IMG/VR virus record: IMGVR_UViG_3300014205_000186
Location: 1-64,000 of that record
Direction: 5' to 3' (one strand)
From: a virus
Taxonomy: Duplodnaviria; Heunggongvirae; Uroviricota; Caudoviricetes
DNA length: 64,000 nucleotides
Both the position numbers and the translations under genes were made by a program. The notes beneath the pieces were generated by a model. It had not been told where the DNA came from. It saw only the letters and a list, made by a program, of their open reading frames with translations, and did not search any database. Within the stretch, counting starts at the first letter, position 1. Every line of letters begins with the position of its first letter. Below are positions 1-64,000 of this stretch, one piece after another.

Positions 1-2
1 AA

Positions 3-131
3 GGATGGAATGAGAAAGTTCTACCAATAAGTCCTGATCCAGCCCTGGTAGTTAAATGGACTAAAAATTCAAACTGGAAGTGTTTAGCTATTTGGGGTCA
101 CGATGGTCCACTTATTGAGGAATTTGTGTAG
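3..131 (+). CDS. 3' end of a gene that begins upstream of the window (hypothetical protein)
   Basis: Open frame runs from the window edge to TAG at 129-131 in the same orientation as downstream genes. Confidence 0.3.
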   Translation, partial: GWNEKVLPISPDPALVVKWTKNSNWKCLAIWGHDGPLIEEFV

Positions 132-245
132 TGGGTGATAAAATTAAATATATTACTAATCTTATCTCTTTAGAAATAGAAAGACAAGATCATAATTTAC
201 AAAAGAAGAAAGATATCAATCGGCAAACTATTAGAAAGTTATTAA

Positions 246-434
246 ATGACTAATATAGAAAAAGAAGCTATGTTAAAAATATTTCCTGGTATTAATGAAG
301 ACAGTCAATGTTTTATTAAACCAGTAAAATCTAATGTAGATAGGTTTGGTTTATATTATAATGAAATTTGCATAGCTATTTTATCTAAAGACATGGAAAA
401 AGAATATAAAGATTATATAGAGAGTAAAAAATGA
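246..434 (+). CDS. hypothetical small protein
   Basis: 62-aa ORF; its stop overlaps the start of the next gene (ATGA). Confidence 0.4.
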   Translation: MTNIEKEAMLKIFPGINEDSQCFIKPVKSNVDRFGLYYNEICIAILSKDMEKEYKDYIESKK

Positions 435-1468
435 ATTATAAAGAAATACTAGAAAACGTACTTAAGAACGGTCAACCAAAACAAGCTGTTAGATTTGATT
501 CTAGTGGTAATCCTATTCCTGTTTCAAATGGTACAATAGGAACTTTTTGTGAAATATTCAGACACGATATGTCACAGGGGTTTCCTTTATCTACTTTACG
601 AAGATTACCTTATAAGTCAACTTGGGTAGAACTTGAAGGATTTATTAAGGGTATTACTGATAAGAAATGGTATAAGGAAAGGAATTGTCACTTTTGGGAT
701 GAATGGGCAAATCCAGTCAGAGTGAAAGAAAATCTAAAAAACGGTATTTATTTTAATGAAGATGACGGTTCTTGGCTTTCTACAAAAGAGATAGAATTAC
801 AGGTTCAATCAAGAACAAATGATCTTGGGCCTATTTATGGATATCAATGGAGAAATTTTGGAGAGCAATACGGGGAAGTTAATTGTGAACCGTTTATTGA
901 AGGTGGCTGTTGTCCCGCTACTGGAGAATATCAATCAATATATACTAATATAAATGGTATTGGATATTTTGGTCCGGATAATGGTTTTGATCAATTAAAA
1001 ACTATTGTAGATCGCCTTAAAACCAATCCATATGATCGTAGAATGTTATGCTCTGCTTGGAATCCTAATCAATTACATTTAATGGGACTTCCAGCTTGTC
1101 ATTATTCTTGGGGAGTTGTTGTTTACGGGAATAAATTAAATTTAAGTTGGAACCAGCGGAGTTGTGATCTTATACTTGGGGTTCCTCAAAATATAACTTC
1201 ATATGCTACTTTACAATTATTGCTATGTAAAGAATCTGGATTAGAACCAGGAGAATTAGTTGGTAAACTTGAAGACTGTCATATTTATGAAAATTTATTA
1301 CCTAAAGCTAAAGAGTTAGCTGAAAGAGAAGAAAACGAATTACCTACTGTAGAAATTCTTTCTAAAAAAGATGGAAGCTTTTCAATTTTTGATTGGGAAT
1401 ATACAGATATTAAACTTGACAATTATCAACATCAAGGTAAAATGGACATGGGATCGGTGACAGTATGA
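431..1468 (+). CDS. thyA: thymidylate synthase (ThyA family; possibly a dUMP hydroxymethylase-type homolog)
   Basis: ThyA motifs FPLSTLRR, DLGPIYGYQWR, LPACH (active-site Cys), RSCDLILGVPQNITSY with Asn as in dUMP-specific enzymes; long insertion between the YGxQWR motif and the folate-binding segment. Confidence 0.8.
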   Translation: MNYKEILENVLKNGQPKQAVRFDSSGNPIPVSNGTIGTFCEIFRHDMSQGFPLSTLRRLPYKSTWVELEGFIKGITDKKWYKERNCHFWDEWANPVRVKENLKNGIYFNEDDGSWLSTKEIELQVQSRTNDLGPIYGYQWRNFGEQYGEVNCEPFIEGGCCPATGEYQSIYTNINGIGYFGPDNGFDQLKTIVDRLKTNPYDRRMLCSAWNPNQLHLMGLPACHYSWGVVVYGNKLNLSWNQRSCDLILGVPQNITSYATLQLLLCKESGLEPGELVGKLEDCHIYENLLPKAKELAEREENELPTVEILSKKDGSFSIFDWEYTDIKLDNYQHQGKMDMGSVTV

Positions 1469-1884
1469 ATAAGTTTACACAGCATATACCTAATTATGTA
1501 GATACTTGTAGTAAATTACGTTTTGAGTTTACAGATCTTAAAGATCTTTGCGATAAGCTAAGCTTAGATAAAACAGAATTAGTTTATAATAATAACGCTA
1601 TAATGAGAATTTCTAAAGATGAAAAAGAATGGTATGTTTTAGGTTATACTAAAGAGAAAGTTGAGGGTATTCCTAAATGGCGTGGGGTAACACATAACGT
1701 AATAGAAATAGATAGCGTTCATGGTTATGGTAAAGAAGATTTCCAATATAAAAAGATTGGACAACCATTTCAAATTAGGGGCGATGAAATAGAATGGTAT
1801 TCGCATTGTAAAAATACTATTATAGGTGAATTAAAAGATGGTAGATGTTTTATAGGATTATTAGAATTTGAAAAAACTACTTGA
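1465..1884 (+). CDS. hypothetical protein
   Basis: 139-aa ORF, translationally coupled to neighbours. Confidence 0.5.
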   Translation: MNKFTQHIPNYVDTCSKLRFEFTDLKDLCDKLSLDKTELVYNNNAIMRISKDEKEWYVLGYTKEKVEGIPKWRGVTHNVIEIDSVHGYGKEDFQYKKIGQPFQIRGDEIEWYSHCKNTIIGELKDGRCFIGLLEFEKTT

Positions 1885-2110
1885 ACGAAAAATGGCAGAT
1901 TGTCAAATGCTTATTAATTTCTTTTCTAATATTCTACAATCAGATTGTGAAGAATTAAGAGAATGTGTAAGAGAAGATCTTGGTTATGAAAAATTTGAAG
2001 ATATTGATAAAGGTATAATGTTTTCAGATGATGCTAGAAACATTTATTGGAAATTAAATAGTCCTCATTCAAAAACTAGAAATTGGTTAATAGCAAGGAA
2101 TTGTAAATGA
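1868..2110 (+). CDS. hypothetical protein
   Basis: 80-aa ORF in an operon-like array. Confidence 0.4.
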   Translation: MKKLLERKMADCQMLINFFSNILQSDCEELRECVREDLGYEKFEDIDKGIMFSDDARNIYWKLNSPHSKTRNWLIARNCK

Positions 2111-2322
2111 ATATTACAGTAACAAATAAAAATGATGAAGTTCTTGGCGTTGGAGACGAAGTAGAATTTAAGGGTCAAGACTCCTATTTTAAGGGTACTA
2201 TTGTTAGTATCTTTACTAAGTTAGATGGTAAATCTGTAAGGTGTGTCGTTCAAGACGAAAGGGGATTACTTCTAATAAAACTACCGTCAAGTGCAATATT
2301 GATTAAAAATGAATCCGTATAA
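2107..2322 (+). CDS. hypothetical protein
   Basis: 71-aa ORF. Confidence 0.4.
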   Translation: MNITVTNKNDEVLGVGDEVEFKGQDSYFKGTIVSIFTKLDGKSVRCVVQDERGLLLIKLPSSAILIKNESV

Positions 2323-2472
2323 TTTTATAAAAGATTTTGATAATTGGTGGTATTGGCAAGTTTGTGTAATATATTGGAAAACCAGTGAATCTTGGGCTAC
2401 AGTAGTTGTTGCTAATAAAGAAAATTGGAAACCAGTTATTGATCCTTCTAGTGGAGGCTTAGTAAGAATTAA

Positions 2473-2652
2473 AAATGTGTAATAAAATAATTCGAAGAAA
2501 AACAGAAAAAACAGCTTGGTGTAGAGGTTGCCGTAAAGAAATGCAAAAAGGAACAGACATTGTTAATATACCAAGTTATGCAATTTTACTATGTTTAGAT
2601 TGTGCTAGATTAGTTGGAAATTTGTCTATTGATAATGAGAAAGATAATGAAT
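2473..2652 (+). CDS. small zinc-ribbon protein (CxxC...CxxC)
   Basis: 59-aa ORF MCNKIIRRKTEKTAWCRGC...LCLDCARL, below the ORF-track length cutoff. Confidence 0.3.
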
Positions 2653-2844
2653 AGCATGTTTACCTTATCAGAAGAACAAAATGAAAAAATAAAAGATTTT
2701 ATAGATAAAAATGTAAAATATTCTGGGGCTATTGGTGGACAATTTACTTGGAGTTTTACACCAACCAGTTTGGGAACGATTATTAAAATTACTGATCATA
2801 TTTCAAAAGAAGTTTTAGATGTTTCAAATTATGACGAATGGTAA
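2614..2844 (+). CDS. hypothetical protein
   Basis: 76-aa ORF. Confidence 0.35.
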   Translation: MEICLLIMRKIMNSMFTLSEEQNEKIKDFIDKNVKYSGAIGGQFTWSFTPTSLGTIIKITDHISKEVLDVSNYDEW

Positions 2845-3112
2845 TAATATTAGTAAAATCAGATATATTGTAGCTACACCAGACATAACACACTTTTATA
2901 AAATAACAGATTGGGAATCTGATATGACCGGATATGGCGGTAGTACAAGTACAGAATATGATTATAATCTTGTAGATGATATTAATTATGCTAGTATTTT
3001 TGATTATGATCCAACCCCTATAATGCAAAGATATGATAAGAAGTATTGGAAGCCCTTTATTGTTTTAAGGGTTGAAGAAACTATTACTAGAAAAATCTAC
3101 GAAACATACTAA
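2819..3112 (+). CDS. hypothetical protein
   Basis: 97-aa ORF. Confidence 0.4.
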   Translation: MFQIMTNGNNISKIRYIVATPDITHFYKITDWESDMTGYGGSTSTEYDYNLVDDINYASIFDYDPTPIMQRYDKKYWKPFIVLRVEETITRKIYETY

Positions 3113-3769
3113 ATGAACTATAAAATCATTCAAGACGAAGAAGAACTACTTAAGTTTATTAGTTGGCTTCCAAATAACACTGATCAACAAAAGTATTACA
3201 TTTCTTTAATGGCTCGCAAGAAGTATAACCCTATTATTCCTTCTGATAAGCAGTGCTTAAAAAGGGTAGTAAGTAATAAAAAAGATATTCTTTCTAAACT
3301 TGATCAGATGGAAACCAAGTTAGGAACTTACTGGATTAATACTGTTGAGGTTCCTAATGATGCTTTAGTAGTCTATATTTCAATAAATCCTAGAGACATA
3401 AGAAAAGCAGCTTTTAATACTGCTATTACTCTTATGAGGAAAATTGAGCAAGGATTAAGTCCAAATCCAAAATCTGTTGCCTTAGATGAAATTCAAAAAG
3501 CTGAAACAAGAAGATTTGTAACTTTCGATATAGATTCTAAAGAAGAGTTTCAAAAGAATAAATATAATTTAGTTGACATTCTTGGGTATGTAGGGTACAA
3601 TTACATAGAAACCAATGGTGGTTATCATTTAATAGTTGATCCTTCACAATGCGAAAAGAAAAGTTGGTATCAAGATTTACTAAAAACTTTTAAAGTTGAT
3701 CAAAAAGGCGACCTGTTATCAGCAATCCCTGGTTGTATTCAAGGTAATTTTATCCCGAGGTTTACATGA
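3113..3769 (+). CDS. hypothetical protein
   Basis: 218-aa ORF. Confidence 0.5.
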   Translation: MNYKIIQDEEELLKFISWLPNNTDQQKYYISLMARKKYNPIIPSDKQCLKRVVSNKKDILSKLDQMETKLGTYWINTVEVPNDALVVYISINPRDIRKAAFNTAITLMRKIEQGLSPNPKSVALDEIQKAETRRFVTFDIDSKEEFQKNKYNLVDILGYVGYNYIETNGGYHLIVDPSQCEKKSWYQDLLKTFKVDQKGDLLSAIPGCIQGNFIPRFT

Positions 3770-4137
3770 CATTAGAAGAAAAAATACAATTTATTATTGA
3801 TAATGATGGTTCTGAGCCAGGAGAATATTTTTATGGATTACAAAGATTTTTAGAAGCCGTTAGTCATGAAGATAAAGATTTCTTCAAGGCTCTACAGCCA
3901 ATAGTAGATCATTGGTATCAACTTCTTAAAGAAGATATCGAAAAAGAAAGATTATATAATTTATATCATTTTGAAGATTTACCAGATAATTGTCTTATTT
4001 ATACAGAAGAATCTCCAGAATTATTAATAAAGGTTATGGATAAACTGTTTAATCAATTGGGGCAAAATGTTCCTTTTCATCATAAACAACAATTTTTAAT
4101 CCATACTAATATTTATGCAAAAAATACATCAAAATGA
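3766..4137 (+). CDS. hypothetical protein
   Basis: 123-aa ORF, start overlaps preceding stop. Confidence 0.5.
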   Translation: MTLEEKIQFIIDNDGSEPGEYFYGLQRFLEAVSHEDKDFFKALQPIVDHWYQLLKEDIEKERLYNLYHFEDLPDNCLIYTEESPELLIKVMDKLFNQLGQNVPFHHKQQFLIHTNIYAKNTSK

Positions 4138-4148
4138 GGAACAAATAA

Positions 4149-4538
4149 ATGTTAAGAAGAAGTTTTACAGGGTTTTTATGTAGTTTACCATTTTTAGGAT
4201 TTACTAAAAAAGAAAATTGTACAATTGAAAGTATAAATAAAAAAATAAAAAATATTCATCTTTTAAAATATGATTTTTCAAAGGGTGGAAATAATGAAAT
4301 TAGAGTTTTTTCACAAGAAGATAAACAAGGAAAATTAGATATTTGGTTTATTGGTGATAAATCTGGGATGATCCCGCACAACTTTACTGTTTTTGTTAAA
4401 AATAGTTTATTTCCTAAAAATTTTCAACCTATGAATATTGGTAAATTAATAAAAGAACAAAATCCAAAAACTAAAATTTTAGTAAGACTAATTAAAGATT
4501 CTTCCACGAAAATTCAATATGATTTTATAGAGGTTTAA
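4149..4538 (+). CDS. hypothetical protein with hydrophobic N-terminus
   Basis: 129-aa ORF. Confidence 0.45.
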   Translation: MLRRSFTGFLCSLPFLGFTKKENCTIESINKKIKNIHLLKYDFSKGGNNEIRVFSQEDKQGKLDIWFIGDKSGMIPHNFTVFVKNSLFPKNFQPMNIGKLIKEQNPKTKILVRLIKDSSTKIQYDFIEV

Positions 4539-4808
4539 ATGATTATATTAAAACTAGTAGCATCAAGCTTAATGCTTTTATGTACAATTTTTGTTACAAG
4601 TATGTATTATACCGCTATTCAACCAGAGGTTTATACAAATCTAACTTTAGAGCAGTTTAAGAATCCGAATATTCAAACCGACACATCTTTAAGATTGCTA
4701 TCTGGAGTTGATTATTATTTAGCGTTACCATTTGTTGTTTGGTTTTTAGTTACTTTGTTTATTTTTAAGAAGGAATTTGTTAATTTATGTACAAGATTAT
4801 CCAAGTAG
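4539..4808 (+). CDS. small membrane protein
   Basis: 89 aa with two predicted TM helices. Confidence 0.4.
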   Translation: MIILKLVASSLMLLCTIFVTSMYYTAIQPEVYTNLTLEQFKNPNIQTDTSLRLLSGVDYYLALPFVVWFLVTLFIFKKEFVNLCTRLSK

Positions 4809-5881
4809 TAGTTGTTGGGCTATGTTTTTCTGGTTTAGGTTGTATCCGACCGTTTCATGAACCTCTTTTAGTAGATATTAATACTTCAGAAGTTGCTGTA
4901 TTAGTCGAAACAGTGAACGATAATGGTCAAGCTGTTATTGCTCCAAAAGATAAAGAAAATGAATCAGAATCAGACTTTTATGAAAACCGAGTGGTAAATG
5001 CTCGTAAAGTTGAAATTCCATATTATTGGAAGAGAACTAGTAGAGTTTGGATGTGGGATTCTTCAACTAATGGTAAATGGACTCCTGCGGCAAGATTAAT
5101 TATTATTGATACTCAACCAGAAACTAGAGAATGGAGTAATACCACAAAGAATCCTATTTGGGTAGAATCAAATGACTCTGTTGGGTTTAGTACCGGAATT
5201 AGTATTTCTGCAAGAATTCAAGATAGAGACGCTGCAATTAAGTTTCTTTCTAATTATCCTCCAAAAGATAATCGAGTAACAGAAACTCAAGGTGGTGATC
5301 CTTTTACTACAGAAGTAACATCCTTAAAGCAAATTATGGATCAAGAGGTTAGAACTAAGATTCAAGAAGTATTCTCTTATGAAGCTGCGGCTTATAATAT
5401 GGATGATCTTAGATCTAAGAAACAAGAAATTATGAATAAGATTAAGGAAGTAGTTATTCCATACTTTGTTGAAAGAGGTATAACAATTACCACGATTGGT
5501 CAATTTGGTGGTTTTGAATACGAAAACCCAGATATTCAAATAGCAATTAATAAAGTGTTTACTGCTCAACAAGATGAAGAAGTAGCTATTGCAGAATCTA
5601 AAGCAGCAGAACAACGTAAGGTTGCTATGAAATTAACTGGTGAAGGTGAAGCGGCTAAGATTTTAGAATCTCGAAAGGGTGAAGCTGAAGGTATTAAGTT
5701 AGTAGCTGACGCTAAGGCTTACGAATTAGAAAAGCTTAATCAAAATCCAGAAGCTTACTTAGCTCTTAAGGAATTAGAAGTCAAGAAGGCTGAAATTGAA
5801 AAGTGGAGTGGAATATTACCAACAATGATGTTTGGCGAATCTCCTATGATGATGCTTGATGTAAAAACTACTGAAAAGTAA
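4787..5881 (+). CDS. SPFH/band-7 (stomatin/prohibitin/HflC-like) membrane protein
   Basis: N-terminal TM helix; C-terminal SPFH-like segment ...ERGITITTIGQFGGFEYENPDIQIAINKVFTAQQDEEVAIAESKAAEQRKVAMKLTGEGEAAKI... with Ala/Glu-rich coiled coil. Confidence 0.65.
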   Translation: MYKIIQVVVVGLCFSGLGCIRPFHEPLLVDINTSEVAVLVETVNDNGQAVIAPKDKENESESDFYENRVVNARKVEIPYYWKRTSRVWMWDSSTNGKWTPAARLIIIDTQPETREWSNTTKNPIWVESNDSVGFSTGISISARIQDRDAAIKFLSNYPPKDNRVTETQGGDPFTTEVTSLKQIMDQEVRTKIQEVFSYEAAAYNMDDLRSKKQEIMNKIKEVVIPYFVERGITITTIGQFGGFEYENPDIQIAINKVFTAQQDEEVAIAESKAAEQRKVAMKLTGEGEAAKILESRKGEAEGIKLVADAKAYELEKLNQNPEAYLALKELEVKKAEIEKWSGILPTMMFGESPMMMLDVKTTEK

Positions 5882-6070
5882 TTTTTTGAGAGGTATTCCT
5901 ACCGTCTGCTATGGCCACAGATGACTATAAATAAGGTAGGAGATTGTCGAGACGGTTCAATTCCTCTACTTCTCACTTTGCGACATTAATATAATGGTAT
6001 TATTTCTAATTTCCAATTAGACTACAAGAGTCCGATTCTCTTATGTCGCACTACTTTAACAGGAGTTTTT
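5882..6070. other. GC-richer structured intergenic region (possible sRNA or regulatory RNA)
   Basis: Inverted repeats ACCGTCT/AGACGGT, CCTACC/GGTAGG, GCGACAT...ATGTCGC and AGAG/CTCT; T-loop-like GGTTCAATTCC; local GC rise inside an AT-rich genome. Confidence 0.3.
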
Positions 6071-6451
6071 ATGATTAGTATAATGTTTTTTGTTTTATGT
6101 TTAATCTGTGCGATTTTTATTTTCACGTTTCTTTCCATAGGTTACGACCTAACTAATTTTGCGGCCTTGGTTATGCTTATTGTTTCGTCACTTTTAATAG
6201 GTTATATAGTATGTGCTTGGAGGAATCACCCTTCTCCAATAAAAGTTACAGAAGAGAAAGTTGTTATTCTTAATAATAAAGCTATTACAGAAACCTGTTT
6301 AGAACTTAATAAAGAAATTGGTAAAAACCTAACGGGTGGACAAGTTGTATATAGAATAGAACAATTGCCATATTGGCATAGAGGTCTTTATTGGTTTAGT
6401 GAAAATCCAACATCGTATTCTTTGGAAAACCCAATTAAGGAATCTCAATGA
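6071..6451 (+). CDS. membrane protein, LPYWHRG-family paralog 1
   Basis: 2 TM helices; conserved C-terminus VVYRIEQLPYWHRGLYW shared with the ORF at 7209-7577. Confidence 0.5.
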   Translation: MISIMFFVLCLICAIFIFTFLSIGYDLTNFAALVMLIVSSLLIGYIVCAWRNHPSPIKVTEEKVVILNNKAITETCLELNKEIGKNLTGGQVVYRIEQLPYWHRGLYWFSENPTSYSLENPIKESQ

Positions 6452-6810
6452 GAATAATAGATGCTGGACACATGTATTCTTTAGATACTTATGATAGTGA
6501 TACTAAAGATAAGCAAGTAATAACGTTTATGAAAAGATATGGAGATAATTTTCCATTTAATCAAAATTCATATCCAGGAACAAACTGTCAAGAAGTTCTT
6601 AGAGTCCTAATTGATAGATGTGAATACCTATACAAACAAAAACCTTGCCTAGAAACAGAATCTATAATTGGACTATTAAAGACCTCTCTGTTATTATTTG
6701 AGAGTAGAGCGGCAAGGTTACATGGTTTAGCTTTAAATTTAGATAACAACACCTTAAACGATACTTGTAAAACCTGTGGCCATGTAGTTTGTGAGCATAA
6801 AAATGATTAA
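6448..6810 (+). CDS. hypothetical protein (C-terminal CxxC...CEH)
   Basis: 120-aa ORF. Confidence 0.45.
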   Translation: MRIIDAGHMYSLDTYDSDTKDKQVITFMKRYGDNFPFNQNSYPGTNCQEVLRVLIDRCEYLYKQKPCLETESIIGLLKTSLLLFESRAARLHGLALNLDNNTLNDTCKTCGHVVCEHKND

Positions 6811-6994
6811 ATTAATGTTCAGATGGTTCTTTTTAAGTATAGCTTTTATTTTTAATTTTATTTTTAGTCTTTTAGTACTGGTAATATTTTTACCAGTAGT
6901 TATTATTTTAATTCTCATCCAATGGTCTTTTTCAGATTTATCTTTTGTAGAAACGGTTAATAAAATTGAAAAAGAAGGAAGGTTTGACTTATGA
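6791..6994 (+). CDS. small membrane protein
   Basis: 67 aa, strongly hydrophobic. Confidence 0.4.
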   Translation: MSIKMIKLMFRWFFLSIAFIFNFIFSLLVLVIFLPVVIILILIQWSFSDLSFVETVNKIEKEGRFDL

Positions 6995-7206
6995 AGTTTT
7001 TAATGTTTCTGCTTCTATTAATGGTTTGCCCAGAATATATTATGATCGGAGTAGCTGTTGCCGCAATCTTTGAAGAAGAGGTTGATAATCTATATCCAAA
7101 TTGGTTTTCTAGTCCTAGTTTTTGGACCTACTTAAATAAGTTTGCTAGATTAATAATGCTTTGGCCGGTTACTTTAATTAAATTATCAGAAAAGATTAAG
7201 GTTTAG
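6991..7206 (+). CDS. small membrane protein
   Basis: 71 aa, hydrophobic. Confidence 0.4.
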   Translation: MKFLMFLLLLMVCPEYIMIGVAVAAIFEEEVDNLYPNWFSSPSFWTYLNKFARLIMLWPVTLIKLSEKIKV

Positions 7207-7208
7207 TT

Positions 7209-7577
7209 ATGATTAGTGCATGGGTTATTATTTTAGGTGTTATCTCAACTATTTCAGCAATATTAACTATAATACTTCTTTTACAAATGCGTAAAGAAAT
7301 GCTAATATCTTTTATAGTATTCCTTATAGCATTTCCATACTTAATCTTTATTAATCTTGATCATCCTGTAAAAATAGAAGTTTCTGAAGAAAAGGTTTTT
7401 ATAATTAGTAATAGAGCAGTAACAGAAAACTGTACTAGTATTAATAGCTTTTTTAATAAAAACTTTAAGGACGGCGACACTGTTTACAGAGTTGAAAAAC
7501 TTCCTTATTGGCATCGCGGAGCTTATTGGGTTCCAGAACATAAAATTACTTATTCTTTAGAAGACCCAAGGAAATAA
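7209..7577 (+). CDS. membrane protein, LPYWHRG-family paralog 2
   Basis: TM N-terminus; C-terminus TVYRVEKLPYWHRGAYW paralogous to 6071-6451. Confidence 0.5.
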   Translation: MISAWVIILGVISTISAILTIILLLQMRKEMLISFIVFLIAFPYLIFINLDHPVKIEVSEEKVFIISNRAVTENCTSINSFFNKNFKDGDTVYRVEKLPYWHRGAYWVPEHKITYSLEDPRK

Positions 7578-7578
7578 A

Positions 7579-8178
7579 ATGAAAGTTTACTTAGGACCAT
7601 ATAAAGACTGGTTTGGACCGTATCAATTAGCTGATTTCCTACAGTATGTTGGATTTTCAGAAGAAACCTGTCACAAAATTGGTGAAAGGCTTTCTAAAAC
7701 GTTTATAAATGATATTTGTGAATGGGTTAATTCTAAGAAAAAAAGAAAAGTTAAAGTTAAGATTCATGATTATGATACTTGGAATCTAGATCATACATTA
7801 TCTTTAATAATTTTACCAGCACTTCTTAAACTAAAAGAAGATAAAAGCGGTGTTCCGAATGTTTATAATGAAGATGTTCCAGATGATTTAAAATCTGATA
7901 GTGATGATTTTGAGAGCCTGAAAAGAAAATGGGACTATGTTTTAGATGAAATCATTTTTGCTTTTAATTCTCAAGAAGACGATTGGGAATCTCAATTTTG
8001 TTCTGGTGAAATAGATTTTTGCTTTGAAAAAATTAAAGGTAATGAAAAGTTTTTAGAATTAAAACATGGTAAGAATGATACTTTTAAAATAGACTTTGAA
8101 GGTAGAAGCTTATATCAAAAAAGAATAACTAATGGATTTATATTATTTGGAAAGTATTACGAAGCCTTATGGACTTAA
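7579..8178 (+). CDS. hypothetical protein
   Basis: 199-aa ORF. Confidence 0.5.
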   Translation: MKVYLGPYKDWFGPYQLADFLQYVGFSEETCHKIGERLSKTFINDICEWVNSKKKRKVKVKIHDYDTWNLDHTLSLIILPALLKLKEDKSGVPNVYNEDVPDDLKSDSDDFESLKRKWDYVLDEIIFAFNSQEDDWESQFCSGEIDFCFEKIKGNEKFLELKHGKNDTFKIDFEGRSLYQKRITNGFILFGKYYEALWT

Positions 8179-8294
8179 AAATTAATCCTTTTGAACCACC
8201 CAATACAGAAGGATCAGAATCTGATTATTCAGTATTAGTAGCTGTAAGTCTAGCTATTATAATAGGTGTTTTTATAATTATTTCAGGATAAAAT

Positions 8295-9041
8295 ATGTGG
8301 ATTATACAAGAAAAATTTTGCAATGACGAAAAACCTCTAATAAAAGCCTTAAAGGATAATCATATTAACTGTATGATTTCAAATACTTGGGCTGTTTGTG
8401 ATCCTAAAAAGGTAATCCTAAGAGGTTCCATAGACTTTATTCAACTGTTTGAAAAGGGTAATAATAAAAAGTTTGGTTTAACCCTTGAAAATTACGACTG
8501 TTCAAATTATTATCAGTATTTTACTTGCAGAATGCTTAATAAAGATTATATTATATTACCGTGGTGGAAGCTTAAACAACCAGAATTAATTTTTAAAGCC
8601 TTTCCAGACACGGAGAGGTTTTTTATTAGACCGAACAGTGGACGAAAGATATTCACTGGAACTACCCTGTCTAAAAAATGGTGGACTAAAGAATTAGATA
8701 TTATTCAAAGTCTTCCAAATTCTAGTATTAAACCTAATGATTTAATCTTAATCTCTTCTGAAAAAGAAATATTAGCTGAATATCGTTTAATAATGATTAA
8801 AGATAAACTAATAGATTACTCTAGATATCTTGGAGAATATCAAAGAGACGAAGAATTAGCTGTTTATTTTTGGTCTAAAAGTATTGATTATTTTCCGGAC
8901 TCGGTTTATACTATGGATATTGCCGTAACAAAAGACTCTTTCAAGCTTTTAGAGTTAAATAGTTTTGTCTCTGCTGGATTATATGATGTTGATTATAATA
9001 AAGTTGTAAGGGAAATAAATGATTATATTACGAATATTTAA
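8295..9041 (+). CDS. hypothetical protein (weak ATP-grasp-like C-terminus)
   Basis: 248-aa ORF; ...LLELNSFVSAGLYDVD... only loosely resembles ATP-grasp motifs. Confidence 0.4.
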   Translation: MWIIQEKFCNDEKPLIKALKDNHINCMISNTWAVCDPKKVILRGSIDFIQLFEKGNNKKFGLTLENYDCSNYYQYFTCRMLNKDYIILPWWKLKQPELIFKAFPDTERFFIRPNSGRKIFTGTTLSKKWWTKELDIIQSLPNSSIKPNDLILISSEKEILAEYRLIMIKDKLIDYSRYLGEYQRDEELAVYFWSKSIDYFPDSVYTMDIAVTKDSFKLLELNSFVSAGLYDVDYNKVVREINDYITNI

Positions 9042-9187
9042 ATTATTAATAATTTTATTTATGTGTCTACTTTGTTATAACATGATAGTAGAACTATTAA
9101 TATGTAATTTAAAGTTTGGTACAGCTTTAGCAGCTATTCTATTTACATTTGGTGGTTTTTTAGGTTGTATTCAAGAGATTATAAATA

Positions 9188-9766
9188 TTGATCTTAGGAA
9201 AATTTATGAATATATTCGTTCTTGATGAAAATATAGACAGTTGTGCTAAGTATCTTTGCAACGCTCATTTAAATAAATTAGTTGTAGAGCATGTTCAAAT
9301 GCTATCTAATTGTTATTCTCCAGAATCTCTATTAACCGCTCCTAAAACAAAAACAGATAGTATTAGAAAGTATTCGCATTACAATCATCCCGCGTCAATC
9401 TGGACTAGACAAACTTTAGGTAATTTTAAATGGTTGTGGAATTATACAGAAGCTATCTTAGACGAAAGAAGATTTAGAGGATTTAACGAACATTTTTCTG
9501 AAATATTTACAGAATGGATATATGACAGAAAACCTGATAACATTGTTAATATTAACTCAGAAGAATTAACACCTTTTGTTTTATGTATGCCCGATCAATA
9601 TAAACAAAAAGATCCTGTTGAATCATATCGCCAATACTATATCAATGATAAACAGTATAATAAAGCTGGTAAATGGATGTTAAAATATACTAACAGAGAA
9701 TGCCCAGAATGGTTTCCAGAAGAGTTAAAGCAAAAAATTCGCCTTTTAAACACCCTTTCTATTTAG
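9188..9766 (+). CDS. hypothetical protein
   Basis: 192-aa ORF; N-terminus MNIFVLDENIDSCAKYLCNAHL. Confidence 0.45.
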   Translation: MILGKFMNIFVLDENIDSCAKYLCNAHLNKLVVEHVQMLSNCYSPESLLTAPKTKTDSIRKYSHYNHPASIWTRQTLGNFKWLWNYTEAILDERRFRGFNEHFSEIFTEWIYDRKPDNIVNINSEELTPFVLCMPDQYKQKDPVESYRQYYINDKQYNKAGKWMLKYTNRECPEWFPEELKQKIRLLNTLSI

Positions 9767-10587
9767 CTGATACAATGCACAATTATTTTTTTCCAGAAGA
9801 ATTCTATCCGCCAGTCTCTAACGACTATGGTTTAAGATGCTCTCAGGGCCTCCAGATTGCCTCTAAAATGAACGCAATGTTCTTAGGGGTAGTTCGAGAC
9901 GCCCAACCAGCTTTAGAGCGAAATTTAGTGGTTCTAGATCATTTAAGAGGGTTCTTTAATTCTTCCTCTGTTTTCATTTACGAAAATAATAGTTCTGATA
10001 ATTCTAAAGAAATTTTAGACAACTACGCAAAAACGCACTATAGTACTGTATTTAGTACTGAAACGTTAGACACTCGTAAGCTCTCTGACAAGTCTCTTGA
10101 AAGAAGAGTTAATATGGCTTATGCTAGGAATAAATACTTAGAGTATGCTAAAAGAAAGTATAAAACGGGTTATAAGTTAGATGTTATTATTGTTCTTGAT
10201 TTAGATATAATTGGTGGATATTCCTATACGGGTTTACTTAATTCTTTAAATTATTTTTGTAATTATACTTGTGTAGGTAGTAATTCTATCTATTATCAGG
10301 ATAAAACCCGTCTTCAATATGATACTTGGGCATATAAAGATTCCTTTAATAAATCTGAAGAAGATAAAAACTTAATGGTATTTCATAGGGGTGAAAGTCC
10401 TTTTGAAGTAGGTTCCTGTTTTGGCGGGCTAATGATTTATCCTTCAAGTATCTTAAAGCATGATATTAAGTATGAATCATGGGACTGTGACCATATTACT
10501 CTTCATAAACAATTAAAAGATTTAGGTTATAGTATCTTATTAAATCCTTCTCAAATAGTTCTTTATTCGGATCATTATTATGTTTGA
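9700..10587 (+). CDS. putative GT-A fold glycosyltransferase
   Basis: IYENNSSDNSKEIL (GT-A nucleotide-binding-like) and LDLD (DxD-like). Confidence 0.35.
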   Translation: MPRMVSRRVKAKNSPFKHPFYLADTMHNYFFPEEFYPPVSNDYGLRCSQGLQIASKMNAMFLGVVRDAQPALERNLVVLDHLRGFFNSSSVFIYENNSSDNSKEILDNYAKTHYSTVFSTETLDTRKLSDKSLERRVNMAYARNKYLEYAKRKYKTGYKLDVIIVLDLDIIGGYSYTGLLNSLNYFCNYTCVGSNSIYYQDKTRLQYDTWAYKDSFNKSEEDKNLMVFHRGESPFEVGSCFGGLMIYPSSILKHDIKYESWDCDHITLHKQLKDLGYSILLNPSQIVLYSDHYYV

Positions 10588-11464
10588 TAAAATTAGAGTT
10601 ATAATACCTACTCATAACCCCTTATATCTTAAAGAAACATTAACAGCTTTACATCATCAAAACGATAATAATTTTACTGTATTAGTAGTAGAAAACCCAA
10701 CAAAAACTTTCAATGTAGAGCATATATCAGAATATTATATGTTTGAACATATTACTTCTCCTTTAGGTGCTAATAATGCTAGAAACACTGGTATTAATTT
10801 TATTGATTCTCCGGAAGATATTATAATAGCTTTATTAGATGATGATTGTGTTCCAGATAGAGACTGGATTAGAAATATTAGAGAATCATTTAACAACGAT
10901 ACTAAATTAGCGTGTTTAGGTGGTAGAGTTACTTTAAGTACAGACAAAAACCTAACAGCTTTACAATCGCAATACTTAACCAAAATTAATTGGGGAAATA
11001 CTAATCTTTATAGAGAATTACAACCGGGAGAATATATAGCTTCTTGTAATTTAGCTTTTAAAAAATCTGTTTATAATAAAGTTGGCGGGTTTAATGCTAA
11101 TTTAGGATACTTTGGTAAAGATAACTTTATCCCAAACGACGAAGTACTCTTTATAAGAGACTGTGCTAATCATGGTAAGGTCTGTTATAATGATAACATG
11201 AGAGTTCTTCATTTGATTGATGATAGAGTTAATAATAAGTTTTTCTTAAAGAGGGCTTATGGTCAAGGTTATGCTAATATTCTTCTTGAAAGAGAACAGG
11301 GTATAACCGGAAATTGTCATCTTGAAAAGATTTACTATTCTGAGGAAAACACAAAAGATATTGACTTACAAATAGCCAAGCATATAGGAATGTTACACGC
11401 AATTAAAGGGGTAGAGCCATCAAATCAATTTTACTCACTGCTGGAAGAACTGGTTCAAATCTAA
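10580..11464 (+). CDS. family 2 glycosyltransferase
   Basis: RVIIPTHNPLYLKETLTALHHQ...FTVLVVENPT...GANNARNTGINF...ALLDDDCVPDRDW: typical GT2 layout. Confidence 0.7.
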   Translation: MFDKIRVIIPTHNPLYLKETLTALHHQNDNNFTVLVVENPTKTFNVEHISEYYMFEHITSPLGANNARNTGINFIDSPEDIIIALLDDDCVPDRDWIRNIRESFNNDTKLACLGGRVTLSTDKNLTALQSQYLTKINWGNTNLYRELQPGEYIASCNLAFKKSVYNKVGGFNANLGYFGKDNFIPNDEVLFIRDCANHGKVCYNDNMRVLHLIDDRVNNKFFLKRAYGQGYANILLEREQGITGNCHLEKIYYSEENTKDIDLQIAKHIGMLHAIKGVEPSNQFYSLLEELVQI

Positions 11465-11739
11465 TAATAGAGTCCTATATTCAAGCTGGGGCTAATATTG
11501 CTAGTGAACCACTAAACAAAAAATATAATAATTACGAAAGTATTATCGGTTATAAACCCAATCTTATACTTGAAGATAATACTGAAAAGTTAAGAATTAT
11601 AAATAAAACACTAGAGAATTATGATTTATGTAAGATTCTCTATTGTCAATCTAACCTAGAACTAATAAAAGAACTTCAAAAAAGATATAAAATATTACTT
11701 TTAGTAAGAAACGTATTTGATGTAGCTATTTCTTTTAGA

Positions 11740-12075
11740 ATGGCTGAAATACTTCAAAAATGGCATAATCTTGGGGAACCACCAATAACCCCAAAAGAAA
11801 AAGTTATTGTTAGCCCCATCGAGTTTACTAATTATGTTTCTTATTTACTTGAAAATACACTTCAATACTCTAAGTTAAAGATTAGAAAAATATATTTTTA
11901 CGAAGATATTATAAATTACTGGGATTTATTTGTTTCAGATTTTTCTTATGAGGTTGGCTTCGAAGGTAAAGTTGAACAGAAAATAAGAAAGAATCCGGAA
12001 AAACCAAAAGATTTTATTGAAAACTATCAAGAATTAAGAGATATTTATGATAAATTTTACTCAAGATTGGTTTAG
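11740..12075 (+). CDS. hypothetical protein
   Basis: 111-aa ORF. Confidence 0.4.
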   Translation: MAEILQKWHNLGEPPITPKEKVIVSPIEFTNYVSYLLENTLQYSKLKIRKIYFYEDIINYWDLFVSDFSYEVGFEGKVEQKIRKNPEKPKDFIENYQELRDIYDKFYSRLV

Positions 12076-12550
12076 TCACAACATCCCTCTTTTCGAAAAA
12101 TTCCTAAAACCTCTTAAAGATTTAAGAATTTTAGAGATAGGGTCTTTTGAGGGTCGTTCAGCTTTATGGATGATTCAAAATCTCAATCCTAAAAAATTAG
12201 TTCTAGTAGACCCTGGACAAGAAAGTAATATTGTATTAAAATTAAATCTTTCTGGTTTGGATTATACCCTAATTGAGAAACCTAATAATGAAGCTTGGAG
12301 AGATTATATTTTTGAAGAGTTTGATTTTGTTTATGTTGACGGAAGTCATTCTAGTAAAAATTGTTACTTTGATATGATTTTGGGCTGGACAGTTCTTAAA
12401 TCTGGTGGTATAATGGCTATAGATGATTATGCTTGGCCTTTACAGAGCGAAGATCAAACCAGTCCAAAAGAGGCCGTTGATCTATTCTTACAGAGAAAAG
12501 ACTATGTTTTGCTACATAAGAATTACCAAGTTTGGCTTATGAAAAAATAG
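12047..12550 (+). CDS. class I SAM-dependent methyltransferase (TylF/MycF-like O-methyltransferase family)
   Basis: LRILEIGSFEGRSALWM...LVLVDP...FDFVYVDGSHSSKNCYFDMILGWTVLKSGGIMAIDDY. Confidence 0.6.
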   Translation: MINFTQDWFSHNIPLFEKFLKPLKDLRILEIGSFEGRSALWMIQNLNPKKLVLVDPGQESNIVLKLNLSGLDYTLIEKPNNEAWRDYIFEEFDFVYVDGSHSSKNCYFDMILGWTVLKSGGIMAIDDYAWPLQSEDQTSPKEAVDLFLQRKDYVLLHKNYQVWLMKK

Positions 12551-12855
12551 GAGTGATTATGAAACATTTATCTGATTCAGAAGAAATAGAATTTTACAGA
12601 CAAGAATCTTTAAGAAGATTACCAGCTATTTACGGAGATCTTCTAGACGATGTTAAAAAGCAGTTTAATACTGAATTCGGTAGACATGAAGCTCTTGATA
12701 GATCTTTTATGATTAGTTCAAATATTCAAGATTTTTTAACAGATCATCCTTATATTGTTTTTAGACCAGAATGTTATAAACTAGCTTTTCAAGCTAATGA
12801 GTTAATGATGGAATTATATCAGGTTATCGGTAGAAGTGACTTTAATCAGGAATAA
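12532..12855 (+). CDS. hypothetical protein
   Basis: 107-aa ORF. Confidence 0.4.
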   Translation: MAYEKIGVIMKHLSDSEEIEFYRQESLRRLPAIYGDLLDDVKKQFNTEFGRHEALDRSFMISSNIQDFLTDHPYIVFRPECYKLAFQANELMMELYQVIGRSDFNQE

Positions 12856-12858
12856 AAT

Positions 12859-13233
12859 ATGCCAAAAGTAAAACTATTTAGAGTTTATAATACCGGTGGG
12901 TATGAATATGATAATCAAGATGGTATTTTACAACAGTTATCAACAGGATGGCAAGAGATAACTCAAGAAGAGTTAAATTTTCTTACTTCTCCAGAAATGT
13001 ATAAGATGTTTACTGGAAAAAACTATTATATGAATGTTGTTGTTTATGAAGATAAAACAGAAGATATTCCTGTTATGATTGATTCTGTTAAAGAATATAT
13101 AAAGTCTTATAAAGATAAGAAGGAAAAAGAAAAACTTGATAAGCTAAAAAAACAAGAAGAAATTAAAGCTAAAAAAGAAGCTAAAGAAATAGAAAAAGCT
13201 AAAAAGCTTCTTGAAGAAAAGGGTCTATTATAG
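12859..13233 (+). CDS. hypothetical protein with Lys/Glu-rich coiled-coil tail
   Basis: 124 aa; C-terminus KEKEKLDKLKKQEEIKAKKEAKEIEKAKKLLEEKG. Confidence 0.45.
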   Translation: MPKVKLFRVYNTGGYEYDNQDGILQQLSTGWQEITQEELNFLTSPEMYKMFTGKNYYMNVVVYEDKTEDIPVMIDSVKEYIKSYKDKKEKEKLDKLKKQEEIKAKKEAKEIEKAKKLLEEKGLL

Positions 13234-14249
13234 TGTTTATATCAGCCCCAATCAATAGTTTAAGTTACGGTCTAGTATCTCAAAACATACTAGATAATCT
13301 TTCTAACTATAAACTAAAACCTCTTGGTCAATTTGATTCAGCTCAATATAGTAGGTTTATTCCGAAACTTATAAATTATACTGAAGATTTAGATCTAACA
13401 AAGCCTTCTCTTAAAATATTCCATGAAAACCTTTTATTCGATCATATAGGTAAGGGTACTAGAATAGGTTTTCCAATCTTCGAAAGAAATGAATTTACTC
13501 CCGAACATGTTTGGAATTTAAAGCATCAAGATTTGGTTCTAGTGTGTTCTAAATGGGCTAAGGAATTAGTAGAACCAATTAATCCTAATGTTATGGTTTG
13601 CCCTTTAGGTGTTAGTGAAAACTTTAAACCTGGTTATATTCCTAATAATCAAGATAAAGTTATTTTTTATACTCAAGGTAAAAGAGAAGTTAGAAAGGGT
13701 CATAACTATCTTCATAAGGTTTTCCATAAAGCTTTTCAGAATAATAATGATGTAGAATTATGGATGTTTACTCATAACTACTTTGACACACCTGAACAAA
13801 CAAGATCATTCCAGTCTGAATACAAATCTCTATTAGGTAATAAAGTTAAATTCTTTCCTAGATTATCAGAACAGGAAATGATAAACTGGCTTCATAAAAC
13901 AGATTGCGGAATCTTCTTAAGTCGTGCAGAAGGATGGAATATGCCACTTTCTGAAGCTTTAGCAATGGGTAAACAAGTAATAGCTACTTATTATTCTGGT
14001 CATACTGAATACTTAAAGAATGGTATTAATCCTGTTGAGTTTGAACCAGCTATTGACGATAAATGGTTTCATGGAGAATTTACTTGGATGAAAATTGAAA
14101 GTAATGAAGAAGAAATAGTTACCTTATTAAGGGAGAAATACGAATATTGCAAAAATAATAAAGGTCCAGACCCAAAGAGTACAAATCTAGTTAAGAATTA
14201 CACTTGGAAGAACACAGCGGAGATTATAAATGGACTACGCGGATTGTGA
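13233..14249 (+). CDS. GT-B glycosyltransferase (GT1/GT4-like)
   Basis: FLSRAEGWNMPLSEALAMGKQVIATYYSGHTEYL matches the E-x7-E GT4 motif. Confidence 0.6.
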   Translation: MFISAPINSLSYGLVSQNILDNLSNYKLKPLGQFDSAQYSRFIPKLINYTEDLDLTKPSLKIFHENLLFDHIGKGTRIGFPIFERNEFTPEHVWNLKHQDLVLVCSKWAKELVEPINPNVMVCPLGVSENFKPGYIPNNQDKVIFYTQGKREVRKGHNYLHKVFHKAFQNNNDVELWMFTHNYFDTPEQTRSFQSEYKSLLGNKVKFFPRLSEQEMINWLHKTDCGIFLSRAEGWNMPLSEALAMGKQVIATYYSGHTEYLKNGINPVEFEPAIDDKWFHGEFTWMKIESNEEEIVTLLREKYEYCKNNKGPDPKSTNLVKNYTWKNTAEIINGLRGL

Positions 14250-14694
14250 AAAAATGGCTAAAATAGTTTTATTAAGTAGTCGTCAAAAACTAACTGATGA
14301 AAATATTGGTATTGTTATTGATTTTATTTTAAGGGCTAACCATAAGTATAACCCAAATATTGGTAATGAATATGGGTTTAGAAAGATGTATATTGGGTTT
14401 GCTCTAAAAAGTATTAAAACTCTTAAAAAGAAGCGTTATAAAGATAAGTTAATATATATTAATGATTATAATGATCTAGATCAAAAGGGGTCATACAAAG
14501 ATTTTAGTTCTAATATTTTTTGGGAAGATTTGAAGAAAAAATTGACACCGAAAGAATATGCTGTTATATTTAGTAGGATTAGCCAGTCAAAGACTCTAAG
14601 AGAGATAGCTAAAGAGCAAAATTTTAGCATAGAAACAGCAAGAAATTATATAAAATCTGCCAACAGAAAGATAAAAATATGGTACGCTTCTTAA
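14230..14694 (+). CDS. HTH protein resembling sigma-70 region 4
   Basis: C-terminal TLREIAKEQNFSIETARNYIKSANRKIK. Confidence 0.35.
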   Translation: MDYADCEKMAKIVLLSSRQKLTDENIGIVIDFILRANHKYNPNIGNEYGFRKMYIGFALKSIKTLKKKRYKDKLIYINDYNDLDQKGSYKDFSSNIFWEDLKKKLTPKEYAVIFSRISQSKTLREIAKEQNFSIETARNYIKSANRKIKIWYAS

Positions 14695-14990
14695 AAACCT
14701 TCTTTAAAAGAAAGAGGTATATAAAAATCTCTTATTTTGGTAAGTTTGGGGTTGAAATAGATACTAATTTTACTGATGATGAAGTTCAAGAATTTCTCTA
14801 TTCAATATATACAGATCAAGTTATCAACGATATTATGGACCATTTAAAGGTTTATAAAGAGGATCAATACGCAAGAGTTGTTAAATTCTTAGAAGAAAGA
14901 GCTAAACAGGCTCAAGAAGAAATGGAAGAAGAAGACAATGGCCCAATTGTAGGAGTATTAAGTGAAAACAATAATATGGGAAGATCTTAA
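14679..14990 (+). CDS. hypothetical protein
   Basis: 103-aa ORF. Confidence 0.4.
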   Translation: MVRFLKTFFKRKRYIKISYFGKFGVEIDTNFTDDEVQEFLYSIYTDQVINDIMDHLKVYKEDQYARVVKFLEERAKQAQEEMEEEDNGPIVGVLSENNNMGRS

Positions 14991-15522
14991 TATAGAAACA
15001 AATATTCTTACTGGACTTACTGAAGAAATTGAAGAATATATCTCAGATTCTACAGATGACGAAGAGGAAATGAGTTCAGAACAGATAATTACAACTCCTT
15101 TCGGAATCTATAATGTTAAGGATTTCTTTAATCCAATGCGGCAATATAGATGGAATATGGGTCATGCCAACTTTGATATTACTAAAGATGTTTTAAATAT
15201 TCTTGTTAAAGTTCCTGGAATAGAAAAGATAGTAGTTCTTTCTAGATATAGATTCTTAATTGCTTTTGGTAAGGCTTTTATGGCTAATTCTGTTAAAAAT
15301 GATATTTATAAAAATCTTGGTGCATCACAACCATTATCAGACGAAGTTTTACATAAGAAGAAGGCTTTAGAATCTATTTATGAAAAATGGGCAATATATT
15401 ACCTATCAGAAAAAGACTGGGATTGTGCTGACGAAGAAAATTATGAAGAAAAGATAAAAGAGTTTAGAGATAGACAACAAACAGAAAACGGAATAGTTAT
15501 AACGCATGAAACCGATATTTGA
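14962..15522 (+). CDS. hypothetical protein
   Basis: 186-aa ORF, acidic N-terminus. Confidence 0.45.
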   Translation: MKTIIWEDLNIETNILTGLTEEIEEYISDSTDDEEEMSSEQIITTPFGIYNVKDFFNPMRQYRWNMGHANFDITKDVLNILVKVPGIEKIVVLSRYRFLIAFGKAFMANSVKNDIYKNLGASQPLSDEVLHKKKALESIYEKWAIYYLSEKDWDCADEENYEEKIKEFRDRQQTENGIVITHETDI

Positions 15523-15955
15523 AGAAGAACTTAAAAAACCTAAAAATATTAAGATATTAAATTATCTGAGTAGATTGCGAGGTTTAGATAAAGACGAGAT
15601 AGAGCAGTTAAAGCTAATTACTCTTTGGAAAAGTATTAATAGTTTTAATGAAGAAAAGGGTTGCTTATTTTCTACGCATCTGTATAATACTTGTAGATAT
15701 ACCTTTCTGGACTTCTTCAAAAAAAAGCAAATTAAAACAGTTGACAATATTGATATTGCAAAGTATAATAGTGACAACATCATTGATGAACTTCCACTTC
15801 TTTATAAAACTATAATAGAAGATAGATTTGTTTATAAATTTACAATGATAGAAATGTCAGGTAAGTATAAATTACAAAGGTGGCAACTAAAGATTTTAAT
15901 TCAAGATAGTATTGATTTTCTAAAAAAAGAACTTGACAAAAGAAGGGCTAGCTAG
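15506..15955 (+). CDS. sigma-factor-like protein (sigma-70 region 2-like)
   Basis: DEIEQLKLITLWKSINSFNEEKGCLFSTHLYNTCRYTFLDFFKK resembles sigma region 2.1-2.4. Confidence 0.45.
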   Translation: MKPIFEEELKKPKNIKILNYLSRLRGLDKDEIEQLKLITLWKSINSFNEEKGCLFSTHLYNTCRYTFLDFFKKKQIKTVDNIDIAKYNSDNIIDELPLLYKTIIEDRFVYKFTMIEMSGKYKLQRWQLKILIQDSIDFLKKELDKRRAS

Positions 15956-16187
15956 TATAATGTATTATGTTCTAACAGAGAAAAGATCAGCAGTTTTTGG
16001 TGAAGGTTATTGGCACAGAATTATTGGTCCTCATGGAATGTTATTTCAAGCTTATCTTAATGAGAGTGAAGCTAATAATGTTTGTTTAGGATTAAATCAA
16101 GTTAAGAGAATTAGTGATAGAGATCTTGCTATTATTAGATCAAAAACAGAAGAAAAAAGACTAGAAAAGATTGCTAACAAATCATAA
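15933..16187 (+). CDS. hypothetical protein
   Basis: 84-aa ORF. Confidence 0.4.
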   Translation: MTKEGLASIMYYVLTEKRSAVFGEGYWHRIIGPHGMLFQAYLNESEANNVCLGLNQVKRISDRDLAIIRSKTEEKRLEKIANKS

Positions 16188-16281
16188 AAAGATTTTGACG
16201 GATTGGACTAAAGGTTATGTCGCTAGCCCTTCAAGCTGGAGAAAACGGATCGTTACCGTTATTCGTTATTAAAAAATTTAC

Positions 16282-16309
16282 TTGACAAATAAATTAACTG
16301 TGTTATAAT
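16282..16309 (+). promoter_or_regulatory. sigma70-type promoter with extended -10 (TTGACA-16nt-TGnTATAAT)
   Basis: TTGACA at 16282-16287 and TGTTATAAT at 16301-16309; preceded by hairpin AACGG(ATCGTTA)CCGTT and followed by a strong RBS TAGGAGAAAAAGT before the ATG at 16393. Confidence 0.6.
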
Positions 16310-16392
16310 AATAAAAAATCACAATCAGCAAATTAAACAAAAAATTATCCATTTTTTAAACGTGATTTGGTAATTTAACTAGGAGAAAAAGT

Positions 16393-18057
16393 ATGTTTTC
16401 AGCAAAGCAAAGTTCCTTATTAGAAAAGAATCCAAAAGTTCTGGCTAAAGCTAAGAATCAATTTCTTTTTGGCACCGCGAAAGAATCCGCAAAGACCTTA
16501 AGTGGAAATGGGAGTTTAAAATTTTCTGATTCCGGTTCAGAATGGGTTAACCAATTTACTAAGTTGGGAACATTCAAGACTCCAAGAAAATATACTGAAA
16601 TTGTTAGTGATTGTGAAACCTTATGGGCTTTAGATAAAGAATTATGCGTTAAGTTTATTCTTTATATTAGAATGATTAGTCGAAAGACCGATTTAGTTTT
16701 CTTAAATATTAAAACTACAGAAGCTCAAAGTGGAGCAGAACTAAAATATGAAGGTATTATGAGAATGGTTTGGTTGTCTCAAAAGGCACCAGATGTTTTC
16801 TGGAAAAATATTGGATTATTTATCTCTGCCGGATCTTGTAAAGATATTGTTTCTATGTTAAGATATGACCTTGTTTATCATAACTGGGATAATAAGATTT
16901 TAGATTGGGCTAGGTTTGGTAATTTAATTAAGTCTTTATTGGAAAACCCTGCTTCAGTAAACTTAATGAAGAAATATTTACCGCAAATTAAGCCTAATAA
17001 TAAGTGTACTACTGTTGAATCACAAGCTAATAATATTATTGCTAAGTGGATTTGTTCAAGTCTTTTTGGATCTAAGAATGGTTCAACTACGTATAAGCAA
17101 TACAGAAAGTTAAAGACTTCCGGAACTGCTCACGAATGGCAAAAACTTATTTCTCAACAAAAGTTTGACAGAATTGATTTTACTAAGATTCATGGTCGGG
17201 CTTTGAATTTACTTGTTAAGAGCAAGTTTTTAAAGAATCATAACTTACAAAATGTTTATTCTACTTGGATTGATAAACAAAAGACTGTAAAGTATACAGG
17301 ATTTGTTCATGAATTACTTTGTGAATTAGATTCAAACCGGGATTCTAATTTTGAAAAGACTGTCGATAAGCAATTTTTAGAACTTGTTGAAAAGGTTAAA
17401 AATGGAGAAGAAAACTTTACTAAGCTAATTGTTGTAAGAGATACTTCTGGTTCTATGAGTTCAACCGCTACTGGAACGAAGTTTTCTTGTTATAATATTG
17501 CGAAGGCTTTAGCATTATATTTTTCAGAGTTTTTAACTGGACAATTTTCTAATCATTGGATAGAATTTAATAGTAGTGCTAAGTTACATGTTTGGAAGGG
17601 TTCTGGAGCAGTAGCAAAATGGAGAAGCGATAAATCAGGTTTTGTTGGTTCAACTAACTTTCAATCTGTTGTTGATTTGTTTTGTAATATGAAAAGAAAG
17701 GGTGTTCCTGAAGAGGATTTTCCACAGGGTATTTTATGTATTAGCGATGGAGAATTCAATCCAGCACAATTAGGTAAAACAAATGTTGAAGCTGCTAGAG
17801 ATCGTTTAGCCTTAGCTGGATTTTCAAAGGAATATCAAGATAATTTCAAAATAATTCTTTGGAATCTTCAAAGTGGTTATTATGGTGTCGGAACAGGTTG
17901 TAAGTTTGAAACTTTTGGTGATGTTAAAAACGTATTTTATATGTCTGGTTATTCAGCTTCTAATGTTAAGTTTTTATTGAATCAAAAGGTAGAAACTGCT
18001 GAAGACCTGTTTAATACAGCTATGTCACAGGAATTGTTAAATTTAGTTAATGTTTAA
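16393..18057 (+). CDS. vWA/MIDAS-containing protein (TROVE/Ro60-like or DUF2828-like possibility)
   Basis: IVVRDTSGSMSS MIDAS motif near residue 345 of 554; strongest promoter and RBS in the window. Confidence 0.55.
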   Translation: MFSAKQSSLLEKNPKVLAKAKNQFLFGTAKESAKTLSGNGSLKFSDSGSEWVNQFTKLGTFKTPRKYTEIVSDCETLWALDKELCVKFILYIRMISRKTDLVFLNIKTTEAQSGAELKYEGIMRMVWLSQKAPDVFWKNIGLFISAGSCKDIVSMLRYDLVYHNWDNKILDWARFGNLIKSLLENPASVNLMKKYLPQIKPNNKCTTVESQANNIIAKWICSSLFGSKNGSTTYKQYRKLKTSGTAHEWQKLISQQKFDRIDFTKIHGRALNLLVKSKFLKNHNLQNVYSTWIDKQKTVKYTGFVHELLCELDSNRDSNFEKTVDKQFLELVEKVKNGEENFTKLIVVRDTSGSMSSTATGTKFSCYNIAKALALYFSEFLTGQFSNHWIEFNSSAKLHVWKGSGAVAKWRSDKSGFVGSTNFQSVVDLFCNMKRKGVPEEDFPQGILCISDGEFNPAQLGKTNVEAARDRLALAGFSKEYQDNFKIILWNLQSGYYGVGTGCKFETFGDVKNVFYMSGYSASNVKFLLNQKVETAEDLFNTAMSQELLNLVNV

Positions 18058-18074
18058 TTTTTAAAGGGGCTTTT

Positions 18075-18647
18075 ATGAAGAGTTTTATTTTTACTTGTTT
18101 ATTTTTATTGTTAGGAACAACGTTATACGCTCAAACAGAGGAAGAATCACAGGATGCTAGAACTGTTGCAATGGGAGCATTTTATAGCGCGAGTGAATCT
18201 GCACAAGCAGTAATTGAAAGATCTGAAACGGCGGAATCACTAAAAGATCAAATAGTGCAACTTATATCAGATTTGCAAGTAGCTGCACAAGCCCATCCAG
18301 AGTATAGTAACCCAACATTTCAGGCAAATTTAGCATCTTATCTTGCTGATGCAGAAGAATTATATATTATAATTAATATAAAGAGAGACGCCGGTGCTAC
18401 AAAAATGGCTAGTGGTATTAGTTTAATAGAAGACGCTGATGACGCTGCGTGTGCTTATGATTGGGTAAACTCTTATAATTATGCGATAGAAGCAAGACCA
18501 TTATTAGACGCCAACATTTTTGATCCAGAACATGGCGCTAAGCAACTTTTTGATCACGCTGTAACTAATTTAAATGAGTATATTGATATACTTGATACAT
18601 TATATTGTATAATTTATGGTGAGTTGTATGTTGTAAACAATTTATAA
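18075..18647 (+). CDS. secreted protein
   Basis: N-terminal signal peptide MKSFIFTCLFLLLGTTLYAQ. Confidence 0.5.
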   Translation: MKSFIFTCLFLLLGTTLYAQTEEESQDARTVAMGAFYSASESAQAVIERSETAESLKDQIVQLISDLQVAAQAHPEYSNPTFQANLASYLADAEELYIIINIKRDAGATKMASGISLIEDADDAACAYDWVNSYNYAIEARPLLDANIFDPEHGAKQLFDHAVTNLNEYIDILDTLYCIIYGELYVVNNL

Positions 18648-18685
18648 AATAATCCATCTAAGATATATTTTTATCGAAAATTTTA

Positions 18686-18714
18686 TTGACTTTATAACAA
18701 GTTAGCGTTATAAT
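18686..18714 (+). promoter_or_regulatory. sigma70-type promoter (TTGACT-17nt-TATAAT)
   Basis: TTGACT at 18686-18691, 17-nt spacer, TATAAT at 18709-18714; lies immediately upstream of a tRNA-like gene. Confidence 0.6.
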
Positions 18715-18760
18715 AAAAGCGTAGATAAGAACGAAATTTATAATCTTACTCGGATTATTA

Positions 18761-18831
18761 CGGGATGTAGCTCAATTGGTAGAGCATTGTCTGTACTACA
18801 AAGGTTTCATGTTCGAATCGTGACATTCCGG
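18761..18831 (+). tRNA. tRNA-like gene, anticodon GUA (Tyr-like), imperfect anticodon stem
   Basis: Acceptor CGGGATG/CATTCCG, D-arm GCTC-AATTGGTA-GAGC, T-arm TCATG-TTCGAAT-CGTGA; anticodon stem has only 4 bp plus a mismatch, position 26 is missing and position 37 is C. Confidence 0.4.
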
Positions 18832-18842
18832 CTTTTTAATTT

Positions 18843-19208
18843 TTGATGGAGACTATAATGTTAAGAAGAAACGCTATTATAGCACTTATAACCCTACCTT
18901 TTATATCTAAAGTGGTTCAAGCAAAAGGTGAATTTCTTATAGATAAAAAAGATCTAGAAAAACTAGAACTAGAATCTCATGAAGATTTTCTTAAGGCTTG
19001 TAAATTAGGAAAAGTAATTAATAGACGTTTTAGAATTACTAAAACTGTAAAATTTGAAAATTGGTATGTTAAGAACTGTTTCTTTGAAATTGATGATTTT
19101 AAAGGATGTGCTTTTCATTTAGATGGGTTTAATTATCCCAACGGATATTTTTCTTATAATTTTGTAAAAATTCGAAACTTATTAGAAACTGGTTGTTATA
19201 AGTATTAA
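18843..19208 (+). CDS. secreted protein
   Basis: Signal peptide MMETIMLRRNAIIALITLPFISKVVQA. Confidence 0.5.
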   Translation: MMETIMLRRNAIIALITLPFISKVVQAKGEFLIDKKDLEKLELESHEDFLKACKLGKVINRRFRITKTVKFENWYVKNCFFEIDDFKGCAFHLDGFNYPNGYFSYNFVKIRNLLETGCYKY

Positions 19209-19277
19209 AACTCATAGATACAACACCGCTAGTATTTATGATTTATTTTGCGGTAATTTTTTCGGAGATAGAACCCG

Positions 19278-19430
19278 ATGAATATTGAAAAACTGGTTCC
19301 AATGTTAGAGAACATGATTGAAAAAGCTGCTAGTGCTGAAAAATCAGATGATGCTCTTAAGTTTTCACAAGCTGCTTGTAATGCGGCTAATGCTATGGCT
19401 CAAATAAAACATGTTGAGTCTACAGATTAG
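19278..19430 (+). CDS. small hypothetical protein (50 aa)
   Basis: MNIEKLVPMLENMIEKAASAEK... with RBS GGAGATAGAACCCG upstream; below the ORF-track cutoff. Confidence 0.3.
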   Translation: MNIEKLVPMLENMIEKAASAEKSDDALKFSQAACNAANAMAQIKHVESTD

Positions 19431-19514
19431 GTTTAATGTTTTAGCTTTCTTCGAAAATTGAATAACAATAATACTGAAAAGTAGCGTGGTTGATAACAAC
19501 AGTCGAAGATTTTT

Positions 19515-19587
19515 TGGGTTGTAGCACAATTGGTCGTGCATCGGATTGTTAATCCGGCGGTTTCAGGTTCGAACCCTGACTTCCCAG
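19515..19587 (+). tRNA. tRNA-Asn (GUU)
   Basis: D-arm GCAC-AATTGGTC-GTGC, anticodon arm TCGGA-TTGTTAA-TCCGG, T-arm TCAGG-TTCGAAC-CCTGA; acceptor TGGGTTG/CTTCCCA has two U-U mismatches; no encoded CCA. Confidence 0.55.
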
Positions 19588-19608
19588 CTTGTAGTTTAGG
19601 AAATACAA

Positions 19609-19785
19609 ATGAGATATTTAATTACTTTCGAGGCTGGATTATCATGTAGACATTCTTGTTCTAGAAGGTTTACTAAAGAAATAATCACTAATGATATTTC
19701 TCAATGGTATTCTGATAAAGAATATTTAAATTGGTATCATGATGCTGATTGGTGTACAATTTTAATGATTTATAAATTGGAATAA
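19609..19785 (+). CDS. small hypothetical protein (58 aa, Cys/Trp-containing)
   Basis: ORF immediately after tRNA-Asn with RBS AGGAAA. Confidence 0.3.
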   Translation: MRYLITFEAGLSCRHSCSRRFTKEIITNDISQWYSDKEYLNWYHDADWCTILMIYKLE

Positions 19786-19849
19786 TTATAACAAATACAG
19801 AAATAGTTACAGCAAAATAAATAAAAATGCTTTTTTTGGTAAAAGAAGG

Positions 19850-19868
19850 TTCTGGTTCGATTCCAGAA
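19850..19868 (+). other. orphan tRNA T-arm-like hairpin (possible tRNA remnant)
   Basis: TTCTGG-TTCGATT-CCAGAA with a T-loop consensus, but no matching acceptor or D-arm found nearby. Confidence 0.3.
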
Positions 19869-19930
19869 TACTGATCAAAATCTGGTGAACAAAGATCAAA
19901 ATTAAACTATTTCGTTTTTAAGGATTTATT

Positions 19931-20176
19931 ATGTCAGACCTTACTTGGAAATCAGATCTTTTTTGGGACAATGGAAACAAATTAGAAATAAGGAATAGTA
20001 CTTCTAGTAAACTACTTTCGGTCAATTATACCGGAAAAGAAGTTTTTCATGTTGATAAAGACGGGAATATTATTAGAGACGATGTTGATATTACTAACAA
20101 TGATAAAGAACTTGCAAAGTGTTTAATAGATTATTTAAGAATTTATCATAAGTTAAATATTAATAGGGAAATCTAG
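19931..20176 (+). CDS. hypothetical protein
   Basis: 81-aa ORF. Confidence 0.45.
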   Translation: MSDLTWKSDLFWDNGNKLEIRNSTSSKLLSVNYTGKEVFHVDKDGNIIRDDVDITNNDKELAKCLIDYLRIYHKLNINREI

Positions 20177-20345
20177 CTGGCGGTAGGTAAGATCTTAGAA
20201 AGTTTCATAAGCTTTTTTAATCTGGAGCGTTACCAGAGCGAGCTACTATTTAGTAAATAAACAGTGACAAACGAAGAAGCTACCTACGACGTGGCTCTAA
20301 TACCAAAGAGAACTGCTAAGTAAGAACGGTGTGCTATTTCTGGAA
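20165..20345. other. structured, GC-richer intergenic region between convergent genes
   Basis: 7-bp helix GTAGGTA/TACCTAC enclosing about 100 nt with hairpin TCTGG-AGCGTTA-CCAGA and repeat GAGCTAC/GAAGCTAC. Confidence 0.25.
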
Positions 20346-20349
20346 TTTA

Positions 20350-20958
20350 CTAAATATTTTTATTTTTTAAAACATCTTCACATAATTTATAAAAGTCTTC
20401 TAATAACATATTATTTTTAGCTTGATTAGCTTCCCTACAAGTCAAACCACAATTTTCAATAGAATTATCACCACCCCTAGAAATAGGAATTATATGATCT
20501 AAATGATATGATCTTCCATTTGATAGATTAATATCACGACCAGTAAGATAACACTTGGGATTATTACCAATCTTTTTTATAAAGTCGTTATAATTAAACA
20601 TAGATTTAATTCCCGTTTTTCTAGTATTTCTTTTAAATTGTTCAATTTTTTTAGATAATATTTTTTTAAGTTTATTTCCAGCACATTTAATATCCGTTTT
20701 ATTTTTTTGTTTTTTTAAAGTAAAACTGTTAATTTTTACAATTAAAGGATTGTTTTTTCTATTTTTTCTAGTTCTATTAAGATTTTTATCCTTTTGCCCA
20801 TTAGCACAGTGATAACAAATAGTTCCTTTTGAACATTTTAAAATTATAACAATTTCACCATAAGTCAATCCGCTATTTCGTAGTTCGAGTATTTTTGGAC
20901 CTAAATTTTTATTCATTGAATTGAACCTCCTATAATATAAATACTCTTTTTTCACCAA
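20350..20958 (-). CDS. HNH homing-type endonuclease
   Basis: C-terminal HNH motif SYHLDHIIPISRGGDNSIENCGLTCREANQAKNN; N-terminal HTH-like segment; only convincing - strand gene, embedded in the tRNA region. Confidence 0.7.
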   Translation of the reverse strand: MVKKEYLYYRRFNSMNKNLGPKILELRNSGLTYGEIVIILKCSKGTICYHCANGQKDKNLNRTRKNRKNNPLIVKINSFTLKKQKNKTDIKCAGNKLKKILSKKIEQFKRNTRKTGIKSMFNYNDFIKKIGNNPKCYLTGRDINLSNGRSYHLDHIIPISRGGDNSIENCGLTCREANQAKNNMLLEDFYKLCEDVLKNKNI

Positions 20959-21105
20959 AAGGTTTCAACCCAGCAAATATAAAATATCAATGTTTATGAT
21001 TAAAACGAAACCTGATAAGAATAATTTCTGCAACTCAAAAAATCTTTGCTTTAAAAGAAAAAAATTATTCTGATAGAAGCTTATTCAGCAATTTAATTAT
21101 CCATT

Positions 21106-21190
21106 CTAAGGAAGTAATCTAGGTTCAAATCCTAGCTAGGGTGCTTATGTATGTTTAATACCCTGGTAGTTTAATGGTAAAACTCTTAAA
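21106..21190 (+). tRNA. apparent circularly permuted tRNA gene A (3' half upstream of 5' half)
   Basis: T-arm CTAGG-TTCAAAT-CCTAG plus 3' acceptor CTAGGGT and discriminator G at 21118-21142; 17-nt spacer; then 5' acceptor ACCCTGG at 21159-21165 (7/7 pairs including one G-U), U8 A9, D-arm GTTT-AATGGTA-AAAC. Confidence 0.35.
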
Positions 21191-21273
21191 ACAAGCTTCG
21201 ATAAGATTTCATACTGCAAACCAAATATAACAACAAACGATTAATTTGTAACGTTAAAAATGAAATCTGTATA

Positions 21274-21396
21274 TAATCCCATTCAGCACAGACACAAATA
21301 AAGAACTTTTAGTTGCAGGTTCGAGTCCTGCCCTTCCCTCTTTAAATTTTTCGGGGAGGTAGCCCAATTGGCAGAGGCGAAAGTAAAAAACGGGAT
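21274..21396 (+). tRNA. apparent circularly permuted tRNA gene B (3' half upstream of 5' half)
   Basis: 3' half 21304-21338: anticodon-stem strand ACTTT, variable TAGTT, T-arm GCAGG-TTCGAGT-CCTGC, acceptor CCTTCCC; 13-nt spacer; 5' half 21352-21383: GGGGAGG (7/7 pairs), TA, D-arm GCC-CAATTGGCAGA-GGC, anticodon-stem strand AAAGT; flanking leader/trailer helix AATCCC (21274-79)/GGGATT (21391-96). Confidence 0.4.
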
Positions 21397-21416
21397 TAGT
21401 TTTAGTTTAATTTGCT

Positions 21417-22514
21417 TTGAAAGAAGAAATAATGAAATTTGATACGCTTTATAAGACTGATTCGAAAGATAAAATTAGAGAATGGAATGTTGAGGTTATT
21501 AATTTACTAGATCATGCAGTAATTGTTGTTACTCATGGTGCTAAAAATGGACAGATGCAAAGAAAAATAACAGAGGTTTGGGAAGGCAAAAATATTGGTA
21601 AGAAAAACGAAACAAATTTTTTAGAACAAGCTATTCTTGAAGCAAAATCAAAATGGTCAAAACAATGTGATAAAGGATATTCTCTAACAGGAGAAAAAAT
21701 CTTTATTCCAATGAAAGCTAAAAAATTTAGAGAGCATCCTAAAAAGGTTGTTTATCCATGTATTTCACAAAGAAAATATGATGGGTTTAGAACTACGTTA
21801 CATTGGTACGAACAATTTGCTGCTGTTGTAGCACTATCTTACAATGGAAAAATTTGGAAAACCGTAGACCATATTAATAAATGCGTTTATGACTTTCTTA
21901 AAAAGAACCCGCACTTAATTTTAGATGGAGAAATTTTTACTACAGAAATTAGCTTTAACAAGATTTGTTCTTCTATCAAAAGAGGCGAAGCAAATGAAGA
22001 AAGCTTAAAAGCGGAATTTCATTGTTATGACATTTTTAATAAAAACGATACAAGTTTATCATACTCTGAAAGAATGAAATTAATTCCAAGCCTTCCTAAA
22101 CCATTTGTAAAAGTAGAATCTTATCTTTGTGCTTCTGAAGAAGAAATATTTAAAAAACATAATGAGTTTGTCCAAGCTAAATATGAAGGGTCAATTATAA
22201 GAAACCTTCATGGCAAATATGAAACAGGAGCAAAGTCTTCTGATATGTTTAAGTTAAAAGATTTTGAAGACTCTGAATATAGAATTATTAATAAAAAACT
22301 TGATAAAAATAATGAATGTGTCTTTGTTTTATTAGACGAAGAGATAAATGAAGAATTTGAATGTAAGCCAGAAGGAACTCACGAAGAAAGACTTGCTTAT
22401 TACGAAGAAGATAATATTGGTCAAATGTTAACAGTTAGATTTCCAGAGTTAACTGAACGTGGCGTTCCTAGGTTCCCTGTTGGAGTTGGAATTAGACCAG
22501 AAGGAGATCTTTAA
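21417..22514 (+). CDS. ATP-dependent DNA ligase
   Basis: Motif I KYDGFR (KxDG), motif III ILDGEIF, motif IV EGSIIRN, motif V MFKLKDF. Confidence 0.8.
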   Translation: MKEEIMKFDTLYKTDSKDKIREWNVEVINLLDHAVIVVTHGAKNGQMQRKITEVWEGKNIGKKNETNFLEQAILEAKSKWSKQCDKGYSLTGEKIFIPMKAKKFREHPKKVVYPCISQRKYDGFRTTLHWYEQFAAVVALSYNGKIWKTVDHINKCVYDFLKKNPHLILDGEIFTTEISFNKICSSIKRGEANEESLKAEFHCYDIFNKNDTSLSYSERMKLIPSLPKPFVKVESYLCASEEEIFKKHNEFVQAKYEGSIIRNLHGKYETGAKSSDMFKLKDFEDSEYRIINKKLDKNNECVFVLLDEEINEEFECKPEGTHEERLAYYEEDNIGQMLTVRFPELTERGVPRFPVGVGIRPEGDL

Positions 22515-22774
22515 TGTTTTTTAAAATGTTTGACGGCGATATTGTTGATACGACTTTTATAAAGTGTGTTACTCCTATTAAAATAATTAAGGAAAAGTCT
22601 TCTATAAAATATATATTCTATATCTACTATAAAGATAACGGAAAACATTATTATCAAATAGAAATTTCTTTAGACAATATTATAAAGTGTATTGATCATA
22701 TTGAATTTTCTGAAGAATTTATTAAGTTTAAAGAAAATCATAGCAATTTAATGAAAAGGCTATTAAATGAATAA
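22514..22774 (+). CDS. hypothetical protein
   Basis: 86-aa ORF. Confidence 0.4.
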   Translation: MFFKMFDGDIVDTTFIKCVTPIKIIKEKSSIKYIFYIYYKDNGKHYYQIEISLDNIIKCIDHIEFSEEFIKFKENHSNLMKRLLNE

Positions 22775-23063
22775 AGAAAAGTATCTATTTACTTGTTTAC
22801 AAGAAGAATGTGCTGAACTCTCTCAAAGAGCCGCTAAAATAGTTAGATTTGGTTTAAAAGAGAAACAACCGGGGCAAGATAAAGATAATTTTGAAAGACT
22901 TATAGAAGAATTTCGTGATTTAATGGGTGTCGCTAAATATATAGACAGAATTTATGGTAAACTTCTAGATACTAATAATGAAGTATCTGATACCGTAAAT
23001 CAGAAAATTATTAAGCTTGATAAGTATATGGATTACTCTAGGGAAATTGGAGAGCTTGATTAA
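22767..23063 (+). CDS. small MazG-like all-alpha NTP pyrophosphohydrolase (tentative)
   Basis: LQEECAELSQRAAKI...FERLIEEFRDLMGVA resembles the MazG EExxE...D helix pair. Confidence 0.35.
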   Translation: MNKEKYLFTCLQEECAELSQRAAKIVRFGLKEKQPGQDKDNFERLIEEFRDLMGVAKYIDRIYGKLLDTNNEVSDTVNQKIIKLDKYMDYSREIGELD

Positions 23064-23293
23064 TGTTATCAGAAATTATAATGGGGTCAACATTAATTTT
23101 CGGATTTTTATTTTACGGAATAATGTTAATAACATGCTCTCTTTCTGTTTCAGATAAAACTTTCTTAAGTAAAGAAGAAACTATTAATAGGAATAAAGAA
23201 ATAAGTTTTGGAATAAAAATCTCATTAATACTTTTAGTTTTATTGATATTATCGGCTTCTGTTCCTTTTATTCTACGTCAATATAATATGTAA
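23063..23293 (+). CDS. small membrane protein
   Basis: 76 aa with two TM helices. Confidence 0.4.
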   Translation: MLSEIIMGSTLIFGFLFYGIMLITCSLSVSDKTFLSKEETINRNKEISFGIKISLILLVLLILSASVPFILRQYNM

Positions 23294-23315
23294 ATATATT
23301 TTGTTAGGAATTTAA

Positions 23316-23537
23316 ATGTCTCAAAAAGCACAGGTTATAATAGATCGTTGTAATTTTAGTGGTGTAAAATTTGATAAAGCAGCGGTAGACGCAGTACAAA
23401 GAATAGCTGATGGACTAGTAATTAATGCGGAAGCCCTGAAACAATTAGCATGGGTATTAACCGCTTCTAATGTTAAAATTGAAACACTTGTTAAAGTTGT
23501 TTGTAGTGAAGAAAATTTAGAGGAAACAGATGATTGA
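23316..23537 (+). CDS. hypothetical protein
   Basis: 73-aa ORF. Confidence 0.4.
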   Translation: MSQKAQVIIDRCNFSGVKFDKAAVDAVQRIADGLVINAEALKQLAWVLTASNVKIETLVKVVCSEENLEETDD

Positions 23538-23961
23538 GCAAATGAAAGAAGAAATTGTAAAAGCAACTAAGCAAAGAGACGATGTTAAGAAAAACATTCT
23601 CAAATTAGTTGTTTCTGAAGTACAAACTAGAGAAGCTAGGCAAAATAAGCCAATTACTCAAAAAGAGTTTGAAGGAATACTTAAGCTTTTTATAAAGAAT
23701 AACAACGAAATAATGTTCTATTCTAAAAATTCTAAAAATTCTATGAAATTAATGCAAGAAAATGCTATATTATCTTTATGGTTACCTCGCCAAGTTTCAG
23801 GAAAAGAACTTCAATCAATTGTTTCCGTTTTTACAGATAAGATTAAATCTTCAGATAATACTGGTCAAGCTATTGGTCTTGTTATTAAGGGTTTAACTGG
23901 GAATTATTCTTTTGACAATAAAGAGATTAAGAGTATAATAGAGCAGATTAGAAATGAATAA
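23530..23961 (+). CDS. hypothetical protein
   Basis: 143-aa ORF. Confidence 0.45.
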   Translation: MIEQMKEEIVKATKQRDDVKKNILKLVVSEVQTREARQNKPITQKEFEGILKLFIKNNNEIMFYSKNSKNSMKLMQENAILSLWLPRQVSGKELQSIVSVFTDKIKSSDNTGQAIGLVIKGLTGNYSFDNKEIKSIIEQIRNE

Positions 23962-23987
23962 TCTTAGAATTTTTAAAGGATGTTTGA

Positions 23988-24242
23988 ATGCTTATATCTA
24001 TTGCAACAGGATATTATTTTTGGATATTTTTAGTATTAAGTATATTAATTGGATTTTATGCATCAGTATATTTATCAATTTTTCTTACTAAAAATACTAA
24101 TGAAGACGAAGTTTTAATTGCTTTTCGTGCTTTTATACTATGTTTAGTAATATTTTTCATGTGGCCATTTATATTATCAGGTTTAATAATCTTTGCCCCG
24201 TTCTTAATTAGTGCTTACATAATAAGAAAACATATTAAATAA
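23988..24242 (+). CDS. small membrane protein
   Basis: 84 aa, hydrophobic. Confidence 0.4.
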   Translation: MLISIATGYYFWIFLVLSILIGFYASVYLSIFLTKNTNEDEVLIAFRAFILCLVIFFMWPFILSGLIIFAPFLISAYIIRKHIK

Positions 24243-24346
24243 TGAAAATCGAAATCAGACACTAAATATCTGAAACAGAAGAAGAAATATATTTCTTTGA
24301 TATTAATAATAGTATAAATTATAAAGGAATATATTTTTCTAATAGA

Positions 24347-24660
24347 AATGATGCCAACGATGTTTTTGGATATGATTGGGATAAATACAATAAAGATGAA
24401 GAAGACGAAATAAGTAATTTATATAGCAAATATGATTTAGATCCAGATGACTATGATTTTGTCTATAATAAAAATTATCACTTTGAAGATGAATTAAATA
24501 GTATTCAAAATAAATATAATCCGACTTGTAATAAAACAATTAATGGTAAGAGTTATCTTCACGGAACTTTTGGTGGACATAGAGAACATCCTTTAAAAAT
24601 TAGTAAAGAACAGATTATTGAAGCAGTTATTGAAAAAATTAAAACAATGGAAATTAAATG
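24347..24660 (+). pseudogene. coding-like open frame without an ATG start (non-canonical start, frameshifted gene or pseudogene)
   Basis: About 104 sense codons (NDANDVFGYDWDKYNKDEEDEISNLY...HREHPLKISKEQIIEAVIEKIKTMEIK) ending in ATGA overlap with the next gene; the only upstream ATG lies in the +1 frame. Confidence 0.25.
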
Positions 24661-26112
24661 AAAAAACTTAAAAAATCAGAACTACCAGATAACCATTCAT
24701 TTAATGACTTTAAGTCTTTTGGTCCACCTGCTATAAGAGACGGAGAATTTACAGGAACTAAAGTAGCAGATTTTGGATGTTTCGATAACCAAGGCCGCGA
24801 TAGTAATAAATATTATCACGCAGCTATTTGTCAGTCTACTATAAATAATAAATGGTTTGTGTATGTCCAATTTGGTCGTACTGGAAATTCTAAATATGAT
24901 TTTCAATTTTTTGATTGTGATTCTGAACAAGACGCTCAAAAAGCGTATGAGAAACAATGTCATTCTAAAAACGACAAAAGGGGTGAGTGGTATCAGCATC
25001 CACAATTAGGTAAAATCTTAAGAGCTAAAGCTGGAAAAGATTGTTACTTAACTAGGTCTTTTGCTAGTAGAATATCAGCTTTACCAGATGTAGCTAGAAT
25101 ATCTACTAAGAAAATGGTTAAATCTTCGCAATTTGATCCACAAACAGAAACTTTACTTAGAGATTTACAAACCGGAACAGTATCTTATACAAAAAACAAA
25201 TTTTCTTCAGGTATAATTCCTGATTTAGATTCTATTAATCAAGCTAGAACAATTCTTTCTTTAGCAGCTAAAACTAAAAAAGATGACGAACTTACAGAAT
25301 TAACAAAGATTCTTTATAGTAAAATCCCTAAATCTACTTATATAGGTGAAAAAGTAGAATTATCTTCTGAAAATATTAAATCTTGGTATGATGACCTAGA
25401 CGCTTTTGAATCAGCTTTCTCTTCGTTAGAAGACGGATTTGAAAACGTATCTATTAAATACTTATTAAAATATATTGACAAATCAAACCAGTTGTGGTAT
25501 AATATAGAAAGATTAGTGCAGTCTTCAACAAGAGATAGACACGCATATATTCCTGGAAAAATCAAAATTGAACATATTTGGGAGATTACTAATGTTCCTA
25601 AATCGTTTTTAGATGAACAGGAAAGAATTGCTAAAGAGTTTAAAGGAATTGGTTTCCCGTTAATTTTTCAGCCAGAAAGAACAGAATTAGAGAAAAGGTC
25701 GAATTGTCAGCTACTAATACACGGTTCTCGTAGTTGCAATATTGGAGGTATTATTTCTACTGGTTTTAGACTTCCTAAAGATTTAAGCGGAGTAGCTATT
25801 AATGGGGCAAATTTAGGACCAGGAGCGTATCATGCTTCAGATTATAAAAAGTCTGCTGGTTATTGTTCTATTAAAAATGGTTATTGGTCTAGTGGTTCTG
25901 GATCTATTTCTAATAGAAAAGCTTTTATATTTTTAAATGATGTTATTCTTGGTAATCCACACGTTGTAAGTAGACCGCAGGGATTTAATAAACCGCCAGT
26001 AGGCTATCATAGTGTTATAGCAGATACTAAAGGAAGCTTTCAAAATGAAGAATTTGTTGTTTTTTCAGTAGAGCGTTTTTATCCTAGGTTTTTAATAGAA
26101 TTCGATCTTTAG
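24658..26112 (+). CDS. PARP-like ADP-ribosyltransferase (WGR domain + PARP catalytic domain)
   Basis: WGR-like KWFVYVQFGRTGNSKYDFQFFDCDSEQDAQKAYEKQ; catalytic H-Y-E elements LLIHGSRS, GPGAYHASD, NEEFVVFSVERFYPRFLIEF. Confidence 0.7.
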   Translation: MKKLKKSELPDNHSFNDFKSFGPPAIRDGEFTGTKVADFGCFDNQGRDSNKYYHAAICQSTINNKWFVYVQFGRTGNSKYDFQFFDCDSEQDAQKAYEKQCHSKNDKRGEWYQHPQLGKILRAKAGKDCYLTRSFASRISALPDVARISTKKMVKSSQFDPQTETLLRDLQTGTVSYTKNKFSSGIIPDLDSINQARTILSLAAKTKKDDELTELTKILYSKIPKSTYIGEKVELSSENIKSWYDDLDAFESAFSSLEDGFENVSIKYLLKYIDKSNQLWYNIERLVQSSTRDRHAYIPGKIKIEHIWEITNVPKSFLDEQERIAKEFKGIGFPLIFQPERTELEKRSNCQLLIHGSRSCNIGGIISTGFRLPKDLSGVAINGANLGPGAYHASDYKKSAGYCSIKNGYWSSGSGSISNRKAFIFLNDVILGNPHVVSRPQGFNKPPVGYHSVIADTKGSFQNEEFVVFSVERFYPRFLIEFDL

Positions 26113-26120
26113 GAGAATTT

Positions 26121-27257
26121 ATGTTTGATGATAATGTTTATGTTAAGTTTACAGGAAATAAAGAGAGATATAAGAAAAGGGCTGAAGAATTGGGTTATAA
26201 GTTTTTTGCTGATGTAACCCTGGAAGATAAAGGAATTTTAATTTTATGGAGTAAAGCTAGGTCTTTAGGAGATCAAAGAAATTATTCTTTTATTAAAGAG
26301 CAAAATAAAGATCTTTGTAAGTTATTTGGTTTTCATATTACACCTATATCGGAAGAAGAATTTTTCGGTCATAAGAGGTATAAAGAAATTGTTAAAATTA
26401 GAGTTGTTGGTGATAAACAAAGATATGTTGATAGAGCAAAAGCTTTAGGATATACTCCTATTAATCGAATTCACGCGCAATGTCCTGAATATTTGATATT
26501 ATATTTAAATGATCAATTTAATGCTGTAAATTATAATCCGTCGTCTTATAAGTTGGTTTCACAAGAAGAATTTTTTGGAGTTACTATGTTAGAAAAATTA
26601 GATTTGAGAGTTTTGTCAGTTTTGGTCAATTTAACCTGTGAGACATTAAATTCGTTTAGTGCTTACGATGTTACCTGCTTATTAAGAAGTAGATTACCAA
26701 ACTTTAATATTCTTCATGAGGATGTTAGAGATCTTGTTGTAAAGTATGCTTTTGTAAATAATCTACAAACTAAAGATAACGGGGCTTATTTAGTCTATAC
26801 TAATCCTGTAAAGATTAATTTTCAGCCAGCGTATTCAAATAGCCCAGTAATGACTACCGGAACAACATCTGGTACAGTCAATTCTCCATTTTTAGTAAAT
26901 GCTAATAGTTTTGTTACTAAGCTAAATAATTTAAATCAAACAATTGTTCAGAAAGCCGTTCAATCAAAACTAGACGCACTTTTAAAAGAAAAGCAATCAA
27001 AGTCTGTTTCAGGAACAGTTAAGCCTTTACAATCTGAAGGTAGACTTAATTTAACAAATCTAGTTAAAGAATATTTTCCTGGTTTTCAACGGGTTTACGT
27101 AACAAGACAACCTAATAATATTTTAATTACAACTAATCCCTATAAGAATAGTTCAGTACTAGTAGTTGATCCAGAGCTAAGAATTAGAACCGGATTTAAG
27201 ACGAACAGTGTTAATATTAAGGTTGAATCAGGAAAGGTAGAAATTACACCATGTTAA
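26121..27257 (+). CDS. hypothetical protein with N-terminal internal repeat
   Basis: Repeats VKFTGNKERYKKRAEELGYKF and VKIRVVGDKQRYVDRAKALGYTP. Confidence 0.5.
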   Translation: MFDDNVYVKFTGNKERYKKRAEELGYKFFADVTLEDKGILILWSKARSLGDQRNYSFIKEQNKDLCKLFGFHITPISEEEFFGHKRYKEIVKIRVVGDKQRYVDRAKALGYTPINRIHAQCPEYLILYLNDQFNAVNYNPSSYKLVSQEEFFGVTMLEKLDLRVLSVLVNLTCETLNSFSAYDVTCLLRSRLPNFNILHEDVRDLVVKYAFVNNLQTKDNGAYLVYTNPVKINFQPAYSNSPVMTTGTTSGTVNSPFLVNANSFVTKLNNLNQTIVQKAVQSKLDALLKEKQSKSVSGTVKPLQSEGRLNLTNLVKEYFPGFQRVYVTRQPNNILITTNPYKNSSVLVVDPELRIRTGFKTNSVNIKVESGKVEITPC

Positions 27258-27499
27258 AGTATTTATTTGTTCTTTTGTTATTTACTGGTTGTACAGATGC
27301 TTATACTGCTCAATGGCAAAGTATTGCTGCTGAACATAAAATAGAGCTATATTCTGGTGGAGAACTAGTAAAAGAATGGACTTCTACTGGTAAGGTTTTA
27401 TCAGAAGAAAATTCTGATGGTTATTATTTTAAAGATAAAATTACTGGGAAATTAGTAAGAGTTACTGGGGATTTAGTTATTACACCAGAAGGAAATTAA
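27251..27499 (+). CDS. putative lipoprotein
   Basis: MLKYLFVLLLFTGC signal peptide with lipobox-like LFTGC. Confidence 0.45.
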   Translation: MLKYLFVLLLFTGCTDAYTAQWQSIAAEHKIELYSGGELVKEWTSTGKVLSEENSDGYYFKDKITGKLVRVTGDLVITPEGN

Positions 27500-27501
27500 T
27501 T

Positions 27502-27909
27502 ATGTTTGGATGGTTTAAAAAGAAAAAGAAATCTAGTACAGTACCACAAAAACAACAGGTATCTTTATCAAGTTTTCCACCGCTTAAAAGATCTGAAAGC
27601 GTATCGCAACAACAAATTACATCTACAGACGATGGATTATTAACATCAATGGCTCTTGGATACGCACTAGATGACGGTATTATTGGTGGATTAATTGGTG
27701 GAAATCTTGCTGGTGGAATTATTGGAGATTCTTTAAATACAGATGAAGAAAAGAAATTAGATCAAGAACCACCAGAAGTTTCACAATCAGATAATAACGA
27801 TAGCCATTCATCTAGTAGTTACGAATCATCTAGTAGTTATGATGATAGTAGTAGTTCTTATGATTCTGGATCAAGTTATGATTCTGGGTCTAGCTCTTGG
27901 TCCGATTAA
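27502..27909 (+). CDS. low-complexity Gly/Ser/Tyr-rich protein
   Basis: IGGLIGGNLAGGIIGD and SSSYESSSSYDDSSSSYDSGSSYDSGSSSWSD. Confidence 0.4.
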   Translation: MFGWFKKKKKSSTVPQKQQVSLSSFPPLKRSESVSQQQITSTDDGLLTSMALGYALDDGIIGGLIGGNLAGGIIGDSLNTDEEKKLDQEPPEVSQSDNNDSHSSSSYESSSSYDDSSSSYDSGSSYDSGSSSWSD

Positions 27910-27948
27910 TTTGAAAATACAGTTAAAGATTTACTATAGAAAGAAAAA

Positions 27949-28275
27949 ATGAGAAGTTTTAATTTATGGGTTGGTTCTGGAAGATTAACAAGAGATATCG
28001 AATTACAGTATACTTCTACTGGTAAAGCTATTGGAAAAGGTGCTATAGCTGTAAACAGAAAACAAGGAGATACTGAAAAAACTTTATTTCTAGATTTTGA
28101 TGTTTGGGAAAAAGCTGCTGAAATTCTTACTGAGCATACCAAGAAAGGTTCTAATTTATTATTAAAGGGTAGATTAGATATGGACACTTGGGAAAAAGAC
28201 GGTAAGAAAGGCTCTAAAATATATTTAGTAGTAGAGGATTTTCAGTTTTTAGACAAGAAAGAAAAAGATGAATAA
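27949..28275 (+). CDS. ssb: single-stranded DNA-binding protein (OB-fold SSB)
   Basis: MRSFNLWVGSGRLTRDIELQYTSTGKAIGKGAIAVNR...LLLKGRLDMDTWEKDGKKGSKIYLVV: SSB-like pattern with acidic tail. Confidence 0.65.
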   Translation: MRSFNLWVGSGRLTRDIELQYTSTGKAIGKGAIAVNRKQGDTEKTLFLDFDVWEKAAEILTEHTKKGSNLLLKGRLDMDTWEKDGKKGSKIYLVVEDFQFLDKKEKDE

Positions 28276-28906
28276 TAATAAATCACATTTATGCGTAGTA
28301 ATGGATAGAAGCGGTTCTATGTCAAATATCGCAAAAGACATGGAAGGCGGGCTTAATAGCTTTATTAAAGAACAAAAAGAACTTCCTGGAGAATTAACAG
28401 TAAGTTTTTATAGATTTGATGATTTTTGTGAAAGAGTTATAGATTTTATTCCTGTTAAAATGGTAGGAGAATTAAAGCTGGAACCTAGAAATATGACAGC
28501 TTTAAATGATGCTATTGGAAAAGCTGTTAAAGAAACAGGAGAAGCATTAGCAAAAATGAAGGAAGAAGATAGACCAGCACTTGTCACAATAATGATTATC
28601 ACAGATGGTGGTGAAAATTCTTCTAGAGAATATACTGCTGAAATGGTAAAACAAATGGTTACCGAACAAGAAACTAAATATAATTGGAAGTTTACTTATC
28701 TAGGGGCTAATCAGGATTCTTTTAGTGTTGCTAGTAACTATGGAATTAATTTAACAGGCGTATCAAATTATGCAGTAGCTAATTCAGAAAAAGTATGGCA
28801 TGATTATAATAATAAAATGCTTAGAGCAAGAAGTGTAAGTGCTTCTGGCGGAAACGCAAGTATGGCTTATAGCGGAGTTGAAAGAGACGCATTAGAAGCG
28901 GAATAA
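28268..28906 (+). CDS. vWA (von Willebrand factor A) domain protein
   Basis: MIDAS motif CVVMDRSGSMSN plus vWA-like ITDGGENSS. Confidence 0.7.
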   Translation: MNNNKSHLCVVMDRSGSMSNIAKDMEGGLNSFIKEQKELPGELTVSFYRFDDFCERVIDFIPVKMVGELKLEPRNMTALNDAIGKAVKETGEALAKMKEEDRPALVTIMIITDGGENSSREYTAEMVKQMVTEQETKYNWKFTYLGANQDSFSVASNYGINLTGVSNYAVANSEKVWHDYNNKMLRARSVSASGGNASMAYSGVERDALEAE

Positions 28907-28968
28907 TATTAACGTTCTCAAAAGAGATTTTATTTTACATTACTTTAAACAATTAAGAAAAATTAAAA

Positions 28969-30111
28969 ATGCAACAGAAAAATAATGGATTTACTTTAGT
29001 GGAATTATTGGTTGTAATAGCTATTATTGGAATTTTAGTAGGATTACTATTACCAGCAGTACAAGCCGCTAGAGAAGCAGCAAGGCGAATGCAATGTTCA
29101 AATAACTTAAAACAAATAGGATTAGGTGTTCATAATTTTGAATCATCTTATAAGAAAACTCCATCAGCAGGACAATGTGGTTCAACTGGTTCTACAACAA
29201 CTCCTTATATGATTCATTCAACAGCTACTCAGTTATTACCATATATTGAACAAACAAGTATTTATAATTTATTTGATCATAATACTATACCATTTACTTT
29301 ATATGGTGCCACAAAGGTTGGAAATAATTATGTTTCATCAACTGGTTGTGTGTTACACCCAAATGCTAAAGGTTTAGCTTATGACGATCCTAATCATCCA
29401 AACGGACAAGTAGCAGCAAAAAGTCATATTTCAACATTTGTTTGTCCAACAACTCCGTTAGGTAAAGAGGGAAGAGATCCTTCTGGATATGGTGGATGGG
29501 ATTATATGTTTATTGACCTAACAGATATTATGGAAAATCAAACAAGTCCGCTTTTTGGAACTAGAACAACTCCTGTTGGAGGTACTTTATGGACTTCTCA
29601 AGTAAAAAAGGGAATGCTAACTTGTGATAATACTGGTTTTGGATCTGTTACAGATGGTTTAAGTAATACAATTTTATGTGTTGAAGACGCTGGTAGAGCC
29701 GCTCCTGGAGTTGCAACTTTTGGCGCTCTATCATCTAGAAAAACACCTGTTCCAAATCCAGTAGATATGATTCAAATGATTAATGGTAGTCATGGTAGAA
29801 GAATGCACGCTTGGGCTGATGCTGACGCTGTTACAAATGGTTTTAGCGGTCCTAGTAATTCTACTGGAAATAAAGCCGCAAAAGTAAACAATAGTAAATT
29901 ACCTATTGGTGGACCACCAGAATGCAGATGGAGTTTAAATAATTGCGGGCCTAATGATGAACCTTTTAGTTTTCATAACGGTGGTATTAATTGTGTTATG
30001 GGAGACGGTGCAGTTAAATTTATTGCAGATTCAGTAGACGCTATTTCTTTAAAGTGGACTGTATCTGGTTCTGATGGAAATATTGTAGATATAGATAAGG
30101 TTATTAATTAA
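28969..30111 (+). CDS. DUF1559 protein with prepilin-type N-terminal cleavage/methylation domain (Planctomycetes-type pseudopilin-like)
   Basis: N-terminus [51 protein letters not shown]; C-terminus [24 protein letters not shown]; both are hallmark DUF1559 signatures. Confidence 0.8.
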
Positions 30112-30365
30112 TGATTGTTAAAACCCTTTGTGGTATACTACTTAATCTTTTAATATTTTCTGTTGGGATTAATATATATTTATTTTTCCCTTATCAGGCA
30201 GCTATGTTAGAAAACGCTTCGTTAAAAGAAAGCTTATTTAGTGTTAAAAGGTATAATACTCTATTATTAATTGATAACACATACTATGAAGAAGAAAATT
30301 TAAGATTAAAAGAAGAAATTCTTACTATAGAGAAATATGTTAGTGTTTTAGACTGGAGTAAATAA
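30111..30365 (+). CDS. small membrane protein
   Basis: 84 aa with an N-terminal TM helix. Confidence 0.4.
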   Translation: MIVKTLCGILLNLLIFSVGINIYLFFPYQAAMLENASLKESLFSVKRYNTLLLIDNTYYEEENLRLKEEILTIEKYVSVLDWSK

Positions 30366-30907
30366 TGTTTGTCCTAGCTGATCTAGACGGGGTACTAGTT
30401 TCCTTTACGGGTGGTTGTGAAAAGATATTTCCGAATTATGCCAAAGATCATAAACCGTTAAATGATATGATAGCCCATTTAGATACTACTCCTAAAGCTT
30501 TTTGGGATGTTATAGATTCTTATGGAGAAGAGTTTTGGGCTAATCTAGAACCAGAACCTTGGGCTAATGAATTAATAGATATAATTAAGTTTTATGATAG
30601 AGATTTTATGATTTTAACCTCTCCAAGTAGATCGCATTATGCTGCTTCTGGTAAGGTTTTATGGCTTCAAAAGTTTTTTCATAAGAAATTTTCCAATTAT
30701 ATTATTACTCCAGCTAAAAATAAACAGTTATTAGCTAATAAAAAATCTGTACTAATAGATGATAATGATAGGAATTGTGAACAGTTTCGTTCTAGATTGG
30801 GTTATACAGTGTTATTTCCAAGAATCTGGAATCAAAATCACGAATTAGAAGATCAGAAAATAGAGTATACCAAGAAACATTTAGATTTGATTAGTAAATA
30901 TATTTAA
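30365..30907 (+). CDS. HAD-superfamily 5'(3')-deoxyribonucleotidase-like protein
   Basis: N-terminal LADLDGVLVSF resembles the DMDGVLxDF motif of 5'(3')-deoxyribonucleotidases. Confidence 0.5.
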   Translation: MFVLADLDGVLVSFTGGCEKIFPNYAKDHKPLNDMIAHLDTTPKAFWDVIDSYGEEFWANLEPEPWANELIDIIKFYDRDFMILTSPSRSHYAASGKVLWLQKFFHKKFSNYIITPAKNKQLLANKKSVLIDDNDRNCEQFRSRLGYTVLFPRIWNQNHELEDQKIEYTKKHLDLISKYI

Positions 30908-30936
30908 AGAGTATTTATTAATGTCTCTTTTAAAGG

Positions 30937-31470
30937 ATGTTAATGTCTATTACACTTACTATAGTAATATGTATACTTATTGCAGATTTTCTAACCGGTT
31001 TGTTTCATTGGGTACAAGAAGTTTATTGCGATGAAGAATATCCAATTATTGGCAACGCGATATGTAAACACAATCTAGATCATCATAAAGATCCAACTTT
31101 AATGGTTAGTATGAGTGGTATTATTACAACAAACTGGCAATCTATGAGTTTGGCAATGTTTGTTTGCTTATTATTTTGGATTTTTGGGATGTTTCATTGG
31201 TCGGTTTTACTTACGTTGATATTAACAGGGTTTGGTAATCAGGTTCATTTATGGAATCATCAAGCAAAAAGCGGTTATTTGGTACAGTTTTTAAAAGATT
31301 CCGGTCTAATCCAATCTCAAAAGCAGCATAGTCAGCATCATATCCCGCCATATAAAAGATGTTATTGTGTTCTTATTAACTTTAACAATGCTGTTTTAGA
31401 TAGAATATATTTTTGGAGAGGTTTAGAAAAAGTTATTGAAAAAGTTTTAGGAATTAAGACGAAAAGGTAG
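30937..31470 (+). CDS. integral membrane protein with histidine-box motifs (desaturase/hydroxylase-like)
   Basis: Multiple TM helices; His clusters HNLDHHKD, HLWNHQ and HSQHH. Confidence 0.4.
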   Translation: MLMSITLTIVICILIADFLTGLFHWVQEVYCDEEYPIIGNAICKHNLDHHKDPTLMVSMSGIITTNWQSMSLAMFVCLLFWIFGMFHWSVLLTLILTGFGNQVHLWNHQAKSGYLVQFLKDSGLIQSQKQHSQHHIPPYKRCYCVLINFNNAVLDRIYFWRGLEKVIEKVLGIKTKR

Positions 31471-31473
31471 ATA

Positions 31474-31950
31474 ATGAATAAAGATTTAACTAAAGAGAGC
31501 AATCCAAAAGACGCTATTGGAATTAAAAAAGTACCATTTTCTTGTGTTCCTGCTAATGTTATTGGTGAAATAGCTTTAGGTCTTATGGAGGGTGCTAGAA
31601 AATATCGTAGACATAATTATAGGGCTGTTGGAGTTAGAGGAAGCGTATATTATGACGCTGCACTTCGACATTTAATGGCTTGGTGGGAAGGTGAAGATAT
31701 TGATAAAGATAGCGGAATGTCTCATATATCTAAAGCATTATCTTGTTTAACTGTTTTAAGAGACTCAATGATGAACGATAATTGGACAGATGATAGACCT
31801 CCAAAAGTTCTTAATCAAGATTGGGTTAAAAATTTAAACGAAAAAGCAGCAGAGATTATAGAAAAATATCCAGAGGGATTAGAAGCTTATACAGAAATTA
31901 AAGACGGTAAAAATATTAAAGAAAGTCTTGAATTTCCTCCCGTCTCTTAG
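31474..31950 (+). CDS. DUF5664-like protein (dATP/dGTP diphosphohydrolase N-terminal-domain family)
   Basis: YYDAALRHLMAWWEGEDIDKDSGMSHISKALSCLTVL matches the phage DUF5664 pattern as recalled from memory. Confidence 0.45.
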   Translation: MNKDLTKESNPKDAIGIKKVPFSCVPANVIGEIALGLMEGARKYRRHNYRAVGVRGSVYYDAALRHLMAWWEGEDIDKDSGMSHISKALSCLTVLRDSMMNDNWTDDRPPKVLNQDWVKNLNEKAAEIIEKYPEGLEAYTEIKDGKNIKESLEFPPVS

Positions 31951-31980
31951 TATAATACATATGTTCACTTCACTTGTTTT

Positions 31981-32199
31981 TTGAAAGGGTTTTTTATGCG
32001 TTGGGAAGTTATTGTACCGATTTTATCAAGCGATCTATTGGCATTTGTTAATAGAGAGCTTTCTGCCAAGAATCTTTATAAGTCAGCGGTTTCAAAGGGT
32101 ATTGGTCCTGAGCTAAGACCATTAGTTAGAGCTGGTGCTGATAGAGGTCGTCGAATTGCTAGAGAGGCTTTACGAAGAAGAAACTTGTTATCTGTTTAA
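31981..32199 (+). CDS. small Arg-rich protein
   Basis: 72 aa; C-terminus RAGADRGRRIAREALRRRNLL; followed by a terminator-like hairpin. Confidence 0.4.
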   Translation: MKGFFMRWEVIVPILSSDLLAFVNRELSAKNLYKSAVSKGIGPELRPLVRAGADRGRRIAREALRRRNLLSV

Positions 32200-33082
32200 T
32201 TCAATAGACTGTGGCCCTCAACGAGGGCCTTCTAGTCTTTCTAGAATATTAGCTCAACAAAAATCTTTTTCAAAAGAACTAGCAATGTTAAACTTTCTTA
32301 TTTTCTCTAAAGACAGGGCTTGTCAATTAGACTTGCTCTTAAGAGGAATTAAACTTCTATTTCAACCAAACTATTCTAATAATTTTAATGTAAGTGTTTT
32401 ACATACATATTCAGAAAATCATAAAGATTCGTATGAAAATTGTAAAATAGAACATCCTAATATTAATTGGATACATGAAAATAGTTTTGAAGTACAAACT
32501 AAACAAATTATTGAGTCATTCCAATATACTTGTTTATTAACTGATGACACGGTATTTTTTAGAAAATTTTCTTTATTAGTCCCACCAAAACATAACGAGT
32601 GTTTCTCTTGGAGACTTGGATATAATACCGTAATTCAAAATCACGTAAATCAGGTATATCAACCTTTACTTGTTCCAGATTACTATTCTGATAATATTAT
32701 TTCCTGGAATCCAAATAGATATCCCGAATGGTTTAATTATGGGTATCCATTTTCTTTTGATGGACATGTTTATTTTTCTAAAACTTTATTAGATATAATT
32801 AAAGATAAAACTTTTAATAGTACTAATGTTTTAGAAGGGATTCTACATTCTTATAGATCAAATATTAGTAAAATTACATCAAATGTTCATAGTTCCTGTG
32901 TTAATGTTCCATGTAATAATATTAGTGGATTAACAGCTTATGGATCAAAACATGAATATGACATGAATTTTCTAAAAAACACTTATATGTCTGGGAAAAG
33001 AATAAGATTTGATTCATTTGATAAACCAATTAGAGGATGCCATCAAGAATTCGAATTTAACTTTTACTCTATAGGGGGATAA
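32135..33082 (+). CDS. hypothetical protein (true start probably the ATG at 32294)
   Basis: The 315-aa ORF as listed overlaps the preceding ORF and the terminator hairpin; internal start MLNFLIF at 32294 gives a cleaner gene. Confidence 0.5.
   Translation: MLIEVVELLERLYEEETCYLFNSIDCGPQRGPSSLSRILAQQKSFSKELAMLNFLIFSKDRACQLDLLLRGIKLLFQPNYSNNFNVSVLHTYSENHKDSYENCKIEHPNINWIHENSFEVQTKQIIESFQYTCLLTDDTVFFRKFSLLVPPKHNECFSWRLGYNTVIQNHVNQVYQPLLVPDYYSDNIISWNPNRYPEWFNYGYPFSFDGHVYFSKTLLDIIKDKTFNSTNVLEGILHSYRSNISKITSNVHSSCVNVPCNNISGLTAYGSKHEYDMNFLKNTYMSGKRIRFDSFDKPIRGCHQEFEFNFYSIGG
32213..32245 (+). terminator. rho-independent terminator candidate
   Basis: GGCCCTC-AAC-GAGGGCC GC-rich 7-bp hairpin followed by TTCTAGTCTTTCTAG. 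Confidence 0.45.
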
Positions 33083-33856
33083 ATGTATAAAGGCTATTAT
33101 GATCTCTCTGGAAAATACTGGTATGATCTAAAATATAATGCTAATAAACGAGGATTATCTTTTTGTCCAGATTTAACTATAGAATATGCTTGGGAACTTT
33201 TTTTAAAACAAAATAAGAAATGTGCTTTGTCTGGGTTAGATATAGCACTTTATCCAGATATTAAAACTAGAAATACTGCTTCGTTAGATCGAAAAGACAA
33301 TACAAAAGGATATTCAAAAGATAATATTCAGTGGCTACACAAGTCTGTTAATAATCTAAAGTATAAAATGTCTAACGAAGAGACTATTGAAGTATGTCGT
33401 AAAATATTCTTTAATGATTTAGCTATAAGACGCCCAGATTGGCCTGAATATTTTATTAATGTGGCTAAACTTGTTTCAACAAGATCAAGAGATCCAAGTT
33501 CAAAATGTGGGTGTGTTTTTACAGATAGTCAATATAGAATTATTAGTACTGGGTATAATGGAAATTTCCAAGGCGTAGATGATACAGTGTTTTCTTGGGA
33601 AAGACCGGATAAGTATTTTACCGTAGTTCACTCGGAAATGAACGCTTTAATATTTGCTAAAAGAGATTTACAAGGTTGTTACGCTTTTATAACTGGGATA
33701 CCATGTAGTAATTGTTGTAAGCATATGCTTCAAGCGGGTATAGTTAAAATATATTATGGAAATCTTACACCAAAAATGTGTGACGAAAAGGACGCTGTAA
33801 TTGTTAGGAATCTTTGTTCAATTAAAAACGTAGAATTAATCAAGATAGATATATAA
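33083..33856 (+). CDS. fusion protein: degenerate HNH_3-like domain (N-terminal) + dCMP deaminase (C-terminal)
   Basis: N-terminus ...KKCALSGLDIALYPDIKTRNTASLDRKDNTKGYSKDNIQWLHKSVNNLK (HNH_3-like, Arg replaces His); C-terminus HSEMNAL...PCSNCCKHMLQAGI (CDA/dCMP deaminase zinc motifs HxE, PCxxC). Confidence 0.7.
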   Translation: MYKGYYDLSGKYWYDLKYNANKRGLSFCPDLTIEYAWELFLKQNKKCALSGLDIALYPDIKTRNTASLDRKDNTKGYSKDNIQWLHKSVNNLKYKMSNEETIEVCRKIFFNDLAIRRPDWPEYFINVAKLVSTRSRDPSSKCGCVFTDSQYRIISTGYNGNFQGVDDTVFSWERPDKYFTVVHSEMNALIFAKRDLQGCYAFITGIPCSNCCKHMLQAGIVKIYYGNLTPKMCDEKDAVIVRNLCSIKNVELIKIDI

Positions 33857-33860
33857 CAAG

Positions 33861-36800
33861 ATGTATACATACGAAGAAGCATTAAATAACAGTATTAAAT
33901 ATTTTAATGGAAATGAATTATCAGCAAAAGTATTTTTAGATAAATATGCGTTAAGAGATAGTAATAATAAGATTCTGGAAGATACTCCAGATAAAATGCA
34001 TAGAAGATTAGCTAAAGAATTTGCTAGAATAGAAAAAAATAAGTTTGAAAAGCCACTGAACGAAGAAGAAATATATACTTTATTTAAAAATTTTTCTCAT
34101 ATAATTCCTCAAGGTTCTCCATGTTTTGCTATAGGTAATAACTATCAAATAGCTAGTGCTAGTAATTGTTTTGTTTTAGAGTCTCCGGAAGATAGTTATG
34201 GCGGGATTTGTAAAACTGATGAAGAATTAGTCCAAATATCTAAAAGGCGTGGTGGTGTCGGTATAGACTTATCTAAATTAAGACCAAAAGGATCAGCCAC
34301 AAATAATTCTTCTAGATCATCTACCGGAATAAAATCTTGGATGACTAGATATTCAAATAGTATTAGAGAAGTTGGTCAATCTGGTCGTCGTGGCGCACTT
34401 ATGTTAACAGTTAGCGTTCATCATCCAGATATACTTGATTTTATTACTGCTAAAAATAACGGAATAGATATTACAGGGGCAAATATTTCTGTTAGATTAA
34501 CAGATGAATTTTTAAAAGCTGTAGAAAATAATAAAGAATATGAACTAAGGTTTCCAGTTGATTCTAAAAATGTTGTTAAAACAATTTCCGCAAACGAAAT
34601 ATGGAATTTAATTATTGATAACGCTTGGTCTAGAGCAGAACCAGGAATATTATTTTGGGATAACATATTAAAAGAATCTATTCCAGATTGTTACGAAGAA
34701 TATAAAACTATTAGTACGAACCCATCCTTAAGAAAAGGAACGTTGATTTTAACTAGTGAAGGACCAAGAAGAATTGAAACTTTAGAAAATTCTGAATTTC
34801 AAGTCTATAATTTAAACCATTCTTATTCTAAGGCTGTTTGTAAATTATCAGGAAAAAATCAAGAATTATACGAAGTAGAACTATCAAGTTGTTTTAAGTA
34901 TTATGCCACAAAAGAACATAGATGGGCAACTAATAATGGAGAAAAAACAACTTTAGAATTGTTACCCGGTGATAAAATTCCAATCCTTAAAAAGGACAAA
35001 GTTTTTAATGGTAATTTAGGAACAAGAGAAGACGGATTTTTAATAGGTTGGTTTTTAGGTGATGGATGGTTAACTGTTAGAAAAGATAACAATAAAAATC
35101 AATATGGATTTATAATTTCAGAAAAAGATAAAAATAGTAAAATTGGTGATATTATTTTATCTAAATTAAGACAAATAGGATTCAATGGCGAATGGATAGA
35201 AAGAAGTAGAGAAAATGCAATTTGGTATGAAATTAATACACAAAATAGTAAACTAGAAGATTATTTTAATTTATTTTATAATCCATGTAAAAATAAAGGT
35301 ATATCAAAAGAACTATTAGAAAAATCTTCCGAAGAATTTATAAAAGGTTTAGTTGATGGATATTTATCTTCAGATGGAAGTATTGATGAAAAAAGACAAA
35401 AAATAACTTTTGTATCAAAAAATAAAAAACTTTTAGAAGATTTTTCTGAAATTTTTGGTTTTTATGGAATTAGAAGTTCGATTAGATCTTCAGAATCTAA
35501 ATCTAGTTTTCCTAATGGTAAAAATTATAATAAAAAATATAAAAGAAACGATCTATATATATCCGATTCAGACTCAATAAAGCATTTTCAAAAATTGTTT
35601 AATTTATCATTAGATTATAAAGAAGAAAAATTAAGAAAAATGCTTGTTAGAAAATCTAATAATATAAATTACGTAAAAGTAAAAAATGTTAATAAAACAG
35701 ATCTAAAAGAAGACGTTTGGGATATTACCGTTAATGATAATAATAATTGTTTTAGTTTAAGTCATTGTATAACCCATAATTGTGGAGAAATTACTCTTAG
35801 TGCTAATGATAGTTGTCGTTTATTAGTTATTAATTTAATGAATTTTGTTAGATATCCATTTGATTCTAATGCATATTTTGATTTTATGGAATTTTATCAA
35901 TCTGCTCAAATAGCACAAAGATTAATGGATGATATTGTTGATTTAGAATTAGAAAAAATAGATACTATAATTCAAAAGATAAAAAAAGATCCAGAAGATA
36001 TTCTTTTAAAAAGAACAGAATTAAATTTATGGCAAAATATTGAAAGGGCTTGTGAATTTGGTAGAAGAACAGGTTTGGGGATTACTGCTTTAGGTGATAC
36101 TATTGCAGCTTGTGGTATTAAATATGGTTCTGATGAAAGTATAGAATTTACAGAAAAGGTTTATAAAACTTTAAAATTTGGCTCTTATAGATCTTCCGTA
36201 GATATGTCTAAAGAGCTTGGGTCATTTCCAGCTTGGAATTGGGAAAACGAAAAAAATAATCCTTTTCTATTAAGAATTAAAAATGAATTTCTATATTTAG
36301 CCCAAGAAGATTTATTTGAAGTACCTTTTCCATATGATTCATTATTAAACGGAGAAGATTTATATAACGATATAGCTAAATATGGTCGTAGAAATATAGC
36401 TAATTTAACTACTGCTCCAGTTGGTTCTTTATCTATTCTAGCATCGTATTTAATTTCCTTAAAAAGATTATTTAATACTACATCTGGAATAGAACCTTTA
36501 TATAGCTGGAAACCGTTTACTAAACGTAAAAAGGGAAACCCTGGTGATAATGATTTTAGAACCGATTTTATAGATCAAAGTGGGGATCATTGGATGGATT
36601 TTGATGTTTTTCATAGCGGTATTACAGCTTTTTTAAATAAAAATCCTGGTTCAACTGTAGAAGATTCTCCTTATTATGGTGGAAGCGCAGAAGAAATAGT
36701 TTGGACACAAAGAGTTAAATTACAAGCCGCCGCTCAAAAACACGTAGATCATAGTATTTCTAGTACTGTTAATTTACCCGAAAATGTTTCTAAAGAAGAA

Positions 36801-37397
36801 GTCGATAAAATATATCGAGAAGCATGGAAAAGTGGGTGTAAAGGGATTACAGTATATAGAGACGGTTGTAGAACCGGGGTCTTAATTAAAAAAGAAGAAA
36901 AACTTGCTTTAACTAATGCTACAAAAAGACCAAAATCATTATCTTGTGATATTTATAACATTTCGGTAACTAATAATAAATATACTGTTGTTGTTGGTTT
37001 ACTTAACGGAAATCCTTACGAAGTATTTTGTGTAGCTAATTTTATTGATAAACATAAACATGGAGAACTTGTTAAGGCTGGTAAAGGGAAATATGTTATT
37101 AAGACAACAGACGGAGAGTTAGAATTATCAGATTATTTAGAAGATGATACTCAAAATGCTCTATTAAGAATGGTTTCTACAAGTTTAAGACATGGTGCTA
37201 GTATTAAGTTTGTGATAGAACAGTTACAGAAAACTAAAGGTGATCTAACTAGTTTTACTAAGTGTGTTGCTAGAGCGCTTAAAAAGTATATTCAAGATGG
37301 TGATGGTTCTAGTGAGAAGTGCGAATGTGGAAATCAGCTTATCTATCAAGAAGGCTGTTTAACTTGTAAAAGTTGTGGCTATAGCAAATGTAATTAA
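33861..37397 (+). CDS. nrdJ: class II (adenosylcobalamin-type, NrdJ-like) ribonucleotide reductase interrupted by an intein
   Basis: Extein motif TNP|CGEITL split by a 352-aa insertion; C-terminal Zn ribbon CECGN...CLTCKSCGY; RNR-like conserved blocks. Confidence 0.8.
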   Translation: MYTYEEALNNSIKYFNGNELSAKVFLDKYALRDSNNKILEDTPDKMHRRLAKEFARIEKNKFEKPLNEEEIYTLFKNFSHIIPQGSPCFAIGNNYQIASASNCFVLESPEDSYGGICKTDEELVQISKRRGGVGIDLSKLRPKGSATNNSSRSSTGIKSWMTRYSNSIREVGQSGRRGALMLTVSVHHPDILDFITAKNNGIDITGANISVRLTDEFLKAVENNKEYELRFPVDSKNVVKTISANEIWNLIIDNAWSRAEPGILFWDNILKESIPDCYEEYKTISTNPSLRKGTLILTSEGPRRIETLENSEFQVYNLNHSYSKAVCKLSGKNQELYEVELSSCFKYYATKEHRWATNNGEKTTLELLPGDKIPILKKDKVFNGNLGTREDGFLIGWFLGDGWLTVRKDNNKNQYGFIISEKDKNSKIGDIILSKLRQIGFNGEWIERSRENAIWYEINTQNSKLEDYFNLFYNPCKNKGISKELLEKSSEEFIKGLVDGYLSSDGSIDEKRQKITFVSKNKKLLEDFSEIFGFYGIRSSIRSSESKSSFPNGKNYNKKYKRNDLYISDSDSIKHFQKLFNLSLDYKEEKLRKMLVRKSNNINYVKVKNVNKTDLKEDVWDITVNDNNNCFSLSHCITHNCGEITLSANDSCRLLVINLMNFVRYPFDSNAYFDFMEFYQSAQIAQRLMDDIVDLELEKIDTIIQKIKKDPEDILLKRTELNLWQNIERACEFGRRTGLGITALGDTIAACGIKYGSDESIEFTEKVYKTLKFGSYRSSVDMSKELGSFPAWNWENEKNNPFLLRIKNEFLYLAQEDLFEVPFPYDSLLNGEDLYNDIAKYGRRNIANLTTAPVGSLSILASYLISLKRLFNTTSGIEPLYSWKPFTKRKKGNPGDNDFRTDFIDQSGDHWMDFDVFHSGITAFLNKNPGSTVEDSPYYGGSAEEIVWTQRVKLQAAAQKHVDHSISSTVNLPENVSKEEVDKIYREAWKSGCKGITVYRDGCRTGVLIKKEEKLALTNATKRPKSLSCDIYNISVTNNKYTVVVGLLNGNPYEVFCVANFIDKHKHGELVKAGKGKYVIKTTDGELELSDYLEDDTQNALLRMVSTSLRHGASIKFVIEQLQKTKGDLTSFTKCVARALKKYIQDGDGSSEKCECGNQLIYQEGCLTCKSCGYSKCN
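34725..35780 (+). mobile_element. LAGLIDADG-type intein inside the RNR gene (352 aa)
   Basis: Begins with Ser after TNP, ends ...SHCITHN followed by Cys+1; two LAGLIDADG motifs GWFLGDGWL and LVDGYLSSDGS. Confidence 0.75.
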
Positions 37398-37776
37398 TGA
37401 GGAAATAATGAATTTTAAAGAATATCAAAATCAAGCAAAAACAACGGCTATTTACTTAAATAAAGTTAAAGAAAAATATCCAGAATTACCAGAACCAGTT
37501 TTAAAAATATTAGGAATATCATATGTTGCTAATGGTTTAGGAGAATCTGGAGAAATTCAAGGTAAAGTTAAAAAACTTATTAGAGATTGTGGTGGCGAAA
37601 TTTCACAAGATAAAATTAAGGAAATATCTGGAGAAATTGGAGACGTATTATGGTATTTATCTTTATTATGTGAAGAATTAGGAATTTCTTTACAAGATGT
37701 AGCTCAAGAAAATCTAGATAAATTATTTTCAAGAAAAGAACGGGGAGTTTTACAAGGATCTGGCGATAACAGGTAA
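37375..37776 (+). CDS. mazG: MazG-like nucleoside triphosphate pyrophosphohydrolase
   Basis: GLGESGEIQGKVKK...GEIGDVLWYLSLLCEELGISLQDVAQENLDKLFSRKERG: canonical MazG pattern. Confidence 0.75.
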   Translation: MAIANVINEEIMNFKEYQNQAKTTAIYLNKVKEKYPELPEPVLKILGISYVANGLGESGEIQGKVKKLIRDCGGEISQDKIKEISGEIGDVLWYLSLLCEELGISLQDVAQENLDKLFSRKERGVLQGSGDNR

Positions 37777-38472
37777 ATGACTCTTAAACGAAAGAAACAA
37801 GAAATGGCTAAAAGAAAACCAGCATTAGAAAAAGCATCTAGATTAATGGTTGAGGATTTTGAGCCGAGAACGGAAAATCAGGAAAACTATGTAATTTCAA
37901 TGTCTCAGAACGAAATTACTATTTGTGTTGGTCCTCCTGGTTGCGGTAAAACATTTTGTAGTGTAGGACTAGCTTGTAGTTATTTATGCGACGGAAGAGT
38001 AGATGAATTAATTTTTAGTAGACCAATTGTTGGTTGCGGTAAAGGAATCGGAACGTTACCAGGAACATTATGGGAGAAAACAGAAGTTTACTTCGTTCCT
38101 ATTATAGATTGCTTAGAATTTTTTCTTGGTAAAGATCAATATAGAAGTTTTTTATTAAACAATACTATTAAATTTATACCATTAGAATTAATGAGAGGAA
38201 TGTCTATTAAAAATACGTTTCTTGTTTTAGACGAAAGTAATAACGCTGATACTTCTCAGTTAAAAATGCTTTTATCAAGATTAGACGTTGGGTCTAAATT
38301 TGTTTTAAATGGAGACTATAAGCAATCTGATTTAAAAAACTGTGATTTTAGAGATTGCGTTAATAAACTAAGAGAAAAAAATATTAAAAACTTAGGTTTC
38401 TGTGAATTAACTGAAGAAGATAATCAGAGAAGACCTATTATTAATAGTATTATGAGAGCTTTAGAGGAATAG
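37777..38472 (+). CDS. phoH: PhoH-like ATPase
   Basis: Walker A VGPPGCGKTF; FLVLDESNNADTSQLKMLLSRLDVGSKFVLNGDYKQSDL matches the PhoH C-terminal motif. Confidence 0.75.
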   Translation: MTLKRKKQEMAKRKPALEKASRLMVEDFEPRTENQENYVISMSQNEITICVGPPGCGKTFCSVGLACSYLCDGRVDELIFSRPIVGCGKGIGTLPGTLWEKTEVYFVPIIDCLEFFLGKDQYRSFLLNNTIKFIPLELMRGMSIKNTFLVLDESNNADTSQLKMLLSRLDVGSKFVLNGDYKQSDLKNCDFRDCVNKLREKNIKNLGFCELTEEDNQRRPIINSIMRALEE

Positions 38473-38473
38473 T

Positions 38474-38911
38474 ATGCGTTTAATAGTAGCGGGATCAAGG
38501 GCTTGTACAGATTATAATATTGTTCGAGAAGCCATAGAACTAGGATTAAAAGAACTAGATATAACCCCTTCGATAATTTTGTCGGGGGACGCGGCTGGAG
38601 TGGATCGCTTAGGAGAGAAATACGCAAAAGAACATGGAATTAATTGTGTAAAATATCTACCAAAATGGAAAGACGTAGCTAATAAACCAGCTTCAGAAAT
38701 TAAATCTAATAAGTTTGGAAAGTATTGGGTTAAAGCTGGTTTTGAAAGAAATCAGAAAATGGCAGATGAAGCAGATGCTTTAATAGCTATTGATCTAGGA
38801 ACTAACGGAACAAATGATATGATTGCTAGAGCTAAAAAAGCTGGACTTAAAGTATATATTTATTGCCCAGATGAAGATGAATGCTTTGGGTTTAACTTTT
38901 GGGATGACTAA
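38474..38911 (+). CDS. DUF2493-like SLOG-superfamily protein
   Basis: MRLIVAGSRACTDYNIVREAIELGL...ILSGDAAGVDRLGEKYAKEHGI. Confidence 0.5.
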   Translation: MRLIVAGSRACTDYNIVREAIELGLKELDITPSIILSGDAAGVDRLGEKYAKEHGINCVKYLPKWKDVANKPASEIKSNKFGKYWVKAGFERNQKMADEADALIAIDLGTNGTNDMIARAKKAGLKVYIYCPDEDECFGFNFWDD

Positions 38912-39606
38912 TGAATATTAAAATAACTAAAGAAGAAGCTCAAGAATTATTTAAAAGAGAAATCATTAGAGAAACTATTGGTTCTCATTTATATGGTTCT
39001 AATAATGAAAATTCTGACACGGATATTTTAGTATTATATCAAGCGTTTAATAAAGATATTAATCAAATGTTTCAAATAAGGCATCAATTCCAGTGGGATG
39101 ATAATGAAAATAATATAGATTATATCTTCTCTACATATGAACAATTTTCTATAAACATATTTTCTGGAGAATCTACAATTAATGCTGACGTAGTATTATT
39201 TACTGATCTTATATGTGAAAATAAAGAAGATAGGTTAAAATCTTGTAGAACATACAATATTATTAAGGCTTATTTAGGATTTGCTAAAAGAGATATTAAA
39301 TATAATAGAAGCAATAGTAAATATAAGCATATTGTTCGGGGTTTATATACCGCTTCTTGTTTATTAAATAATAAAATGCCTTTATTGGAAAATATAAGAC
39401 AAATTTCTATTGATCAATTTTCTAAAACTAACGAAGAATTAAAAGCTTGGCAAGACGAACTTAGATTAAAATGTAATCAGTTATATGAAAAGGATCAATT
39501 AAAAATGTATCCAGAAGATATATTTACCGAAGCTGATAATGTACATCCTTTACAAACCAAATTAATACAATCTTGTAACACGAAAGAATTTAAATATGGT
39601 AACTAG
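38911..39606 (+). CDS. putative nucleotidyltransferase (Pol-beta superfamily fold)
   Basis: HLYGSNNENSDTDILVLY (GS...DxD) motif. Confidence 0.4.
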   Translation: MNIKITKEEAQELFKREIIRETIGSHLYGSNNENSDTDILVLYQAFNKDINQMFQIRHQFQWDDNENNIDYIFSTYEQFSINIFSGESTINADVVLFTDLICENKEDRLKSCRTYNIIKAYLGFAKRDIKYNRSNSKYKHIVRGLYTASCLLNNKMPLLENIRQISIDQFSKTNEELKAWQDELRLKCNQLYEKDQLKMYPEDIFTEADNVHPLQTKLIQSCNTKEFKYGN

Positions 39607-40003
39607 ATTATATTACTGTAAAAATTGCGAACACGAATTCGAAACAGTACAACCAATGAACGAGGAACTTAAAACCAAGTGTCCTAAATGTAAAAAGCAA
39701 AAATTAATACAGGATTTATCTGGAAGTTTTCACGGTTCAGTGATACAGTACAATACTGTTGGTAGTATAGCCGAGAAAAACACAAGAGAATTAGGTACTT
39801 ATGGAAGACAGGCTAAAGAGAAAGCTATTTTAGATAAAGAAGAATCTATTAAAGTAAATAGAGAAAATAAACTAAGAGAAGCCGGGATAGAGCCTATTAA
39901 AAGAAGTAATAAAAAATTAGATCTTCCTCCAGACAAAGTATTACTCAGTATGGATAGAGGCGATCAACAAGCTATTCAAAGATATATTTACGAAGGAAAA
40001 TAA
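39596..40003 (+). CDS. FmdB-like zinc-ribbon protein
   Basis: YYCKNCEHEFE...CPKCKK. Confidence 0.4.
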   Translation: MVTRLYYCKNCEHEFETVQPMNEELKTKCPKCKKQKLIQDLSGSFHGSVIQYNTVGSIAEKNTRELGTYGRQAKEKAILDKEESIKVNRENKLREAGIEPIKRSNKKLDLPPDKVLLSMDRGDQQAIQRYIYEGK

Positions 40004-40206
40004 TGTATAAAGCTATTATAGATCTAAGAATAGAGGTTCATCAATTTAAAGACGGGGTTTGTTCTGGTATGATAGTTCCAGAATCAGAAATGAATGATTA
40101 CGGCTTAAAAAATAATATTTTAGTATCTTTTGAAGGTGCTACAAAAAATGACTGTTTGACAAAATTAAAAGATTGGATTAAAAATGTCGATAAAAATCAC
40201 CCATAA
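40003..40206 (+). CDS. hypothetical protein
   Basis: 67-aa ORF. Confidence 0.4.
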   Translation: MYKAIIDLRIEVHQFKDGVCSGMIVPESEMNDYGLKNNILVSFEGATKNDCLTKLKDWIKNVDKNHP

Positions 40207-40477
40207 AGAACAATTAAAAGAATATCAAGAGCCACTAGAAACAATTAAAAAAGATGTTTGTTGTGCTATGTGCGAAAAGGTTATAGCTAGAACGGTTCAA
40301 ATTAAAGATATTCCAGACAAGAAACAGTATAGGTTTAATTGCCCAAGCTGTGGCGGGAAATCATTTATTACAGAATTTCTTTATAAAGCATTCTTAGAAC
40401 CAGTTAATAGTAAAATTCACAATATTACAGAGGAGAACGGGGTATGGCTAGTGCATCTAAAAAACGGGGTCAGTTAA
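40184..40477 (+). CDS. hypothetical zinc-ribbon protein
   Basis: CCAMCEK...CPSCGG. Confidence 0.4.
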   Translation: MSIKITHKEQLKEYQEPLETIKKDVCCAMCEKVIARTVQIKDIPDKKQYRFNCPSCGGKSFITEFLYKAFLEPVNSKIHNITEENGVWLVHLKNGVS

Positions 40478-40767
40478 ACGATCAAGAAAAGCTTTATATT
40501 GCTGAGCACTTTCTAAAAGATACAATAGAAAATATTTCTCAAGAATTAAACAGAACAAGTTTAGCTGTTACAAATTATATAGCAAAACTTAAACATACTA
40601 CTAAAGAAGACTTACAAAAACAAGAAGAACAACAAAAAGAGAGTCTTTTACCAAAACCTAAACCCAAGAGTGTAATGGATAGTAAAAATGCGGCTACTCA
40701 AATGACTCAAGAATCTTCTTCTATTCCTTTTAGAACCAAAAAATATCAAAGCCCATTTAAAACATGA
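40444..40767 (+). CDS. hypothetical protein
   Basis: 107-aa ORF. Confidence 0.4.
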   Translation: MASASKKRGQLNDQEKLYIAEHFLKDTIENISQELNRTSLAVTNYIAKLKHTTKEDLQKQEEQQKESLLPKPKPKSVMDSKNAATQMTQESSSIPFRTKKYQSPFKT

Positions 40768-41156
40768 ACACATTCTTATTAGAAAATTCTATATGGAAAG
40801 TTAAACTATCTAATGATGAAGAAATTATATCAGATAATCAATATATAGATTCTCAAAGCGATTGGCAAAGACTAAAGCAATATTGCTTAGATAATAATCT
40901 ACATATAGAAAAAATGCAAATTGCTTTTAGAGATCACGTTATTGATTTACCTCAAAACAAACATTATTTCTTTAGAAGAATGTCTCTATGTAGATTTGGA
41001 AAGACTAATAGAGACTCTGATACATATGAATATTTTGTTGTTGGATCTACAAACGATCCTTTATTTGTTCACTTAAAGATGTATTTAGTTCCAGAATTAA
41101 GTCCTTTAGAAGAAGAGGATAGGGTTCTTGAAGAATCAGAACCGTCATTAATATGA
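40764..41156 (+). CDS. hypothetical protein
   Basis: 130-aa ORF. Confidence 0.45.
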   Translation: MNTFLLENSIWKVKLSNDEEIISDNQYIDSQSDWQRLKQYCLDNNLHIEKMQIAFRDHVIDLPQNKHYFFRRMSLCRFGKTNRDSDTYEYFVVGSTNDPLFVHLKMYLVPELSPLEEEDRVLEESEPSLI

Positions 41157-41584
41157 GAAACAAGAAAGAGATTAACGGAAGATTTACTTATAAGTCTTTA
41201 TTTACCGGTGAATATGTAATGCCACATCAATGGGTAGCAGAAATATTAGTCCAACGTAAAGCAGATAGAGATAAGTTTGTTCTTCCTGATAGATTTTGGT
41301 TGGGACATGATGAATATTCTAAAGAGTTTTCTAAGCAGGTTCAACAAGCAGCTAAACTTATTAAGAAATATTCTGAAGAAGCTGTTCTTAGTTTTATTAA
41401 GAATAATCCTTGGAAATTCTCTTTATTCACTAAGGAAAACATAGAAAATATTCAAAAAGAACAGTATATTATAGACAATAGGCAAGTTAAGGAAGTCGAA
41501 GTTCAAGATGCTTTCGAGTTTCTTAATAGAAAATCAAATAAAAAGTCGCTTTTAGGTAGATTAAATGGCAAAAAAGAAAAGTAG
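41153..41584 (+). CDS. hypothetical protein
   Basis: 143-aa ORF. Confidence 0.45.
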   Translation: MRNKKEINGRFTYKSLFTGEYVMPHQWVAEILVQRKADRDKFVLPDRFWLGHDEYSKEFSKQVQQAAKLIKKYSEEAVLSFIKNNPWKFSLFTKENIENIQKEQYIIDNRQVKEVEVQDAFEFLNRKSNKKSLLGRLNGKKEK

Positions 41585-42596
41585 TGAAGATGGTAATGTA
41601 TTAGTTTCCGCTAATAGAAAAAGTTTAGAAAAAGATTTTGGTGATATTTTCATTGATCCACAATCTATTATGGATAAAAAGTTAGATATATTTTCTTTAG
41701 GACCAAAATTAAATATAGCTTTATCTGGCGGGCTTCCAAGTGGAAGTTGGGGAATTATTTCTGGATTATCGGGAATTGGAAAATCTAGTGCTGCTTTACA
41801 GATTTGTGCCCAAGCTCAAAAAGAAGAGTTTGGTTCTAGGAAATGTTATTATTTTGATGTAGAGCATAGATTAGAAAAGAAAAATTTATCTGGTATTCCT
41901 GGATTAAGTCTTGAAAAAGATAAACTTGAAGTAATTTCTTCGACAAGAGGTAATATTTTAACTGCTGAAAAAGTATTAACTATTGCTGAAAGACTTTTAA
42001 AAGATGAGCCAAGAATTATTCTTGTTATAGACTCGTCCTCTTCTTTGTGTACGGCTAAAGAATATGATGGTGAAATTAGCGCTGTTGGTCGAAATGAAGG
42101 ACCAAAGTTACTCGCTCAATTTACTAGAAAACTAAACGGAGTAGTTCCAGTTCAAGATTCTTTAGTTATTATTATTCAACATTTAATAGCTAATACTTCT
42201 GGATATGGTTCTCCTTGGCTAGAAGATGGTGGTAATAAAATTGCTTATCAATCTAATTTTAAACTTAGAGGTGTTTCTTTTAAAAAATGGGAGCAGGGAG
42301 AAAAGCAAATTGGACAAGTTAATAATTGGCATGTTATCAAAAGCGCTTTGGGTCAACCTAATGCAAAAGTAGAAAGTTATTTAAGATTTGGTTGCGGAAT
42401 TGATTCTGTTTGGGAATTAATAGAATTAGCTTGTGATGTTGGATTAATAACAAAAGGTGGGGCTTGGTTTAATCTAGACTTTTTAGATGCTCCAGAAAAA
42501 TTACAAGGACAACAAAATGTTTGGGATTATCTCAATACTAATCTAGATCAGCTTAAACTATTAGATAAAAAAGTAAAAGAGTTTTATGCTAGTTAA
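41565..42596 (+). CDS. uvsX: RecA-family recombinase (UvsX-like)
   Basis: PKLNIALSGGLPSGSWGIISGLSGIGKSSAALQ parallels T4 UvsX PMMNIALSG...AGPSKSFKS and the RecA Walker A. Confidence 0.7.
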   Translation: MAKKKSSEDGNVLVSANRKSLEKDFGDIFIDPQSIMDKKLDIFSLGPKLNIALSGGLPSGSWGIISGLSGIGKSSAALQICAQAQKEEFGSRKCYYFDVEHRLEKKNLSGIPGLSLEKDKLEVISSTRGNILTAEKVLTIAERLLKDEPRIILVIDSSSSLCTAKEYDGEISAVGRNEGPKLLAQFTRKLNGVVPVQDSLVIIIQHLIANTSGYGSPWLEDGGNKIAYQSNFKLRGVSFKKWEQGEKQIGQVNNWHVIKSALGQPNAKVESYLRFGCGIDSVWELIELACDVGLITKGGAWFNLDFLDAPEKLQGQQNVWDYLNTNLDQLKLLDKKVKEFYAS

Positions 42597-42987
42597 AGGT
42601 TTTGATAATAGAGAATATAAACTTAAATTAAATACTAAACAAAGAGAAAGCTGTTCAAAAGGTCATTTAAGAGCTAGACTTCTTCTTAAAGAGTTTTTCC
42701 CGCATGATATTATTTATGAAGAAATTACTCTATTAGGTAGTAAAAAATTTAATAAAAACTGTTTATATGCTGATTTTTTAATTCCTTCTCATAGAGTTCT
42801 TGTTGAAGTTCATGGTAAACAACATTATAATAAGACGTTCTTCCATGATAGTAAGTTGAGTTTTATACAATCAAAATCAAACGATTCAAGAAAAATTGAA
42901 TGGTGTGAACTAAATAACATTTCATACATAGAATTGCCAGACGGAGAATCTGATGAGCAGTGGAAACTTAGAATTAACAATAGATGA
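42586..42987 (+). CDS. hypothetical protein
   Basis: 133-aa ORF. Confidence 0.45.
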   Translation: MLVKGFDNREYKLKLNTKQRESCSKGHLRARLLLKEFFPHDIIYEEITLLGSKKFNKNCLYADFLIPSHRVLVEVHGKQHYNKTFFHDSKLSFIQSKSNDSRKIEWCELNNISYIELPDGESDEQWKLRINNR

Positions 42988-43447
42988 AAAGATTAAAAAA
43001 TATGAAAACGAACTTGACGATATTATTGAAAAAATTGGAATATCTCTTTATAAGGATGAAGCTTCTATTGAGGCTTTAAAATTATCTTATAGCCAGTTAA
43101 GAGATATGGACCAAAGAGAATGTTGTATTCTTGCTTATGGATTACAACAATATGCGATATATATACAATCTATTACAAATAGGTTAAATAGCGTATCTTA
43201 TTGGATTAATGAGTCTCTTAATAAAATAGTCGGAAAATATGCCAAAAGCTATGGTAATGACTATACTAAATTTGAAGAGAAAAAAGCTGCTATTATAGCC
43301 GAAAACGAAGCGGCAAATTATTTAATGTCTCTTTTGATTAAATCTTCCGGAAAAAATAAAGAGCTTTACGGGATATCTGCCAAAATATTAAATATGGCCA
43401 CAACATTACTTGAAATATCTAAGTCTAAGAGGGTAAATAATGGATAA
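42953..43447 (+). CDS. hypothetical protein
   Basis: 164-aa ORF. Confidence 0.45.
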   Translation: MSSGNLELTIDEKIKKYENELDDIIEKIGISLYKDEASIEALKLSYSQLRDMDQRECCILAYGLQQYAIYIQSITNRLNSVSYWINESLNKIVGKYAKSYGNDYTKFEEKKAAIIAENEAANYLMSLLIKSSGKNKELYGISAKILNMATTLLEISKSKRVNNG

Positions 43448-43940
43448 TGATAAAATTAATCTTTTAAGAGAATTACTATCTGATGACGATGTTAGAGAAA
43501 CGTTAAAAAAGATTTTATTAGAAGACCGTCCTAAAAAAGCGGTTAAAAAGAAAACTGTAACAAGCCCAAAGACTAAAGTAAAAGCAGTAGTTAAAAAGAC
43601 TACTACTAGAAAACCAAGAGTTAAGAAGCAGGAAGAACAAGAAAATTTTAAAACTAACAAGGTTGATAAATACTCAAAAGATTATGGAAGAAGTCACTTT
43701 GTTGATAATTTAACAGAAGCTCTTGAAGAAGAAGTTGAAGGTAAAAAAATAAATTTAATAGCAGAAAGTAAGAAGTTATCTAAGATAGCTAAAAAGAAAC
43801 CAAAGCAGATTAGACCTAAAAAGACTTTAAGTAAATTAAAATGTACTCAGTGTAATAAACACTTTTTTGGTGTAGGTGGATATTTGTGTGATAATTGTTT
43901 GAAAGGTAAAAACCCAGAGGATAAATTTAATGCTGAGTGA
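43440..43940 (+). CDS. basic Lys-rich protein with C-terminal zinc ribbon (probable DNA-binding)
   Basis: KKAVKKKTVTSPKTKVKAVVKKTTTRKPRVKK; CTQCNKHF...CDNC. Confidence 0.45.
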   Translation: MDNDKINLLRELLSDDDVRETLKKILLEDRPKKAVKKKTVTSPKTKVKAVVKKTTTRKPRVKKQEEQENFKTNKVDKYSKDYGRSHFVDNLTEALEEEVEGKKINLIAESKKLSKIAKKKPKQIRPKKTLSKLKCTQCNKHFFGVGGYLCDNCLKGKNPEDKFNAE

Positions 43941-46326
43941 TAAAGGTTGTGAAAGAGCTGTTTTATCTGGAATTTGTCAATATGGAGCAGAAGGATTTTT
44001 TGAAGTAAATGATATTTTGGATTCTTCTGTCTTTACAGATATTTCTAATCAGATTATTTTTTCTTGTTTAGAATATTTATTTGCCGCAGATATTAAGAAA
44101 GTAGATATTCCAGGTATCTTTTCTGCTGCGAATTCTTTAAAGTTCGAAAAACAAATTTGTGAGTCTAAGCAAAACCAAGAGTTTATTAGGTCGCTTTTTA
44201 ACTTCCCTATAGAGCTATCTAACTTGCGTTCTTACGCGATCAAAATAGTAAACCTATCCATAGCTAGAAACGCCCAAGGGAAGCTACAGAAGGCTTACAG
44301 AGAGCTTGAAGGGGTCACAGGAGACGAAGATACAGATAAGATAATAGAAATAACAGAATCTCCTTATTCAGAATTAATGAGAGAGCTTGTTAGGACAGAA
44401 GATGGCGGAGATATTGGTGAAGATATTGAAGAATATGTTAAAAATAAATTTGATAATCCAGTTAAAAATGTAGGTATACCTTCTCCTTTTCCTATATTTA
44501 ATAGTGTTATTGGTGATGGATTAAGAACAGGTGTACATTTAGTCGCGGCAAGATTGAAAGCTCTTAGATATGGTTCTAAAGTTTATACTAAAACTGGACC
44601 TATTAATATAGAAGATTGTAAAATTGGCCAAGAAATAGCTACTCCAACGGGTTTTGCTAAAATTGATGGGGTTCAAGATTTTCAAAACAAAGATATTTAT
44701 AGAGTTTATTTTAAAGATGGTGATTATGTAGATTGTTGTGAGGATCATATCTGGAGCGTAACTAAAGCTCATGATAGAAAAAAAAGAGAAGTATTAAAAA
44801 CAACAAAAGAATTAATAAATTACGGTATTTATAAAAATGGAAAAAAAAATAATAGATACTACTGGAATATTAAAATGCCAGAACCAGTATTATTTGAAGA
44901 TAAAAGTGTTCCAATAGACCCATATATACTAGGCTGTTTAATTGGTGATGGTTCTTTTAGAAATTCTATAACTTTGAGCGGTAATGATAAAGAAATTTTT
45001 GATTATTTTTATGAAAATCTTAAAGAATATAAAATAAAGGTTGAAAAATCTAATTGTGGATGTATTAGAATAAATAGTTTTCAAAATAAAATTAGAGAAG
45101 TTGGTCTTTATAAAGTAAAAGCTAGGTATAAATTTATACCAAAACAATATATTTATAATAATATAGAAACTAGATTAGAGATTCTTAGAGGATTGATGGA
45201 CACAGATGGTACTTGTGTGGTAAATCCAAGATCTAAAAATTCTAGATCTATATTTGGTACAACTTCTATTCAATTAGCAAAAGATATTAAAGAAATAGTT
45301 TGTTCTTTAGGAGGATTATGTAGTATTAAAAGGGTTAACCAAATATATAAAGGAAAACCATATTTATCATACAGTTGTGAAATAAGACTGGAAAACTTTA
45401 ATGTTTTTAAATTAAAAAGAAAAGCAGATAGAGTAACTGGTAGATTTTATAAAGTTAAAAGAATTATTTCCAAAATAGAAAAAGTTGGAGTTGATAATAC
45501 TAGGTGCATTAAAGTAAACTGTCCAAACGAGCTATTTTTAACAGATAATTATATAGTTACTCATAATACTGGAAAAAGCACCTTTGCTAAAGAAGTTGGG
45601 ATTCATGTTGCTAAAAATCTTAAAATACCAGTATTATTCATTGATAGCGAAATGAGTACAGAAGAACAAAAAGATAGAATCTTAGCAAGTATTGCAGAAT
45701 TAGATATTAGAAAAGTTGAAAAGGGCGGCTTATCACAAGCAGAAAAGGATAAATTAATCTATTCGGCTAAAGAACTGAAAAATATACCGTTTAAACATGA
45801 AAAAATAGCCGGGAAACCATTCAAAGAAGTTTTATCATTAATAAGACGCTGGATTAATCACAAGGTTGGTTATGGAGACGACGGTAAAGCTAATCCACAT
45901 CTTGTTATATATGATTATTTTAAACTAATGGATGTGGGAGATTTAAAAAATGCACAAGAATACCAATTAATGGGCTTTCAAATAGCTGCTTTACATGATT
46001 TTTGTACCGAAAATAATACGCCAGTTCTTTCGTTTGTACAAATTAATAGAGATGGAATTAATAAAGAATCAACAGATGTTATTGCTCAATCTGACAGATT
46101 AGGCTGGAATGCTATATCTTTAAGTATTTGGAAAAGAAAAACCCCAGAAGAAATTGGTCAAAATCCCAAAGCTGGTACGCACAAATTAGTTCCTTTAGAA
46201 GGTCGTTTTATGTCTAAACTTGATCCTGGAGATTATATTAATTATTATTTTGATGAAGCCAAATCTAAAATTACAGAGTTAAAAACAAGGTTTCAAAGTG
46301 AATCAGCAGATTTCGGACAAAATTGA
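43930..46326 (+). CDS. dnaB: DnaB-like replicative helicase interrupted by an intein in the P-loop
   Basis: Exteins ...GVHLVAARLK + TGKSTFAKEVG reconstitute a DnaB Walker A (AARPSMGKTTF-like); downstream DnaB-like IDSEMSTEEQ. Confidence 0.75.
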   Translation: MLSDKGCERAVLSGICQYGAEGFFEVNDILDSSVFTDISNQIIFSCLEYLFAADIKKVDIPGIFSAANSLKFEKQICESKQNQEFIRSLFNFPIELSNLRSYAIKIVNLSIARNAQGKLQKAYRELEGVTGDEDTDKIIEITESPYSELMRELVRTEDGGDIGEDIEEYVKNKFDNPVKNVGIPSPFPIFNSVIGDGLRTGVHLVAARLKALRYGSKVYTKTGPINIEDCKIGQEIATPTGFAKIDGVQDFQNKDIYRVYFKDGDYVDCCEDHIWSVTKAHDRKKREVLKTTKELINYGIYKNGKKNNRYYWNIKMPEPVLFEDKSVPIDPYILGCLIGDGSFRNSITLSGNDKEIFDYFYENLKEYKIKVEKSNCGCIRINSFQNKIREVGLYKVKARYKFIPKQYIYNNIETRLEILRGLMDTDGTCVVNPRSKNSRSIFGTTSIQLAKDIKEIVCSLGGLCSIKRVNQIYKGKPYLSYSCEIRLENFNVFKLKRKADRVTGRFYKVKRIISKIEKVGVDNTRCIKVNCPNELFLTDNYIVTHNTGKSTFAKEVGIHVAKNLKIPVLFIDSEMSTEEQKDRILASIAELDIRKVEKGGLSQAEKDKLIYSAKELKNIPFKHEKIAGKPFKEVLSLIRRWINHKVGYGDDGKANPHLVIYDYFKLMDVGDLKNAQEYQLMGFQIAALHDFCTENNTPVLSFVQINRDGINKESTDVIAQSDRLGWNAISLSIWKRKTPEEIGQNPKAGTHKLVPLEGRFMSKLDPGDYINYYFDEAKSKITELKTRFQSESADFGQN
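44560..45567 (+). mobile_element. LAGLIDADG-type intein in the helicase (N-terminal boundary ambiguous: Ala at 44560 or Cys at 44617)
   Basis: Hint block A-like ALRYGSKVYTKTGPINIED / CKIGQEIATPTGFAKIDGV; block B DHIWSV; LAGLIDADG LGCLIGDGSF and LRGLMDTDGT; ends IVTHN then Thr+1. Confidence 0.65.
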
Positions 46327-47290
46327 GGAAATATTTAATAAATTAGGTATTGATTACAGTGTAAGAGAAAATAGCTTATGTTTTAGTTGCCCAATTCATG
46401 GTAGTTCGTCAAATTCTGCTTTTGTTTATAATCAGTCAGATATTTACCCGCCAAATTGGAAGTGTTATACTAGAAATTGTCACGAAGAATATGGTTCTAG
46501 TCTAGTTGGTCTATTAAAAGGTATACTTAAAACAGATTATAATGGCTGTGTAAACTGGTTAAAAGATTTAGATATTAAGCCTGGACTTAATCAAAATAAC
46601 ACATTTGTTCAATCTACAAAGTTAATTACTTATAAAAGATATAGACCAGAATATAAGATACCAATTAGTGAAATTCAATATGTTAGACCAAAGTTTTATT
46701 TAGAGAGAGGTTTTAAAGAAAGCACGTTAAAACATTTTGGAATAAGCTATTGTAATATAAGAAACAATCCTTTCTTTGGATATATTACAGTTCCAATTTT
46801 TAATGATGACAAAAAATCTATTGCCGGATTTATTGGAAGGAATCCTAATCCAAAATGCTTAATATGTAAGAAATATCACAAAGAAAACGATCCATGCTCA
46901 AAAAATGGTATAAAATGGAAAAATACAAAGGGGTTTCATAATAACTCCTTTTTTTATAACTTATGGAATGCTAAAGAGTATATTAAGAAATCAAAAGAGG
47001 TAGTTCTAGTTGAAGGTGCAGCAGATGTTTGGAGATTATTTGAAGCTGGTGTAAATAATGTTTTAGGGATGTTTGGAACATCTATCACAATGGATCAAAA
47101 GGTTATTCTAGAAACACTACCTATTTTAACTATTAAATTATTTTTAGATAATGATGAAGCAGGTAGATCAGCAAGTATTAAACTTAAAAAATACTTAGAG
47201 AGATTTTATAAAGTGCAAATTATTAACCATTCAAAACAACCATCAGAGTGTAGTGCTTCAGAGATCATTAATTTATTGAAAAGTAGGTAA
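46298..47290 (+). CDS. dnaG: DnaG-type DNA primase
   Basis: Zinc-binding motif CFSCPIHGSSSNSAFVY (CPxH...); TOPRIM-like VVLVEGAADVWRLFEAG. Confidence 0.7.
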   Translation: MNQQISDKIEEIFNKLGIDYSVRENSLCFSCPIHGSSSNSAFVYNQSDIYPPNWKCYTRNCHEEYGSSLVGLLKGILKTDYNGCVNWLKDLDIKPGLNQNNTFVQSTKLITYKRYRPEYKIPISEIQYVRPKFYLERGFKESTLKHFGISYCNIRNNPFFGYITVPIFNDDKKSIAGFIGRNPNPKCLICKKYHKENDPCSKNGIKWKNTKGFHNNSFFYNLWNAKEYIKKSKEVVLVEGAADVWRLFEAGVNNVLGMFGTSITMDQKVILETLPILTIKLFLDNDEAGRSASIKLKKYLERFYKVQIINHSKQPSECSASEIINLLKSR

Positions 47291-47293
47291 AAT

Positions 47294-48388
47294 ATGGATA
47301 TATCGTTTTTAAGATCTTCTTCTATTGGAACATGGGAGGGTTACTGTCAGCATAAATATTTCATGGTATATGTTTTAGGAATGGAAGATCCATCTAATAT
47401 TAAGACAGAAGTTGGAACAGTTGTTCATGCTGTTTTAGAAATATTAGCTGGAATGAAAAAATCTTATCAAGATACTAGGAAATATGAATTTGAACATGCC
47501 GCTGGTTTATTTAAGTGTAAACCAACCCTTTTTATGAAACCGTATACATTAACTAATGAAGAAGTTGATTTAATCAATAAAAGTAGAAAAAATAAAGATA
47601 CTTATAAAGATCAGAATATTGTAGAATATGGACATAAAAGATACGGAATAGAAAATGTAGAAAATATATTAAGTCATGTTTACAAATATTATAGTGAAAG
47701 AAGTAGGCATGATTGGGGAAATATAGAATACAGAAATTGTCTAAATTTTACTTGGATGACTCTTGACTGGCAAAATGGAGAATTTGATACTAGAAAACGT
47801 AATATTATATATCCAGAATTACCTTTTAATATTGAAATTAAACAACCTTGGGCTAAATTACCAAATGGAGACTATTTAAGAATTAAAGGAACTATCGACT
47901 TAGTAACCGAAATAGATAAAGGGGTTATAGAATGTATAGATTATAAAACTGGGGCTAGATATGATTGGGGAAAAGGAAAAGAAAAAACCTACGAAGATTT
48001 AATGGAAGATCCTCAACTTATGCTTTATTACTATGCTTTAAGAAAATCTTTACCTGAATATGAAGCTGTTATGCTTTCAATATTTTTTATCAGAAATGGC
48101 GGGCCTTTTACTTTAGCTTTTGACGATTCAATCCTAGAAAAAGTTGAAAATAATCTTAGAAAAAACTTTGAAGAAATAAGAGATTGCCAAAAGCCTAAAT
48201 TAAGAGATCCTACTTATAAAGAATTTCAATGTAAGACACTTTGCGGTTTCTTTAAACAAAAAGTAGAAAATTCTTGTGTTTGTGACTATATTAGTAATGA
48301 AATCAAGGTGTACGGTATTGATGTGGCATCTAAAAGAAATAGAGTTAAGGGGTTTGAAGTTGGTAAATATAATCAACCAGGAGCATAA
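47294..48388 (+). CDS. PD-(D/E)xK nuclease (Cas4/RecB-like exonuclease family with C-terminal Cys cluster)
   Basis: GTIDLVTE...ECIDYKTG (D...ExK) and FQCKTLCGFF...CVCD. Confidence 0.6.
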   Translation: MDISFLRSSSIGTWEGYCQHKYFMVYVLGMEDPSNIKTEVGTVVHAVLEILAGMKKSYQDTRKYEFEHAAGLFKCKPTLFMKPYTLTNEEVDLINKSRKNKDTYKDQNIVEYGHKRYGIENVENILSHVYKYYSERSRHDWGNIEYRNCLNFTWMTLDWQNGEFDTRKRNIIYPELPFNIEIKQPWAKLPNGDYLRIKGTIDLVTEIDKGVIECIDYKTGARYDWGKGKEKTYEDLMEDPQLMLYYYALRKSLPEYEAVMLSIFFIRNGGPFTLAFDDSILEKVENNLRKNFEEIRDCQKPKLRDPTYKEFQCKTLCGFFKQKVENSCVCDYISNEIKVYGIDVASKRNRVKGFEVGKYNQPGA

Positions 48389-48390
48389 AT

Positions 48391-49425
48391 ATGAAATTTA
48401 TCTCTCTATACAAAAACATATTAACAAAACAATTTTTAGAACATGAATATATAGTTAAAAGAAGATCTATTATAAATATAGCAAATGAAATAAATTGTAG
48501 TACAAATACTATATATGCGTATTTAAGAAAATATGGTATAGAAGTAGAAAAAAGAAACGGCGAAATAAAACCTGGTCAAAAATTTAACAAACTAACAGCT
48601 ATAAAAGTTGTATCAAAAAGTAAAAATGGTACGTTTATATGGGAATGTTTATGTGATTGTGGTAATATTTCTAAAGTTAGAACATGTCAATTAAAAAATA
48701 ATACAACAAAAAGTTGCGGATGTATTTGCGGAAAGTCGCACGCAAATTGGTCTGGATACAAAGATATAAGCGGTAATTTCTTTTCTGGAGTTAAATCATC
48801 TGCTAAAACAAGAAATATTAATTTTAATATAACAATAGAAGATATTTGGAATTTATATCTAAATCAAAATAAAAAATGTTACTTATCAAATATTGAAATT
48901 CATTTTAATCAATATAAAGAAACTGCGTCGGTAGATAGAATTAATAGTTTATTAGATTATAATATTAATAATATAGCAATATGTCACAAAGATATTAATA
49001 AAATCAAAGCTTCTTTTTTAATAGAGGATTTTATAAAATATTGTAGATTAATAAGTTGTTTTAATAGTAAATTTAAGGCTATAGAAATAGATTTTAATTT
49101 ATCTAAGAGTTATTTTAAAGATTTGAAATATAACGCTAAAAGAAGAGGTAAAGATTTTTATATTAGTATTGAGGATATTGGAATAATATTTAAAAAGCAA
49201 GGTGGAGTATGTGCTTTAACAGGATTAGAATTAACATTTCCAACTAATTCAAAAGACTATAGAAATAGAATTCATAATTTTTCAGTAGATAGAATAGATA
49301 ATAAATTAGGATATTATATTAATAATATTCAAATTGTTCATAAGCTAATAAACCAATCAAGGAAAGATCTAGAAATAGATTATTATAAAGAATTATGTCA
49401 GAAAATCAGTCTATCAAACAATTAA
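48391..49425 (+). CDS. protein with N-terminal Cys cluster and two tandem degenerate HNH_3-like domains
   Basis: WECLCDCGNISKVRTCQLKNNTTKSCGC; repeats ...CYLSNIEIHF...SVDRINSLLDYNINNIAICHKDINKIK and ...CALTGLELTF...SVDRIDNKLGYYINNIQIVHKLINQSRK. Confidence 0.5.
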   Translation: MKFISLYKNILTKQFLEHEYIVKRRSIINIANEINCSTNTIYAYLRKYGIEVEKRNGEIKPGQKFNKLTAIKVVSKSKNGTFIWECLCDCGNISKVRTCQLKNNTTKSCGCICGKSHANWSGYKDISGNFFSGVKSSAKTRNINFNITIEDIWNLYLNQNKKCYLSNIEIHFNQYKETASVDRINSLLDYNINNIAICHKDINKIKASFLIEDFIKYCRLISCFNSKFKAIEIDFNLSKSYFKDLKYNAKRRGKDFYISIEDIGIIFKKQGGVCALTGLELTFPTNSKDYRNRIHNFSVDRIDNKLGYYINNIQIVHKLINQSRKDLEIDYYKELCQKISLSNN

Positions 49426-51212
49426 ATTGGGTTCCTTTCCATATACATTCGACATACTCGATTTTAGATGGTATTATTAAGCCAGATAAACTTGCTAAAA
49501 GATGTAAAGAACTTGGATATAAACACTGTATGATAACAGATCATGGCAGCGTATCTGGTTTTATTAAATTTGCTACCGCAATGAAAAAAGAAGGTATTAT
49601 TCCGATTTTAGGAACAGAATTCTACTTATCTTATAAAGATTCTACTATTCAAGATGCCGATAATAGAAAACTTTTTCATATGGTTGTTTGTGCTAAAAAT
49701 AAAGCTTCTTGGACCAATCTTGTAAAAGCTATATCAGAAAGTAATAGAAAAGAGAATTTTTATTATAAGCCAAGACTGGATACTGAAAAATTAGCTAATA
49801 TTATTGGTGATTCTTGTTATATTTTCTCTGGTCATCCAGGATCATATTTGTGGGATTTTAAAACAGAAAACGAAATTATTACCGGAATAGAGTATTTAAA
49901 GGGTTTGTTTGGTAATAATCTTTATTTAGAACTACAAAGGTTTATTAGAGATTCAGAAGTAGATTCTCATATTAACCTTCTTAAATCTGCTGGAGAAAAG
50001 ACTAATACCCCGGCGATAGCTTGTATAGATGCTCATTATACTAATCAAGAAGATGTTAATTTACACAGAATAGTTTTATGTTCTAATCTACATAAGACTC
50101 TTCCTCAAATCAATAGAATGAAATCTGGAGATAAACCAATGGGAGTTTTCTTTGAAAAAGATTACTTCTATGTTCCTTCTTTAGATGAATTAAAGGATTT
50201 TGGCCATTCTGATGAAGAACTAGACATGTCTTCAATTACCAGTAATATTGAAAGCTTTGATTTACAAGAACAGCCAAGATTACCAAAATTCGTTGATGAC
50301 GAAGAAGAATATTTTAGAGAACGCTGTAGAGAAGGGTTTAAGGCTAAAAGAACTGTTTTATGGGATTCTAAGTATGTTGATAGAGTTAAATATGAACTAG
50401 ATGTTTTAACAGAAGCTAAATTATCTGGATATTTTCTTATTGTTTCTGATTATATTAACTGGGCAAAAAATAAGGGAATTCTTGTTGGTCCAGCTAGAGG
50501 TTCTAGTTTAGGTAGCTTAGTTTGCTATCTTTTAAATATAACCTCGATAGATCCTCTACCATATAATTTAGATTTTGAAAGATTCTATAATAGCTCAAGA
50601 AATACAAAAGATAACATTTCTCTTCCAGATATAGATACAGATTTTCCAGCTAATCTTAGAGAACAAGTAATTGAGTATATTCGTAATAAATATGGTAAAG
50701 ATAGGGTTTGTCAAATTGCAACATTTGGTACTTTGAAAGGAAAAGCTGCTTTAAAAGAGGTTTTTAGAGTTTGTGAAGTATGTGACTTTGAAACCATGAA
50801 TACAATAACTAAGCCAATGCCTAATGAGGCTGATATTGCAGATGAATTAGAGGAACAGGGAGAAGAATCAATTATTTCATGGTGTTTAAGAAATCAGCCA
50901 AAAATGTTTCAAGATTATTGTTATATCGAAAACGATGAACTAAAAGGTGAATATGCTCAATATTTTGAAATAGCTATTGAACTAGAAGGTATTCATAAAT
51001 CCCAAGGTAAACATGCTGCTGGATTAATCGTATCAAGAGATCCACTAGCAGATATTTCACCATTAATTTATGATAAATCTGGAGAAGCTATTGTCGCTTT
51101 AGATAAAAAAGATGCTGAAAAAATAGGTCTTGTTAAGTTTGACATATTAGGACTTTCTTGTTTGGATAAGCTAATGAGTGTTAATAATTTATTAAGAACC
51201 GGAAAAATATGA
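49395..51212 (+). CDS. dnaE: DNA polymerase III alpha (DnaE) fragment 1: PHP domain to start of palm
   Basis: NWVPFHIHSTYSILDG...MITDHGSVSGF (PHP); ends ...GLVKFDILGLSCLDKL where E. coli DnaE has FDFLGLKTLT. Confidence 0.8.
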   Translation: MSENQSIKQLNWVPFHIHSTYSILDGIIKPDKLAKRCKELGYKHCMITDHGSVSGFIKFATAMKKEGIIPILGTEFYLSYKDSTIQDADNRKLFHMVVCAKNKASWTNLVKAISESNRKENFYYKPRLDTEKLANIIGDSCYIFSGHPGSYLWDFKTENEIITGIEYLKGLFGNNLYLELQRFIRDSEVDSHINLLKSAGEKTNTPAIACIDAHYTNQEDVNLHRIVLCSNLHKTLPQINRMKSGDKPMGVFFEKDYFYVPSLDELKDFGHSDEELDMSSITSNIESFDLQEQPRLPKFVDDEEEYFRERCREGFKAKRTVLWDSKYVDRVKYELDVLTEAKLSGYFLIVSDYINWAKNKGILVGPARGSSLGSLVCYLLNITSIDPLPYNLDFERFYNSSRNTKDNISLPDIDTDFPANLREQVIEYIRNKYGKDRVCQIATFGTLKGKAALKEVFRVCEVCDFETMNTITKPMPNEADIADELEEQGEESIISWCLRNQPKMFQDYCYIENDELKGEYAQYFEIAIELEGIHKSQGKHAAGLIVSRDPLADISPLIYDKSGEAIVALDKKDAEKIGLVKFDILGLSCLDKLMSVNNLLRTGKI

Positions 51213-51862
51213 GAAAAGCTACCCAGTCTCAAATAGAAACATTTCATGAGTTTAATATTTTATTAGACACTAGAGAAATATTTCTTCATGGTCAAGATAC
51301 AGAAGATTCTGGAACAGATCATAGAATGGCTGCTGGTTTTATTAAAAATCTTAGAATACTTGAAAGATCAAATGAACCAATAATAATTCATCAACACAAT
51401 ATTGGAGGCTCTTGGGATTCTGGAATGGCTATATATGACGCGATTAAATATAGTCCTTGTAGATTTATTTTTATTTGTTATGGCATCGCGGCATCTATGG
51501 GTTCTATTATTCCTCAATCTGTATTAGATAAAGGGTATAGGGTTAGTATGCCAAATTGCGATTGGCTGATCCATGAAGGAGATTTATATTTAGATGGTAT
51601 TTATACACAGGTTAAATCAAATCTAGATTATATGAATATTAATAAACACGCTATGTACGAGATATATACCGATTGTTGTTGTGGAGGTATATTTTTCGAA
51701 ACATATTCTAGATCTAAAGTTAAAGCTTTTTTAAAGAGAAAAATAAGAGAAAAAACCGATTGGTGCTTTGGATCTAAAGAGGCATTAGAATATGGTTTTG
51801 TTGATGGAATTTTGGGTGAAGAAGAATTTAAAAATATTAAAACAATTTTAGAGAGCTTATAA
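51209..51862 (+). CDS. ClpP-like serine protease
   Basis: GGSWDSGMAIYDAIKYSPC...YGIAASMGSII...CDWLIHEG parallels the ClpP Ser-His motif segments. Confidence 0.6.
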   Translation: MRKATQSQIETFHEFNILLDTREIFLHGQDTEDSGTDHRMAAGFIKNLRILERSNEPIIIHQHNIGGSWDSGMAIYDAIKYSPCRFIFICYGIAASMGSIIPQSVLDKGYRVSMPNCDWLIHEGDLYLDGIYTQVKSNLDYMNINKHAMYEIYTDCCCGGIFFETYSRSKVKAFLKRKIREKTDWCFGSKEALEYGFVDGILGEEEFKNIKTILESL

Positions 51863-51961
51863 TGGAAAGTAAAATACATGGATATATTTATTTAATTACT
51901 AAAATATTTAAAACTTTAGAAGATGCAATAAAATTTAAAACAAATATAGACAAGGAAAACA

Positions 51962-52624
51962 ATGCCAATACATAATTCAACTTATTTAATGTATGATTTT
52001 GAAACGGGTTCAAGAAATCCGTATACTACACAAGCTATTCAAATAGCAGCTATAGCAATAGAACCAAGAAGTCTAGAAGTTGTTCCAGGAAGTGAATTTG
52101 AATCTTTAATTAAACCAGAGTTTGACGAAATTAAATGTAAAGAGCTTGAAATTGACATGTTAGAGGATCAGGCTTTAGCCGTTAATGGTAAAACTAGAGA
52201 AGAATTAGCAGAAGCACCGCAATTAAAAGTTGTTTGGAAATCTTTTACGCAATATTGTATGAACTATAATCCATCTGGAAAGAAATGGACAGCACCTTGT
52301 TTGGTTGGTTTTAATAATATAGGTTTTGATAATGTAATTCTTAATAGAATGGCTAAACAATATGGTCCCTGGGATTCCGAACGAGAACAATGTAATCTAT
52401 TTAACCCGATTATTAAGCTAGATTTAATGCAGATGCTATTACCGTGGTTTGAATCAGAATATAATTTAAAAACTATCAGTATGGATAATATGAGAGATTT
52501 TCTAGGTATGTCTAAAGAGGGTGGCCACGATGCTTTACAAGACGTTCGTGATCAAGCTGAAATATTCATAAAAACTATGAAATTAACAAGAAAATGTTCT
52601 AAGGTAGTAACGTGGAAAAAATAA
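51962..52624 (+). CDS. DnaQ-like 3'-5' exonuclease (DEDDh)
   Basis: Exo I MYDFETGS, Exo II GFNNIGFDNVIL, Exo III GGHDALQDVRD. Confidence 0.7.
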   Translation: MPIHNSTYLMYDFETGSRNPYTTQAIQIAAIAIEPRSLEVVPGSEFESLIKPEFDEIKCKELEIDMLEDQALAVNGKTREELAEAPQLKVVWKSFTQYCMNYNPSGKKWTAPCLVGFNNIGFDNVILNRMAKQYGPWDSEREQCNLFNPIIKLDLMQMLLPWFESEYNLKTISMDNMRDFLGMSKEGGHDALQDVRDQAEIFIKTMKLTRKCSKVVTWKK

Positions 52625-53166
52625 ATTTAACAAATAAAAAATTTGGAAGAATAACGGCTTTATATCCCACTGAAGAAAGAAAATATAGAGCTATTGTATG
52701 GCAATGTAAATGTGATTGCGGAAATTATATTAATGTAACTATACAATCATTAAAAAGCGGTAATACAAAAAGCTGTGGATGTTCTAGATATAAATATAAT
52801 TATAAAGAAGAAAAATTATTAAAGTATTTTACATCTTTGGATTTTTCTGCGAAAAGAAGAAAAATAGAATTTAAAATTACTTTAGATGACATATATAAAC
52901 AATGGTATGACCAAAACGGATTATGTAATTATACTAATATAAAATTAAAACTACCATATGAAAAAGATGAATTTACCGGATCAATTGATAGAATTAATAG
53001 TTCTATTGGATATACTAAAAATAATATACAATGGATTTTAAAAGAAATTAATTTTATGAAAGGTAATATGTCTGAAAGTAAATTTAAAACTATTTGTAGA
53101 CTAGTATCAAATGGTGAAAATAATGTTTTTAATTTTTGGGAGTCTTACGAAAACGAGTTGAGATAA
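52612..53166 (+). CDS. protein with N-terminal Cys cluster and degenerate HNH_3-like domain
   Basis: WQCKCDCGNYINVTIQSLKSGNTKSCGCS; ...GLCNYTNIKL...SIDRINSSIGYTKNNIQWILKEINFMK. Confidence 0.5.
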   Translation: MEKINLTNKKFGRITALYPTEERKYRAIVWQCKCDCGNYINVTIQSLKSGNTKSCGCSRYKYNYKEEKLLKYFTSLDFSAKRRKIEFKITLDDIYKQWYDQNGLCNYTNIKLKLPYEKDEFTGSIDRINSSIGYTKNNIQWILKEINFMKGNMSESKFKTICRLVSNGENNVFNFWESYENELR

Positions 53167-53384
53167 TGTTTTTTAAAAAGCAAAAAGAAAAAGAGAGCAA
53201 GTATACTGAAGGTTTTAATGCTGCGTATTATTCACATAGTAATAGTAAAAACCCGTACAACTATCTTAAAGAAGAAAAAGAGCATAGAGAATGGTTTACT
53301 GGATATACGGACGGTATTAATGCTACAAATATTATGATGAATAAAAGTATTTTTAATTATAGCAACCCAAAATGTAGTGGATAA
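53136..53384 (+). CDS. hypothetical protein
   Basis: 82-aa ORF. Confidence 0.35.
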   Translation: MGVLRKRVEIMFFKKQKEKESKYTEGFNAAYYSHSNSKNPYNYLKEEKEHREWFTGYTDGINATNIMMNKSIFNYSNPKCSG

Positions 53385-53386
53385 AA

Positions 53387-53734
53387 ATGATTATTAGAAC
53401 TGATAGTATAAAAGAAATTAGTAATATTATATGTGATAATATTCTAATAAAAGATAAAACAGTAATTATTATTGATAGTAAACCAATTATAGATCTTATT
53501 ACAAAAGATGTTTTATTACATATAGAAAAATATTATTTAGATATCAATATAAGAATATCAGACCTAGATTTTAAACAAATAGGTGAATTCATTTTAATGG
53601 GTATTATTGACGGTTCTCGTATTAGAGGTTTAAGGGCTAAAAATATTATCATATATAATTATGAAATTTTGAAAGAAAAATACAAAGATCATATTGAAAA
53701 TATTATTAATGGTTATAATGCTATTAGTGAGTAG
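53387..53734 (+). CDS. hypothetical protein
   Basis: 115-aa ORF. Confidence 0.4.
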   Translation: MIIRTDSIKEISNIICDNILIKDKTVIIIDSKPIIDLITKDVLLHIEKYYLDINIRISDLDFKQIGEFILMGIIDGSRIRGLRAKNIIIYNYEILKEKYKDHIENIINGYNAISE

Positions 53735-53760
53735 AAATAAATTATTAAATAGGATGAAAA

Positions 53761-54654
53761 ATGTATTATAAGTTTGCTTGCGGCTGTAAATTTAAACAGC
53801 TTGATAGTGTTGTAAAAGATTGCGATGGATTACCATCTATTGAGCTTGATTATTATAATTTACCAGAATGCCCAAACGTTTGGCCAATGTTAGCTACTGG
53901 TAAAACTAAGGGGGTATTTCAATTAGAAAAATCTCTCGGTAAACACTGGTGCAAAGAATTATACCCAGAGAATATTCATCACTTAGCTGCTTTGGCAAGT
54001 ATACTACGTCCTGGGATATTAGAAAGTATTGTAGATGATAAGAGTTTAACACAGCATTATTGCGATAATAAGAACCATAGACAAGAAGTTATTCCTATGC
54101 ATCCAGCTTTAGAAAAGATTCTTGAAGATACTCAACAAATTATTATCTTTCAAGAACAAATTCTATTAATAGCTAAAGAGATAGCTGGTTTTACTGGTGT
54201 TGAAGCCGATACTTTAAGAAGAGGTATTGGTCATAAAGATGCCAAAGTTGTTTTTGAAATGGAAAAGAAATTTATTGATGGTTCTGTTAGGGTTGGAAAA
54301 ATAACGGAACAAGACGCCAAAAATATATTTGATATTATTAAAAAATCTGCCAGGTACAGTTTTAATGCGTGCTTAAGTCCAGAAACAGTTGTAGAAACTA
54401 AAAGCGGATATAAAACTATTGAAGAACTTAACATTGGAGAATTTATAAAAGCCCCAAACAAAAATATTGAAGAATTTATTGAAGTTACCAATAAAATAGA
54501 GCAAGGTACACAAGAAGTTTATGAGATTACATTAGAATCTGGTAAAACAATAGAATGTACAATAGACCATAAATTCTTATGTGAAGATGGTTCTATTATT
54601 CCACTTTGGCAAATTATAGAAGAAAATAAAAAAATTATTTGTGAAAACGAATAA
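53761..54654 (+). CDS. dnaE: DnaE fragment 2 (palm/fingers segment) fused to the N-terminal half of a split intein
   Basis: ...GKTKGVFQLEKS...ALASILRPG... (DnaE) ends ...SARYSFNA then intein N CLSPETVVETKSGYKTIEEL...TIDHKFL, stop after about 94 intein residues. Confidence 0.8.
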   Translation: MYYKFACGCKFKQLDSVVKDCDGLPSIELDYYNLPECPNVWPMLATGKTKGVFQLEKSLGKHWCKELYPENIHHLAALASILRPGILESIVDDKSLTQHYCDNKNHRQEVIPMHPALEKILEDTQQIIIFQEQILLIAKEIAGFTGVEADTLRRGIGHKDAKVVFEMEKKFIDGSVRVGKITEQDAKNIFDIIKKSARYSFNACLSPETVVETKSGYKTIEELNIGEFIKAPNKNIEEFIEVTNKIEQGTQEVYEITLESGKTIECTIDHKFLCEDGSIIPLWQIIEENKKIICENE

Positions 54655-55699
54655 AAAGAGTATTTATTAGTATGAGACTTACTAATAAAGGGCATTCTAT
54701 GGATTACGATATTAAAAAAGAAGAATGGCATAATTGTAAACTGTGCAACAAAAAAATAGAAGATTTAGCAAAAATATTTGGCGGATCAAATGTATATTAT
54801 ACAAAAGTTTTTATAAAACATTTAAAAGAAGATCATAATATCTCAAAAGAAGAATATTTTGAAAAATTTACCAAAAGACCTATTTGTAAATGTAATATAT
54901 GTAATAAAAACGTAGATATAAAAACTCGCGGATCAAAATTTTCTTGGAAAGAATATAAATGCGGAAGATTTAAAGGTATAATGGAATGGTCAGAAAAGGC
55001 TAAAGAAACTAGGAAAGGTAAAAATAATCCAATGTATGGGGCGACCCCTTGGAATAAAGGATTAGATAATTCTGACCAAAGAATAAAAGCTATTGCTGAT
55101 AAAAGAAGGGGAATAAAAACAAGTAAAGAAACTAAGAAAAAACAAAAAGAATCAGCTTTAAAAAGAATAGTTCATGGACATACTGGTAAAAAACATTCGG
55201 AGGAAACTAAGAACTTCTTAAGAAAAAATACTTTAAGGCTTATTAAAGAGGGAAAACTTTGCGGAACAACTAAAACAAAGCCACATTTAGAGTTTGAAAA
55301 AATATTAATTAAAAACCATATTAAATATGAAGAAGAAAAAATTGTAAGTTATTGGTCTTTTGATTTTTATTTAGTTGATTATAATGTTTATATTGAGGTT
55401 GATGGAGACTATTGGCACTCTAATCCAAAAACATATCCAAATGGACCAAAAACAAAATCTCAAAAAATAAATTATGCTAGAGACTTATCGAAAAATAAAT
55501 ATTGCATTAAAAATAATTTAACCCTATATAGATATTGGGAATGCGATATTTTAAACAGTATTGATAAAATTGAAAAGGAATTATTGTGCAAGCTGAAAAA
55601 ATTATAAATATTAAACATATTGGTAAAAAAAGAACTGTTGATATTACTGTAAATAGCGACTCTCATATATTTTATGGTAATGGTATAGCAACCTCAAAT
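54370..55699 (+). mobile_element. naturally split intein with intervening free-standing endonuclease gene (fractured-gene arrangement)
   Basis: Int-N 54370-54651 (Cys1, block B T..H); endonuclease ORF 54672-55607; Int-C 55586-55699 (...RTVDITVNSDSHIFYGNGIATSN then Ser+1 of the SHAYAYG extein). Confidence 0.7.
54672..55607 (+). CDS. free-standing homing-type endonuclease: NUMOD-repeat DNA-binding region + Vsr/DUF559-like PD-(D/E)xK nuclease domain
   Basis: NUMOD-like repeats GKNNPMYGATPWNKGL, GIKTSKETKKK, HGHTGKKHSEETK; C-terminus FDFYLVDYNVYIEVDGDYWHSNPKTY...LTLYRYWECD (Vsr/DUF559-like). Confidence 0.65.
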   Translation: MRLTNKGHSMDYDIKKEEWHNCKLCNKKIEDLAKIFGGSNVYYTKVFIKHLKEDHNISKEEYFEKFTKRPICKCNICNKNVDIKTRGSKFSWKEYKCGRFKGIMEWSEKAKETRKGKNNPMYGATPWNKGLDNSDQRIKAIADKRRGIKTSKETKKKQKESALKRIVHGHTGKKHSEETKNFLRKNTLRLIKEGKLCGTTKTKPHLEFEKILIKNHIKYEEEKIVSYWSFDFYLVDYNVYIEVDGDYWHSNPKTYPNGPKTKSQKINYARDLSKNKYCIKNNLTLYRYWECDILNSIDKIEKELLCKLKKL

Positions 55700-56731
55700 A
55701 GTCATGCTTATGCTTATGGTACTATTGGTTATTGGACAGCATTTGCTAAAAACCATTTTCCATTACATTTTTACGCGGCTTATATAGCTCATGCTAAAGA
55801 TAAACAAGATCCAAAAGAAGAAATTAAAGAGCTTGTAGATGATGCTAGAAACTTTGGGGTAGAAATTGTTCCTCCGCATGTTAGTTCTCTAAAAAATAAT
55901 AGAAGTGGCGATGTTACAATTGAAGATCAAAAAATACTATTTGGTATCATTGATATTAAGGGCATAGGACAAAAACAAATAGAAAAACTATATGATTCTA
56001 TTCAAGAAAAAGAAAAGGTTTTAAATAAGGATATTAAGAAATGGTCTTGGAATGATTTTCTTTTTAACGCTAATGTGAGTTCTACAGTTGTAAATAACTT
56101 AATATTAGTTGGAGCAACTCCAGGTGGTGTACCTCGCAAACAAAAAGCATATGAATACTCTATCTTCCAAAATTTAACAGAAAGAGAATTTAACTGGTTT
56201 GCCGAACACTATCAAGAATATGAAAACTTTGCTGATTCTTTGGAAAAATATTCTACTATAGAAAGAAAAGAGGGCGGACCTTCAAATGTTAAAAGAAAAG
56301 CTTTTATAGAAGATTCTGCAAAAAGCCTTAAAAATTCTCCATATTCAACAAAAGATCATCCAGACTGGATTGTAGCTAATGAAAGAGAATATATTGGAAT
56401 TCCTATAACCTATTCTTCTACAGAAAACAAAATGGTTAATACAGGAATGACCTGTGCTGACTTTTTAGGTGGTAAAAGAGGAAAAATAAACATTTTAGTA
56501 GAAATATCTTCATTTAAAGAGTATACTATTAAAAAGGGACAGAATGCTGGCTTGTTAATGTGTGTTCTTGAATTAAAAGATTCAACAGAATCAATTACCG
56601 GAATTATGTTTCATGAAGACTATAAGGAAAATCAAGAGTATTTATTTGATGGTAATGTTGTTTTAGTTGCCGGATTTAGAAGTAAAAAAGATCCTAATTG
56701 TTTAATTATTAATAAGGTAGAACAAGTATGA
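55586..56731 (+). CDS. dnaE: C-terminal half of the split intein fused to DnaE fragment 3
   Basis: After ...ATSN the extein SHAYAYGTIGYWTAFAKNHFPLHFYAAYIAH matches DnaE [22 protein letters not shown]... Confidence 0.8.
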   Translation: MQAEKIINIKHIGKKRTVDITVNSDSHIFYGNGIATSNSHAYAYGTIGYWTAFAKNHFPLHFYAAYIAHAKDKQDPKEEIKELVDDARNFGVEIVPPHVSSLKNNRSGDVTIEDQKILFGIIDIKGIGQKQIEKLYDSIQEKEKVLNKDIKKWSWNDFLFNANVSSTVVNNLILVGATPGGVPRKQKAYEYSIFQNLTEREFNWFAEHYQEYENFADSLEKYSTIERKEGGPSNVKRKAFIEDSAKSLKNSPYSTKDHPDWIVANEREYIGIPITYSSTENKMVNTGMTCADFLGGKRGKINILVEISSFKEYTIKKGQNAGLLMCVLELKDSTESITGIMFHEDYKENQEYLFDGNVVLVAGFRSKKDPNCLIINKVEQV

Positions 56732-57003
56732 AATGTTATGGAATTTTTAAGTTTGCTGAAAGACCAAGGCTAAAAAGCTATGGTAATACTGTTAAAAGCG
56801 AGTTTGACTTATATTATACTAGTAAAAGAGCAGATAATAATATTGATAAGATTTATTTACCATTCGAATGCTGGGACTCTGCTGCTGAATATATTGTAAA
56901 TAATTGTATTGAGGGAGATAGTATATATATAGAATCCTCCCCTAAAGTTGCTGGACACGAAATTATATTCAGAATCAATACATTTAAGGTTTTCAATGTT
57001 TAA
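56728..57003 (+). CDS. hypothetical protein
   Basis: 91-aa ORF. Confidence 0.4.
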   Translation: MKCYGIFKFAERPRLKSYGNTVKSEFDLYYTSKRADNNIDKIYLPFECWDSAAEYIVNNCIEGDSIYIESSPKVAGHEIIFRINTFKVFNV

Positions 57004-57202
57004 CGATAAAAAATCAATAGACTTTCTTTATTATTTAGCTTGTTTAAATGAGGACGAGCTTAAAAGAGATAAAGAATCATTTTATAAACTTAAAAGTGAA
57101 TTAAACACAGATTATAAAGAGGTTTTTCATTATATCTATGGAGACATTTTTAGACTAAGTAAAAGAGCGGAAATTATATATAAGAAAGTCTTAGAAAAAT
57201 GA
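56948..57202 (+). CDS. hypothetical protein
   Basis: 84-aa ORF. Confidence 0.35.
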   Translation: MLDTKLYSESIHLRFSMFNDKKSIDFLYYLACLNEDELKRDKESFYKLKSELNTDYKEVFHYIYGDIFRLSKRAEIIYKKVLEK

Positions 57203-58755
57203 AAGTATTACTTGTTGGGGAATTTTCTGGAATATCAACAGGATATGGTAAAATCACAAAAGAATTAGCTTCTAGATTACATAATGATGGTTATGAGATA
57301 GCTGAATTAGCTACATTTTGTCATAAAGATGATCCAAAAATAAAAGAAATACCTTGGAAGATTTATCCTAATCTGCCTTCTACAGAAGAAGAAAACAGAG
57401 AATATCAAAGTAATCCACAAAATAGTAATGGTAAATGGATATTTGAAAAGGTTCTTTTAGACTTTAAACCTAATTATGTTTTTGGAAATGGAGATCCATT
57501 CTTTTATGAATATCAATATCATTCTCCTTTTAGAAAATTCTTTAATTGGATTATTGCTGCTCCTGTAGATGGTATTCCTCAACACAACCAATGGATTCAG
57601 TTTTTTAAAGATGCTGATGGATTAATGTCTTATACAGATTGGGGTAAAGAAGTATTAGAAAATTACGGATTAAAGGTTGACGGGGTTTTTTCACCAGTCG
57701 CTTCTTGTGATTTTTTCCCTATTAATAAGGAAGAAATAGAGAAATTTAAGAAAATGTTAGGTTTCGGTGGCAAGAAAATTATTGGCACTATAATGAGAAA
57801 CCAACCAAGAAAACTATTTGATCCTCTTTTCTCTACTTTTGCAGAATACTTAAAATCTTTTCCAGATACTCTTTTATATTGTCATACAACTTATCCTGAT
57901 GCTGGATGGGATATTCCAGAACTATTAATTAAACACAAAATAATTAATAAGGTTTTGTTTACTTACAAGTGTCAAAATTGTCAAGAAAGTTATCCAGCCT
58001 ATTTTCAAGATCTTAAATCTACGTGTCCTTTTTGTAAACAATTGACAGCAAGAATGCCAGATGGACAAAGTTCTGTTAATGATCAAACCTTAAATAAAAT
58101 TATTAATCTTTTTGATGTTTATGTTCAGCTAGCTAGTAGAGAAGGTTTAGGTATTCCACAAGTAGAAGCTTGTTCTTGCGACGTTCCAGTTATTACTATG
58201 AACTATGCTGGAATGACAGATATAGCACAAAAAATAGGAACACCAGTTAAAATTAAAGAGTTTTATTTAAGCTATCCAATGAATATGATGGAAGCTTTAC
58301 CAGATCGGGAAGATTTATTTAAAGTTATTAAAGAAACAATTAATCAAGAGAAAACTGGTAAAAATAGAGCTAAATATGAGAAACATTATGAGTCTTGGGA
58401 TAAAAGCTATAACGTTTTCTCGAAAATTCTTAAATCACTTCCGGTTAAGTCTTGGGAAAAAGTTAGTGTGATACCTCCAGTAGAATATATTAATGAAAAC
58501 GTTTCTAATGAAGACTATGTTAAATATCTTATTTTACATGTTCTAAGACAGCCAGAGTTAATTGGATCTTATTCAATGACTAGATTAATTAATGATTTAA
58601 ATTCTGGAATTACTTTCGGTGGTATTTGTGGAAATTATTTTACAGAGTCTATCGAACAAAGAAATTATGCCCCGTTTACTAGAGAAAATGCTTATAATAT
58701 TTGTTCTAATAAGAAAAACTTTGATAATTATTGGCTAAGCAAAGTAAATGAATAA
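57199..58755 (+). CDS. GT-B glycosyltransferase (GT1/GT4-like) with inserted zinc ribbon
   Basis: ASREGLGIPQVEACSCDVPVITMNYAGM (E-x7-E); CQNCQES...CPFCKQ. Confidence 0.55.
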   Translation: MKVLLVGEFSGISTGYGKITKELASRLHNDGYEIAELATFCHKDDPKIKEIPWKIYPNLPSTEEENREYQSNPQNSNGKWIFEKVLLDFKPNYVFGNGDPFFYEYQYHSPFRKFFNWIIAAPVDGIPQHNQWIQFFKDADGLMSYTDWGKEVLENYGLKVDGVFSPVASCDFFPINKEEIEKFKKMLGFGGKKIIGTIMRNQPRKLFDPLFSTFAEYLKSFPDTLLYCHTTYPDAGWDIPELLIKHKIINKVLFTYKCQNCQESYPAYFQDLKSTCPFCKQLTARMPDGQSSVNDQTLNKIINLFDVYVQLASREGLGIPQVEACSCDVPVITMNYAGMTDIAQKIGTPVKIKEFYLSYPMNMMEALPDREDLFKVIKETINQEKTGKNRAKYEKHYESWDKSYNVFSKILKSLPVKSWEKVSVIPPVEYINENVSNEDYVKYLILHVLRQPELIGSYSMTRLINDLNSGITFGGICGNYFTESIEQRNYAPFTRENAYNICSNKKNFDNYWLSKVNE

Positions 58756-58960
58756 GTGTATTTTTTGCGATGAAGTACTTGAAAATATTTCTCCTCAAGA
58801 TAATTATCAACCATATGAAGGTGGAGAAGTAAAATTTATTTTCACTTTTGGTTCTACTAAGTTCGATAAATGTTTTGGTAATACTGTATATCGCGGCGTT
58901 ATATGTGATCACTGTGCGAGTAAATTTGTTAATAAAATGAAAGAGGAATTATATGAATAA
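58748..58960 (+). CDS. small zinc-ribbon protein
   Basis: CIFCDE...CDHCA. Confidence 0.4.
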   Translation: MNKCIFCDEVLENISPQDNYQPYEGGEVKFIFTFGSTKFDKCFGNTVYRGVICDHCASKFVNKMKEELYE

Positions 58961-59513
58961 TTTAGATAATACAAGAGAAATTTATAAAGAAGAAGCTTAT
59001 AATGAAATTTTTAATAAGGGTTATGAAGAATACTATAGCAACATATTAACAAAATTTCATTTTAATAGTACTGAATTTAGTAATAACGAAAATAATATCA
59101 GAACTACTTGTACTTTTCAAGAAAAACATTACAAAGAAAAAAGATGGGATATTGTAAATAGATGTCTAGAAATTTTAAAACTTTCTGCTAATGTAAAAAT
59201 AGAAGATAAAATTTCAGATTTAATTAATTGGGATTTAGAACCTACTAAGTTTTACCATATTACCGATTCTGTTCTTTATTCAAACGAGTCGTTTAGTACT
59301 AATATGTGTAAAGAAGAAATATGTATGCTAAAAGTAATGGATTTAGAACAAAAATATGATAAAAATATTGGTATACAAATTTTAAATTTAGATGTTAAAG
59401 TTTCAGAAAAGGGTAAAATTTTACCATTAAAATGTGATCCTGGAATTATGGGATTAAGCCTAGATCTATTTTTTGAAATTAAACACTTTGCCTATAAGAT
59501 TGTTTATCTATGA
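58953..59513 (+). CDS. hypothetical protein
   Basis: 186-aa ORF. Confidence 0.45.
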   Translation: MNNLDNTREIYKEEAYNEIFNKGYEEYYSNILTKFHFNSTEFSNNENNIRTTCTFQEKHYKEKRWDIVNRCLEILKLSANVKIEDKISDLINWDLEPTKFYHITDSVLYSNESFSTNMCKEEICMLKVMDLEQKYDKNIGIQILNLDVKVSEKGKILPLKCDPGIMGLSLDLFFEIKHFAYKIVYL

Positions 59514-60559
59514 AAATCTTATACATATCTCACTCAAAAGAACAATCTGGCTACGGTAGATATTGTCGAGAATATCTTAAAGCTTTAAAAACAACTAATT
59601 TAGAAATATCTTCTTTAGCTATTACTTTAGGTAAAGCTTTAAACATAGTTGATGAAACAGAAAAAGTAAGCCTTAGTAGTCCCGACATAGTAGTGCAAAA
59701 TATTTTACCTCACTTTATGTCTAAAGGAAATGTAAAATCAGTTGGGACAGCAATCTTAGAAAGTAAAGACGTAAAATATAACTACTGGAATCAACACTTA
59801 CAAATGCTAGATCAGGTAATATATCCGCATAATACATTAGGTTTATTTGATAATGAAGTAAGTATTCCAACAGCTATTAACTTAAACAAGAAAAATGTAC
59901 CGGGATTAAATATAGAAGAAGCTAATGGAACTTTCAAATTTTACTGGATCGGTGAACTTAGTAAAAGAAAAAACTTATCTGGATTAATCAAGGCTTATTA
60001 CAACACATTTAATTGTTCTGAGCCTGTTTCACTTATTATTAAGGCTCATACTTCCGGATTTAATGCTAGTGAAGGTAAAAATCAAGTTGTAGAGCTAATT
60101 AACACTATAGCTAATGGAATGAAGCTTTATCAAGATCCTAAAGAATATCCCAGAATCATAGTTTTAACAGAGTTTTTTGATGACGATAAGATTTTAGGGT
60201 TACATAATTACGGAGATTGCTTTTTATCATCTTCTCATGGAGAAAGTATTAATTATCCAATGTTAGATGCTATGAATTTTAATAATAGCGTAATATCTAC
60301 TACTACATTTGCTACAGAATACTATATGAATTATGGAAATATTGAATTAGTTGCTTCTGACGAATTAGAACCTTGTTTTGGGCAAGTTGAATCTTTTAAC
60401 TGGTATCAATCTTCTTTAGAATCTTGGCCAAGCTTTAATCATAAGCAATTCTGTGAGAAAATGAGAAAAGTTTATGAAAATAGACCAAAGCAAAATAATG
60501 ATCTTTCTGGATTGGATTATTCTACTGTTGGTAAAATTATTAAGGAAAAACTGTTATAA
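59510..60559 (+). CDS. GT-B glycosyltransferase (GT1/GT4-like)
   Basis: FLSSSHGESINYPMLDAMNFNNSVISTT resembles the GT4 C-terminal motif. Confidence 0.5.
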   Translation: MKILYISHSKEQSGYGRYCREYLKALKTTNLEISSLAITLGKALNIVDETEKVSLSSPDIVVQNILPHFMSKGNVKSVGTAILESKDVKYNYWNQHLQMLDQVIYPHNTLGLFDNEVSIPTAINLNKKNVPGLNIEEANGTFKFYWIGELSKRKNLSGLIKAYYNTFNCSEPVSLIIKAHTSGFNASEGKNQVVELINTIANGMKLYQDPKEYPRIIVLTEFFDDDKILGLHNYGDCFLSSSHGESINYPMLDAMNFNNSVISTTTFATEYYMNYGNIELVASDELEPCFGQVESFNWYQSSLESWPSFNHKQFCEKMRKVYENRPKQNNDLSGLDYSTVGKIIKEKLL

Positions 60560-61533
60560 TGCAGAATATATTTAATATACTAGAAGATAGACAATTTAAT
60601 ATTCTCACTGTATGTGCTCATGAAAGATGGGCTTCTGGTTTGTCTGATGTAAATGCTAATTTTTACTTATATAAGAAGTCTCCACACATTAAAACTTGGA
60701 ACGAAGATTTTGCTCCGCTACCTAAAAACTACTACTTATTACCAGAACAGTATTTTCCAGAAGGTATTATTTTTGATTTTGTTTTAAGCCAACATAAATT
60801 TGGATGCTTTCAAGAACTTGCTCCAATGGCTAGAAAGAATAAGCTTCCGCTATTGTCGATTGAACATACTCTACCTATGAACTGGCCAAAGAATCATTTT
60901 AATCAGATTAAAGCTATGAGAGGCGATATAAATATCTTTATTGGAGACAAACAGGCTAAAGAATGGGGAGAACCTACTCCGTATTTAATTAGACATTGTG
61001 TAGATACTGATATGTTTTACCCACAAGAAAAAAGAAACAATCACATTCTTACTGTTGTAAATGACTACCCAGGAAGAGGAGATATTTTAGGATTTAAACA
61101 ATATTTAGATGTAACAAAAGATTTACCGGTGTTTCCAGTTGGAGATTCTCCTGGTTTTTCTAAAGCTGCTCAAAATATAGATGAGTTAAGTAATTTTTAT
61201 AGATCCTCTAGAATATTCTTAAATACTTCTATCCGTAGTCCTATTCCTTGCGTATTATTAGAAGCTTTATCATCAGGATGTGCATGTGTATCTACTAATA
61301 ATTGTGAAATACCATATTATATTGAACATGGAGTGAATGGTTTATTAGCTAACTCTGACCAAGAAATGCGTAAATATCTTGAAACGCTTTTAAAAGATGA
61401 AGATTTGGCTATGTTTCTTGGAGCAAATGCTAGAAAAACAATATTAGAAAAGTGCTCTAAAAAAGACTATACTACTAAATGGGATAACTTATTTAACAAA
61501 CTAAGAAAGAAACAGTTAAGAAATGAAAACTAA
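60559..61533 (+). CDS. GT-B glycosyltransferase (GT1/GT4-like)
   Basis: RIFLNTSIRSPIPCVLLEALSSGCACVSTNNCEIPYYIEHGVNGLL. Confidence 0.55.
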   Translation: MQNIFNILEDRQFNILTVCAHERWASGLSDVNANFYLYKKSPHIKTWNEDFAPLPKNYYLLPEQYFPEGIIFDFVLSQHKFGCFQELAPMARKNKLPLLSIEHTLPMNWPKNHFNQIKAMRGDINIFIGDKQAKEWGEPTPYLIRHCVDTDMFYPQEKRNNHILTVVNDYPGRGDILGFKQYLDVTKDLPVFPVGDSPGFSKAAQNIDELSNFYRSSRIFLNTSIRSPIPCVLLEALSSGCACVSTNNCEIPYYIEHGVNGLLANSDQEMRKYLETLLKDEDLAMFLGANARKTILEKCSKKDYTTKWDNLFNKLRKKQLRNEN

Positions 61534-61930
61534 ACTTGTAAAATCCGAACTAGATAGTTTTGTTGGATATAATAATATTAACTACACTAAGTTATCTGAA
61601 ATAAATAACCATTCTTGCTTTGAGTTATATATTGATGACGGAATATTAAAAATGATTCCAAACGAACTGTTTAGTAATTTTATTAAGGCTTGTTGTAGCA
61701 AAATAAGATTAAACGGAATGTTAATACTAACAGGGGTAGATATTATGAATATTTCCCTTTCATATATACATAAATATATTGATGAAAAGTATTTATCTAG
61801 TTGTCTTTCTGGATCTCTTGGGTTTTACAACTGTAAAGTAGTAGAAGAAGAGATTAAGAAAAACGGTTTAAAAATTCATTCAATGTCTATTTCTGACGGT
61901 GTTTTTGTTGTAAGGGGAATTCGTGGCTAA
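61523..61930 (+). CDS. putative SAM methyltransferase-like protein (truncated class I fold)
   Basis: CFELYIDDGILKMIPNELFSNFIKACCSKIRLNGMLIL resembles MTase post-motif II region. Confidence 0.3.
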   Translation: MKTKLVKSELDSFVGYNNINYTKLSEINNHSCFELYIDDGILKMIPNELFSNFIKACCSKIRLNGMLILTGVDIMNISLSYIHKYIDEKYLSSCLSGSLGFYNCKVVEEEIKKNGLKIHSMSISDGVFVVRGIRG

Positions 61931-62630
61931 TATTAAAACAAGTTGTGAAAAGTGTGTTTTTAGAGTAAATGATAATTCGGGAAAACAAAACAGTTGCTCT
62001 TTAGGTAGACTTTCTAAATTTCTTAATAGAGAAGAAGCTAGAGAAGAAAAAGATTATTATCTTATAGATAGATTTTGTAATACTTGTCGAGATAAAGACT
62101 ACACAGAAGAATCTATTTTAAAAGAAGTAGAAATATCTTGTACTTTTATTGTTTATGGCTTAAACGATTACTGGATAACCTTAAAAAGTATCCTAAAACA
62201 GAAAATTAAACCAAAAGCCGTTTTTATTGTTTTCTACGACCAACAAATGTTTAATAGAGAAAAATTTAAAGAGTTTCAAGAGTTATATAAAAACGAAGAA
62301 ATTCCATTAATCTTTAAAAGATGGTTCGAGCCAACTACATATTTAAAAATGATTGATGAAGTTGTTACTAAATGTAAAACACAATTTTATATCCCAATTA
62401 ATGGCGAAATTGATAAAAACTTTATTAAAAATATGAATCAGAGAATAAATTATGATATGATTCCAACAAATGCTTATTTTACACAAGACTCTATATTTAA
62501 TGCTTTAATATCTTGTTCTTTACATAGAATGGTTTATGGCAATCGTCAAGATCCACTTTTTGAAAAACTTAAAGAATTAGTTAAAGATAAACCAGAAAAA
62601 GAGAAATCAACAATAGTATGGTCACAGTAA
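61923..62630 (+). CDS. hypothetical protein (possible glycosyltransferase-like)
   Basis: 235-aa ORF inside the GT cluster. Confidence 0.4.
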   Translation: MANIKTSCEKCVFRVNDNSGKQNSCSLGRLSKFLNREEAREEKDYYLIDRFCNTCRDKDYTEESILKEVEISCTFIVYGLNDYWITLKSILKQKIKPKAVFIVFYDQQMFNREKFKEFQELYKNEEIPLIFKRWFEPTTYLKMIDEVVTKCKTQFYIPINGEIDKNFIKNMNQRINYDMIPTNAYFTQDSIFNALISCSLHRMVYGNRQDPLFEKLKELVKDKPEKEKSTIVWSQ

Positions 62631-63328
62631 TAATAGCTCACAAAGACTATAACGATTATTTAAAATCAGCAGTAAATAGTTGTATAACCCAAACTATTCC
62701 TGTTAATTATGTTGTTATTGATGATGGTTCAAAAGAGCCTCCAGAGCCACCAGATTGGCCTATAACAAAAGATGGCGACTATAGGGTGTATGAACTAGAT
62801 TCTAATAAGTTTATCTATTTAAAAGAATCTGTAGGGCCTTCAATGGCTAGAAACGTTGGAATATTAGAATCTTGGGCTTACAGCACTCACTTTCAAATAT
62901 TAGATGCTGATGATTATATGCTTCCTAATAAATGCGAAGTATTACTTAAAAATTTCGATAACAATACAGGAATAGTTTATGCTGATTACTTTATAGAATC
63001 TGATGAAATAAGGAAAATGGAGTTTAAAATTCCATATACTCAACAAGAATTAATACAGCATTGTATAGTACATTCAGGAAGTATGTTTTGTAAAAAAGTT
63101 TTACAGATGGTTTGTGAAAATAATTGTTTTTATGATCCACAACTCAGGGTAGCCGAAGATTATGATCTATTTCTAAGATGTTCTGAAAAGATGATGATTA
63201 AACATGTTCCTGAATTCCTTACAGTTGTTAGAGAACACACCTTAAATTCAACCCATTCTGTTCAAAATAATATATGGCAATCGTGTTTGTCAAGAGTACA
63301 CCAAAAGAGACACATAAGAAATGCGTAA
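62618..63328 (+). CDS. family 2 glycosyltransferase
   Basis: VTVIIAHKDYNDYLKSAVNSCITQTIPVNYVVIDDGSKEP; DxD ILDADDYM. Confidence 0.65.
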   Translation: MVTVIIAHKDYNDYLKSAVNSCITQTIPVNYVVIDDGSKEPPEPPDWPITKDGDYRVYELDSNKFIYLKESVGPSMARNVGILESWAYSTHFQILDADDYMLPNKCEVLLKNFDNNTGIVYADYFIESDEIRKMEFKIPYTQQELIQHCIVHSGSMFCKKVLQMVCENNCFYDPQLRVAEDYDLFLRCSEKMMIKHVPEFLTVVREHTLNSTHSVQNNIWQSCLSRVHQKRHIRNA

Positions 63329-63884
63329 TATTAGTTTTATTATTATAGCACCTATGTTAGGATATAAGAGGGGTTATAAAAAGTTTACAGATATTGACAA
63401 ATTACAAGAAACAATAGAAAAAATTCGCTCATCTTTTACCTACCCAGACATAGTTGTTGTAACAGGACTTTATAATAACGAATATCTAGCAGCTAAAAAT
63501 AATTTCAGAATTATAGAAAATCAACTTCCGTTTGATACTGGTGAGATAGAACAAATAAGAATAGCTTTAAATAATATTATAAATAAAAAGATAGTAATAC
63601 TAAAGCAGGAATGCCAATTTACTTGTGATTCTATTAAGAAGGGGATAAGATCTTATAAAAAATTTGTAATTCGCGGAGAAAACATTCAAAATCCAGGAAT
63701 GATTATTCAAGACGGTTTAGTAAATAATATTTCTTTTGGTTTAAAAAACAGTTTCGGAGACATGTTATATATCAATAATCAAGAAGAAATAAAAGATTTT
63801 ATCGAGAAGCCACATAATAGAAATAAAAAGTTACACGAATTAGTCAACTATTTAATTAATATAGAACCAGTAAGGATATTATGA
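63321..63884 (+). CDS. hypothetical protein (possible nucleotidyltransferase-like, weak)
   Basis: 187-aa ORF; ISFIIIAPMLGYKRG. Confidence 0.4.
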   Translation: MRNISFIIIAPMLGYKRGYKKFTDIDKLQETIEKIRSSFTYPDIVVVTGLYNNEYLAAKNNFRIIENQLPFDTGEIEQIRIALNNIINKKIVILKQECQFTCDSIKKGIRSYKKFVIRGENIQNPGMIIQDGLVNNISFGLKNSFGDMLYINNQEEIKDFIEKPHNRNKKLHELVNYLINIEPVRIL

Positions 63885-64000
63885 AAATTGTAATAGCAGA
63901 TGATTGTCCAGGTGGTGCTCATAGCTGGCAAAGAAAGTCAATGGCAAAAGCATTTGTTTATTGTGGTCACGAAGTTGTTATTTGGGATATTAATAAGAAA
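63884..64000 (+). CDS. 5' part of a gene continuing beyond the window
   Basis: MKIVIADDCPGGAHSWQRKSMAKAFVYCGHEVVIWDINKK... runs open to the window edge. Confidence 0.4.

What the first reader, a model, noticed from the sequence alone, without database searches (positions are those of the whole stretch)
53761..56731. Pol III alpha (DnaE) interrupted by a naturally split intein whose halves flank a free-standing NUMOD/Vsr-like endonuclease gene
ORF 53761-54654 ends with DnaE sequence ...SARYSFNA immediately followed by an intein N-terminal half (CLSPETVVET..., block B TIDHKFL) and a stop after about 94 intein residues. A separate ORF (54672-55607) then encodes NUMOD-like repeats plus a Vsr/DUF559-like nuclease domain (YIEVDGDYWHS). 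ORF 55586-56731 begins with about 37 aa of intein C-terminal blocks F/G (RTVDITVNSDSHIFYGNGIATSN) and continues straight into the DnaE extein SHAYAYG.... This is the fractured-gene architecture: trans-splicing intein halves separated by their homing endonuclease gene. The insertion point (FNA|SHA within the FNKSHS motif) is offset from the classical cyanobacterial DnaE split-intein site (before CFNKSHS). The penultimate intein residue is Ser rather than His.
Basis: partly seen in the sequence, partly recalled or inferred. Interest (0 to 1): 0.85.

Follow-up and report, generated by a model that had tools for sequence, protein, structure and literature searches.

The report
Phage DnaE fractured by split intein
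An uncultured phage's replicative DNA polymerase gene is interrupted by a 1,330-bp selfish cassette (two intein halves flanking a homing-endonuclease gene), a real and well-preserved example of the "fractured gene" layout described for phage DnaE in 2009, so it is a new member of a known kind.

Summary
ORF 53761-54654 is DnaE fingers (203 aa) plus a 94-aa intein N-half. ORF 54672/54699-55607 is a free-standing EDxHD (Vsr-like) homing endonuclease. ORF 55586-56731 is a 38-aa intein C-half plus the rest of DnaE. A relative 88% identical in DNA lacks exactly 54370-55699, so the cassette boundaries are exact. The same protein occurs on independently assembled contigs, which excludes an artefact.

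This is the "fractured gene" arrangement of Dassa et al. 2009. That paper already lists three DnaE loci, one with a Vsr-like endonuclease. The FN(K/A)|SH site is a populated intein allele here: 68 split and many contiguous representatives. The penultimate Ser is family-wide (48 of 49) and is shared with Npu DnaE.

The PHP+palm part (49395-51212) lies 2.5 kb upstream. It is separated by an intein-less split that carries the proofreading exonuclease gene, and this split is conserved in all 80+ related loci.

Relatives show every stage at this site: empty, contiguous, fractured, endonuclease relics. They also carry homologous cassettes at neighbouring sites.

Verdict: new member of a known kind, moderate-low interest.

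The parts
49395..51212 (+). dnaE-N: PHP plus palm/thumb part of Pol III alpha (605 aa). It is a separate polypeptide with no intein.
   Evidence: Pfam PHP 4e-31 and DNA_pol3_alpha 3e-74. Its C-terminus aligns to Taq alpha up to about residue 635, which is where dnaE-C picks up (about 634). The same break is present in all related loci.
51209..51862 (+). ClpP-like protease gene lying inside the intein-less dnaE split
   Evidence: Pfam CLP_protease 1.8e-24. Conserved in the close relatives L002 and L089.
51962..52624 (+). DnaQ-like 3'-5' exonuclease gene, the constant occupant of the gap between dnaE-N and dnaE-C
   Evidence: Pfam RNase_T 2.5e-11. PHROG 'DNA polymerase exonuclease subunit' 5e-17. 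It lies between the dnaE halves in every fetched locus that holds both halves except L019, where it was not detected.
52612..53166 (+). Free-standing HNH-type endonuclease gene (orf184), a variable insert in the gap
   Evidence: PHROG endonuclease/HNH hits, 6e-22 to 3e-15. Homologues sit at different positions in other loci. The stretch 52594-53745 is absent from L089.
53761..54369 (+). dnaE-C N-extein: fingers domain, 203 aa, ending ...RYSFNA
   Evidence: Pfam DNA_pol3_finger 3e-34. Contiguous with 55700 onward in the intein-less relatives P0233 and L089.
54370..54654 (+). Intein N-half (94 aa, Cys1, block B T64xxH67, net charge -11) plus stop codon
54370..55699 (+). The whole mobile cassette (IntN, endonuclease gene, IntC), 1,330 bp
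   Evidence: BLAST HSPs against L089 end at 54369 and resume at 55700, while the L089 coordinates run 6609 to 6610 without a gap.
54663..54689 (+). 10-bp A/U stem with a 7-nt loop, between the IntN stop and the endonuclease SD/start. It buries ATG 54672 and the first three bases of the SD AAAGGG.
   Evidence: MFE -9.9 kcal/mol, z = -1.6, so not significant on its own. Analogous small hairpins occur at the same place in L008, L012 and L022, as reported for fractured loci in PMC2677866.
54699..55607 (+). Free-standing EDxHD (Vsr-like) homing endonuclease, 302 aa (311 aa if translated from ATG 54672). N-terminal Cys/His-rich and NUMOD3-like region, C-terminal nuclease domain.
   Evidence: dN/dS is 0.13-0.18 between orthologue pairs.
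55586..55699 (+). Intein C-half (38 aa, GTG start, blocks F/G, ...ATSN, net charge +2). Its first 22 nt overlap the 3' end of the endonuclease gene.
55700..56731 (+). dnaE-C C-extein (343 aa): Ser+1-His, rest of the fingers, HhH and OB-fold
   Evidence: Pfam HHH_6 and OB hits. 83% identical to L002. Aligns to Taq and E. coli alpha.

Best explanation
The window comes from a large uncultured phage (contig of at least 179 kb, about 28% GC). Its replicative polymerase gene dnaE is encoded in three pieces.

**The fixed, intein-less split.** dnaE-N (PHP+palm) and dnaE-C are separate genes. The proofreading exonuclease gene lies between them. This layout is fixed in the whole phage family, and the two products presumably associate non-covalently (inferred).

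**The fractured dnaE-C.** dnaE-C is additionally broken at FNA|SHA, in the conserved FNKSH fingers motif. The break is a 1,330-bp selfish cassette: a class-1 mini-intein whose coding sequence has itself been invaded by a free-standing EDxHD homing-endonuclease gene. The invasion point is the canonical endonuclease-insertion position between blocks B and F.

**Expression (inferred).**
- ORF2 gives fingers-IntN.
- The endonuclease is translated at a low level from an SD next to a small hairpin.
- ORF3 (IntC plus the rest of DnaE) initiates at a GTG, using an SD carried inside the 3' end of the endonuclease gene.

**Splicing (inferred from conserved residues and homology).** The acidic IntN (-11) and basic IntC (+2) associate and fold into a HINT domain. 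They then trans-splice in four steps: acyl shift at Cys1, transesterification to Ser+1, cyclisation of Asn38, and O-to-N shift. This releases the intein and yields a 546-aa DnaE-C with the FNA-SHA motif restored.

**Spread (inferred).** In mixed infections the endonuclease cuts cassette-less alleles, such as that of L089. Repair then copies the cassette in.

**What is shown and what is not.** Shown: the anatomy, exact boundaries, empty site, homology, purifying selection and patchy distribution. Inferred: splicing activity, endonuclease activity and target, and assembly of the polymerase pieces.
For: - Anatomy and domains.
- Intein homology: Npu DnaE 5e-13 and gp41-1 2.5e-12. All top fold hits of a low-confidence model are inteins.
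- Catalytic positions conserved: His of TxxH is invariant and Thr is at least 90% in 61 sequences. Residue 1 is Cys in 55 and Ser in 11 of 68. The junction reads ...SN|SH in 48 of 49.
- Exact excision and empty site: L089 is 88% nt identical and lacks 54370-55699. Intein-less P0233 is 546 aa = 203 + 343.
- Endonuclease: the profile hits I-Bth0305I at 1.8e-6. The fold match has TM 0.78-0.79. D222, E233, D235, D237, H240 and D262 are invariant in 46 sequences. There are more than 215 full-length relatives.
- Selection: IntN dN/dS is 0.04-0.14 and the endonuclease 0.13-0.18.
- Mobility: between L002 and L088, cassette dS is 0.27-0.35 against about 1.0 for the flanking extein. IntN of P0004 and P0013 is 76% identical while their exteins are 53%. 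Relatives with 91-94% identical exteins carry different intein content.
- Shared features in relatives: in nine related fractured loci the SD for the IntC ORF sits in the endonuclease 3' end, with a 19-37 nt overlap.
- Independent assemblies.
- Published precedent: PMC2677866.
Against: - No experiment shows that this intein splices or that this endonuclease cuts.
- The hairpin is weak (z = -1.6).
- Promoter and terminator scans are at chance level in this AT-rich DNA. The T4-type late-promoter motif reported for some fractured loci is not upstream of this endonuclease.
- The fused-intein structure model is of low confidence (pLDDT 60).
- The endonuclease target is unknown. It could be the intein-less dnaE or an endonuclease-less contiguous intein.
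- How dnaE-N and dnaE-C associate is untested.
Confidence: 0.85

Rival explanations
1. The cassette is a fixed, no longer mobile passenger. The intein still splices, but the endonuclease is inactive or has been put to another use, and the arrangement is inherited only vertically.
For: No activity data exist. The A-site endonucleases are only 44-68% identical to each other, so the lineage is old. L019 and L015 show that the endonuclease can decay to relics.
Against: The endonuclease is under purifying selection (dN/dS 0.13-0.18), with invariant catalytic-type residues in 46 sequences. Cassette dS is three-fold lower than that of the flanking host gene between L002 and L088. Presence, absence and site all differ between phages whose exteins are 91-94% identical.
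Confidence: 0.12
2. The intein halves no longer splice. They act only as a non-covalent dimerisation module that holds the two DnaE-C fragments together, as interaction domains do in the endonuclease-split NrdA of phage Aeh1.
For: This phage family already tolerates a non-covalent split of DnaE at the palm/fingers boundary. Assembly of a fragmented enzyme without splicing has a precedent (PMC3045599, listed).
Against: Every residue needed for chemistry is kept across the family: Cys/Ser1, TxxH, terminal Asn and Ser+1. The junction ...SN|SH is found in 48 of 49. A pure docking module would not need the nucleophiles or Asn. The break sits inside the highly conserved FNKSH motif, where 132 extra residues would be hard to accommodate (inference).
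Confidence: 0.05
3. The arrangement is an assembly or sequencing artefact, or a dead pseudogene in a defective genome.
For: The data are metagenomic and no isolate exists.
Against: Identical ORFs occur on three independently assembled contigs from different sources. The same layout is found in at least nine other loci from different samples. All three ORFs are intact, with SDs and strong purifying selection.
Confidence: 0.01

Closest known systems
Fractured DnaE loci DnaE-1, -2 and -3 from Global Ocean Sampling reads (Dassa et al. 2009, PMC2677866)
   Same: The host gene is the same. [quoted passage not shown] DnaE-2 carries a Vsr-like endonuclease whose nuclease domain is at about 196-315, matching the size and layout here. 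They share a hairpin upstream of the endonuclease, an overlap of the endonuclease 3' end with the downstream ORF, and sites different from the cyanobacterial one. DnaE-1 has an extra in-frame intein upstream, as in relative P0002/L088.
   Different: The published DnaE loci were incomplete read assemblies and were not among the five full loci. I could not obtain their sequences (no supplement held), so identity of the insertion point with any of them is unproven. Here the locus is complete and sits in a contig of at least 179 kb. An empty-site relative and the upstream intein-less split are also visible.
gp41-1 split intein locus (phage DnaB-like helicase; PDB 6qaz and 6riz)
   Same: The same fractured layout. 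IntN is 88 aa and IntC about 37 aa, against 94 and 38 here. Ser is at +1. Sequence match is 2.5e-12 and 33% identity over 123 residues.
   Different: The host protein differs. gp41-1 ends ...THN with the usual penultimate His. Its published charge polarity is the opposite (IntN positive, PMC2677866).
Cyanobacterial DnaE split intein (Ssp, Npu; PolIII-alpha insertion point 'a')
   Same: The host protein and fingers hot spot are the same. So are the split position within the intein, the penultimate Ser/Ala, and the acidic IntN with basic IntC. Sequence match is 5e-13 and 35% identity.
   Different: Its site is 4 residues upstream (Y|CFNK against FNK|SH). It has Cys+1, not Ser+1. Its halves are encoded at distant loci with no endonuclease. 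It is no closer in sequence to this intein than gp41-1 is, so no special ancestry is indicated.
I-Bth0305I, prototype of the EDxHD homing endonucleases (PMC3239194; PDB 3r3p)
   Same: A Vsr-like catalytic domain at the C-terminus and a DNA-binding region at the N-terminus. It is the best sequence and fold match.
   Different: I-Bth0305I lies in a group I intron of recA and has NUMOD2/HTH repeats. The protein here lies inside an intein gene and has Cys/His-rich motifs and NUMOD3-like repeats. Identity is 28% in the catalytic domain only.
Endonuclease-split, intein-less phage genes (Aeh1 nrdA with mobE, PMC3045599; SbcD-like locus in PMC2677866)
   Same: These resemble the first break (dnaE-N / dnaE-C): an essential replication enzyme encoded as two polypeptides without an intein, with other genes in the gap, including endonuclease genes.
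   Different: Here the constant gene in the gap is the DnaQ-like exonuclease, not an endonuclease. The split is fixed across a whole phage family rather than being a sporadic invasion.

Membership tests
Intein (HINT superfamily, class 1) | Nucleophile (Cys/Ser) as first intein residue, directly after conserved host sequence | tested here: met
   Cys1 at 54370 follows ...RYSFNA. Residue 1 is Cys in 55 and Ser in 11 of 68 relatives.
Intein (HINT superfamily, class 1) | Block B Thr-x-x-His | tested here: met
   T64-I-D-H67. His is invariant and Thr at least 90% in a 61-sequence alignment.
Intein (HINT superfamily, class 1) | Blocks F/G ending in Asn, followed by Ser/Thr/Cys as first C-extein residue | tested here: met
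   ...VDITV..SHIFYGNGIATSN|SH. The junction reads SN|SH in 48 of 49 representatives.
Intein (HINT superfamily, class 1) | Significant homology or fold match to solved inteins | tested here: met
   Sequence: Npu DnaE 5e-13, gp41-1 2.5e-12. Fold: all top 50 Foldseek hits are inteins or Hedgehog domains, but the model is poor (pLDDT 60, TM about 0.43).
Intein (HINT superfamily, class 1) | Removal of the element restores an uninterrupted, conserved host protein | tested here: met
   L089 and P0233 have a contiguous 546-aa DnaE-C that reads ...SFNASHAYAYG across the site.
Intein (HINT superfamily, class 1) | Protein (trans-)splicing activity | not testable with these tools
   Needs co-expression of ORF2 and ORF3.
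Fractured gene (Dassa et al. 2009) | Host gene broken into two adjacent same-strand ORFs, each carrying one half of a split intein | tested here: met
Fractured gene (Dassa et al. 2009) | Free-standing endonuclease ORF between the intein halves, not in frame with them | tested here: met
   54699-55607 has its own start and stop. The IntN and IntC ORFs are in different frames.
Fractured gene (Dassa et al. 2009) | Accessory features reported for most loci: hairpin in the endonuclease 5' region; endonuclease 3' end overlapping the start of the downstream ORF | tested here: met
   The overlap is 22 nt here and 19-37 nt in eight related loci. Small hairpins are present, but that of the window is not significant on its own. 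The TATAAATA motif is not upstream.
EDxHD (Vsr-like) homing endonucleases | Vsr-type nuclease fold in the C-terminal domain | tested here: met
   The profile hits 3r3p at 1.8e-6. Foldseek: 3r3p with TM(target) 0.78-0.79, then 3hrl and 1cw0.
EDxHD (Vsr-like) homing endonucleases | Conserved acidic and His catalytic residues forming the composite EDxHD motif | tested here: met
   D222, E233, D235, D237, H240 and D262 are invariant in 46 sequences, within FDFYL...IEVDGDYWH...RD. One-to-one mapping on the published residues was done by alignment to 3r3p only.
EDxHD (Vsr-like) homing endonucleases | N-terminal NUMOD-type DNA-binding region | tested here: inconclusive
   NUMOD3 matches only at E = 0.052 over 12 residues in the window protein. 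Precomputed Pfam NUMOD3 hits exist on several orthologues. Invariant Cys residues suggest additional zinc-binding motifs.
EDxHD (Vsr-like) homing endonucleases | Site-specific cleavage of the cassette-less allele | not testable with these tools
   The empty-site sequence is available from L089 for an in-vitro test.
Cyanobacterial DnaE split-intein allele (insertion point 'a') | Insertion between ...AEY and CFNK | tested here: not met
   Here the insertion is FNA|SHA, 4 residues downstream. Cyanobacterial hits read FAEY|CLSY. Mapped on Taq alpha, the sites are K815|S816 and Y811|G812.
Cyanobacterial DnaE split-intein allele (insertion point 'a') | Halves encoded at separate genomic loci without an endonuclease | tested here: not met
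   The halves are 931 bp apart, with an endonuclease gene between them.

The most novel reading that the evidence does not exclude
In this uncultured phage family one intein/endonuclease lineage occupies at least three, and perhaps four, insertion points within about 70 residues of the DnaE fingers:
- EADxLR|S (third site)
- Y|SFNK (the cyanobacterial site)
- FNK|SH (site A)
- Y.K|SH (site B)

At site A every life-cycle stage is present:
- empty
- contiguous mini-intein
- fractured by an EDxHD or a LAGLIDADG endonuclease
- fractured with only a relic of the endonuclease
- apparently re-fused, with an in-frame endonuclease relic

This would mean that whole split-intein cassettes jump ectopically between nearby sites, and that gene fracturing is reversible. 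Separately, the family's DnaE is permanently two-piece without any intein, with the proofreading exonuclease gene between the halves. I did not find that layout described in the literature.
Probability: 0.35. Interest if true: 0.5.

Novelty: new member of a known kind. Interest (0 to 1): 0.3.

Why it matters
**The finding itself.** It adds a complete, well-bounded DnaE example to a class of loci known since 2009. It is useful as a candidate natural split intein: Cys1/Ser+1, 94 + 38 aa, with opposite-charged halves as in Npu DnaE. It is not conceptually new.

**The family around it.** This has more value. The exact empty site, the many alleles and the endonuclease relics make a natural series for testing two things. 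One is the Dassa model of how endonuclease invasion creates split inteins. The other is whether the process reverses.

**The intein-less split.** The conserved dnaE-N / exonuclease / dnaE-C layout is a natural experiment on where a C-family polymerase can be cut and still work.

Tried and rejected
- Megablast of the region against 50,697 phage records found no match. Protein-level searches found only remote DnaE relatives (at most 35-41% identity), so no cultured relative exists.
- The metagenome-contig scan with the DnaE-C alignment confirmed nothing. The genome-contig scan with the intein pattern confirmed nothing either, so no bacterial or prophage copy was found.
- The supplement of Dassa 2009 is not held. 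I therefore could not match this site to their DnaE-1, -2 or -3.
- A special relationship to the cyanobacterial DnaE split intein was considered and rejected. The similarity to gp41-1 is the same, and the site differs by 4 residues.
- Sigma-70 promoter and terminator scans were at chance level. TATAAATA occurs at chance frequency and is not upstream of the endonuclease.
- The single-sequence AF2 model of the fused intein is of low confidence and was used only as weak support.
- A recent hop between sites A and B was considered and is not supported. A-site and B-site endonucleases are only 37-46% identical, so the two site lineages are old.
- A literature search for an intein-less split DnaE in phages returned only split-intein papers.
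- Cluster look-up of long DnaE proteins carrying the same intein gave no organism names.


Full report
**1. What is in the sequence**

The window is AT-rich (about 28% GC) and all long ORFs are on the + strand. It contains a phage-type replication module: RNR, DnaB, primase, UvsX-like recombinase and exonucleases.

- ORF 53761-54654 encodes 203 residues of the Pol III alpha fingers domain (Pfam 3e-34), ending ...SARYSFNA. A 94-residue intein N-half follows, with Cys1 at 54370, block A CLSPETVVET and block B T64-I-D-H67. The stop is at 54652.
- ORF 55586-56731 starts at a GTG, 6 nt downstream of AAAGGA. It encodes a 38-residue intein C-half ending ...HIFYGNGIATSN. Next come Ser-His-Ala-Tyr... 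and 343 residues of DnaE, covering the rest of the fingers, the HhH and the OB fold.
- Between these two lies a 311-codon ORF, 54672-55607.

**2. Is it an intein?**

The two halves joined in silico match solved inteins over essentially their whole length: Npu DnaE at 5e-13 and gp41-1 at 2.5e-12. A single-sequence AlphaFold model is poor (pLDDT 60), but its 50 best Foldseek hits in the PDB are all inteins or Hedgehog domains.

The residues needed for splicing are conserved in the family.

- In 61 aligned N-halves the block-B His is invariant and the Thr is at least 90% conserved.
- Residue 1 is Cys in 55 and Ser in 11 of 68.
- In 49 C-half representatives the junction reads ...SN|SH 48 times.

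Npu DnaE likewise ends ...IASN.

IntN has net charge -11 and IntC +2. This is the polarity of the cyanobacterial DnaE split inteins.

dN/dS for IntN between relatives is 0.04-0.14.

**3. Exact boundaries and the empty site**

A search with ORF3 found P0233, a 546-aa protein (203 + 343) that is 94% identical and has no intein. Its contig, L089, is 88% identical in DNA over dnaE-C.

The BLAST alignment stops at window 54369 and resumes at 55700, while the L089 coordinates run on without a gap. The inserted element is thus 54370-55699, 1,330 bp. Removing it restores ...YSFNA-SHAYAYG..., which aligns with FNKSH of bacterial Pol III alpha.

Counting along the alignment to Taq alpha (2hpi) gives these positions:

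| Site | Taq alpha position |
|---|---|
| This site (site A) | K815\|S816 |
| Cyanobacterial split site | Y811\|G812 |

The site here is thus four residues downstream of the cyanobacterial one. Cyanobacterial hits read FAEY|CLSY.

Identical ORFs occur on three independently assembled contigs: ENA 179,427 bp, Logan 19.9 kb and JGI 106,914 bp. Misassembly is excluded.

**4. The middle ORF**

Orthologues from six related site-A loci start at the position of the second ATG, 54699. The real protein is therefore probably 302 aa.

- A profile of seven orthologues hits the catalytic domain of I-Bth0305I (3r3p) at 1.8e-6.
- An AlphaFold model built on 46 homologues (pLDDT 89) has 3r3p as best fold match (TM 0.78-0.79). 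A DUF559-like protein and E. coli Vsr follow.
- D222, E233, D235, D237, H240 and D262 are invariant.
- The N-terminal two thirds carry invariant Cys residues and a weak NUMOD3 signal.

The protein is a member of the EDxHD homing-endonuclease family (PMC3239194). It has more than 215 full-length relatives in metagenomes. dN/dS between orthologue pairs is 0.13-0.18, so it is a maintained gene.

A 10-bp A/U hairpin (54663-54689) lies just before the SD AAAGGG and ATG 54699. It is not significant on its own (z = -1.6), but similar hairpins sit at the same place in relatives.

The last 22 nt of the endonuclease gene contain the SD and start of the IntC ORF. This overlap is 19-37 nt in every related locus.

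**5. Comparison with what is known**

This is the 'fractured gene' arrangement of Dassa et al. 2009 (PMC2677866). [quoted passage not shown] A hairpin lies upstream of the endonuclease, and its 3' end overlaps the downstream ORF.

[quoted passage not shown] 'DnaE-2' has a Vsr-like endonuclease with the nuclease domain at about 196-315. 'DnaE-1' has an additional in-frame intein upstream. I see the same layout in the close relative P0002/L088.

Novikova et al. (PMC4760082) describe the fingers domain of PolIII-alpha as an intein hot spot, with several sites within 75 residues.

I cannot say whether this exact site is one of theirs.

**6. How common is this allele?**

- With ORF2 as query, 68 cluster representatives carry a split N-half at the same site (site A, FN[KA]|C/S). 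Six carry it at a second site 17 residues downstream (site B...Y.K|CLS...SN|SHFP). About 30 have no intein.
- A full HMMER scan with the fused intein gave 1,549 hits. Nearly all of the best 150 are inteins at FNK|...SN|SH in DnaE. They include many contiguous mini-inteins in DnaE-C-sized proteins and in unsplit DnaEs of 900-1,500 aa, all from unnamed metagenomic contigs.
- No copy was found in 185,579 bacterial and archaeal genomes with the intein pattern.

**7.

ORF 49395-51212 encodes the PHP and palm/thumb domains. It ends where Taq alpha reaches about residue 635, and dnaE-C begins at about 634. From my own knowledge of the E. coli structure, this is the palm/fingers boundary.

Five genes lie between the two pieces:

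- a ClpP-like protease
- a DnaQ-like exonuclease
- an HNH endonuclease
- an RMF-like small ORF
- a 115-aa ORF

No intein residues flank this break.

In all 80+ related loci the order is dnaE-N ... dnaE-C. The exonuclease gene lies between the halves in every locus that holds both, except L019, where it was not detected. The other genes in the gap vary. The split is ancestral to the family, and the two proteins must assemble non-covalently (inference).

**8. Life cycle seen in relatives at site A**

| State | Loci |
|---|---|
| Empty | L089, L003 and about 60 other loci |
| Contiguous mini-intein | L007, L014, P0036, P0076 |
| Fractured with EDxHD endonuclease | window, L008-L013, L018, L022 |
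| Fractured with a LAGLIDADG endonuclease | L016 |
| Fractured with only a 117-nt relic of the endonuclease 3' end | L019 |
| Contiguous intein whose linker reads ...RRIIHGHTGCSHSTE... | L015 |

The L015 linker is an in-frame relic of the central motif of the endonuclease.

The cassette is younger than its host gene in at least one pair. Between L002 and L088, dS is 0.27-0.35 for the cassette and about 1.0 for the extein. Intein and extein identities are discordant: 76% against 53% for P0004 and P0013. These are signatures of horizontal spread.

Site-A and site-B N-halves are 60-69% identical and intermixed. Their endonucleases, in contrast, form site-specific groups: A against A 44-68%, A against B 37-46%. 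The two site lineages are therefore old, not a recent hop.

Homologous inteins also sit at a third site (EADELR|...|SAIGKK, P0290). In P0357 an intein occupies the cyanobacterial site, only four residues from an occupied site A.

**9. Mechanism and confidence**

Shown:
- the anatomy, exact boundaries and empty site
- homology of the intein and the endonuclease
- conservation of catalytic residues
- purifying selection
- patchy, transfer-like distribution

Inferred:
- trans-splicing to a 546-aa DnaE-C
- low-level endonuclease expression, and homing into empty alleles during co-infection
- translation of ORF3 from signals carried by the endonuclease gene
- non-covalent assembly with dnaE-N and the exonuclease

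I put 0.85 on this account. The main residual alternative is that the endonuclease is no longer active (0.12). A non-splicing docking role (0.05) and an artefact (0.01) are unlikely.

**10. Verdict**

This is a correct observation and a correct interpretation of a known kind of element. It is a new, complete member of the fractured-DnaE class, in an uncultured large phage.

Interest is 0.3. A specialist would not be surprised by the locus itself. The surrounding family is a good natural series for studying how split inteins arise and revert: multiple sites, all stages, endonuclease relics and the intein-less three-gene DnaE layout.

Noticed in passing
window 49395-53760, and all loci L001-L085: dnaE is split without an intein at the palm/fingers boundary. 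In all 80+ related viral loci the order is dnaE-N ... dnaE-C. A DnaQ-like exonuclease gene lies between the halves in every locus holding both, except L019, where it was not detected. The N-terminus of dnaE-C carries a lineage-specific conserved F.CGC...C..W motif (about 16 extra residues) that might serve assembly. I found no description of this layout in the literature.
   Followed up: partly
L002 8610-9975; L088; L090; L092: A homologous split intein plus EDxHD endonuclease sits 17 codons downstream (site B, ...WTAYSK|CLSEDT...ICTSN|SHFPLHF) in phages whose exteins are 82-91% identical to the window. The window has Asn instead of Ser at that +1 position. P0002/L088 and P0023 have a contiguous intein at site A and a split one at site B.
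   Followed up: yes
L015 7625-8068; L019 7784-7934: L015 has a contiguous site-A intein with an in-frame relic (RRIIHGHTGCSHSTE) of the central motif of the EDxHD endonuclease, which suggests re-fusion of a once-fractured intein. L019 has split halves with only a 117-nt relic of the endonuclease 3' end (RFWEDDI...).
   Followed up: partly
P0290 and P0357 (metagenomic proteins): The same intein family occurs at a third fingers site (EADELR|...|SAIGKK). In P0357 an intein sits at the cyanobacterial site (SRY|CIVG...ITSN|SFNK), only four residues before an occupied site A.
   Followed up: partly
window 33861-37397 and 43930-46326: The RNR large subunit (1,178 aa) and the DnaB-like helicase (798 aa) each contain a classical contiguous intein with a LAGLIDADG endonuclease domain (Pfam Intein_splicing and LAGLIDADG_3). 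This one replication module therefore carries three inteins.
   Followed up: partly
window 48391-49425 and 52612-53166: Two free-standing HNH-type endonuclease genes flank or sit inside the dnaE region (PHROG hits). Both stretches are absent from the close relative L089. Homologues of the 184-aa one occupy different positions in other loci, and in L075 one lies inside dnaE-N.
   Followed up: partly
window 24658-26112: A 484-aa protein with WGR and PARP catalytic domains (Pfam 2e-7 and 8e-19). This is an unusual combination for a phage.
   Followed up: no
window 51209-51862: A ClpP-like protease gene lies inside the replication module between the dnaE halves. It is conserved in L002 and L089. 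The PHROG label is 'head maturation protease'.
   Followed up: no
window 53136-53384: A small ORF with a sub-threshold match to ribosome modulation factor (Pfam RMF 1.3e-4, 22 bits against a cut-off of 27.9). It is conserved (66% identity) just upstream of dnaE-C in L002 and absent from L089.
   Followed up: no
window 16196-19588: Three tRNA genes: Glu-TTC, Tyr-GTA and Asn-GTT.
   Followed up: no
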